NCBI GenBank assembly: GCA_052386635.1
Contig: JBQTJY010000090.1
Coordinates: 1 to 35,330, forward strand
From: Nitrososphaerota archaeon
Lineage (GTDB): Archaea; Thermoproteota; Nitrososphaeria; Nitrososphaerales; Nitrosopumilaceae
Direction of reading: 5' to 3'
Length of the DNA: 35,330 nt
Part shown: positions 1-35,330 of the stretch, piece by piece
Layout of the letters: the number at the start of each line of letters is the position of its first letter
How positions within the stretch are numbered: the stretch's first letter is position 1
Made by a program: the position numbers and the translations under genes
Notes under the pieces: model-generated
Database searches by the model: none
Seen by the model: the letters and a program-made list of their open reading frames with translations, nothing else
Told to the model about the DNA's origin: nothing

Positions 1-746
1 TGGGTTTTGGTTTTACTTTTTAATATTTCCAATATTGCATTTTTCATATCTATTACTTTGTAAGCCTTTAATTTTGGTACGAATACTTCGCCGCCTCTAG
101 CGTTTTTTATAACTCTTAATATCAAATCTAATGCCTCATTCATTGTTATATTAAATCGCGTCATATTTGGATCAGTAATTGTGATTTTTTTACCGCTTTT
201 AATCTGATTTACTAAAGTTGGTACAAGTGATCCTCTACTGCCTAATACATTGCCGTACCTTACACAAGCAAATTTAATCTTGTGACTTCCTTTGTAATAG
301 TTTGCTAAGATGAATATTTTTTCCATCAATAATTTTGTTGCACCGTAGGCATTAAATGGAGATACAGCTTTATCGGTTCCAACTGCTAGCGCAAATTTTA
401 CATTTGACTGTAAGCATGCATCTACTACATTTTGTGCACCAACAACGTTTGTTTTTATTGCCTCAAATGGATTGTATTCTATGACTGGTACTTGTTTTAA
501 CGCAGCAGCATGTATGACTATATCGATATCTTCTAATGCTGTTTCCAGTCTTTCTTTATCTCTTACATCTCCAATTAAGAATCTTAATCTTTTATCATTG
601 AATTTTGCTTCCAATTGACTTTGTTTTAATTCGTCTCTGCTAAAAATTCGAATTCTTTTTACATTTGTTTTTAATAATCTTTCAGTTAAGGCAGTGCCAA
701 GTGAGCCAGTACCTCCAGTAATGAGTACTTGTTTTCCATCAAACAT
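1..746 (-). CDS. pseB: UDP-N-acetylglucosamine 4,6-dehydratase, CapD/FlaA1/PseB family (extended SDR); C-terminal end cut by the left window edge
   Basis: Not in the ORF track because it runs off the edge. The reverse strand from ATG (746..744) reads MFDGKQVLITGGTGSLGTAL...FLIGDVRDKERLE...SPFNAYGATKLLMEK. This gives a GxGxxG Rossmann motif, DVRD and the YxxxK catalytic pair typical of PseB/FlaA1/CapD dehydratases. Confidence 0.75.
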   Translation of the reverse strand, partial: MFDGKQVLITGGTGSLGTALTERLLKTNVKRIRIFSRDELKQSQLEAKFNDKRLRFLIGDVRDKERLETALEDIDIVIHAAALKQVPVIEYNPFEAIKTNVVGAQNVVDACLQSNVKFALAVGTDKAVSPFNAYGATKLLMEKIFILANYYKGSHKIKFACVRYGNVLGSRGSLVPTLVNQIKSGKKITITDPNMTRFNITMNEALDLILRVIKNARGGEVFVPKLKAYKVIDMKNAILEILKSKTKT

Positions 747-851
747 TATCAAAATAATTTGTCAACAGTAAAAGAATCTTACGGCTAAATTATCTTAAAT
801 CGCTACATACTAAACAAAAACTAATTATGACTAAAAACTAGAGTTTAGAAC

Positions 852-2018
852 ATGGCAAATGATACTGTCATAATAAATGGATTAGTAAGAGAATATCCTG
901 AATTTAGATATAGCACCAAAGAGTTAGTTGATATTTTAGGAAATAAGCTTTCAGAAAAAGTTAGAGATAACATTCAACAACTGGGAGTAGATTATCGCTA
1001 TTTTACAAGACCGTTTGAACGTTATATTGGAAATACGGGAGAACGAATTAGATCCTTCGATGATGGTGAACCAATCTCAGATCTTTGTACTAAAGTGGCA
1101 AAAAAATGTTTACAAAAATTGGGTTTGAAATTAAATGATATAACTTGTTTGGTTACTGCATATGAGGATAATGATTTTTTGAGTCCAGGATTAGGTTCAC
1201 TTCTTGTCACAAAAATAGGATTTTCCAATTTTATGCCACACTATAATATTCAAGGTATGGCATGTTCTACATTGCCAAAATTATTAGAACTAGGAAAAAA
1301 TCTACTTCATAATGACAATGACAAGATATTGTTTGTTATTTCCGGTTGTAACTCTGGATGGTATCTCCCACATCTTAAAGATGATATGTTTGTACTAAAT
1401 CCAAAAGAGATTGGAGAAAAACAATACGATCGAGAAAAACAGATTAAAAAATGGGTTTCAACTATGTTTTCATTCTTATTTGGTGATGGTGTTGCAGCTT
1501 TTGTATTAAGTAAAACTAGTTTAGAAACCAACACTATAAAAATTGGAAAAATAACCCATGCCGTAAATTTTGATACTTCTGATTACAGAAAAGCATGTGT
1601 CAGATTAGTAGGTCATCAATCAAATCATCTTTACGAACATGAACTAACAGCAGAAAGTGATATATTGAAAAGATCTCTTGAATATTCAAAAAAAGTTTTA
1701 GCTAGATCATTTGGAAATGATATTGAAATTTATGATGAACAACAAACAGAGTCTTTTATGTCAGAACAAAAGAAAGTTATGATTCATACAGGAAGCTTAA
1801 AAATCCTTGATGGATTTAAAAACCTCTACAAGTTAAAAGATAATCAGATACAGGAATCCTACGATACTCTACGTGAATATGGAAATTTGACTGGAGTTAG
1901 TATTCCCACGGTTATGGATAAAGCAATGTTTCATAATAATCAAATTAAAGGAAAAGGCCTGTTAATTGGTATTACAATGGGTTTTGGTTTAGATATAGTA
2001 GAAGTAGAAAAAATCTAA
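852..2018 (+). CDS. FAE1/type III polyketide synthase-like 3-ketoacyl-CoA synthase (thiolase fold, KAS III-like condensing enzyme)
   Basis: 388 aa. YNIQGMACSTLPKLLELGKNLL resembles the active-site Cys segment of FAE1/KCS and type III PKS enzymes (GMGCSAG-like). MIHTGSLKILDG (His) and EYGNLTGVSIPTVMD (Asn) complete a Cys-His-Asn triad. Confidence 0.7.
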   Translation: MANDTVIINGLVREYPEFRYSTKELVDILGNKLSEKVRDNIQQLGVDYRYFTRPFERYIGNTGERIRSFDDGEPISDLCTKVAKKCLQKLGLKLNDITCLVTAYEDNDFLSPGLGSLLVTKIGFSNFMPHYNIQGMACSTLPKLLELGKNLLHNDNDKILFVISGCNSGWYLPHLKDDMFVLNPKEIGEKQYDREKQIKKWVSTMFSFLFGDGVAAFVLSKTSLETNTIKIGKITHAVNFDTSDYRKACVRLVGHQSNHLYEHELTAESDILKRSLEYSKKVLARSFGNDIEIYDEQQTESFMSEQKKVMIHTGSLKILDGFKNLYKLKDNQIQESYDTLREYGNLTGVSIPTVMDKAMFHNNQIKGKGLLIGITMGFGLDIVEVEKI

Positions 2019-2058
2019 ATTTGTCAAAATTAAACATATTATAAAAATAACGCCAATA

Positions 2059-2814
2059 TTATTTTACAGATACCCCTCCATCAACTGCTAGAATTGAACC
2101 AGTAGTCCAAGAAGAATCATCAGATGCAAAATATAAAACAGCTTTAGCAATATCTTCTCCAGTTCCAATTCTTCCAAGCGGGTGTTCAGCTGAAGCAACT
2201 TTTCTTTTTTCTTTTGTATTTAGCCAAAACAATTTTGTCATATCAGTATCAACTACCGCAGCACAAATGCAATTTACACGAATATTATTTTTAGCATATT
2301 CTAAAGCCAAGTTTTTTGTAAGATGAATTAAGGCTGCTTTTGACACAGAATATGCATCAGCATAAAAATTTTCAAATGTTTTCAAACCTGCATCTGATGA
2401 TATGTTAATAATTGAACCACCTCTAATTTTCATAAATGGTATTACAGTCTTTGTAAATCTAAATTGTCCAGTTAAATTCACATCTATTACATTATTCCAT
2501 TCTTTTTCAGATATTTTATGTAACAGTTTCATCTCTGGAAATATCCCTGCGTTGTTTACTAAAATATCAATTTTTCCAAATTTTTTGATAGTCTGATTGA
2601 CAACATGCTTAACATCGTTTTCTTTACGAATGTCACCGCAAACAAAAAACGCTGCTCCTATTTCCTTAGATGTTTTTCTCAACATTTTTTCATTCTTAGA
2701 AGTTATTATTACACACGCATCTTCTTCAACAAATAATTTCGCTATAGCTTTTCCTATTCCGCGACTTCCACCTGTAATTAACGCAACCTTTCCAGAAAGC
2801 TTCATACTTTTCAC
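2059..2814 (-). CDS. short-chain dehydrogenase/reductase, FabG-like 3-ketoacyl reductase
   Basis: 251 aa. Contains TGGSRGIGKAIA cofactor motif, NNAG and the YSVSK catalytic Tyr-Lys. A 4-nt overlap (2811..2814) with the upstream GNAT gene suggests co-translation. Confidence 0.85.
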   Translation of the reverse strand: MKSMKLSGKVALITGGSRGIGKAIAKLFVEEDACVIITSKNEKMLRKTSKEIGAAFFVCGDIRKENDVKHVVNQTIKKFGKIDILVNNAGIFPEMKLLHKISEKEWNNVIDVNLTGQFRFTKTVIPFMKIRGGSIINISSDAGLKTFENFYADAYSVSKAALIHLTKNLALEYAKNNIRVNCICAAVVDTDMTKLFWLNTKEKRKVASAEHPLGRIGTGEDIAKAVLYFASDDSSWTTGSILAVDGGVSVK

Positions 2815-3479
2815 ACTAAAATTTTAAATTCAATATCTCCAAAATTTTTCATCAAATTCTCTTTGGTAAGTTCAATTATGTTGAAATATCTTTCTACAGG
2901 TTTGTTATTGGATTTCGATTTTTTTTCTTCCCATTTTATTCCATCTTTGGTTTTTTTCTGTTCAACTGGTACTACATCAATTGTAATCCACCCACATTTT
3001 TTATGAATATTCATCATTTTCTCATTATCTGAAAACAAAAATCCTGTTATCTTTGACAATTTTAGTCCCTCAAACATCCATCGTAGATAGACTTTTTCCA
3101 CAACAGTCATGAGCCCAGGTAAATTGTATGTAGGATCCTTTATCATTGTATCCAACATAGCGGAATTTGTTTTTTTATCATATGCCGCCGTGCTTATAAT
3201 TCCTATTTTTTTATTATCTACATATATCATAAATACAATTTTTTCAGGATTTTCTAAAACTCCTTTTTTAATCCATTTTCTTGTTTTTTCTTCACTCATT
3301 TTAAAATCAGTTCCAAACATGTTTCTGTATTTTTTTCTCCAATTATATAGAAGGTTTACTGTTTCATCAGACTCATCAACTAGTTTTAAAATGGCATTTT
3401 TTCCATTATGTTTGATTTTTATAAAATCAACACAGCCTAGATTTTTTATTTCTTTTAATTTTTCGTGATAGTAAGTCAT
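2811..3479 (-). CDS. GNAT-family N-acyltransferase (RimJ/RimL-like)
   Basis: 222 aa. The C-terminal half (PGLMTVVEKVYLRWMFEGLKLSKITGFLFSDNEKMMNIHKKCGW) follows the GNAT acetyl-CoA-binding and beta-bulge pattern. It lies in an operon with the sugar aminotransferase. Confidence 0.5.
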   Translation of the reverse strand: MTYYHEKLKEIKNLGCVDFIKIKHNGKNAILKLVDESDETVNLLYNWRKKYRNMFGTDFKMSEEKTRKWIKKGVLENPEKIVFMIYVDNKKIGIISTAAYDKKTNSAMLDTMIKDPTYNLPGLMTVVEKVYLRWMFEGLKLSKITGFLFSDNEKMMNIHKKCGWITIDVVPVEQKKTKDGIKWEEKKSKSNNKPVERYFNIIELTKENLMKNFGDIEFKILV

Positions 3480-3541
3480 ATCAATCTGCGGATAAATAAC
3501 AAAAATTTTTCATATTGATTCGTTTATTTTATTATTACAAA

Positions 3542-4642
3542 TCACGCAAATTTATTTACTAATCTTATTATCTCATCAACATCATTTTCTGAAAGGTTAG
3601 GATGAATAGGTATAGTAACTATTTGTTTCCCGACTATCTCTGTTATTGGTAAATTCAATTTTTTCTTATATAAGGACATTGTATGAATCGGTTTATAATG
3701 AATTCCGGTCTCAACATTTTGTTCTTTCATTTTTTTCATAAACTTATCCCTATTTTTTACTTGTATCCAATATAGGTGATATGAACAATCTTTATTGTAT
3801 GGCATTTTATTTTCCAATGTAATTTCATTTGAATATTTTTTTGCAATAGCCTTTCTTTCCATATTTGTTTGGTCTAATTTTTTTAGTTGTTCTAATCCGA
3901 TCGATGCAGAAAACTCATTCATATAATAATTCCAACCTAATTGAGTAACATCATATTTAGCATCCTTTCTATTTGAAATTCCACACCATCTGAGAATTTT
4001 AACTTTATTTTGAAAAAATCTGTTGTTCTTTCCGTTTAAAGTAACGGCACCGCCTGTGGGCATAGCCAAATTTTTCACGGGGTGGAAACTAAAACAGACT
4101 ATAGTCCCATGACTTCCAATTTTCTTTCCCTTATATGATGCACCTGCAGCATGTGCGGCATCTTCAACTAATTGAATATCAAACGTATTACATAATTTTT
4201 GTATGTTACCTAAATCACTTGGCATGCCACCAAAATGAACTGGTAGAATTACCTTAGTTTTCTTCGTAATGTGTTTCTTAATCTTTTTAACATCTATACA
4301 TAAAGTATTCGGTTCAACATCAACAAAAACTGGAATTCCACCATTGTAAATTACTGCATGAGCAGTTGAAACAAATGATAAAGACGGTAAAACGACTTCT
4401 TTATTTTTTATATCTATTAGTGATAATGCCAAATGCAGTGCTGCAGTTCCGCTATTTAATGCGACGCAACTATCTGCTTTAATGTATTTTTTAAACGCGT
4501 TTTCAAATTTTAAAACATTACCAGTACCTGTACCCGATGCCCAAAACCCACTTTTTAGAGTCTTTTTTAATGCTAACTCTTCCGCATATCCAATTACTGG
4601 ATCAAACAACTTGATTTTCTTCATTTTAAAATCACTAAACAT
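3542..4642 (-). CDS. pseC: DegT/DnrJ/EryC1/StrS-family PLP-dependent nucleotide-sugar aminotransferase (PseC-like)
   Basis: 366 aa. Contains SGTAALHLAL, DAAHAAGA and SFHPVKNL (PLP lysine), typical of sugar 4-aminotransferases. It sits between two GNAT genes and near pseB, pseG and pseI. Confidence 0.8.
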   Translation of the reverse strand: MFSDFKMKKIKLFDPVIGYAEELALKKTLKSGFWASGTGTGNVLKFENAFKKYIKADSCVALNSGTAALHLALSLIDIKNKEVVLPSLSFVSTAHAVIYNGGIPVFVDVEPNTLCIDVKKIKKHITKKTKVILPVHFGGMPSDLGNIQKLCNTFDIQLVEDAAHAAGASYKGKKIGSHGTIVCFSFHPVKNLAMPTGGAVTLNGKNNRFFQNKVKILRWCGISNRKDAKYDVTQLGWNYYMNEFSASIGLEQLKKLDQTNMERKAIAKKYSNEITLENKMPYNKDCSYHLYWIQVKNRDKFMKKMKEQNVETGIHYKPIHTMSLYKKKLNLPITEIVGKQIVTIPIHPNLSENDVDEIIRLVNKFA

Positions 4643-5093
4643 CTGGATTAATTATTTCATAGATATACTCTAAACCAGTAAATCCAAGTTTTTTAAAAAA
4701 TTCTTGCTGCTTGATATTATTAGGTGCAATATTTACAAGATATCTGCCTCTAGGATTTTTTTCCATTAATAATTTCACTGCTTTTCTACCAATACCTTTT
4801 CTTTGAAATTTTTTTTTAATAGATATCCCAATTTCGTCCTTTAACGATAGATAGATTGAACCAACTTTTTGTTCATTAGATTTTATTATATACCATTTTT
4901 TGTAAGGTTTTTTCATTACAAATCTAACATGTTCATCATATGTTGGCAATTTTTTATGAGATATATTTGTCCGAGGATCCCGCATCTTTAGAAGTTCATA
5001 TAGGAATTCATAGTCTGCTTTGGTAACTTTTTCTAAAACTACATCTTGAAACTTATCAACCACATGGCATAATCTTTGCGTCATGTATTTCAT
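4635..5093 (-). CDS. GNAT N-acetyltransferase (candidate PseH-type acetyltransferase)
   Basis: Contains the QRKGIGRKAVKLLM motif A (Q/RxxGxG/A). The track ORF extends to 5198, but that extension overlaps the divergent gene at 5150 and looks non-protein-like. ATG at 5093 (MKYMTQ...) or 5084 is more plausible. An 8-nt overlap with the pseC-like gene suggests an operon. Confidence 0.65.
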   Translation of the reverse strand: MKYMTQRLCHVVDKFQDVVLEKVTKADYEFLYELLKMRDPRTNISHKKLPTYDEHVRFVMKKPYKKWYIIKSNEQKVGSIYLSLKDEIGISIKKKFQRKGIGRKAVKLLMEKNPRGRYLVNIAPNNIKQQEFFKKLGFTGLEYIYEIINPDV

Positions 5094-5149
5094 TATATCT
5101 ATGAAATTTTTCTTGATATTATTAATAAAGCACAATAATTGAAGTTCTG

Positions 5150-5905
5150 TTGTTGGACAATCATTTGGTAGTAGGTTTAGGAGAAATAGGAACACCAATT
5201 CTAAAACTTATATCAAAAAAATTCAATGTAGTAGGTTATGACATAAACCCTAAATTAATGAATAAACGTAGGTATGAGAAATTAAAAAACCAGCAAATAG
5301 TTTTTGTACATACATGCATACCATTTTCTGATAATTTTGTAAAAAATGTAATTGAGATTGCTAAAAAACATAATCCTCGGGGAATTGTGATTCATAGCAC
5401 TATCAGTCCACATACTACAGAAAAACTTCAGAAACATCTGAGAATTCCGGTAATTTACAGTGCTACAAGAGGCGTTCATAAGAGAATGCTCTATGATCTA
5501 ACACGATATACAAAATTTTTTGCCATCGAATCCAATGCTCCAAATAAAAAATGGGCATCTATGACATATTCAAAAATGATGAAAAAGTGTGGCATAAAAA
5601 CAAAACAAATGTCTAGTCCAATAGTATTGGAACTTGCAAAAATAGTAGTTGACACGTCATATTATGGATGGCTGATTAATTATGCTCAATTAAGTAATAT
5701 TATTGCAATTAAAAATAAAGTTGATTATGATGAAATGTGGAGTTTTGCAGATGAAATCCACAAATTCCTAGGTAACAGACCTAAAATGTTTCCAGGATTT
5801 ATTGGGGGACACTGTGTTATTCCTAACCTTGATCTGATAAAAAATCAAACTTTAGATATAATAAGAGAAATTAATTTAGAATATTCGAAGATTCTAAAAA
5901 AATAA
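5150..5905 (+). CDS. short NAD-binding UDP-glucose/GDP-mannose dehydrogenase-like protein (lacks the C-terminal nucleotide-sugar-binding domain)
   Basis: 251 aa with a TTG start. Has an N-terminal VVGLGEIGTPI Rossmann motif, a central LELAKIVVDTSYYGWLINYAQLSNI helix pattern, and FIGGHCVIPNL resembling the catalytic-Cys motif (GGHC/GGSC) of nucleotide-sugar dehydrogenases. The ORF ends about 30 aa after that Cys. Confidence 0.5.
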   Translation: MLDNHLVVGLGEIGTPILKLISKKFNVVGYDINPKLMNKRRYEKLKNQQIVFVHTCIPFSDNFVKNVIEIAKKHNPRGIVIHSTISPHTTEKLQKHLRIPVIYSATRGVHKRMLYDLTRYTKFFAIESNAPNKKWASMTYSKMMKKCGIKTKQMSSPIVLELAKIVVDTSYYGWLINYAQLSNIIAIKNKVDYDEMWSFADEIHKFLGNRPKMFPGFIGGHCVIPNLDLIKNQTLDIIREINLEYSKILKK

Positions 5906-5919
5906 TTATTTTATTAAAA

Positions 5920-6930
5920 CTATATTCTACTTTTGATAAACTCAATAGACTTTATTGGTGAGGGATCTGTTTTTCCTATTAATGCACGATAAATTGATGC
6001 ATAATCTAAAAGATATATGAAATGTGTTATTTTTGATAAGATACTGCCGCTAATTGAATAAACTTCTTTATAATCAATCCCATTAACTTTAAAATATTCT
6101 TTTAGAATTTTCCATCTCTCTTTTGTTTTAATGTAATCCTCTTTTCCTTCTAATAGAATAGGTTGAACATTTGAAGGTTGTTCCCATGAAACTATTCCAT
6201 TATGGCATGCTTCAACTACATCTTCAGTAATAACATGAATTTTTGCATTTTCTTGTAGTGAATTTTTAAATCTTATTGCAGCAGCCTGTAGCCCCCACGG
6301 ATAATAGATAATCGGTATTTCAGTTATCCAATACGCTACATCTAGTGCAGGATTGTTTTTTGTGAGATTTGATGAGTTAATCTCTTCGTTGAGATTCTCC
6401 AAGCCGCTTATGGATTCTAAAATATCATTTTTAGTTAATGGGAGTATGTTATCTAAAACATTTAGCATGCTATACAGAAATGCAGTAAATGATGCTCTTG
6501 GTGAATGAATTAAGGGAATTTTCCTATGTTCTAGTTTGTATTTTTTACAATATGTTTCCATTTTTCCTCCAGATGAAAACGCAATAGTCTTGTTTTTTGC
6601 CTTTTTTGCCAAATCTAAGATAGTATTAGTTTCTGTGGTGTTTCCAGATACACTAGTAGTAACTACTAATGTGTTTGAATTCACAGTGTTGGGAAGATGA
6701 TATCCTTTAACGACAGAAACATGGATTTTTGTTTTAGATAATATTGCTGAAAATACATCTCCAATTGAACCTGAACCACCCATACCTGCAAAAACAATAT
6801 GGTCTATATCATCAACATCAATTTTCGTAAGATCTTTTTCGAAATATTCTTTGGCAATTTCTGGCCATTTATCATATACTTTATGCATACATTTTGGGTC
6901 ATATTTTTTTACGGTGGAAATATCTAGCAA
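5920..6930 (-). CDS. bifunctional phosphoglucose/phosphomannose isomerase (SIS domain, archaeal PGI/PMI type)
   Basis: 336 aa. Has FAGMGGSGSIGDV and VVTTSVSGNTTET SIS motifs, and the overall length fits archaeal PGI/PMI. TTG start at 6930. Confidence 0.75.
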   Translation of the reverse strand: MLDISTVKKYDPKCMHKVYDKWPEIAKEYFEKDLTKIDVDDIDHIVFAGMGGSGSIGDVFSAILSKTKIHVSVVKGYHLPNTVNSNTLVVTTSVSGNTTETNTILDLAKKAKNKTIAFSSGGKMETYCKKYKLEHRKIPLIHSPRASFTAFLYSMLNVLDNILPLTKNDILESISGLENLNEEINSSNLTKNNPALDVAYWITEIPIIYYPWGLQAAAIRFKNSLQENAKIHVITEDVVEACHNGIVSWEQPSNVQPILLEGKEDYIKTKERWKILKEYFKVNGIDYKEVYSISGSILSKITHFIYLLDYASIYRALIGKTDPSPIKSIEFIKSRI

Positions 6931-7016
6931 TTTGTTATGGAAAGAAGCATTGCAATAAAATACTTAACTACTATTTTCAATCTAAACTCAACATATCAAA
7001 AAATTATGGTTTATAG

Positions 7017-7730
7017 TTAATTATGCTCTATTATCCTTATAATTTTAAAAGCTTCAGCTGCATTTATTCCAGAAACAATGCCCCATTTTTTTGCATTGAT
7101 TCGAATATTCTCTGACGATCTGGGATGTGGAAAGCTTCTTTTTTCATTTTTGTACATTGAAAGTGCTTTAACCTTTTTTTCCAAATATGCGGCTATATTT
7201 ACAAAATAATTTGGACTAAAATCTATAGGATAATTCCATTCCGTTGATGATGGTACTTCAAAACACATTAATTCTTTAACATGTGAACGAAATGGTCTAC
7301 AAGCTGTAAGAGTAGCATTAAAAACTATTTTATGATCAATGTTAAGATCCCCATAATTATTTGTATAAACTCTGAACGGCTTAACTTCGTAAATCTCTTT
7401 TTCTATTGCTTTGACAATTTTTAAAAGTGGAACTGAATCCATCTCGTTATCTGGAAAGTCGTAAAATTTTTGTTTATGGACTTTCAGGATCTTACATGCG
7501 TTTTTAGCATCTTTCTTTAATTCATCAATTTGTTTTTCTATTTTTTTTTGTTCGTTTTTATCAAGATCGTATTTAAGCATATTTTTAAAATTTACAGAAC
7601 GGCGAGAAATTATTCCAGATGTAAGATAAATCACATACACTTTATCGTTTTTTAAAGCATGTTTTAACATTGTCCCACCCATGCCTAACACTTCATCATC
7701 TGGATGTGCTGCGACCACCAGAACGTTCAT
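7017..7730 (-). CDS. PIG-L/LmbE-family N-acetyl-sugar deacetylase
   Basis: 237 aa. The N-terminal VVAAHPDDEVLGMGGT is the signature metal-binding motif of PIG-L deacetylases. There is a downstream HxxH-type His (DLNIDH). Confidence 0.8.
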   Translation of the reverse strand: MNVLVVAAHPDDEVLGMGGTMLKHALKNDKVYVIYLTSGIISRRSVNFKNMLKYDLDKNEQKKIEKQIDELKKDAKNACKILKVHKQKFYDFPDNEMDSVPLLKIVKAIEKEIYEVKPFRVYTNNYGDLNIDHKIVFNATLTACRPFRSHVKELMCFEVPSSTEWNYPIDFSPNYFVNIAAYLEKKVKALSMYKNEKRSFPHPRSSENIRINAKKWGIVSGINAAEAFKIIRIIEHN

Positions 7731-7808
7731 AATTTTTTACCTTATTTCTTGTAATATTAACCGTTATAATCATGATTAGTTGTAAATTTCTGCTTTAAAA
7801 CTGCATGA

Positions 7809-8468
7809 CTAAATCCTTTTTGCAACAAAATTCCATCCTGCAAATTTCTTTTCTTTTGGAATTTTCATTGTGACCATTTTATGTTCTAAAACCAAAATTT
7901 TGAATTTTTTAAATAAGTTTAACAGATGTGATTTATTCGAAAAATGAACAACACCAAGACCTGTAAACTGACCCTTCTTGTATCCTGTTCTGGTATATTT
8001 ATCGACTCTAGTGCCTTGTAAATAATCAGAGTGCTTAATTGAAATCCAATCAACACCAATATACCTAGTATCGGATTTCATTTTTTCGTAAACTAATTCC
8101 AAGCTTTGTTTGATTCCTTCCGTCGTATTGTGAGTAAGTGCACTTCTGTCTAGAATTAGATCAAATTTTTCATTGAACGGTATTTCCTTGGTGAAGTCTG
8201 CGATAACCAAATTTTTCTTAATTTGTGGAAATTTTCTCTTAAGTCTGTTTACTATAGCAAAACTACCATCAATTCCATAATATTTGTAACCCAGTGATAA
8301 AAAGAAAGGAATATTGGCCCCTGACCCAAACCCAAGCTCCAAAACTCGAAAATTCTTCTTGGTAGAATAAGCATAACGCCTTACATAACTAACTACGTCA
8401 GACCATGGCCAAGCATTCATTTGCTTATAGTACCTGTATGCTTGATTCCATTCTTTAGAAAAACTCAT
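7809..8468 (-). CDS. class I SAM-dependent methyltransferase
   Basis: 219 aa. Has VLELGFGSGANIPFF (motif I, GxGxG) and an acidic residue after beta-2 (YYGIDGS). Confidence 0.75.
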   Translation of the reverse strand: MSFSKEWNQAYRYYKQMNAWPWSDVVSYVRRYAYSTKKNFRVLELGFGSGANIPFFLSLGYKYYGIDGSFAIVNRLKRKFPQIKKNLVIADFTKEIPFNEKFDLILDRSALTHNTTEGIKQSLELVYEKMKSDTRYIGVDWISIKHSDYLQGTRVDKYTRTGYKKGQFTGLGVVHFSNKSHLLNLFKKFKILVLEHKMVTMKIPKEKKFAGWNFVAKRI

Positions 8469-8600
8469 GTTGTGTTCTACATTAGGTTATTAATAAAATT
8501 CAATGCATAAAATGTAATTCCATAATAATTTAATGATCTCTAAACTCCAATTCTATTTGACACTAGTAAACGCATTTCAATGGTTTTGCATTTTCATTTT

Positions 8601-9545
8601 TCATGTACTTTTAACATTTTTTTTCAAAAATTTAGCGGGTGAACCAACTATTACAGAATTTTTTGGAAAATTTGATCGAACTAAACTTGATGTACCAACA
8701 AAACAATTATCTCCGATTTCACAACCTGCATCGATAACTGAGTTTGGAGCAATCCAACAGGCCTTTCCTATTTTTGCTCTGCCACATATTATACTACCAG
8801 CAGTAATCTGGGTAGCGTTTTTAATAATAGTATTATGACCAACATGAACTAGATCATCAATTTTGACATGATCTTCAATAACAGTTTGATCTATCTGTGA
8901 TTTTTCAACGGTACAATTTGAACCAATCCAAACATTTTCTCCAATTAAAATAGAACCTAAATGTGGAAAGTGAAAAAACCCCTCTCCTATAAAACTAAAA
9001 CCAAATCCCTCACTACCAATTGTGGTGTTGGATAGTATTACAGAATTAGAACCAATTTCTGTTTTACCATAAATACAGGTGTTACTTAATATCTTAGTTT
9101 TATCACCAATTTTTACATTATTTCCTATGTAACAATTTGAACCAACATACACATCTTTCCCAATTATGGCGTTTTTTTCAACAACGGCAGTTTTGTGGAT
9201 CCCAGCTTTAAACTCATCATCTGTAAAAAATTCCATTATTACACGTTGAAAGTCTAATCTTGGATTTTTTGAAGAAATTATTGGCATGTTAACTTTTTTT
9301 TTAATTTCATCAGTAGCTATAAGAACAATATTTTTGAATTTTTCTAATTTTTTTAGATCATAGTTTATGTTATCCTTTATTCTGAACTGCAAATTTGCAA
9401 AATCAGAGTAAAAAAGTATAGAATTATTTTTCACATTATTAAGTGAACTAAAAGAAGTCACATTGAAATCTTTTCCATCATAACTTCTTTTTAAAAAAGC
9501 AGCTATTTTTTTTACAGAAATTTTATTTTCTCTTTGTTGATACAT
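8601..9545 (-). CDS. LpxD-like left-handed beta-helix (hexapeptide-repeat) N-acyltransferase
   Basis: 314 aa. The N-terminal region (ISVKKIAAFLK...NVTSFSSLNNVKNNSILFYSD) resembles the LpxD UDP-binding domain. A long run of [LIV]-G-x4 hexapeptide repeats follows (IGKDVYVGSNCYIGNNVKIGDKTKI...). Confidence 0.7.
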   Translation of the reverse strand: MYQQRENKISVKKIAAFLKRSYDGKDFNVTSFSSLNNVKNNSILFYSDFANLQFRIKDNINYDLKKLEKFKNIVLIATDEIKKKVNMPIISSKNPRLDFQRVIMEFFTDDEFKAGIHKTAVVEKNAIIGKDVYVGSNCYIGNNVKIGDKTKILSNTCIYGKTEIGSNSVILSNTTIGSEGFGFSFIGEGFFHFPHLGSILIGENVWIGSNCTVEKSQIDQTVIEDHVKIDDLVHVGHNTIIKNATQITAGSIICGRAKIGKACWIAPNSVIDAGCEIGDNCFVGTSSLVRSNFPKNSVIVGSPAKFLKKNVKST

Positions 9546-9773
9546 AATTATCTATTTGAAGCTAGGTTGAGTCGCTTAAATATTTTAATACATAATTGAC
9601 CGCTATTATTTTTTGCAGTTCTACAAATTATGAATCTAATCAAACACCTAAGAATGTTTACAATAGGATTTTAAAAAAATTAGATGTTTGAGGTTACTAG
9701 AATTGCTATAATCAAAAAATAAATTCAAATTTTACAAACACATTCATTTTTGATAGTATCATTTTTGTATAGG

Positions 9774-10877
9774 ATGAATACGATTTATTATCTATTGAAA
9801 GAAAAAAATCTTTTCATCCGTACTGATTCAGGCACTGAAATTGGAGTAGGTCATATGATGCGTTGTTATGCATTAGCAGAAATTCTTAAGAACATGGATT
9901 TTGATGTATATTTTATTTCGAGAAAATTAAAAGGAAATATTTGTGATTTTATAGAAGATAAAGGATTCAAAGTACATTATATTCACACTAACAATCAAAA
10001 TAAAAAACAAAATAAATTTTCAAAATACAGTAATAATAAAACCATAGAAAAAGATATTTTAGAAACAACTAAAATTTTAACCAATTATAATGATAAATCA
10101 TCATTGCTTTTAGTAGATCATTATGATCTTGATATACGATGGGAATCATCTTTACGAAAATTTGTTAAGAAAATCATCATCATTGATGATCTAGCTAATA
10201 GAAAACATGATTGTGATTTATTACTGGATCAGAATCTTTATGAACAAATGAATAAGCGTTATGCAGGATTAGTACAAAAAAATTGTAAAAAATTACTTGG
10301 TCCAAAATATGCACTACTAAGATCTGAATTTTCCGAACTTAGAAGAACTATAACAAAGCGTAAAAAATTACAAAATATTCTAGTTTCCTTTGGTGGTAGT
10401 GATCCAAGAAACGAAACTGCCAAAGTACTTCAGGCACTTAAAATCCTTAATAGAAAAAACTTTACAGTAGACGTAGTTGTAGGAAACGTAAATCCACATA
10501 AAGAAAAAATACAGAATATGTGTTCTTCAATGCTGAATACAACATTTTATGTTAACATAGATAATATTGGTGAGTTGATGTCAAAAGCACATCTAGCGAT
10601 AGGTGCTGGTGGAAGTACAACTTGGGAAAGATGTTGTTTAGGATTACCATCTATAGTTTCTATAATATCTAGCGACCAAGCTGAAATGACTAAATTACTA
10701 GCTAAAAAAAATTGTGTGATAAATTTAGGTAATTTTCAAAATTTGACATCTAATGATTACGTTAAGGCAATCAAAAGAATGAATAATAAAATCATCGCTA
10801 AAATGTCATCTAATTGTATGAAAATTGTCGATGGTCTTGGCTGTTTTCGTGTAGCAGAAATAATAAACTCGCTATAA
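9774..10877 (+). CDS. pseG: UDP-2,4-diacetamido-2,4,6-trideoxy-beta-L-altropyranose hydrolase (PseG, GT-B fold)
   Basis: FIRTDSGTEIGVGHMMRCYALAEIL matches the PseG N-terminal signature (R-D-S-x-x-IG-x-GH-x-x-R). FGGSDP is also present. The track start (TTG at 9750) was replaced by the first ATG at 9774. Confidence 0.7.
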   Translation: MNTIYYLLKEKNLFIRTDSGTEIGVGHMMRCYALAEILKNMDFDVYFISRKLKGNICDFIEDKGFKVHYIHTNNQNKKQNKFSKYSNNKTIEKDILETTKILTNYNDKSSLLLVDHYDLDIRWESSLRKFVKKIIIIDDLANRKHDCDLLLDQNLYEQMNKRYAGLVQKNCKKLLGPKYALLRSEFSELRRTITKRKKLQNILVSFGGSDPRNETAKVLQALKILNRKNFTVDVVVGNVNPHKEKIQNMCSSMLNTTFYVNIDNIGELMSKAHLAIGAGGSTTWERCCLGLPSIVSIISSDQAEMTKLLAKKNCVINLGNFQNLTSNDYVKAIKRMNNKIIAKMSSNCMKIVDGLGCFRVAEIINSL

Positions 10878-10892
10878 ATAGTAGATGTTACG

Positions 10893-11946
10893 TTGAATCC
10901 AATCACGATAAAAAATTTCAAAATTGGTCGTGGATTTGTACCATTTATTGTAGCTGAAGCAGGATTAAATCATAATGGTGAAATTCAAAAAGCATTTGAA
11001 ATGATTAAAGTTGCTAAAGAAGCAGGCGTAAATGCCATAAAATTCCAAACTTTTAAAGCTAGTGAGTTCATTGCAGACACTACTTTAACATACACATACC
11101 TCTCACGAGGTAAAAAAATTACAGAACCTCAGCTTGAACTCTTTAAAAGATGTGAATTCTCTCGTGAAGATTGGTTTAAAATTAAAGAAAAATGTGATAA
11201 AGAAAAAATCATGTTTTTATCTACTCCTGAAAATCGTTCTGACTTGGATTTATTACTTGAAATTGGGATTCCTGCCATTAAAGTTGGATCTGATGAACTC
11301 ATTAACTTACCGCTTCTAAAGGATTATGCTACAACAGGTTTACCAATAATTTTATCATCAGGAATGGCAAATCTGGATGAAATTCATGATGCGTTAAAAA
11401 CAGTAGGTGCATTAGATGGTTATCCTACAATCTTACTTGTAACAACTTCTGAATATCCAACTGCTTTTGAAGACGTGAACTTACGGAAATTTGAAACACT
11501 TTCAAAAACATTTCCAAGTATCCCATTAGGATTTTCAGATCACACTCAAGGTTTTTTAGCATCATCATTGGCCTGTGTTTTTGGCGCATGTTTTTTCGAA
11601 AAGCATTTTACATTATCACGATCTAGAAGGACCAGATCATTGGTTCTCAGAAGATCCTATGGGACTGAAAAATTGGGTTAATTCGATAAAAATTGCATAC
11701 ACTTTGTTAGGATCAAATGAAGTTAAACCAACTGAGAAAGAACTAGAACTGAGAAAGTTAGCTAGAAGAAGCATTATTGCATTATGTGATATAGAAAAAG
11801 GCGAGAAATTTAACAAAAACAATATAGGATTACGAAGGCCTGGTAATGGGTTGTCGCCAAAATTAATTGATCAGATTTATGGATTAAACGCAACAAGAAA
11901 AATACTCAAGGGGACGCTAATCAAATTTAGTGACTTTGAAAACTAA
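10893..11946 (+). pseudogene. pseI: pseudaminic acid / N-acetylneuraminic acid synthase (NeuB/PseI family) broken by a frameshift near 11616..11620
   Basis: The frame of 10893 reads FIVAEAGLNHNGE...KFQTF...GFSDHT...FFEKHFTL and then degenerates to a stop at 11679..11681. The next frame, from 11620, reads DLEGPDHWFSEDP...ARRSIIA...GLRRPGNGLSP. That is the canonical continuation, including the C-terminal SAF-like domain. Confidence 0.75.
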
Positions 11947-11958
11947 TGCATAATATAG

Positions 11959-11977
11959 TTTTTTTACAAATTTTTTT
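11959..11977 (+). terminator. oligo-T tracts (two T7 runs) downstream of the pseG-pseI unit
   Basis: TTTTTTT at 11959..11965 and again at 11971..11977, right after the stop at 11946. Archaeal RNA polymerase terminates at oligo-T. Confidence 0.35.
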
Positions 11978-12041
11978 AAATTATAAATTATATTTTAAAC
12001 TCATGATTAAAAATGAGTCATTCATATATACATAAATAATA

Positions 12042-13190
12042 ATGCAGATTGTCATGCAAAAATCTAGCATAGCACCACAATTTGGCAATCGTGATCAAAC
12101 TTTGACAGTATTGGGTGGTGAAGGTTCAATGATTTTTACTAAAGAATACGGTACTTTGTTTGATGCAGTTGCAGGATATTGGTATAACATACTTGGGATG
12201 AGAAATCCAGAGCTTCTTGAAGTAAAACGAGAGGTAGGTGGCATAGCTACTCACCTATATGACGAATACACAAATCCTTATGCTGAAGAATTGGCACAAT
12301 CAATTTGTAAACGCACATCTATGTCAAAACTTGTGTTTTCTGCAACTGGCAGTATGGCATGTGAAAATGCTCGTAAGGAGGCTGTAAAATATCATCAAGC
12401 AAAGGGTAGACTAGAAGAAGAACTTGTATTCGCCACAATCAAAGGAAGCTATCATGGCTCTGTTGGTGAAATGTTAAAGTGGATAGATCCACAAAGGAAT
12501 CAATATTCAATTGACGAACCAATTTATGAAAAGAAAAATCAAGTTAATGAAATTGTAAATAGCTTTAAGGAAAAAATTGATCTCGCAAAGTCTAATGGTA
12601 AAACAATTGCTGGTTTTTTCTATGAACCAGTTATGGGCGTTAGAGGTGTGGTTCCACTTCCACCAGAATATTTAGAAGGTATTGCAAAAATTTGTAGGCA
12701 ACACGATATACTTTTGATTGCTGATGAAGTTACAACTGGTGTTGGAAGAACAGGCAAATTTATCTATAGTGAATCTTTTGAAGTAAAACCGGATATTTTG
12801 TGTTTGGGAAAATCAATCAGCGCAGGGCATTATCCAGTTGCTGTTACCATATTTAATGAACGTGTAATAGATGCATGGAATGTATTAGAAGAACAGGGTA
12901 TACCATACTATAAAATTCATCGTAGAGGTAACAGTATCACTGGAACGCAGGAGGGGTGTGCAATTGGATTAAAGGTGCTTGAAATTTTGGAACGTGATAA
13001 TTTAATCCAACAGGTTAATGAAAGAGGCAAATACGCTCTAGAAAAGTTAAAAAAAATAGAAAACCGTTCAAGTGTTAGAGAAATACGAGGTAGGGGACTT
13101 CTAATTGGAATAGACGTCACGGATTCTGACCTCTCTAAAAAAACGATAACACCAAAAATGAGAAAACGTGGAATCAATATTTTCCCATAA
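12042..13190 (+). CDS. class III PLP-dependent aminotransferase, prematurely terminated by an in-frame TAA (conserved C-terminus continues to 13283)
   Basis: LLIADEVTTGVGRTGK and CLGKSISAG (PLP Lys) are class III hallmarks. After TAA (13188..13190) the same frame reads GRVITFNPAYIVSEEQIDNFVNNLSEVLPS, the usual C-terminal strand-helix of this family. Confidence 0.8.
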   Translation: MQIVMQKSSIAPQFGNRDQTLTVLGGEGSMIFTKEYGTLFDAVAGYWYNILGMRNPELLEVKREVGGIATHLYDEYTNPYAEELAQSICKRTSMSKLVFSATGSMACENARKEAVKYHQAKGRLEEELVFATIKGSYHGSVGEMLKWIDPQRNQYSIDEPIYEKKNQVNEIVNSFKEKIDLAKSNGKTIAGFFYEPVMGVRGVVPLPPEYLEGIAKICRQHDILLIADEVTTGVGRTGKFIYSESFEVKPDILCLGKSISAGHYPVAVTIFNERVIDAWNVLEEQGIPYYKIHRRGNSITGTQEGCAIGLKVLEILERDNLIQQVNERGKYALEKLKKIENRSSVREIRGRGLLIGIDVTDSDLSKKTITPKMRKRGINIFP

Positions 13191-13343
13191 GGTAGAGTTA
13201 TAACATTTAATCCTGCATATATCGTATCTGAAGAACAAATTGATAACTTTGTAAATAATTTAAGTGAAGTTTTACCATCCTGAGAATGGTAGATGGTTAT
13301 AATTAAAAACAAGATTTTCTAAAATTCAATCAAAATATTGTTT

Positions 13344-13745
13344 TTATTTCCTTTTTCGCTGCTTTTCTTTTAATACAACACACGTACCAGATGCCTTTGC
13401 TACAAGAACTGGGGGGTCAAGTACATCACAAGCACTATCCTCATGATCATGAGTAGATGCAATTACTTTGTATGCTTCAAAGACCATTTTTCTACTAGTA
13501 TTTCCTGCTTCGGTAATTCTTCCTATCGCCTCAATGTAATCACCACTATGAACTGGCGCAAGAAATTCAACTTGATCATAGGCCCGGAATAGACCTTCAT
13601 CTCCATCATAACGAATAGTTAACTCTGTAGCTAAATCTCCAAACAAGTTAAGAATTCGTGCGCCATCAACTAGTTTTCCAGCATAATGTGCATCATGAGA
13701 ACTCATTCTAATTCGTAATTTAGCTTCTGGATACAAATTAGTCAT
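13344..13745 (-). CDS. hotdog-fold protein of the aminoacyl-CoA ammonia-lyase family (beta-alanyl-CoA / 3-aminobutyryl-CoA ammonia-lyase-like)
   Basis: 133 aa. From my recollection, [29 protein letters not shown]...[13 protein letters not shown] closely follows the N-terminal pattern of Acl/Kal-type lyases (S-x-DAHY-x-G-x-LV-x-GAR). The size fits a single hotdog domain. Confidence 0.55.
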
Positions 13746-13852
13746 ATCTAAAAAGCCAATTTAGTACAATGAAAGTTTTTTTATTATAATATTTAAAGCG
13801 ATGCTCTGAAATTAAAAGTAATGCCAATCAGTAAATCTCATGATTTCTAGAA

Positions 13853-15433
13853 TTAAATGTCAAACTTAATGCCTTGAGCTAATGGCAGGTCGGATGAAAA
13901 ATTTGTTGTAACTGTAATTCGTCTCATATATGCCTTCCACGCATCTGAACCTGACTCACGTCCACCTCCGGTTTCTTTTTCACCACCAAATGCTCCGCCA
14001 ATTTCAGCACCACTTGGACCAATGTTAACATTTACTAATCCACAATCAGAGCCATTTGGTCCAATAAACTGTTCAGTTTCTATCAAATCTCGTGAAAAAA
14101 TACACGATGATAGACCTTGCGGTACATCGTTTTGTATTTGAATCGCTTCATCAATAGTGTTGTATGGTATAAGATACAATATAGGTGCAAACGTTTCTCT
14201 TTTAGTTATTTCATCCACTTTGTTAAACTCTACTATTGCTGGAGTTACATAAGATCCTGCTCCTTCTCCATCTACTCTGTCGCCTCCAGTAACAATACCT
14301 CCTTTACGTTTGCATTCTTGTAAAACATCTTGCATTTGATTAAATGCATCTTCACTAATTATTGGACCAATTAAAACATCTTTTTCTAATGGATTGCCAA
14401 TTTTAATAGCTTTATAGTATTTCTTTAATTCGGAAGCGAATTTACTATAAATTGAAGTATGAATTATCACTCTTCTTAACGTTGTACATCTTTGACCACA
14501 CGTACCAACAGCAGAAAATATTATTGCTCGCAACACTAATCTCATATCTGCGCTTGGTGTTACAATCATAGCATTATTGCCACCAAGTTCCATTATCAAT
14601 TTACCAAATCGTTCAGTAACATGTTTACCTAATGCCTTACCCATTTGAGTAGACCCAGTTAAACTTACTAGAGCAATATTTTCATCTTTTGCTATCCATT
14701 CAGCTTGTTCTTTATGTCCATAAATAATTTTTAAGATATTTTCTATCGAGTGATGTAATCCTGAACGCTTAACTGCCCGTTGCCAAATTCTATAGCATGC
14801 CATAGCAGTTAAAGGTGTTTTTGGTGAAGGTTTCCATAGTGTAGCATTACCACAAATTGTGGCCAATGTAAAATTCCAACTCCAAACTGATACTGGAAAA
14901 TTAAATGAAGTAACAATACCAACAACACCAAGTGGATGCCAAATTTCTTGTATTCTATGGCCAGAACGTTCAGATGGCATTGTCAAGCCATACAATTGCC
15001 TTGACAAGCCAACAGCGAAATCGCAAATATCTATCATTTCTTGGACTTCGCCTAAACCTTCTTGTAAAATTTTTCCGGTTTCTATAGTGACTAACTTGCC
15101 TAATTCATGTTTAGATTTTCTTAATTCATCACCGAACAAACGAATAAGTTCTCCTCGCTGTGGAGCCGGAATTATTTTCCATGATTCTTGAGCTTTTTTT
15201 AACGCAGTAACTTGTTGAGTATATTCTACACGGTCTGATACTTTTACCTTACCCAACAAAGTTTTATCAATTGGTGACACAACCTTAATTTCTTCATTGC
15301 CTACTTCATCTGATTTAATTCCAAATGAATCGGTCTCTTTGACTGTTTCTGTTCCAATATAGTTAATACAAAAACCTTCTAGGTTTTTCATTTCAAACTT
15401 ATCTAATAATTCTTTAAAATCATTATGCCACAT
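13853..15433 (-). CDS. aldehyde dehydrogenase, ALDH7 family (alpha-aminoadipic semialdehyde / piperideine-6-carboxylate dehydrogenase-like)
   Basis: EVQEMIDICDFAVGLSR, ELGGNNA (catalytic Glu), GQRCTTLRR (catalytic Cys) and the C-terminal GAEIGGAFGGEKETGGGRESGSDAWKAYMRR...LPLAQGIKF closely track the ALDH7/antiquitin family. The GTG-extended track ORF (to 15556) was trimmed to ATG at 15433 (MWHNDF...). Confidence 0.85.
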   Translation of the reverse strand: MWHNDFKELLDKFEMKNLEGFCINYIGTETVKETDSFGIKSDEVGNEEIKVVSPIDKTLLGKVKVSDRVEYTQQVTALKKAQESWKIIPAPQRGELIRLFGDELRKSKHELGKLVTIETGKILQEGLGEVQEMIDICDFAVGLSRQLYGLTMPSERSGHRIQEIWHPLGVVGIVTSFNFPVSVWSWNFTLATICGNATLWKPSPKTPLTAMACYRIWQRAVKRSGLHHSIENILKIIYGHKEQAEWIAKDENIALVSLTGSTQMGKALGKHVTERFGKLIMELGGNNAMIVTPSADMRLVLRAIIFSAVGTCGQRCTTLRRVIIHTSIYSKFASELKKYYKAIKIGNPLEKDVLIGPIISEDAFNQMQDVLQECKRKGGIVTGGDRVDGEGAGSYVTPAIVEFNKVDEITKRETFAPILYLIPYNTIDEAIQIQNDVPQGLSSCIFSRDLIETEQFIGPNGSDCGLVNVNIGPSGAEIGGAFGGEKETGGGRESGSDAWKAYMRRITVTTNFSSDLPLAQGIKFDI

Positions 15434-15666
15434 TTTCTTTTCCTTTTTTTCGAACGTTTTGTCCTCTTCACTCTCTTGTTTTTTAACCCATCGTTTCCTT
15501 AACCCATTTTGGCAGCTACAAAATTTGAAAAATATAAAACCGTTCGCTATTTGCACTATTTGAGCTAGAATTTCATTTTGAAGCCAATATTACTATACCA
15601 TATAAATCAAGAAAATGAAATTCTTCGTAAAATTTAATTTAGTTTAATCATTCTAGTTTTTTCATA

Positions 15667-16554
15667 ATGATTAATTCAATTAAGACAATACTTGAAAAAC
15701 TAGACTATAAACTGAATGCCGAAGATGTCCATTTAGCAGAATTTTTCAACGAAAATGGTTTTTGTATAATCCCAAAATCTGATTTAGTTAGTAAATATGT
15801 TGATGAGTATAGAAGAATTATTGATTCATTGCTAGAAAAAGAATCGTGGAGAGGTGGTTGGGAAGGAAAAGAAGAATATATGAAATACCAAAAAATTTTT
15901 CAACCAGGTGCAAATAGATTAGGAAATTTATTCAACAAACATGAATTATTTCTCAAACTGTTAACTGAAAAAAATATTCTTAAAATATCTTATGCGATCC
16001 TTGGTGATGATGTAAAAATTGGTGCTCTAGATATGCGAGAACCTAAAAAAGGAACCGGACTACAAGATCTTCATATAGACTGGATACCAAAAAAAAGCGA
16101 AGACGAAAAAACCCAAAACATTGTAGCTTTTATTTTTCTAGATGACACCAATAAAAATAATGGGCCCATGCGTATTGTTCCAAAAACTCACAAGAAAACT
16201 GGTTGGATTGAAGAACATCTAAAGGATAAATCTTCACATCCAGATGAAATATTTGTTGAAATTAAAGAATCAGGAATTATTCTAATGGATGCAAATCTCT
16301 GGCATAGTGGCACCGCTAACATCAATGGGAATAGAAGACGTGTTTTGTTTATGGATATCAGACGGAGGGATATACCACAATTATTGAATCAAAGAATCTA
16401 TTTAGACGAAATTACACAAAAAAAACTTACTGACATAGAAAAATTTTTGTTAGGTCTTGGAAATAATGATATGGTCTTTGAAGATAGAGTCTTCACTGCA
16501 GGAAATGTATATAGAAAACAATTCAAAACTACTGATTTTGTTAAAATGTACTAA
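15667..16554 (+). CDS. phytanoyl-CoA dioxygenase (PhyH) family Fe(II)/2-oxoglutarate-dependent dioxygenase
   Basis: 295 aa. Has LHIDW (HxD facial triad), a distal NLWHSG His and an RRR Arg cluster for 2OG binding. Confidence 0.75.
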   Translation: MINSIKTILEKLDYKLNAEDVHLAEFFNENGFCIIPKSDLVSKYVDEYRRIIDSLLEKESWRGGWEGKEEYMKYQKIFQPGANRLGNLFNKHELFLKLLTEKNILKISYAILGDDVKIGALDMREPKKGTGLQDLHIDWIPKKSEDEKTQNIVAFIFLDDTNKNNGPMRIVPKTHKKTGWIEEHLKDKSSHPDEIFVEIKESGIILMDANLWHSGTANINGNRRRVLFMDIRRRDIPQLLNQRIYLDEITQKKLTDIEKFLLGLGNNDMVFEDRVFTAGNVYRKQFKTTDFVKMY

Positions 16555-16560
16555 AAAATA

Positions 16561-17229
16561 CTATGGTTTCTTGATCGCCAATCCTACACCACAAACAAAA
16601 TAATATTTTCTACACACAAATTCCTTAAAAATAAAATTATTTTCACGTTTGAATTCATTCCAAGCTTTGTTGACCCCTGGATATTCAAGACTGTGAATGT
16701 CGTGTGCAACCAATATACCATAATCTGATAACATTTTACAATAATTATTGAGATCTTTTTTTGCATCTTCATACTCGTGGCTAGCATCTACAAAAATAAT
16801 ATCAAACGGTTGAAATTTTTTTATAATTTGTAGAATTTCTTTTTTATCTGAATTCCCACAAATTAAGATTAAATTTTTTCTTCTTAGATTTGCCAGTAGA
16901 TCTGTAGAGCTCATATCTGCAGTAAAATTGTCTACTGCAACTATTTGTTCAAAATTAAAAAATTTATTCAATATCGTATTCAATTTGCCAGAACTAAACC
17001 CAATTTCTAAAAAATTACGAATTTTCTTTTTAATCTTTTTTTCATAATTTTTTAAAAAAAATATCAAATCAGACAGTTCTTCAGGATTATGCATTATGTG
17101 AGATCTGGTTCCATCAAACAATCTATATCCACCAAATTCAGCATTTGTCTGATGTCTAAAAAATTCTGTTAAACTTTCTTTTTCTTTTTTTGTTTTCAGA
17201 TCTCTGAATACATATTTGTCTATTTTCAT
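16561..17229 (-). CDS. class I SAM-dependent methyltransferase (O-methyltransferase / CmcI-TylF-like)
   Basis: Has FLEIGFSSGK motif I and IFVDASHEYEDAKKDL plus GILVAHD, typical of the O-methyltransferase-3/CmcI group. The TTG start at 17268 in the track was replaced by ATG at 17229 (MKIDKY...). Confidence 0.65.
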   Translation of the reverse strand: MKIDKYVFRDLKTKKEKESLTEFFRHQTNAEFGGYRLFDGTRSHIMHNPEELSDLIFFLKNYEKKIKKKIRNFLEIGFSSGKLNTILNKFFNFEQIVAVDNFTADMSSTDLLANLRRKNLILICGNSDKKEILQIIKKFQPFDIIFVDASHEYEDAKKDLNNYCKMLSDYGILVAHDIHSLEYPGVNKAWNEFKRENNFIFKEFVCRKYYFVCGVGLAIKKP

Positions 17230-17345
17230 TTGAAACACATGCTTTAATATGGTACCATTTAAAAACAATTACACAGATAGAAAAAATACAACTTTAACAA
17301 AATGAAGAAATAATAAAAGCATGTTTTAACCATCATTAAAATTCT

Positions 17346-18383
17346 ATGACAATAAAAACTATAGAATGGAAGGAAAATAAAGTTGTTATGGTAGACCAAA
17401 CAAAATTACCAAACGAACTAGTATATGTTGAATTTTCAAATTACAAGGATGTTGCAAATGCAATTAAAAACTTAGTAATTCGTGGTGCGCCTGCAATAGG
17501 CGTTGCAGGAGCTTTTGGTTTAGCATTAGCTGCATTACAAAGTAAAGCCAAAACTACAAATGAACTCATTCAAGATTTAGAAACTGCAAAAAAAATTCTT
17601 TTTGAGACAAGGCCAACTGCAGTAAACCTATCATGGGGTTTAGAACAAATAATGAAAATAGCTAAACAGGACCAAACCGTTTCTGAGATACAGGAGTCTG
17701 TGATTCATGCTGCCAAACAAATGGCAGATGATGACATAAAAATTAACAAAACTATGGGAAAACACGGTTCTCAATTATTTGATAATAATGACATTATAAT
17801 GACTCACTGTAATGCAGGTGCTTTAGCAACAGTAGCATATGGTACAGCATTAGGTGTAATACGTGCGACAAAAGAAAGTGGAAAAAATATAAAAGTTATA
17901 GCAACAGAAACAAGACCTGTACAACAAGGTTCAAGATTAACTGCTTTTGAATTAAAACATGATGGAATAGATGTTAGTTTAATTCCAGATACAGCTGTAG
18001 GATATACAATAGCCAATGGACTGGTAAACAAAGTTATTGTAGGTGCGGATAGAATTTTACGCAGAGGTCATGTATTTAATAAAATCGGAACATATCAAGT
18101 TGCTATAATTGCAAAACAACACAGAATCCCATTTTACGTAGCTGCTCCTTTATCATCATTTGATCTACAAAGCAATCCAGGCGATATAGTTATTGAGCAA
18201 AGAAAAGCAGAAGAAGTTACTCAGGTAGGAGATAGAAAAACTGCACCAGAAGGGATAGGCGTAATAAATCCAGCATTTGATATGACCCCACCTGAATTAA
18301 TAACAGGAATAATTACTGAAGCCGGTATTGCAAAACCACCGTTTGAAGAATCTATCAAAACATTATTTGAAGCTAAGAAATAG
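17346..18383 (+). CDS. mtnA: S-methyl-5-thioribose-1-phosphate isomerase (MtnA, eIF-2B alpha/beta/delta-like family)
   Basis: 345 aa. Contains VVMVDQTKLP, IRGAPAIGVAGAFGLALA, THCNAGALAT, ETRPVQQGSRLTAFEL and VGADRI, all family hallmarks. Confidence 0.8.
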   Translation: MTIKTIEWKENKVVMVDQTKLPNELVYVEFSNYKDVANAIKNLVIRGAPAIGVAGAFGLALAALQSKAKTTNELIQDLETAKKILFETRPTAVNLSWGLEQIMKIAKQDQTVSEIQESVIHAAKQMADDDIKINKTMGKHGSQLFDNNDIIMTHCNAGALATVAYGTALGVIRATKESGKNIKVIATETRPVQQGSRLTAFELKHDGIDVSLIPDTAVGYTIANGLVNKVIVGADRILRRGHVFNKIGTYQVAIIAKQHRIPFYVAAPLSSFDLQSNPGDIVIEQRKAEEVTQVGDRKTAPEGIGVINPAFDMTPPELITGIITEAGIAKPPFEESIKTLFEAKK

Positions 18384-18419
18384 AAAGTTTTTATTGATTT
18401 TAATACAATTTTTAAAAAT

Positions 18420-19058
18420 ATGAGTACAGTTAACCCAGAACAAATCCGAAATTCATTAAAGCAGTGCATGGATCCTGAAGTGCCAATCAATATAGTCGAT
18501 ATGGGTTTGATTTACGGAATTGATGTTTCTACTAATAACGATGTTAATATCAAAATGACAATGACTACACAAGGATGTCCTTTACATGAGACTCTTGTTA
18601 GTGACGTAACAAGATATGCAAAAAAGGTGCCAGGTGTAAATAAAGTTCAAGTCAATATTGTATGGGATCCTCCTTGGTCAATTGATAAAATGTCTGATGA
18701 AGCAAGATCTATGATTAAGAATATGGGATCTAGAAGCACGCCTGCCCCAATAGATTATGAAACCGCAATGCCTCAGGGTGTTGGTTCTTTAATTAAACAA
18801 GAGGATGGCTCACTAGTTATTGCAAATGAACATAATCAAGGATTTATGGTAAATCAAGCAATTGTTAATTTTTGGAAGTCATGTAACGGAAAGAGAAAGA
18901 TAACAGAGCTTGTTGATATATTTGCTCAACAGACAGGTTTGCAAAGAACACAAGTAGAAAAAGAGGTTACGCAATTAGTAAGACAATTATTGGACGGTGG
19001 ATTAGTTACCATCCCAAATCAAGAAACACCAAACGTAGAATTTAAAAAATCAAATTAA
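18420..19058 (+). CDS. fusion protein: N-terminal DUF59/MIP18 (SufT-like Fe-S assembly) domain plus C-terminal PqqD-like (RRE-type) domain
   Basis: The N-terminus has CMDPEVPINIVDMGLIYGI...MTMTTQGCPL (DUF59 signature). The C-terminus has FMVNQAIVNFWKSCNGKRKITELVDIFAQQTGLQRTQVEKEVTQLVRQLLDGGLV (PqqD pattern: W-x-x-x-x-G-x-x-x-x-x-E-[IL]...[FL]-x-x-L-x-x-x-G-L). Confidence 0.6.
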   Translation: MSTVNPEQIRNSLKQCMDPEVPINIVDMGLIYGIDVSTNNDVNIKMTMTTQGCPLHETLVSDVTRYAKKVPGVNKVQVNIVWDPPWSIDKMSDEARSMIKNMGSRSTPAPIDYETAMPQGVGSLIKQEDGSLVIANEHNQGFMVNQAIVNFWKSCNGKRKITELVDIFAQQTGLQRTQVEKEVTQLVRQLLDGGLVTIPNQETPNVEFKKSN

Positions 19059-19294
19059 ATTTCCTTTATTTCCGTAATAGTGGCATGCACTGAATCCATT
19101 TTAACAATTGTTCGTTTGTTGTCAAAACCTAATGCCACATACCAATCTCCAGCATCTTCATCATATTTTGTTTCAAGTGTTTGGATTTGTGTCTCTTTAA
19201 CATTATAGTTTTTTATAATTCCAGAAATTGCTAATGCTATAGCATCTTTTTCTTTTTCTAACCTTCGTTTCATTAATCCTATGCCAGGTGTCAT
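19055..19294 (-). CDS. small hypothetical protein (weak PepSY-like pattern)
   Basis: The ORF is 88 aa from a TTG, or 79 aa from ATG at 19294 (MTPGIG...). There are no strong motifs. DWYVALGFDNKRTIVKMDSVHATITEI is reminiscent of PepSY-type beta strands. Confidence 0.35.
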   Translation of the reverse strand: MTPGIGLMKRRLEKEKDAIALAISGIIKNYNVKETQIQTLETKYDEDAGDWYVALGFDNKRTIVKMDSVHATITEIKEI

Positions 19295-19351
19295 ATTAAC
19301 AAATTTGATATTGATACACAAATAAATTGTTTGATAAAATTTCAGTTTGAA

Positions 19352-19426
19352 AGGGCTCGGAGGGCTTCGATCCCTCGGCCTGGTGGTCCGAAGCCACCCG
19401 CACTATCCTGACTGTGCTACGAGTCC
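19352..19426 (-). tRNA. tRNA-Arg (anticodon TCG)
   Basis: Manual cloverleaf on the reverse strand: GGACTCG TA GCAC AGTCAGGATA GTGC G GGTGG CTTCGGA CCACC AGGCC GAGGG ATCGAAG CCCTC CGAGCCC T. 75 nt, no encoded CCA. There is one A3:C70 mismatch in the acceptor stem. Confidence 0.8.
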
Positions 19427-19450
19427 AAACAAGTAAGACTTTAACGAGGC

Positions 19451-19459
19451 TAAATATTT
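19451..19459 (-). promoter_or_regulatory. TATA-like box for tRNA-Arg
   Basis: AAATATTTA on the reverse strand, centred about 29 nt upstream of tRNA position 1 (19426). Confidence 0.35.
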
Positions 19460-20645
19460 GTCTAGATACTTGAAAGTTTCAAAAAAAGTTGTAGGTGTAG
19501 AGTATGCAATTAGAGATATTGTAACCGAAGCACGGAAATTACAAAAACAAGGAAAAAAAGTTACTTATCTTAACATAGGTGATCCTGTTCAGTTTGGTTT
19601 TCAGACGCCTGATAATGTAAAAGAGGCAATGATTAATGCTATTCGAAATGGCGAAAATTATTATGCGCCATCAGAAGGTTTACCAGAATTACGTGAAGAA
19701 ATAGCAAAAAAAGAAAATAACAAGGGCCTTTCTGTGAATCCTGATGATATCCTCATCACTAATGGAATATCTGAAGGTCTTGACATGGTCATATCTTCTA
19801 TTATAGAAGAAGGCGATGAAGTATTACTTCCAGGTCCTTACTATCCTCCTTATGCATCATATGTTCGACTACATGGTGGAATTCCAATAGAATTTGCAGT
19901 TGACTTGAATAATTCAAGACCTGATCTTGATGATATTAAATCAAAAATAACCACAAAAACTGTAGCAATTTGTCTAATCAGTCCAAATAATCCAACAGGA
20001 GTTGTATTCAACGAAAAATCATTAAAAGAACTAGTCGATATTGCAAACGAAAATGATCTCTACATAATCTGTGATGAAATTTACGATCAAATCGTGTTTG
20101 ATGAAAAATTTGTAGGTATTGGAAAGGTAGCTCATGATTCACCAGTTATAGTCTTAAATGGTTTTTCCAAAGTTCACTTAATGTCTGGTTGGCGAATAGG
20201 TTACATTGCATTTAACAGCTCTTCAAAACTAGATATGATAAGAGAAAATTTACCGAAGCTTGCACGTGTTCGAATTTCTACTAACTTGCCAGTACAATAT
20301 GGTGCATTAGAATCATTACGTGGGCCACAAGGATACATTTCAGAATTTGTCTCCGAATTGAAAAAACGTAGAGATTTTATAATAAAACGATTAAACTCGA
20401 TTTCGGGACTTTCATGTTCAAACCCAAAAGGTGCTTTCTACGCATTTCCAAAAATTGAACACAACAAGTACAGCTCAGATAGAGAATTTGTGTTAGAACT
20501 ATTACGAACAAAGGGAGTACTTACTGTACATGGCTCTGGTTTTGGAACAAAGTATGGCAGCGGACATTTTAGATTAGTGTTTTTACCTGACATACAAACA
20601 CTTGATCTCGCTTTAAACAATATTGAAGAGTTTGTAAATCAATAA
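19458..20645 (+). CDS. class I/II PLP aminotransferase (alanine/aspartate aminotransferase, AlaA-like)
   Basis: 395 aa. YLNIGDPVQFGFQTP, SPNNPTG and NGFSKVHLMSGWRIGY (PLP Lys) are present. The N-terminus aligns with AlaA-type enzymes, so a TTG start at 19458 or 19470 is needed because there is no early ATG. Confidence 0.8.
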   Translation: MSRYLKVSKKVVGVEYAIRDIVTEARKLQKQGKKVTYLNIGDPVQFGFQTPDNVKEAMINAIRNGENYYAPSEGLPELREEIAKKENNKGLSVNPDDILITNGISEGLDMVISSIIEEGDEVLLPGPYYPPYASYVRLHGGIPIEFAVDLNNSRPDLDDIKSKITTKTVAICLISPNNPTGVVFNEKSLKELVDIANENDLYIICDEIYDQIVFDEKFVGIGKVAHDSPVIVLNGFSKVHLMSGWRIGYIAFNSSSKLDMIRENLPKLARVRISTNLPVQYGALESLRGPQGYISEFVSELKKRRDFIIKRLNSISGLSCSNPKGAFYAFPKIEHNKYSSDREFVLELLRTKGVLTVHGSGFGTKYGSGHFRLVFLPDIQTLDLALNNIEEFVNQ

Positions 20646-20650
20646 TTTGT

Positions 20651-20884
20651 TTATCTATTTTCTAACGTCCTTTTTTTGAATCCAACAATAATTAAAAAAC
20701 TACCAAATACAATCATGCCCAAAGATACTTTTTCATTCGTAATTTCTGAACTTAGCAAAAAATCTAAAACAAAGCCAGGTCCCCAAATGATGAGATTTCT
20801 AGTCAAAACTATCAACGCCATAATTATGAACAGTATTCCCATGGCCGTATACCAATTTCTTGCACTACGAGGTGCATAATTCAT
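20651..20884 (-). CDS. small membrane protein (2 predicted TM helices), hypothetical
   Basis: 77 aa with two hydrophobic stretches (AMGILFIIMALIVL and LGMIVFGSFLIIVGF). No recognisable motif. Confidence 0.4.
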   Translation of the reverse strand: MNYAPRSARNWYTAMGILFIIMALIVLTRNLIIWGPGFVLDFLLSSEITNEKVSLGMIVFGSFLIIVGFKKRTLENR

Positions 20885-20908
20885 AGTTCTATTCGCAGGT
20901 TGTGAACT

Positions 20909-21580
20909 TTAAACTATCTTGATGCCAGGATTCTTTAGTTTGTTTTTTATCATTGCATTAAGCAACAATGGAGTTGCCATTTCTGCAAAATATGACAATG
21001 ATCCAGATCCCAAGTAAATTGGACGAAGACCTTTAATCTCATTAATTAAATCATTTACGATTTTTACAGAATTAATATCATCACCACAAACAAAGATGTC
21101 ATAGTCTAATGAAAGATTTGGATCAACTAATTTTTTCTCTGAAATCACGTGAAACGCAGAAACAAGATTTGCTCTATTTTTCATATATTTTGACACCAAT
21201 TTATATGAAAACGGTTTGTTTTCTTTTAAGGGAATGAATTCAAAACCCAATTCTGTTTTTACCATTGGCACTATTGGCGATATCACAACACAGCTATCTT
21301 TTATCTGTGCAAGTATTTGTGAGCAAGTAGAGTCAATATTTTCATAAGGTATTGATAAAATTAAAACATCGGATTCTTTTGCAATGGAAACATTATCATT
21401 TCCTTTTATAGATCCCTTGATTTTTCCATAGATTTCTCTTGCAAGATTTGTGTATTCCTCTGCAACACTTGTTGCTCTCACTGCATCTCTTGAACCAATT
21501 AAAATATCATGATTGATACACCATCTCAACGCAAAACCTTTTCCCATGCCGCCAGTTCCACCAACAATTCCTATTTTCAT
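20909..21580 (-). CDS. npdG: NADPH-dependent F420 reductase (NpdG family)
   Basis: 223 aa. The N-terminal MKIGIVGGTGGMGKGFALRW Rossmann motif and the overall length are typical of F420:NADP oxidoreductases. Confidence 0.65.
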   Translation of the reverse strand: MKIGIVGGTGGMGKGFALRWCINHDILIGSRDAVRATSVAEEYTNLAREIYGKIKGSIKGNDNVSIAKESDVLILSIPYENIDSTCSQILAQIKDSCVVISPIVPMVKTELGFEFIPLKENKPFSYKLVSKYMKNRANLVSAFHVISEKKLVDPNLSLDYDIFVCGDDINSVKIVNDLINEIKGLRPIYLGSGSLSYFAEMATPLLLNAMIKNKLKNPGIKIV

Positions 21581-21640
21581 CGACTTGGTTCTGGTAATGT
21601 TATTATTATCTCTATTTGAGAGCTCAAAAAGAATTCAAAA

Positions 21641-22273
21641 TTGATTATATTTCTTCGACATGGACAAGCTAAAAACAATACAGAACGAATCTTGGCTGGG
21701 AGAACACCCGGCATTCCATTGACTGAAGTTGGTATCAAACAAGCTAAAAGTATTGCAAGATATCTTAAGCCACTTAAAATTGATACAATCTATACCAGCC
21801 CTATTGAACGTGCATTAACAACTGCTGATATAATTGCAAAAAATAATTCAATTGAATATAGAATTGATAATAGATTGATTGAGATTGATATGGGAAAATT
21901 TACAGGCATGCCATATAATGAAATTTTTGCTACTCATGGAAATGTTTTTTTGAAATTTTATGAAGGAGAAACAGAAATTGCTCATAATGGAGTCGAAACT
22001 TTTACTGAGGTTAAAAAACGAGTCTTAGACATGGTTGATTATGTTATAAAACAACATACAAGCGAAAACGTTTTGTTGGTTACTCATATGGATCCAATCA
22101 AAGCTGCGATTTCAACTATTCTTGATTTGAAACCTCAGTCATTATTTGAGTTGATTATTGCTAATGGATCTCTTACAGTGATTGATGAAGAACAAGGAAA
22201 ATTATCGCTTTCTGCAATTAATTTAATGGATGCAAAAAGATTTGTTAAAACTGAAAATCCTCAAAACCCTTAA
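21641..22273 (+). CDS. histidine phosphatase family protein (phosphoglycerate mutase-like)
   Basis: 210 aa with a TTG start. Has the FLRHGQAKNN (RHG) catalytic motif, SPIERALTTA, and a later VTHMDP His. Confidence 0.75.
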   Translation: MIIFLRHGQAKNNTERILAGRTPGIPLTEVGIKQAKSIARYLKPLKIDTIYTSPIERALTTADIIAKNNSIEYRIDNRLIEIDMGKFTGMPYNEIFATHGNVFLKFYEGETEIAHNGVETFTEVKKRVLDMVDYVIKQHTSENVLLVTHMDPIKAAISTILDLKPQSLFELIIANGSLTVIDEEQGKLSLSAINLMDAKRFVKTENPQNP

Positions 22274-22278
22274 ATACA

Positions 22279-22286
22279 ATTTAAAG
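22279..22286 (+). promoter_or_regulatory. TATA-like box of the terminal oxidase operon
   Basis: ATTTAAAG centred about 25 nt upstream of ATG 22308. This supports 22308 as a near-leaderless start rather than the track start at 22230. Confidence 0.35.
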
Positions 22287-22307
22287 GCCACGACAGAACA
22301 ACTGGTA

Positions 22308-22571
22308 ATGAAAAAAATATTTGGATTATCATGCGTGTTAACAATTTTACTTGTGTTGCCAACTATACAATATGTGTTAGCAGCAGGTGATGAACCAGGT
22401 GAATATCTTGACAGACGTGTTGAGATCTGGAATCTATTTTTTAGATTAATGACTGTTGCTTTTGTTATTGGAGCAGTTGTTTCTGGAACACTAATTTGGC
22501 TGGTATGGAGATTTAGAGAATCTAACCCAAAAGCAAAGCCAACAAAGTATGAAGCTGCCGGAGAGTGGTAA
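22308..22571 (+). CDS. heme-copper oxidase subunit II, N-terminal fragment (signal/TM plus TM1) encoded as a separate ORF
   Basis: 87 aa from ATG 22308. LFFRLMTVAFVIGAVVSGTLIWLVWRFRESNPKAKP parallels COX2 TM1 and the following basic loop. It ends at TAA 22569..22571, in the same frame as the next ORF. Confidence 0.6.
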   Translation: MKKIFGLSCVLTILLVLPTIQYVLAAGDEPGEYLDRRVEIWNLFFRLMTVAFVIGAVVSGTLIWLVWRFRESNPKAKPTKYEAAGEW

Positions 22572-22574
22572 AAA

Positions 22575-23003
22575 ATGAGTGGACATTCAACATGGCCTGA
22601 ATGGGTATATGTTGGAGTTGTTGTGGCATTACTTGTCTGGGTAGGAGCCGAATCGTGGAACGTGGAAAGATTAGTTGATCATGTTCCTGCAGATGCCGAG
22701 ATAATTAAAGTGACTGGCCAACAATGGTTCTGGACATTCGAGCATACAGATGGAACAAAAGAAATCGGTGAACTTCATTTACAGAAAGGAAAACCATACA
22801 AATTTGAAATTACATCAAAAGATGTCATACACTCATTTAACATTCCTGATTATGTTGTATTACAAGATGCAGTACCTGGAAGAATTAACACAGTTTGGTT
22901 TGTACCAAAAGATACAGGCGAATTTCCAATCCAATGCAGAGAATATTGCGGTTTAATTCACTATAATATGCGTGGAACCTTGTATGTGGAGGACACTGCA
23001 TGA
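22575..23003 (+). CDS. coxB: heme-copper oxidase subunit II (TM2 plus CuA cupredoxin domain)
   Basis: 142 aa. GHSTWPEWVYVGVVV parallels the COX2 H-x-x-x-x-E-x-x-W-T loop and TM2. QQWFWTFEH, VIHSFNIP, DAVPGR and the CuA site CREYCGLIHYNM (CxExCGxxHxxM) are present. Confidence 0.85.
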   Translation: MSGHSTWPEWVYVGVVVALLVWVGAESWNVERLVDHVPADAEIIKVTGQQWFWTFEHTDGTKEIGELHLQKGKPYKFEITSKDVIHSFNIPDYVVLQDAVPGRINTVWFVPKDTGEFPIQCREYCGLIHYNMRGTLYVEDTA

Positions 23004-23049
23004 TATCAAGACTTTTAATAACAAAGTCAAAATGCAAAAGTGGTAGTCA

Positions 23050-24576
23050 ATGGTACTAGAAATTCAAAAACCAAGACCAATTTGGCAAATAATGTTCTCT
23101 ACTCACCACACTGACGTTGGTTTACTTTACCTGATAACATCATTAGCTGCACTCTTTATGGGTGGAGCATTAGCTCTTGCAATCAGACTAGAGCTTTTCT
23201 TACCAGGATCTCAAATAATTGCTGATTCAATGACATTTAACAGAATGTTCACAGTTCATGGAACTACGCTGATATTTCTCTTTATTTTGCCATTTGCATC
23301 TGCGATTGGTAACTATTTGGTACCAATCATGGTAAGATACAAAGACATGGCATATCCAAAATTGAACGCCATCGCATTTTGGATGATTCCTCCAGGATTT
23401 GCGTTAGTTTGGCTTGGTTTTGCAGACTTTACATGGAACGCCTATGCCCCATACTCTGTTATCAGCGCACCAGGGCCTGCTGCAGACATGTGGATATTTG
23501 GTTTAAAAATTCTTGGTGTCTCATCAATTCTTGGGGCAATTAATTTTATTGTTACAATTCTAAAATGCAAGCATCCTGATCTTCCATTAAGCAAAATACC
23601 ATTATTGGCATGGGCCTACCTAACATCTTCATTAATTATGATAGTTGCAATGCCGACATTTGCAGCTGCACTACTAATGTTACTTACTGATAGACTTGCT
23701 GTATCGGGCTTCTTTAATCCGGCATTAGGTGGCGACCCCATCGCTTATCAGCATCTCTTCTGGTTTACGTTCCATCCTGAGGTTTACGTCCTAGTCATAC
23801 CTGCAATTGGCTTCATGTATGAAATAATTCCAAGATTTTCAAGAAAGCCAATATTTAGCCATGGTTCAGGAGTAGCGGCCTTTATACTACTAAGTATAGT
23901 GGGATTTGCTTCATGGGCTCACCACATGTATGCTACGGGAATGTCATTTACAGAAAAAACGGTATTCATGGTAGGCACACTTGCTGCAGTTCCTGCATCG
24001 GCAATGCATGTATTCAACTTTCTTGCTACCATGTGGGGTGGTAGAATTAGGTTTGCAACTCCTATGATGTGGTCAGTTGGAGGCATTGCATTATTCTTCT
24101 CAGCAGGAGCTGGCGGTGTAGTAAACACTGCTATGCCACTTGACTTTATTACACATGATAGTTACTGGGTAGTGGGGCATTTCCACCTATTTGTGATGGG
24201 CACAATAGCATTTGGTTCATTTGGATTCTTGTATTACATATTTCCATATGTGACAGGAAGAATGTATAATGAAAAATGGGGCAACGTTCACTTTATTGTA
24301 TCTTTTATCGGTGCAGTAATGGTATTCTTTACGCAACATGTACTTGGACTGTACGGAATGCCAAGAAGAATTTTTGACTATCCACCATTCCCAGAGTGGA
24401 TTGCAATGAATCAATTCGCATCAATAGGTGGAATGCTATTAGGTATTGGTGCTGCAATTTTCCTAGCAAATATGATTTACAGTGCAGCTAAAGGAAAAGA
24501 ATCAAACATGGACGATCCGTGGGGATTGGGCGGCAAATACTATTATCCATATCAACAAAAGAATCCACATCACTAG
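23050..24576 (+). CDS. coxA: heme-copper oxidase subunit I
   Basis: 508 aa and about 12 TM helices. Contains STHHTDVGLLY, WFTFHPEVYVLVIP (CuB His plus cross-link Tyr), AHHMY (CuB His pair) and VVGHFHLF (heme ligands). Confidence 0.95.
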   Translation: MVLEIQKPRPIWQIMFSTHHTDVGLLYLITSLAALFMGGALALAIRLELFLPGSQIIADSMTFNRMFTVHGTTLIFLFILPFASAIGNYLVPIMVRYKDMAYPKLNAIAFWMIPPGFALVWLGFADFTWNAYAPYSVISAPGPAADMWIFGLKILGVSSILGAINFIVTILKCKHPDLPLSKIPLLAWAYLTSSLIMIVAMPTFAAALLMLLTDRLAVSGFFNPALGGDPIAYQHLFWFTFHPEVYVLVIPAIGFMYEIIPRFSRKPIFSHGSGVAAFILLSIVGFASWAHHMYATGMSFTEKTVFMVGTLAAVPASAMHVFNFLATMWGGRIRFATPMMWSVGGIALFFSAGAGGVVNTAMPLDFITHDSYWVVGHFHLFVMGTIAFGSFGFLYYIFPYVTGRMYNEKWGNVHFIVSFIGAVMVFFTQHVLGLYGMPRRIFDYPPFPEWIAMNQFASIGGMLLGIGAAIFLANMIYSAAKGKESNMDDPWGLGGKYYYPYQQKNPHH

Positions 24577-24585
24577 GTAATAATA

Positions 24586-25542
24586 ATGAGCCATACAGAA
24601 CACATAGAACCTATATTCAGAACTTCCCCTGAGCGAACAGCAAAGATGATGGCAATTGTGTTAGGAATTTGTGTAGTCGGTGGAGTGATCTTCTTTGGAA
24701 TGTGGGACTATTGGATCTCTGCCCCGCCTGCAGCAGGAGTTGGTCCAAAGGCAGAATCTTTGGCACCAGGAGTTGTAACAGGAAAGGAAATCCAAGTTTC
24801 ACTAACATTTGTAGAGTCATCTGATTTTAGAACACTTGCATTTAATGCATTGCCAGGAGAGCCAAATAACAATCCAGAAATCCAAGCAAATGTAGGTGAT
24901 AAAGTAATCTTTGATGTCACAAACGGAGGCAAGTCATTTCATGCGTTTGCGGTTACAGACGCATTAGAAGGAATAGGTACAGCACTAGCGGGAACTGAAA
25001 TAGCAAGTGCAAATAATCCACTAAAACCAGGTGAGATGGGCAAGTCAGAATTTATTCCAACAAGGGAAGGTACATACTATTACATTTGTACGGTGCCAGG
25101 TCATAGAGAGCAGGGAATGGAAGGAAAAATAGTAGTTGGTCCAAAACAATCCTCCACAAGTCAAGCTGCACCACCAACCGGTGTTAATCATAATTTTGAA
25201 CTCAATTTTGTAGAATCATCCGATTTCAAAACATTAGCTTTTAATGCTCTTCCAGGAGAAGAAGGAAATAATCCAGAAATTATAGTAAAATCTGGTGATT
25301 CCGTAACAATCAAAGCAACAAACAACGGAAAATCCTTTCATGCATTTGGGGTCGTAACAAATCCAGAAGATTTCAATAGCGTTGTCTGGAATTCTGCCAT
25401 ACACTCTGCATCCAATCCATTAAAACCGGAGCAGTCTGGTGAAGTCACATTTACTGCAGGTGCTCCAGGTACATACTACTACATTTGCACAGTTCCTGGG
25501 CATAGTATTCAAGGAATGCAAGGAAAGTTTATCGTAGAATAA
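24586..25542 (+). CDS. membrane-anchored tandem (two-domain) plastocyanin-like blue copper protein
   Basis: 318 aa with an N-terminal TM helix (MMAIVLGICVVGGVIFFG). It then has two type 1 copper domains, each with SFHAF...YYYICTVPGH..QGM (His, Cys, His, Met ligand set). Confidence 0.9.
   Translation: MSHTEHIEPIFRTSPERTAKMMAIVLGICVVGGVIFFGMWDYWISAPPAAGVGPKAESLAPGVVTGKEIQVSLTFVESSDFRTLAFNALPGEPNNNPEIQANVGDKVIFDVTNGGKSFHAFAVTDALEGIGTALAGTEIASANNPLKPGEMGKSEFIPTREGTYYYICTVPGHREQGMEGKIVVGPKQSSTSQAAPPTGVNHNFELNFVESSDFKTLAFNALPGEEGNNPEIIVKSGDSVTIKATNNGKSFHAFGVVTNPEDFNSVVWNSAIHSASNPLKPEQSGEVTFTAGAPGTYYYICTVPGHSIQGMQGKFIVE
24790..25539 (+). repeat. intragenic tandem duplication of the cupredoxin domain (unit 1 about 24790..25140, unit 2 about 25195..25539)
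   Basis: Protein level: LTFVESSDFRTLAFNALPGEPNNNPEI...GTYYYICTVPGHREQGMEGKIVV versus LNFVESSDFKTLAFNALPGEEGNNPEI...GTYYYICTVPGHSIQGMQGKFIV. The DNA similarity is still visible (tttgtagagtcatctgatttt versus tttgtagaatcatccgatttc). Confidence 0.85.
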
Positions 25543-25544
25543 TT

Positions 25545-25988
25545 TTGATTTTAAAATATCTATCACTTGCATCATTAGTAGTTCTATACTCTTTGATGTT
25601 TATTGGTGGATACGTTTCTGCAGCAGGTTTAGGTCTATCTTGTCCTGAGTGGCCATTATGTCCAAATGGTCTATTTCCAAATGATGAATACATAATAGAA
25701 TGGGTTCACAGATTTGTAGCTGCTACTACAGGTGCGCTTGTTATTGTAACATCCGTAGGTAGTTGGCTTGCAAAAAACTCTCATAAAAAAATCAAACTTA
25801 CAAGTACGTTAGCTGCAATTTTTGTAATAACTCAGATCACATTAGGTGCTATCGTAATTGATCTCAAGTTACATGCAATGCTTGTCGCTATTCACTTGGG
25901 AATAGGAATTCTATTATTTGCTATGGTTCTGTTGACCACTTTGTTTGCTTTTAGATTAGCAAATATTGCAATTCAAACTAAGATTTAG
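25545..25988 (+). CDS. ctaA: compact (4-TM) heme A synthase, CtaA/COX15-like
   Basis: 147 aa with a TTG start. Has the GLGLSCPEWPLCPNG Cys pair motif of CtaA, EWVHRF and AIHLGIG His residues in TM helices, and four hydrophobic segments. It lies directly after the oxidase genes. Confidence 0.65.
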   Translation: MILKYLSLASLVVLYSLMFIGGYVSAAGLGLSCPEWPLCPNGLFPNDEYIIEWVHRFVAATTGALVIVTSVGSWLAKNSHKKIKLTSTLAAIFVITQITLGAIVIDLKLHAMLVAIHLGIGILLFAMVLLTTLFAFRLANIAIQTKI

Positions 25989-26508
25989 TTCTAGATTTTA
26001 ATATTTTTGGGAGATAGATATAACTAAGAATAATAACAAAGCCAATACTTCCTGCCGCTATAGAATATATGAAAATATAGCCAAAGGGGTTTTGCGTACT
26101 GATATTAAATGTATAAGTTATTACCCCGCCATCTTTTGCAACATCATAAAGATCCACTCTAAAAATATGATTTCCAGAGCTTTGAAATACATAATCTGTT
26201 TGCCAATGACCGCCATCATGTGCTTGAGGTGGAATTGTATCTACCTCTTCACCATTAAAAAATATACGAATGCCACTGGTAAATCTATCAACTTCATTTA
26301 AATCCCGATCTGTAACTCTTAAAAGAATTTGTGATTTTTCTCCAGTTGATGGAATTTCAGGAAGTGTTGCGATCTGGACTCTATAATCCCCTATTGTAGA
26401 TTCTGCTGAATTGAATAAAGAATGTGCGTTAGCCTCGTAAATTGTAGTAGTTAAAAAGAAAATTAAAAAAACTAAAACATAGAATGACAACATTTTTCTC
26501 TTCTTCAT
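25978..26508 (-). CDS. secreted, C-terminally membrane-anchored beta-sandwich protein; candidate extracytoplasmic copper-binding protein
   Basis: 176 aa. Has a signal peptide ending IYEANA followed by HSLF (predicted mature N-terminal His). The pattern DYRVQIATLPEIPSTGEKSQILLRVTD is YtkA/FixH/YcnI-like, and HDGGHW is present. There is a C-terminal TM helix (IFIYSIAAGSIGFVIILSYIY). Confidence 0.45.
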   Translation of the reverse strand: MKKRKMLSFYVLVFLIFFLTTTIYEANAHSLFNSAESTIGDYRVQIATLPEIPSTGEKSQILLRVTDRDLNEVDRFTSGIRIFFNGEEVDTIPPQAHDGGHWQTDYVFQSSGNHIFRVDLYDVAKDGGVITYTFNISTQNPFGYIFIYSIAAGSIGFVIILSYIYLPKILKSRTKS

Positions 26509-26603
26509 ACTATCACATCTAGTTTTACCAATTTATTATAGTGTAATTTTTATTCTAAAAATTTACAAAAGCTTTAAATCTAGACCGTCAAAACATCCAA
26601 ACG

Positions 26604-27206
26604 TTGACTTTAATTCAAAAATCAATTGATATCAAAGCATCAATTAGCACTGTTTTCACTTATTTTGCAAGACCAGAACACGTTTCTGATCAAATGAGTG
26701 ACAAAGGTGTAGGAATGACAGTCGTTCCAATGGATATTAAGGCTGGAATGGGAGTTGGAACAACTTTTAGAGTAATAGCTGATTTTACTGGTAAAAGGCT
26801 AGAATGGGATTGTGAAACAACTGAATTTGACAGAGAAGAAAAAATCTCGGCAAAGATGATCAAAGGTCCTTTTAAAAAATGGCAGATTACTAATAAATTC
26901 AAAGCATTAGGTGATAATCTTACTAAAGTAACAATGACAGTTGATTATGAAATGCCATTTGGACCACTAGGAGGAATAATCAACAAAGTCAGGTTTGCAA
27001 AATCTGCTGAAAGAGGAATGGAAACTGCATTATACAAAGTAAGAGGTTTACTAGAAGGTAATGGTTCTATACCAGTTTACATCACACTTGATGCATACCA
27101 GAAACTTTTAGCTGAAAAGAAAAAGATGAACAACGTTCCAGTATCAACTGTTCTTACAGCCATTTTAGAAAAATACAATCAACTAGAAGCTAAAACTCAA
27201 AATTAA
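26604..27206 (+). CDS. SRPBCC (START/polyketide cyclase-like) ligand-binding domain protein with a ribbon-helix-helix-like C-terminal tail
   Basis: 200 aa with a TTG start. The N-terminal IDIKASISTVFTYFARPEHV is the usual SRPBCC opening. The C-terminal PVYITLDAYQKLLAEKKKMNNVPVSTVLTAILEKY fits a strand-helix-helix CopG/Arc pattern. Confidence 0.5.
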   Translation: MTLIQKSIDIKASISTVFTYFARPEHVSDQMSDKGVGMTVVPMDIKAGMGVGTTFRVIADFTGKRLEWDCETTEFDREEKISAKMIKGPFKKWQITNKFKALGDNLTKVTMTVDYEMPFGPLGGIINKVRFAKSAERGMETALYKVRGLLEGNGSIPVYITLDAYQKLLAEKKKMNNVPVSTVLTAILEKYNQLEAKTQN

Positions 27207-27226
27207 ATTTCTTTTTTTACACATGG

Positions 27227-27233
27227 TTAATAA
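27227..27233 (+). promoter_or_regulatory. TATA-like box for tRNA-Lys
   Basis: TTAATAA centred about 28 nt upstream of tRNA position 1 (27258). Confidence 0.3.
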
Positions 27234-27257
27234 CGACTCTAACATTTGCTATTTTTA

Positions 27258-27331
27258 GGGTCTATGGCTCAGCCAGGTAGAGCACCGGACTCTTAATCCG
27301 GCTGTCGAGGGTTCAAATCCCTCTAGACCCG
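27258..27331 (+). tRNA. tRNA-Lys (anticodon CTT)
   Basis: Manual cloverleaf: GGGTCTA TG GCTC AGCCAGGTA GAGC A CCGGA CTCTTAA TCCGG CTGTC GAGGG TTCAAAT CCCTC TAGACCC G. 74 nt, all stems Watson-Crick, no encoded CCA. Confidence 0.9.
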
Positions 27332-27343
27332 CTCATATGAACA

Positions 27344-27514
27344 TTATTTGTGAGTGCATTTACACGGTACTAGTTTGGTATCAAAAGTACAATCATGTGG
27401 TCCATCAGATTTAGTGGTTACAGGAATTTCCTTCATACATTCCTGATGTCTGCCTTTTTTACAAAACCAACACATTTCTTGCATTGAATCAAAGTCACAA
27501 GAGTCCATAATCAT
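27344..27514 (-). CDS. unannotated 56-aa cysteine/histidine-rich mini-protein (putative zinc-binding)
   Basis: Below the ORF-track size cutoff. The reverse strand reads MIMDSCDFDSMQEMCWFCKKGRHQECMKEIPVTTKSDGPHDCTFDTKLVPCKCTHK then stop. It has 7 Cys (including CWFC and CKC) and 4 His. It exactly fills the gap between tRNA-Lys and ilvE. Confidence 0.45.
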   Translation of the reverse strand: MIMDSCDFDSMQEMCWFCKKGRHQECMKEIPVTTKSDGPHDCTFDTKLVPCKCTHK

Positions 27515-27547
27515 GTACTTTGTAATTTTAAATGTAAAAACATAGTT

Positions 27548-28462
27548 CTAAATGTATTTGAGCCATGAAAGAAATCGATCATCTTTTCCCATGGCCACAT
27601 TCATAAACGATTTTTGTAACTCTCGTGTTTTTGGACCTGGTCTGCCATTTCCAATTGTTATTTGATCAATTTCTGTAACAGATTTTACTTCAGCAGCAGT
27701 TCCTGTCATAAATACTTCATCTGCTACATAAAGATCCTCTCTATCAAGATCTTTTTCAGTGACTTCTTCACCATTCTCTTCAATTATTTTAATGACACTG
27801 TCTCTTGTAATTCCTTCTAAAATACCAGCTGTAAGAGGTGGAGTAAATATCTGGTTGTTTTTTACAATGAAAATATTTTCTGCACTTCCTTCTGCTATCT
27901 TGCCTTGATTGTTTAACATGATAGATTCGTCATACCCATCATTTAATGCCTCAACTCTGGCAAGGGCAGCATTTGCATAGTTTGATGCAGCCTTTGCTTT
28001 CATTGGTTGCGAACGTGAATCTATTCTTATCCAACTTGAAACTTTACATCTTGCACCAGATATCTTGCCAGCCTTTGACTCACCAATCTTCCATTCCCAA
28101 CATGCTATCGCAACATCTATTTTGTTTAGTGTTGGTGTAAGACCCATAGTGCCATATCCATAGTACGCTATAGGTCTGATGTAACATTCTTTAAGAGTAC
28201 TTGCTTTTACTGTTTGGATAATTGCATTCTCAATTTGTTGTTTTGAATATGGAATAATCATTGAATACATTTTTGCAGAATTGAAAAATCTTTCTATGTG
28301 CTCATATAATCGAAAAATTGCTGAACCATCTGGAGTATCATAACATCTTATTCCCTCAAACACTGCAGTTGAGTAATGCAATGCATGAGTCAGTACATGT
28401 ACTTTGGCATTTTTGAATGGAACTAATTTTCCATTCATCCATATCTTGCCTACTTCTTTCAT
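27548..28462 (-). CDS. ilvE: branched-chain amino acid aminotransferase (class IV PLP enzyme)
   Basis: 304 aa. Has HALHYSTAVFEGIRCY, a conserved-Lys region (KAASNYANAALA), EGSAENIF and FMTGTAAEV, typical of IlvE. Confidence 0.85.
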   Translation of the reverse strand: MKEVGKIWMNGKLVPFKNAKVHVLTHALHYSTAVFEGIRCYDTPDGSAIFRLYEHIERFFNSAKMYSMIIPYSKQQIENAIIQTVKASTLKECYIRPIAYYGYGTMGLTPTLNKIDVAIACWEWKIGESKAGKISGARCKVSSWIRIDSRSQPMKAKAASNYANAALARVEALNDGYDESIMLNNQGKIAEGSAENIFIVKNNQIFTPPLTAGILEGITRDSVIKIIEENGEEVTEKDLDREDLYVADEVFMTGTAAEVKSVTEIDQITIGNGRPGPKTRELQKSFMNVAMGKDDRFLSWLKYI

Positions 28463-28486
28463 ATGGGAATGGAAAATGTGTTGGTA

Positions 28487-28493
28487 ATTTAAA
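28487..28493 (-). promoter_or_regulatory. TATA-like box for ilvE (near-leaderless)
   Basis: TTTAAAT on the reverse strand, centred about 28 nt upstream of the ATG at 28462. Confidence 0.35.
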
Positions 28494-28740
28494 GAATTAT
28501 GAGATTTTGTTATTCTGTTGATTCAACATAACTACAATTTTTTTGAAATTCTAAAAATAGCTTTAATTTTTATTTTGATTATCTTACAACAATTTTTTTA
28601 CAGAATTAAAGTTGAAATAGAAACTGTTACAGTATTTTTCATACAAAACTACAAAATCATTCATTATCAAATTAGACATTACTAATTAGATCAATAGACT
28701 ATATAGATCAAATCTAAATATTAAAAATGTAAATTATACT

Positions 28741-28848
28741 TAGCGCGTGTTTTGGGTAACGCCGGACTGACTCTAGATAAAGGTCCAAGAACAAACCCAC
28801 TTTGGCACTACAGGTAAGGGCCTGTAGAGCCAACGATGTTGATTTTTT
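28741..28848. ncRNA. GC-rich structured island in an AT-rich spacer: candidate small RNA and/or bidirectional terminator (hairpin 28804..28831 plus T6 at 28843..28848)
   Basis: About 105 nt of mixed composition is embedded in a spacer that is otherwise almost all A/T. There is a near-perfect hairpin, GGCACTACAGG-TAAGGG-CCTGTAGAGCC (10 bp plus one A:A mismatch). Further possible helices are TGGGT 28753..28757 with ACCCA 28795..28799, and GGACT 28764..28768 with GGTCC 28782..28786. T6 follows on the plus strand, and a T-rich tract follows on the minus strand after the kinase stop. Confidence 0.3.
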
Positions 28849-30271
28849 AAATTTTTGACTTGTTGATGATCTCTCTTTCTGAATGAACTGCTCTTATGGC
28901 ATGTGCTATATTGTTACCTGTATCCTCAATGACAATAATTATTCTTGATGTTTCTTCTTGTGCATCCATATTCAATATGTTTAGACCAGCTTCACCAATT
29001 TTCGAACTTGTCTTTGATGCAACTTGTTGTACTTTCCACATCTCATCGCCAATCAAAGTAATGACACCTCTATTATAGGCAATAGTGGCAAGAGAGTCAA
29101 ATCCAAGTATGTATTTCTCATTACGCTTCACATAGTCAGCATCTAGAAATAAGATTCTTGCAAACTCTATTCCATCTTTTGTAAAAGGCGATAAAATTAC
29201 AAATTCGCTGTAGCGTTTATCATTTTCAAGCGATTCTAGTAACCTTTGCGCAGATGAATTTTCAATTCTTAAAATTGCACAATTCTTCTTTCCCGTGACT
29301 ATTTTTAATGGATGATTACTTTTTTCATCAGGCCTTCTTTTGATTATTGTAGTTTTTCTAGGATTTTTCATATCGGTAATTATAATGGGCATATCTACAC
29401 CATGTTCTAAAATTTCTTTAATTGCAATAGGATCGAGAATTTTCATACCAAACATTCCAGCCAGCCTTGCTTCATTATAGGAAATCTGTTTGATTTCATC
29501 AAGTTTTTCAGTTACAATTTTTGGATCGGCAGAAACTACTGAACTGTCTTTCTCAAAATCAATGCTAGTTTCATATTTTTTATGAAATAAAATTCCAAGA
29601 TTAGCAGCTGTTCTATCTGAACCCCCTCTCTCATATGTAGTCATAATTCCGGCTTTTGTTTTACCGATAAAACCTCCAATAGAAACTACATCATTTTCCT
29701 TGAGTAGTTTCTCTAAAGGTTCTAACCTTTCTAATGATTCTGATGCAAGAAAGTTGGTTGATTCTATATTGTGATCAGTTATTATCGGCCAAACATCAAA
29801 ATCTACAGATGCAGATTTTATTCCATGACTTTTCATGATGTAATCCATTACTTTTGATATCAAAATTTCACCTGTAAAGGCAAGTGTCTTAGAACGCACT
29901 TCGTCAACAAATTCTCCCTTTTGTTTTGCAACATCCAAAGCATCTTTTGATTTTTCTAAAAATGTATTAATGATATTTTGGCATTCAATTTGGTAATTAT
30001 CACCTACTAGCTCGAGTATTTTTTCATATACTCGTTTAATTTCGTCAATGTTTACACTCTGTCCTTTTTCAGCCTCTTTTCCCAGTCCAAGTACAATGTC
30101 AGTCAATGATCTTTTTTCACCTCCATGTATGGTTAATGGTGCAGAAAAAATTGCAATTACTTTAGATGATTTCTTTAATTCACTAATTCTTTGAAGAATA
30201 ATTGGAATTGATATACCATCTACTCCAATTGCACTACCACCAAATTTTGCGATAACTAATCTATTCAACAA
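28847..30271 (-). CDS. aspartate kinase (amino acid kinase domain plus C-terminal ACT-like regulatory region)
   Basis: 474 aa. Has the N-terminal VIAKFGGSAIG (KFGG[ST]S) kinase motif, GGSDRTAANLG, and a C-terminal ITLIGDEM...LNILNMDAQEETSRIIIVIE ACT-like pattern. Confidence 0.65.
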   Translation of the reverse strand: MLNRLVIAKFGGSAIGVDGISIPIILQRISELKKSSKVIAIFSAPLTIHGGEKRSLTDIVLGLGKEAEKGQSVNIDEIKRVYEKILELVGDNYQIECQNIINTFLEKSKDALDVAKQKGEFVDEVRSKTLAFTGEILISKVMDYIMKSHGIKSASVDFDVWPIITDHNIESTNFLASESLERLEPLEKLLKENDVVSIGGFIGKTKAGIMTTYERGGSDRTAANLGILFHKKYETSIDFEKDSSVVSADPKIVTEKLDEIKQISYNEARLAGMFGMKILDPIAIKEILEHGVDMPIIITDMKNPRKTTIIKRRPDEKSNHPLKIVTGKKNCAILRIENSSAQRLLESLENDKRYSEFVILSPFTKDGIEFARILFLDADYVKRNEKYILGFDSLATIAYNRGVITLIGDEMWKVQQVASKTSSKIGEAGLNILNMDAQEETSRIIIVIEDTGNNIAHAIRAVHSEREIINKSKI

Positions 30272-30319
30272 GCGATAAAAAATTACATTCCACTATTAAT
30301 TATTGGGTTTATTGTTATG

Positions 30320-31342
30320 TTAGGTCACGAATCTACGTATTATGCTAGCTGCTTTCATTGCCCCATCGCAATTTAGAGGATTTCGTTTTGTAGTTAGCTT
30401 TTCAGCAATTAATGATTCTAATTTGTTGACATCCTCAAAAGAAAATCCTTCCTGCTTTGCGTTATCCTCTTGTTCAAAATGGCTTTTTATTGGTATGAAA
30501 ATTCCAGGAGTTCCATAAGATTTTGATTCATCAATTGTAGATTTTCCAGCAAGAGAAATCACAAGATCTGCTGCATAAATCATCTCATGTAAGTTTTCTA
30601 CAAATCCTAAACTTCGTATGTTTTGTGTAAATTCATTTTTTATAGATGGTCCAGTGACAATAACAAGTTCCACATCTTCTTTTAATTTAGGAAACACTTC
30701 TAGCGTTTTTTGTATTAGAAACTTTCCGGCATCAGATCCTCCAACGCTAACAACTATGGTTTTTTTATTAAAAGAAAATTTTTCTCTTAAAACTTCTCTC
30801 GTGTATCTTGTCGCTCTAACAATAGGTCCAACATATCTGATATTTTCTTTATCTTGACCATTTTCTGGCAAAACTACAACGTCGCATTTTTTTATAATTT
30901 CTCTCATGGAGCTATTCATTCTTTTTTCGATCAACGAACCAATTCCTTTTGTGAATTTAGTTTCTAGGATATCTGTAATCAACACTGTTGGTATCTTTTG
31001 TTTTTGTGCTATTGTTAATGAAGCAAAATCTTCATCACTAACAACTAGTTCTGGTTTTTTGTCTTCTATAATATTTGATGAAACACGTTTGCATTCCTTG
31101 TAATAATTGTAGTATTTCCACAGCCATTTTAAAGGATATTGTAATGAACCATTTTGAACATTAAACTGTGGTGGTGTATACACATTTTTAACACTGTACC
31201 CATATTTTTTGAAAAGATCTACTGCTGATACACCACTGACAAACAATTTTGAAATGTTTTCTAAATGTTGAGCAATTGCAATATCTCTTGTCGTATGTCC
31301 AAGACCTATAGGACTTGAAAAAAAAGTAATTGTTGTCAACAA
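30320..31342 (-). CDS. GT-B fold glycosyltransferase (GT1/GT28, MurG/UDP-glycosyltransferase-like)
   Basis: 340 aa. Has an N-terminal SSPIGLGHTTRDIAIAQHL Gly-rich/His motif, and a C-terminal VSVGGSDAG...ADLVISLAGKSTIDE donor-binding pattern. Confidence 0.6.
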   Translation of the reverse strand: MLTTITFFSSPIGLGHTTRDIAIAQHLENISKLFVSGVSAVDLFKKYGYSVKNVYTPPQFNVQNGSLQYPLKWLWKYYNYYKECKRVSSNIIEDKKPELVVSDEDFASLTIAQKQKIPTVLITDILETKFTKGIGSLIEKRMNSSMREIIKKCDVVVLPENGQDKENIRYVGPIVRATRYTREVLREKFSFNKKTIVVSVGGSDAGKFLIQKTLEVFPKLKEDVELVIVTGPSIKNEFTQNIRSLGFVENLHEMIYAADLVISLAGKSTIDESKSYGTPGIFIPIKSHFEQEDNAKQEGFSFEDVNKLESLIAEKLTTKRNPLNCDGAMKAASIIRRFVT

Positions 31343-31393
31343 AATCTCTTTTGGAAAACTCCATTTTTAGCTTGTCCAAAATTTTTCTCAAAG

Positions 31394-31400
31394 TTTAAAT
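31394..31400 (+). promoter_or_regulatory. TATA-like box for tRNA-Val
   Basis: TTTAAAT centred about 27 nt upstream of tRNA position 1 (31424). Confidence 0.4.
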
Positions 31401-31423
31401 GGTTTTTAACAAGGTAGCTTGCT

Positions 31424-31496
31424 GGGCTCATAGTCCAGTGGTTATGACGTCGCCCTTACACGGCGAAGATCCGGGGTTCAAATCCCCGTGGGCCCA
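31424..31496 (+). tRNA. tRNA-Val (anticodon TAC)
   Basis: Manual cloverleaf: GGGCTCA TA GTCC AGTGGTTA TGAC G TCGCC CTTACAC GGCGA AGATC CGGGG TTCAAAT CCCCG TGGGCCC A. 73 nt, one G:U in the acceptor stem, no encoded CCA. Confidence 0.85.
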
Positions 31497-31546
31497 GTAC
31501 CTTGATTTTGGTAACACATTTAATTTCAAAAATAGAACACAAAGAA

Positions 31547-31798
31547 ATGATTGATCTTTCTATAACTGATAAAATGACCATAGTTCAATATGCAATTGAA
31601 AAATATGAAAACGAACAGATGCTTTTAGAAAAGTTAAGCACCATTCTCTCAGAAAAAGACATTCAAAGAAGCCTTGATACATTAATTGGAACTCAACGTG
31701 TGAGAAGAATAGGAACAGAGGTTTTACAAAATAACACTAGTCATACTGATATGCCACAACTTCCTGATGGCCTAAAACCAATAATCGAAAACCTGTAA
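31547..31798 (+). CDS. hypothetical protein
   Basis: The track ORF starts at a TTG (31502), 6 nt after the tRNA. The first ATG is at 31547 (MIDLSITDK...). There is no recognisable motif, and composition is typical of coding sequence. Confidence 0.35.
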   Translation: MIDLSITDKMTIVQYAIEKYENEQMLLEKLSTILSEKDIQRSLDTLIGTQRVRRIGTEVLQNNTSHTDMPQLPDGLKPIIENL

Positions 31799-31800
31799 AA

Positions 31801-32685
31801 TTAGAATCCTCTTAGGCCCTTTGGTCTTGCAACTTCTGTATGATCTTTCATCCACGAAATTTTTTCAAGGATTGCATTTTTATCGTGAGGAAAAGTACCT
31901 CCAATAGTATAAGCATTTGAACCATGATTTGCTCTAAAAATAATTTTATCTTTCACATTTATTCTGCTTATTAGATCTTCAAGCTCTTCTAATGCTTCAT
32001 TATCCGAAACAGGAATAAACGGTTCTTCAAACTTTGTAAGAAATTCATCTTTTATGCCATTTTCTAAATAAAGTGTTAGTGCTCCAACATAATGAGGTGC
32101 AATAGCATTAATTATCTCAGCTGTAGACTTTGAGTGCTCTTTTGAATATGTTCTCCCCCCCAGTCCTAATATGACCATACAAGAGAGGATGTAACCTGCA
32201 TCCATTGCTTTTTTACAAGCCCTAATTATGGTCTGAGATGTTGCACCTTTTGTAATTTTTTTTAAAATTATATCAGAACCACTTTCTATTCCCAAATAAA
32301 GCATTTGTAGTCCCGATTCTTTCATTTTTTTCAATTCCACTGGAGATTTTTTAAGTAAATTCATAGGCATTGCATAACATGACACACGTTCTAGATTTGG
32401 AAAATTCTTGTACAGATATTCAATAATCTTAACCATATAATCAGTTTGAAGATTAAGCGCATCACCATCTGCAAGGAAAACTCTTTTTGTATCAGGAAAC
32501 TGTTTTGCCATAACATCAATTTCGGTTTTGACCTCGTCCCATGATCTTTCAACATATTCTTTGTTTCTGTACATATCGCAAAATGAGCACTGGTTGAATG
32601 AGCATCCAAGTGTGACCTGAAATATTAGTGAGTTCGCTTCAGAAGGAGGCCTGTAAAGTGGATATGCATAATTTAGTGCCATCAT
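31801..32685 (-). CDS. radical SAM superfamily protein with a non-canonical CX4CX2C cluster motif
   Basis: 294 aa. VTLGCSFNQCSFCDMY lies near the N-terminus, verified at DNA level (tgc tca ttc aac cag tgc tca ttt tgc). GIESGS (GGE-like SAM motif region) is also present, and the length fits a TIM-barrel. Confidence 0.7.
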   Translation of the reverse strand: MMALNYAYPLYRPPSEANSLIFQVTLGCSFNQCSFCDMYRNKEYVERSWDEVKTEIDVMAKQFPDTKRVFLADGDALNLQTDYMVKIIEYLYKNFPNLERVSCYAMPMNLLKKSPVELKKMKESGLQMLYLGIESGSDIILKKITKGATSQTIIRACKKAMDAGYILSCMVILGLGGRTYSKEHSKSTAEIINAIAPHYVGALTLYLENGIKDEFLTKFEEPFIPVSDNEALEELEDLISRINVKDKIIFRANHGSNAYTIGGTFPHDKNAILEKISWMKDHTEVARPKGLRGF

Positions 32686-32815
32686 GTTCTATCAAACTAA
32701 AGATGTGTTTGTCTCTTTTTACCTTTACGAAAAACTGTATTCATATTTTCACAATCTAGATAATTTTTGCTACAAACACCTTTTAGTGAACACAACAAGA
32801 GAGAACATGTAAAAT

Positions 32816-33118
32816 ATGGCTAATGATCCTCACATTAAACGTCTTTTCTGGTTTTTATTTGCTGGGTCTAGAGGTGGTTTGAATAGATTAAGAATAGTAA
32901 AAACAATTCATGAAAAACCTCTTAATGCAAATCAACTTGCAAAAGATCTAGGACTCGACTATAAAGCAATACAACATCATGTCAATATATTGGAAAAAAA
33001 TAACATTATAACAAAAGTAGGTGAAAAGTACGGAGTTACCTATTTTGTCTCAACATTTTTAGAAGTAAATATGGAGAGCTTTGATGAAATTGTTGCAAAA
33101 TTGGATAAAAGTAAATAA
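32816..33118 (+). CDS. ArsR/SmtB-family winged helix-turn-helix transcriptional regulator
   Basis: 100 aa. RLRIVKTIHEKPLNANQLAKDLGLDYKAIQHHVNILEKNNIITKV is a classic ArsR-type HTH plus wing. Confidence 0.7.
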   Translation: MANDPHIKRLFWFLFAGSRGGLNRLRIVKTIHEKPLNANQLAKDLGLDYKAIQHHVNILEKNNIITKVGEKYGVTYFVSTFLEVNMESFDEIVAKLDKSK

Positions 33119-33143
33119 GACTTTAAGGTGTGCAGTCATCTAA

Positions 33144-33428
33144 ATGGAATCGACTTCGGCAGTCTTGTCAGGTGTTTCAATTGCAAACATGATTGTACTT
33201 GGAATACTGATGTACATATTTGGAAAAATGTATACAAAAACAAAGGCGCAGCTACCACTAGGCTTGATAGTCGTTGCAGCTATGTTGTTTTTACATAATG
33301 TTATTGGTTCTTATGCATATTTTTCAATGCAACATATTTTTTCGCCAGAAATATTTCCTTACATGCTGGGAGTAGGTATTGCGGAACTGGCAGGATTATT
33401 ATTATTTCTTAAAATAACTATGGATTAA
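33144..33428 (+). CDS. small integral membrane protein (3 TM), hypothetical; probably co-transcribed with the ArsR-like regulator
   Basis: 94 aa with three hydrophobic helices. There is a 25-nt gap after the regulator gene. Confidence 0.45.
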   Translation: MESTSAVLSGVSIANMIVLGILMYIFGKMYTKTKAQLPLGLIVVAAMLFLHNVIGSYAYFSMQHIFSPEIFPYMLGVGIAELAGLLLFLKITMD

Positions 33429-33435
33429 GGCAGAG

Positions 33436-33443
33436 TTTTATAA
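33436..33443 (+). promoter_or_regulatory. TATA-like box for deoxyhypusine synthase
   Basis: TTTTATAA centred about 25 nt upstream of ATG 33465. Confidence 0.3.
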
Positions 33444-33464
33444 CCGAACTCGAGTCTCTATCGC

Positions 33465-34406
33465 ATGATCAAAGCAGGACGAGATGTAAAAGACATTTCA
33501 ATAAAAAAAGAATCAAACATTGAAGAAATATTTGAACAAATGTCACAATCAGGAGGATTTGAGGCAAGAAATCTTGCTGAAGGATTAGACATTCTAACAA
33601 CAATGATTCCTGATAAAAAATGCCTGAAATTTCTGTCATTTATTGCCGCAATTATCTCAACAGGTCTTCGTGGTGTACTCAAGGACATGATAAAAAACAA
33701 GTGGTTTGATGTTGTTATCACAACTTGTGGTTCGCTTGATCATGACATTGCAAGATATTTCTCAAATTACAAGGAAGGTGATTTTGCACTAGATGATAAA
33801 CAGCTGGCTGATCAACATATCCACAGACTAGGCAATGTGCTTGTACCAATGGAAAGTTATGGTCCAATAATTGAAGAAAAGATGCAAGCCTTTTTGGAAG
33901 AAGAGTACAAGGCAGGACACAAAGAGATGTCTACTGCTGATATTACAAAAATGATTGGCCGTCATATGGGCGAAAACTCGTTATTGTATTGGGCATACAA
34001 AAATGAGATTCCTGTTATTGTTCCTGGTATAATGGATGGTGCTGTTGGAAGTCAGATATGGCTTTTTACACAAAAACATCATGATTTTAAATTAAATCTC
34101 ACTGCAGACGCAGATCTTTTGTCTGGTTTTATCTTTAAGGCAAAAAAATCAGGTGCGTTAATGATTGGCGGAGGGGTACCAAAACATCATACACTTTGGT
34201 GGAATCAATATAGAGATGGTTTGGACTATGCAGTATACATAACAACTGCACAAGAATTTGATGGAAGCTCAAGTGGTGCACTAGTTGATGAGGCAATATC
34301 ATGGGGAAAGGTAACACAAAATGCAAAGCAAACTACAGTACATGCAGAGGCAACAACAATTCTTCCATTTCTGTACTCTGCATTGCTTTCAAGATTAGAG
34401 AAATAA
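33465..34406 (+). CDS. dys: deoxyhypusine synthase
   Basis: 313 aa. Has GFEARNLAEG, IISTGLRGV, TTCGSLDHDI, GGGVPKHH and EAISWGK (catalytic Lys region), all typical of DHS. Confidence 0.9.
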   Translation: MIKAGRDVKDISIKKESNIEEIFEQMSQSGGFEARNLAEGLDILTTMIPDKKCLKFLSFIAAIISTGLRGVLKDMIKNKWFDVVITTCGSLDHDIARYFSNYKEGDFALDDKQLADQHIHRLGNVLVPMESYGPIIEEKMQAFLEEEYKAGHKEMSTADITKMIGRHMGENSLLYWAYKNEIPVIVPGIMDGAVGSQIWLFTQKHHDFKLNLTADADLLSGFIFKAKKSGALMIGGGVPKHHTLWWNQYRDGLDYAVYITTAQEFDGSSSGALVDEAISWGKVTQNAKQTTVHAEATTILPFLYSALLSRLEK

Positions 34407-34417
34407 TTTATCTAAAT

Positions 34418-35330
34418 CTAGTAATAATGATGTATTTGGCGCTGTTCTATTCCTTCTTGTTCAAAATGATTGTGTGACTTTCCACCATCGTGGTGAGCAT
34501 GAACTGTGCCATCTATATGGCAGTGCGTATTATCGATTTCATCTTTCATAAAAATATCATCTACATTTAGCAAGGAAATAGTAGTTTCAACCGCTGTCTT
34601 GATTATCTGTTCTTTTACAGCAAGGGTTTCAATCACATTTTTTGAAAAAACCTCAGCTACTTTTCTTTGAGATGAATCTATGCCAAACCATTCATAACTA
34701 TCATTAGAAAATTGAGCGTGTTTTGCTCTAAGTTCGGTAATAGTATTAATGACATCCATGCCTACATTTCTAGCAAGAGTTATTGGAATTTCTTCTAACG
34801 CTTCAGCAAACTTTTCTATAACAATTTGTTCTTTTCCTTCAACCATGTAAGCACTTTGTCTTACTTTTTGTGCAATTATTGATTCTGTCGATCCACCTCC
34901 ACCAACTATTTGTGGATTCTCTATGAAATTTCGTAAAACAAAATATGCATTTTTGATTGTTCGATGGAACTCCTCAAGATATTTTTTAGAATTTGCTCTC
35001 AACAAAATTGTAATTGCTTTTGGATTCTTACATTCATCAACAAACACCATCTTGTCCTCGCTTACTATTTTTTCATAAACTTTTTTTGCATAACCAAGAT
35101 CATTTTCGGAAATGTTTTCAAGTTTGTCACATATTTTTGCACCAGTTGCTTTCTCAATCCACCACAAATCATTTTCAGTTGCACGCTTAATAGAAATTAT
35201 TCCATATTTTGCAAGACGTTCTTGGGCAAATGAGTTAATTCCTCGTCTAGATATCACAACATTAATTCCCGCATCAATTATTTTCTGAACTTTTTCTAAG
35301 ACCGTATCAGATTCTCGTTTTATGAACACA
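34418..35330 (-). CDS. thermosome subunit (group II chaperonin), C-terminal part; N-terminus lies beyond the right window edge; carries an unusual His-rich tail
   Basis: The ORF is open to the window edge. AGINVVISRRGINSFAQERLAKYGIISIKRATENDLWWIEKATGAKI and QIVGGGGSTE match thermosome apical and equatorial motifs. It ends with ...THCHIDGTVHAHHDGGKSHNHFEQEGIEQRQIHHYY. Confidence 0.9.
   Translation of the reverse strand, partial: VFIKRESDTVLEKVQKIIDAGINVVISRRGINSFAQERLAKYGIISIKRATENDLWWIEKATGAKICDKLENISENDLGYAKKVYEKIVSEDKMVFVDECKNPKAITILLRANSKKYLEEFHRTIKNAYFVLRNFIENPQIVGGGGSTESIIAQKVRQSAYMVEGKEQIVIEKFAEALEEIPITLARNVGMDVINTITELRAKHAQFSNDSYEWFGIDSSQRKVAEVFSKNVIETLAVKEQIIKTAVETTISLLNVDDIFMKDEIDNTHCHIDGTVHAHHDGGKSHNHFEQEGIEQRQIHHYY

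Follow-up and report, generated by a model that had tools for sequence, protein, structure and literature searches.

The conserved unit at the investigated locus comprises a predicted condensing enzyme of the KAS III/type III PKS kind (here KAS-like), a FabG-like SDR and an adjacent N-acyltransferase, which is either the GNAT protein termed GNAT1 or an AAC(3)-like enzyme. Judged from the sequences, the first two would supply an (R)-3-hydroxyacyl-CoA for sugar N-acylation, with GNAT1 as the likeliest transferase and with PIG-L and LpxD-like proteins as optional additions; we assign this reading a probability slightly below one half (about 0.45).

Genomic setting of the Pse-type island

The window, i.e. 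the whole 35,330-nucleotide stretch of archaeal contig that was analysed, carries a Pse-type nonulosonic acid island spanning its first 17.3 kb. The contig encodes the archaeal markers thermosome, deoxyhypusine synthase and F420 reductase, and the nearest named homologues come from Marine Group I thaumarchaeotes. The host is a marine ammonia-oxidising archaeon, with positions 852..9545 probably representing the tailoring part of the island, and the initial annotation was right to place a Pse-type cluster in an archaeon.

Four genes of the Pse pathway are found in the window, with no PseF encoded there. A PseB-like UDP-GlcNAc 4,6-dehydratase (3..746, minus strand) is cut by the window start, leaving the N-terminal 248 aa (Polysacc_synt_2 297 bits; TIGR03589 PseB 344 bits, cut-off 407). 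The PseC-like DegT aminotransferase (3542..4642, minus strand) matches DegT_DnrJ_EryC1 with 342 bits and scores below the cut-off for TIGR03588 PseC (277 vs 423.5 bits). The UDP-sugar hydrolase PseG (9750..10877, plus strand) lies well above its cut-off (TIGR03590 300 vs 153.6 bits) and is followed by a NeuB/PseI-type nonulosonate synthase (10893..11946, plus strand), split by a 1-nt indel near position 11,626. The class III (omega-type) aminotransferase gene downstream (12042..13280, plus strand) contains a premature TAA at 13188-13190. The frameshift and the stop codon may mean that the pathway is inactive in this genome, or may reflect an imperfect assembly.

The putative condensing enzyme and reductase

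The open reading frames of the four genes singled out by the initial annotation (encoding the KAS-like, SDR, PIG-L and LpxD-like proteins) were confirmed, and comparisons to Pfam and NCBIfam models and to PDB chains upheld all four family assignments. The KAS-like enzyme (852..2018, plus strand; 388 aa) scores just below the Pfam gathering thresholds for Chal_sti_synt_C (26 vs 27) and ACP_syn_III_C (25.4 vs 26.6), lower for FAE1_CUT1_RppA (18 vs 27), and far below the cut-offs of the NCBIfam FabH and DpgA models. A profile built from 24 homologues matched PDB chains of 2-pyrone synthase, FabH and KCS with E-values down to 4e-10, and in these alignments Cys138, His312 and Asn345 occupy the positions of the catalytic Cys, His and Asn. 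The triad, on which the initial annotation had staked its proposal, is unvarying in 234 homologues (213 distinct, down to 63% identity) and is also kept in distant relatives with 24-38% identity. In the KAS III/type III PKS superfamily, an intact Cys-His-Asn triad marks enzymes that carry out decarboxylating Claisen condensation. The KAS-like proteins form a small, isolated and very divergent clade within this superfamily; a search of 1.84 billion representatives gave only 647 matches at E<1e-3. The AlphaFold models (pLDDT 56 and 54) were too poor for inspection of pockets.

The SDR gene (2059..2814, minus strand) is convergent with the KAS-like gene and encodes a FabG/PhaB-like classical SDR (adh_short_C2 234 bits), a putative beta-ketoacyl-CoA reductase. 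Among its solved relatives, a (3R)-hydroxyacyl-CoA dehydrogenase ranks first, followed by many FabG proteins.

Conservation of the gene neighbourhood

Gene neighbourhoods were compared in 99 related loci representing 56 KAS lineages, and de-duplicated counts were made on the 22 lineages for which 3 kb or more of sequence was available on each side. Each KAS-like locus belongs to a Pse/NulO cluster that also encodes PseB, PseC, NeuB and a CMP-transferase. Orthologues of the SDR (65-98% identity) adjoin the KAS-like gene in 22 of these 22 lineages. Among loci flanked by 5 kb or more on each side, 14 of 15 contain both genes, and where the flanks reach 8 kb or more, 10 of 10 do. The pairing extends to the most divergent KAS-like members (63-68% identity; L076, L077, L081, L082, L085), although the SDR encoded next to them is a different one. 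The other genes are far more sporadic, with PIG-L in 7/22, the LpxD-like gene in 4/22 and the class III aminotransferase in 3/22 of the well-flanked lineages, so the set of KAS-like, SDR, PIG-L and LpxD-like genes put forward by the initial annotation is not what is conserved as a unit.

The SDR is instead coupled to GNAT1 (2811..3479, minus strand; Acetyltransf_3), which is weakly PseH-like and shows specific similarity to PseH only. The end of GNAT1 and the start of the SDR gene overlap by 4 nt in the window, and the two genes abut in the same direction in 38 of 40 loci. This protein, listed as a "second GNAT" in the initial annotation, is a likelier candidate than the LpxD-like enzyme for the acyltransferase of the module. 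Loci retrieved with GNAT1 as the sole criterion (64% and 54% identity) retained the order of GNAT1, SDR and convergent KAS-like gene. In 29 loci the KAS-like gene is instead adjoined by an AAC(3)-family N-acyltransferase, found with an M28-like DUF4910 protein; if the acyl-CoA donor is soluble, one would expect a single donor-making pair to be combined with transferases that can replace each other. The recurrence of the same genes jointly in dozens of independent metagenomic loci shows that the arrangement is not due to chance.

The second GNAT of the window, GNAT2 (4635..5093, minus strand, the reading frame extending to 5198; approximately 150 aa), has no sequence relationship to GNAT1. It is the PseH equivalent by position, being located between PseB and PseC in L004, L027, L049, L059 and L087.

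Proposed route to a 3-hydroxyacyl donor

As we infer it with respect to substrates, chain length, stereochemistry, modified nitrogen and the pairing of transferase with donor, the KAS-like enzyme would condense an acyl-CoA starter with malonyl-CoA to a beta-ketoacyl-CoA, in the simplest case acetoacetyl-CoA, as NphT7 does. The SDR would reduce this product to an (R)-3-hydroxyacyl-CoA, probably of C4 length, and the adjacent N-acyltransferase, most likely GNAT1, would transfer the 3-hydroxyacyl group, in place of acetyl, to an amine of the UDP-sugar precursor. GNAT2, grouped with PseB and PseC, would then be an ordinary PseH-type acetyltransferase. Where present, PIG-L may free the 2-N of the UDP-sugar (the future N5), to be refilled by the LpxD-like enzyme or by GNAT1.

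The PIG-L and LpxD-like proteins

The PIG-L/LmbE-family de-N-acetylase (7017..7730, minus strand) clearly exceeds the Pfam PIG-L cut-off (89.8 vs 28.2) and carries an AHPDDE motif. Its gene directly follows GNAT1 in eight loci (L004/5, L010, L013, L020, L027, L036, L049), while in L041, L047 and L055 it comes after the LpxD-like gene. The LpxD-like protein (8601..9545, minus strand) is a two-domain hexapeptide-repeat N-acyltransferase, of which residues 8-312 align almost end to end with positions 3-320 of 345 in LpxD models, with scores below the model cut-offs (188.6 vs 207; 174.9 vs 242.5). It retains the His-Asn pair that is catalytic in E. coli LpxD and has little of the C-terminal extension of LpxD. 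This short extension fits CoA-thioester chemistry, as does the lack of an ACP gene in the window, already pointed out in the initial annotation: none is encoded within 1..17.3 kb, where the widest intergenic gap of 205 nt is too short for one.

These features could be taken to indicate an ACP-free analogue of the LpxC/LpxD pair, in which PIG-L deacetylates the 2-N, the LpxD-like enzyme re-acylates it with the 3-hydroxyacyl-CoA made by the KAS-like enzyme and SDR, and both GNATs are plain acetyltransferases. The substrate of LpxD itself is a UDP-sugar, and the solved relatives of the LpxD-like protein use (R)-3-hydroxyacyl donors. As the proposal of the initial annotation requires, all four genes do co-occur beyond this genome (L004/5, L027, L041, L047, L055), and in L041, L047 and L055 they are contiguous, with PIG-L, LpxD-like, GNAT1 and SDR genes consecutive on one strand and the KAS-like gene convergent. 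Thaumarchaeal clusters found via the LpxD-like gene (L087, L091) also hold the KAS-like, SDR and GNAT1 genes. We nevertheless consider this reading unlikely: the LpxD-like gene is present in just 4/22 lineages, and none of the 10 loci flanked by 8 kb or more on each side carries it within that distance of the KAS-like gene. It is constantly accompanied by NeuB, PhyH and a TylF-like methyltransferase rather than by the KAS-like gene or the SDR, the latter being coupled to GNAT1. The two genes also separate from each other, the LpxD-like gene occurring without PIG-L in L012, L026, L074 and L087, and PIG-L without the LpxD-like gene on the available DNA in L010, L013, L020, L036 and L049; in L085, the KAS-SDR pair is coupled with PIG-L and a formyltransferase. 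Since the trio is also found without a deacetylase, deacetylation followed by re-acylation is not its general logic, and PIG-L and the LpxD-like protein form an accessory, separable layer.

Other genes of the island

Between PseC and PIG-L, two further genes were found: a conserved ORF (5150..5905, plus strand), which gives a weak signal for NAD binding (UDP-sugar dehydrogenase N-terminal-like) and has a 62%-identity orthologue in L055, and a SIS-domain phosphoglucose/phosphomannose-isomerase-like protein (5920..6930, minus strand; bact-PGI_C 126 bits; TIGR02128 181, below the cut-off of 214) with orthologues in L037, L054, L066 and L070. The SAM methyltransferase and the two GNATs listed by the initial annotation are present, the former being of class I (7809..8468, minus strand), with a 53%-identity homologue adjoining the KAS-like gene in L095-L097.

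A hot-dog protein (13344..13745, minus strand), observed outside the window only in L049, exceeds the cut-off of the 3-aminobutyryl-CoA ammonia-lyase equivalog NF052388 (185 vs 160 bits). It is followed by an ALDH7-type aldehyde dehydrogenase resembling piperideine-6-carboxylate dehydrogenase (13853..15556, minus strand; NF050084 739 bits, cut-off 730), found inside the cluster in L026, L049, L074 and L087-L093. A PhyH-family 2-oxoglutarate/Fe(II) oxygenase (15667..16554, plus strand) is paired in many loci with both the LpxD-like gene and the Methyltransf_24 (TylF-like) methyltransferase (16561..17268, minus strand) that marks the right-hand end of the island. In L006, L019, L026, L074, L087 and L091, the gene of the class III aminotransferase directly precedes GNAT1-SDR and has the same orientation; this position in many thaumarchaeal loci may point to another, or a further, fate of the beta-keto group.

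A different acyl group might be produced, with the beta-ketoacyl-CoA transaminated to a 3-aminoacyl-CoA, e.g. 3-aminobutyryl-CoA, or made longer or further modified. The aminotransferase, the lyase homologue, PhyH and the methyltransferases would then share in acyl tailoring, with the extra N-acyltransferases serving to cap the newly introduced amino group. The first two genes are indeed part of the island, flanked by NeuB and the PhyH/methyltransferase pair, and this scheme would account for the three N-acyltransferases of the window (GNAT1, GNAT2, LpxD-like) when the sugar has two nitrogens. The same three are encoded in L087-type loci without any PIG-L, which implies that at least one transferase has a role outside the route proposed above. 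Most lineages, on the other hand, have the KAS-SDR-transferase trio without the aminotransferase or the narrowly distributed lyase homologue, and the aminotransferase and ALDH7-like enzyme might just as well be a lysine-to-2-aminoadipate pair. We also know of no 3-aminobutanoyl nonulosonate, and overall regard such an acyl group as quite unlikely.

Readings without donor synthesis

It is improbable that no donor is made at all, i.e. that the KAS-like protein is a KAS III-type acyltransferase similar to CerJ or PqsD and the SDR a PtmA-like or sugar-directed reductase as in legionaminic acid clusters. The KAS-like family is indeed very remote from assayed enzymes, with weak matches to FabH and type III PKS models; its full and unvarying triad is however typical of decarboxylating condensers, and KAS III-like acyltransferases usually deviate from Cys-His-Asn. 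FabG-like SDRs of unclear role, PtmA and SfmC, are known from Leg/flagellin-modification clusters (PMC4481668; PMC3765264), but it is the KAS-like gene, not sugar-nucleotide genes, to which the SDR studied here is tied, and the closest solved relatives of this SDR are acyl-thioester reductases.

Assembly of unrelated neighbours in a hypervariable surface-glycan island, to which the low G+C content (0.30 vs 0.346 in the remaining contig) and the reshuffled gene content between loci could point, is hardly credible for the trio, as the KAS-SDR pairing and SDR-GNAT1 abutment persist across 56 lineages and independently selected loci, but is possible for individual accessory genes (the SIS protein, the NAD-binding ORF and the methyltransferase).

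Comparison with bacterial systems

The initial annotation had presented a dedicated condensing enzyme in such a cluster as new. This stands for the type III PKS-like family and the KAS-SDR-GNAT1 trio, for which no description was found in the literature; it does not for fatty-acid-synthesis-like genes as such, which have been reported in bacterial pse/flagellin-glycosylation islands of Aeromonas (PMC7874193), Shewanella (sfmC; PMC3765264) and C. jejuni (cj1303/FabH2; PMC3229698, PMC3283744). A chemical precedent for the proposed group exists: N-(3-hydroxybutanoyl) forms of both Pse and Leg are known, and in A. baumannii they arise by a two-gene swap in the psa/lga module (psaABCDEF vs psaABCGHF), which contains no donor-supply genes (PMC9676051).

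Organization of the surface-glycan island

The 35,330-bp contig encodes archaeal markers (thermosome subunit, deoxyhypusine synthase, F420 reductase) as well as an aa3-type oxidase and cupredoxins, and positions 1 to ~17,270 form a surface-glycan island. The G+C content is 0.30 over 1..11,946 and 0.308 over 1..17,268, compared to 0.346 in the housekeeping remainder (17269..35330); the aminotransferase, lyase homolog and ALDH genes described below are core-like (0.35–0.38). On the minus strand, the genes for GNAT2 (4635..5093), a PseC-like aminotransferase (3542..4642), GNAT1 (2811..3479) and a FabG-like SDR (2059..2814) are read in this order, GNAT2 overlapping PseC by 8 nt and GNAT1 overlapping the SDR by 4 nt. 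The SDR gene is convergent with that of a KAS III/type III PKS-like condensing enzyme (KAS-like; 852..2018, plus strand). These are followed by a weak NAD-binding ORF on the plus strand (5150..5905; no specific relative in the PDB) and, on the minus strand, an SIS isomerase-like protein (5920..6930), a PIG-L deacetylase (7017..7730), a SAM methyltransferase (7809..8468) and an LpxD-like acyltransferase (8601..9545). No ACP gene was found in the gene order of the island (1..17.3 kb), and since the largest intergenic gap is 205 nt there is no room for one.

Of the pseudaminic acid (Pse) pathway proteins, PseG (9750..10877, plus strand) passes its cut-off (300 vs. 153.6), while the PseB-like dehydratase (3..746, minus strand; 344 vs. 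407), a fragment cut by the window start, and PseC (277 vs. 423.5) score below theirs. PseF was not found in the window, and a CMP-transferase is present in related clusters. By sequence, a PseH signal is found only in GNAT1, where it is weak (41 vs. 93); by gene company, GNAT2 is the natural PseH equivalent, as it accompanies PseB and PseC. GNAT2 has no specific relative in the PDB. The mechanically called GNAT2 ORF (4635..5198, TTG start, 187 aa) runs into the divergent ORF at 5150..5905, and since its orthologs are 136–142 aa long, translation probably starts from the ATG at 5093.

The NeuB/PseI-type synthase (10893..11946, plus strand) gives a better score with the NeuB model (255) than with the PseI model (181) and carries a frameshift: it consists of two overlapping ORFs with a 1-nt indel near 11,626 (TTA TCA C GAT), outside any homopolymer, where intact 354-aa orthologs read ...EKHFTLDKNLPGPDHWF... 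across the break. The split gene is either a pseudogene or an assembly error. A second lesion is found in the class III aminotransferase (12042..13280, plus strand), where a TAA at 13188..13190 replaces a Glu codon (GAA) of the orthologs and is followed by 30 more conserved in-frame codons up to 13280. The island in the window may thus be decaying, or the assembly may be erroneous.

A divergent condensing enzyme with an intact catalytic triad

The families and coordinates proposed for the KAS-like, SDR, PIG-L and LpxD-like genes in the initial annotation were all borne out by domain models, motifs and profile matches. The KAS-like protein (~390 aa) scores just under the Pfam gathering thresholds (26 vs. 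27; 25.4 vs. 26.6) and far below the NCBIfam/TIGRFAM cut-offs for FabH proper (53 bits vs. 249 and 37.7 vs. 292), in an island without ACP; the DpgA cut-off is also far above its score. A PDB search with a profile of 24 homologs retrieved 2-pyrone synthase, FabH, Steely1, PKS18 and plant 3-ketoacyl-CoA synthases (E 4e-10 to 1e-6). The predicted Cys-His-Asn triad holds on proper alignment, with C138, H312 and N345 falling on the catalytic residues of 2-pyrone synthase and FabH. It is invariant in 234 homologs (213 distinct; identity down to 63%) as well as in 13 remote relatives at 24–38% identity, which do pass the Pfam thresholds for ACP_syn_III_C, Chal_sti_synt and FAE1_CUT1_RppA. The AlphaFold2 model is poor (pLDDT 56) because the alignment is shallow (identities ≥63%); top Foldseek matches to this model were all FabH, type III PKS, OleA or PqsD, with TM-scores of only ~0.2, and were taken as family-level evidence at most.

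By profile matches, the enzyme shares the thiolase superfamily with KAS III (FabH), the NphT7-type acetoacetyl-CoA synthases and type III PKSs; it has no encoded ACP partner, and its GMACS, HTGS and YGNL motifs resemble those of KCS and type III PKS. It differs from KAS III and type III PKS in falling below every curated cut-off, in forming an isolated clade in an archaeal host, and in its placement in a sugar island near a ketoreductase and N-acyltransferases. When 1.84 billion cluster representatives were searched exhaustively with a profile, 647 matched at E<1e-3 and 29 at E<1e-30; the window clade accounts for one full-length representative (50%-identity cluster), besides which there are a few dozen more distant relatives. 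By these numbers, it is a small clade that stands apart in the superfamily. In marine metagenomes, more than 300 homologs were found at 63–94% identity. Those with organism names belong to Marine Group I thaumarchaeotes and to one MAG labelled Pelagibacterales, and a genome-contig search with one protein returned one locus, from a Marine Group I single-cell genome (L006).

The KAS lineage of the Pelagibacterales-labelled MAG (GCA_014382065.1) is 72% identical to the window protein and is found in L001–L003 (P0082) and in L014, L028, L038, L042, L061 and L062; the loci of this lineage carry GNAT1, the SDR, a different PhyH, and a protein combining Rieske and metallo-beta-lactamase domains. As the 10-kb flanks of the Pelagibacterales-labelled loci encode glycan genes only, these loci represent either inter-domain sharing of the module or mis-binning.

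The SDR is of the classical type, with the motifs ITGGSRGIG, NNAG and YSVSK, corresponding to TGxxxGxG, NNAG and YxxxK, and matches adh_short_C2 with 234 bits. Among solved structures it is closest to a (3R)-hydroxyacyl-CoA dehydrogenase and then to FabG proteins. It scores below all FabG equivalog cut-offs (218.4 vs. 222, 217.3 vs. 296, 209.5 vs. 297.8), and the sole model passed in this test was a broad 'glucose 1-dehydrogenase' subfamily (262.8 vs. 215). A correspondence of the SIS protein and the SDR to Campylobacter PtmF/PtmA was considered and dropped, as PtmF is listed as an oxidoreductase and not an SIS isomerase, and the SDR goes with the KAS-like gene.

The condensing enzyme, ketoreductase and N-acyltransferase form a conserved unit

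In all, 99 related loci (numbered from L001) were collected, 86 via the KAS-like protein, eight via the LpxD-like protein and five via GNAT1, and the window proteins plus extra families were mapped onto all of them by tblastn; de-duplication at 95% identity gave 56 KAS lineages. In the 15 loci with at least 5 kb on both sides, a match within 5 kb of the KAS-like gene was found for the SDR in 14, GNAT1 in nine, GNAT2 in seven, PIG-L in six and the LpxD-like gene in two. With at least 8 kb on both sides and an 8-kb limit (10 loci), the corresponding numbers were 10, five, seven, three and zero (AAC(3)-like transferase n/a in both sets). For the 22 lineages (95% identity) with at least 3 kb on both sides, matches anywhere on the DNA of the locus were found for the SDR in all 22, GNAT1 in 12, GNAT2 in 10, the AAC(3)-like transferase in nine, PIG-L in seven and the LpxD-like gene in four.

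GNAT1 belongs to a small family (147 matches), and in 38 of the 40 loci having it the SDR is its immediate same-strand neighbor; loci found through GNAT1 homologs of 64% and 54% identity likewise encode GNAT1, then the SDR, then a convergent 388-aa KAS-like gene. A second architecture, seen in 29 loci, comprises on one strand PseB, the SDR, a winged-helix protein of the DUF4910/M28-peptidase-like type, an N-acyltransferase of the AAC(3) family (Antibiotic_NAT) and the KAS-like gene, followed by GNAT2, NeuB and PseC. The DUF4910/DUF2172 and AAC(3)-family pair lies directly upstream of the KAS-like gene at L023 7719..9963 and in 28 other loci (e.g. L011, L022, L048, L066, L075), and by analogy to PIG-L and GNAT1 may be a second deacylase and acyltransferase pair. 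The architectures are tracked by the KAS sequence clusters, and the divergent KAS members (63–68% identity) have a different SDR immediately downstream. The trio of KAS-like enzyme, ketoreductase and N-acyltransferase in Pse-type islands is thus a conserved unit, widespread in marine metagenomes: a condensing-type active site is accompanied by an obligate ketoreductase-type partner and an adjacent N-acyltransferase of exchangeable family, in a constant Pse/nonulosonic acid (NulO) context. Bacterial-type promoter and terminator scans and an Rfam search returned nothing relevant.

Several other genes recur in these clusters. A Capsule_synth gene (KpsC/KpsS-like, ~494 aa), absent from the window, occurs in 33 loci (e.g. 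L004 11214..12698), either separating the KAS-like gene from the SDR or at another place in the cluster, and its product is a candidate nonulosonate transferase. The 614-aa Rieske and metallo-beta-lactamase protein recurs in NulO clusters (L001 6234..8078 and nine other loci), and its domain pairing may resemble that of CMP-Neu5Ac hydroxylase. Beside KAS-SDR-GNAT1 in L095 (13518..16490; also L096 and L097) lies a further acyl module, which encodes a 79-aa PP-binding carrier with a DSLD motif together with an AMP-binding ligase, a glyoxalase-like protein and an AAC(3)-like transferase; the split transketolase on the L095 contig may indicate an archaeon.

The deacetylase and LpxD-like acyltransferase are optional additions

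The assignment of the deacetylase to the PIG-L family is secure: the domain scores 89.8 bits vs. 28.2, the metal-binding motif AHPDDE lies at residues 8–13, and the protein aligns with the LmbE-related structure 2ixd while scoring below the cut-offs for BshB, MshB and Mca. The LpxD-like protein matches positions 3–320 of the 345-position LpxD model, its short C-terminal extension ending at position 320, and aligns with Chlamydia LpxD over residues 10–305; both the N-terminal nucleotide-binding domain and the left-handed beta-helix of LpxD are represented. The catalytic His-Asn is kept ('AHN' in E. coli LpxD, 'GHN' in the window protein), the curated LpxD cut-offs are missed (188.6 vs. 207 for NF002060; 174.9 vs. 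242.5 for TIGR01853), and no lpx or ACP genes were found near it in the window, the host being archaeal. The enzyme may act as LpxD does, yet it is not classed as LpxD. Its AlphaFold2 model is likewise poor (pLDDT 54) owing to a shallow alignment (identities ≥77%), and Foldseek gave meaningless beta-helix matches. A homolog search returned 1,820 matches, the best 120 of which are at least 77% identical; the two organism-named homologs (P0184) among these best 120 of 1,820 are from Marine Group I. Around the homologs, a conserved block comprises NeuB, the LpxD-like protein, PhyH, a methyltransferase and ALDH, and in two long examples this block runs on to an aminotransferase, GNAT1, the SDR and the KAS-like gene.

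The most common position of PIG-L is immediately behind GNAT1, so that SDR, GNAT1 and PIG-L form an uninterrupted same-strand run (L004/5, L010, L013, L020, L027, L036, L049). In three loci (L041, L047, L055), PIG-L, the LpxD-like gene, GNAT1 and the SDR follow in order, convergent with the KAS-like gene, so that the four genes plus GNAT1 are contiguous. The PIG-L and LpxD-like genes are each also found without the other, and no PIG-L was found in the 19-kb L087. In L085 (4276..8034), whose KAS is 63% identical to the window protein, genes for PIG-L, a formyltransferase and a further hexapeptide-repeat transferase come after the KAS-like gene and its different SDR, a gene set that would fit a sugar with both hydroxyacyl and formyl N-substituents.

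PIG-L and the LpxD-like enzyme are thus an optional add-on to the trio. The initial annotation had grouped the condensing enzyme, ketoreductase, deacetylase and LpxD-like acyltransferase as one deacetylate-then-reacylate set. As an observation this stands, and the set is real in some genomes, but its interpretation holds only in part: the four-gene set is a sub-configuration of the more general and more strongly conserved trio.

Possible C4 acyl-CoA chemistry in the island

Between NeuB and the PhyH oxygenase (15667..16554, plus strand) and TylF-like methyltransferase (16561..17268, minus strand), the island encodes on the minus strand a hot-dog protein (13344..13745) and an ALDH7-like dehydrogenase (13853..15556). 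The former scores 185 with the NCBIfam equivalog model of 3-aminobutyryl-CoA ammonia-lyase, above its cut-off of 160, and the latter 739 with the L-piperideine-6-carboxylate dehydrogenase model, above a cut-off of 730. The class III aminotransferase of the same island is omega-type, and many thaumarchaeal loci have it as the same-strand gene just upstream of GNAT1-SDR. Going by these family assignments, up to four enzymes of C4 β-substituted acyl-CoA chemistry are encoded in one island, which supports a C4 product and raises a 3-aminobutanoyl substituent as a possibility. The lyase homolog is rare, found in the window and L049 only, and the aminotransferase/ALDH pair could also serve lysine-type chemistry.

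Comparison with known systems

N-(3-hydroxybutanoyl) derivatives of Pse and legionaminic acid (Leg) are established, and in Acinetobacter baumannii psaABCGHF and lgaABCHIFG lead to Pse5Ac7(R)Hb and Leg5Ac7(R)Hb, respectively (PMC9676051). The A. baumannii variants arise by exchange of two genes of the psa/lga module and include no donor genes, the donor coming from general metabolism (PMC9676051), whereas in the window the transferase is accompanied by its own dedicated condensing enzyme and reductase. Acyl-chain enzymes among pse or flagellin-glycosylation genes, as in the window, are also found in other bacteria. Aeromonas pse islands of group II encode an ACP, a 3-oxoacyl-ACP reductase, an AMP-ligase and LuxC/E, and those of group I a deacetylase, class III aminotransferase and methyltransferase (PMC7874193). 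Shewanella SfmC is FabG/PtmA-like and needed for flagellin modification (PMC3765264), and Campylobacter jejuni cj1303 is a second FabH (fabH2) located beside the flagellar-glycosylation genes cj1305/6 (PMC3229698, PMC3283744). In contrast to these sets, with their ACP, AMP-ligases, LuxC/E or canonical FabH, the window has a non-FabH condensing enzyme and no carrier protein; a carrier-protein module (AMP-binding, PP-binding and AAC(3)-like) is however encoded in L095, a related locus. None of the Aeromonas, Shewanella, C. jejuni and A. baumannii systems has a type III PKS-like enzyme or the trio. A literature search of incomplete coverage found no published description of this enzyme family or of the trio, and a paper on the Vibrionaceae nab cluster makes no mention of a deacetylase or FabG/FabH.

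The closest parallel to the optional genes is LpxC/LpxD of lipid A synthesis, where deacetylation of a UDP-sugar is followed by (R)-3-hydroxyacyl N-acylation, as the island likewise combines a de-N-acetylase with a two-domain hexapeptide acyltransferase of LpxD type that has the catalytic His. The deacetylase is however PIG-L/LmbE rather than LpxC, the acyltransferase scores below cut-off and has a short C-terminus, there is no ACP, and the genes are often apart. The system would be a form of N-acyl tailoring of nonulosonic acids, known in kind.

Proposed pathway and implications

In the proposed pathway, the KAS-like enzyme would use malonyl-CoA to form a 3-oxoacyl-CoA, in the minimal case acetoacetyl-CoA, which the SDR would reduce to (R)-3-hydroxyacyl-CoA, and GNAT1 or the AAC(3)-like enzyme would transfer the acyl group to an amino group of the UDP-sugar. 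Where present, PIG-L would free the 2-N of the UDP-sugar, corresponding to N5 of the nonulosonate. As a UDP-sugar is LpxD's own substrate, the LpxD-like enzyme would by analogy be a reasonable re-acylating enzyme at this position, and GNAT1 is an equally good candidate given its frequent adjacency to PIG-L. The N-acyltransferases number three against two sugar nitrogens, likewise in loci without the deacetylase. Ammonia-oxidizing archaea (AOA) have malonyl-CoA, acetoacetyl-CoA and (S)-3-hydroxybutyryl-CoA from the 3-hydroxypropionate/4-hydroxybutyrate cycle; a dedicated route would give an irreversible and separately controlled supply, probably of the (R) enantiomer.

Taken further, Marine Group I AOA, and SAR11-type bacteria if the MAG label is right, would carry a self-contained short-chain acyl-CoA toolbox in their NulO islands. 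In organisms lacking a fatty-acid synthase, a hitherto unrecognized clade of malonyl-CoA-dependent condensing enzymes would act as an acetoacetyl-CoA synthase, together with the ketoreductase and, in some lineages, a beta-transaminase and the 3-aminobutyryl-CoA ammonia-lyase homolog, feeding interchangeable GNAT, AAC(3)-like and LpxD-like transferases, with PIG-L and M28-like DUF4910 proteins as de-N-acylases, to give strain-specific 3-hydroxy- and 3-aminobutanoyl Pse on the surface. We regard this full reading as tentative, with roughly one chance in four of being correct.

Archaea have malonyl-CoA from the carbon-fixation cycle and, to our knowledge, lack a fatty-acid synthase; the proposed function would place a malonyl-CoA-using condensing enzyme in archaea, and an isolated KAS III/type III PKS clade would thereby be given a concrete, testable function. 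Marine AOA glycobiology was described as 'largely unexplored' in a 2025 glycoproteomic study, which found no N-glycans on one marine Nitrosopumilus species (PMC12153357). One of the main sources of surface-antigen diversity is N-acyl variation on Pse and Leg, which probably plays the same part for phage receptors. A dedicated donor-making pair combined with transferases that can be swapped would give N-acyl diversification a new genetic logic, in a module that sits in some of the most abundant microbes of the ocean.
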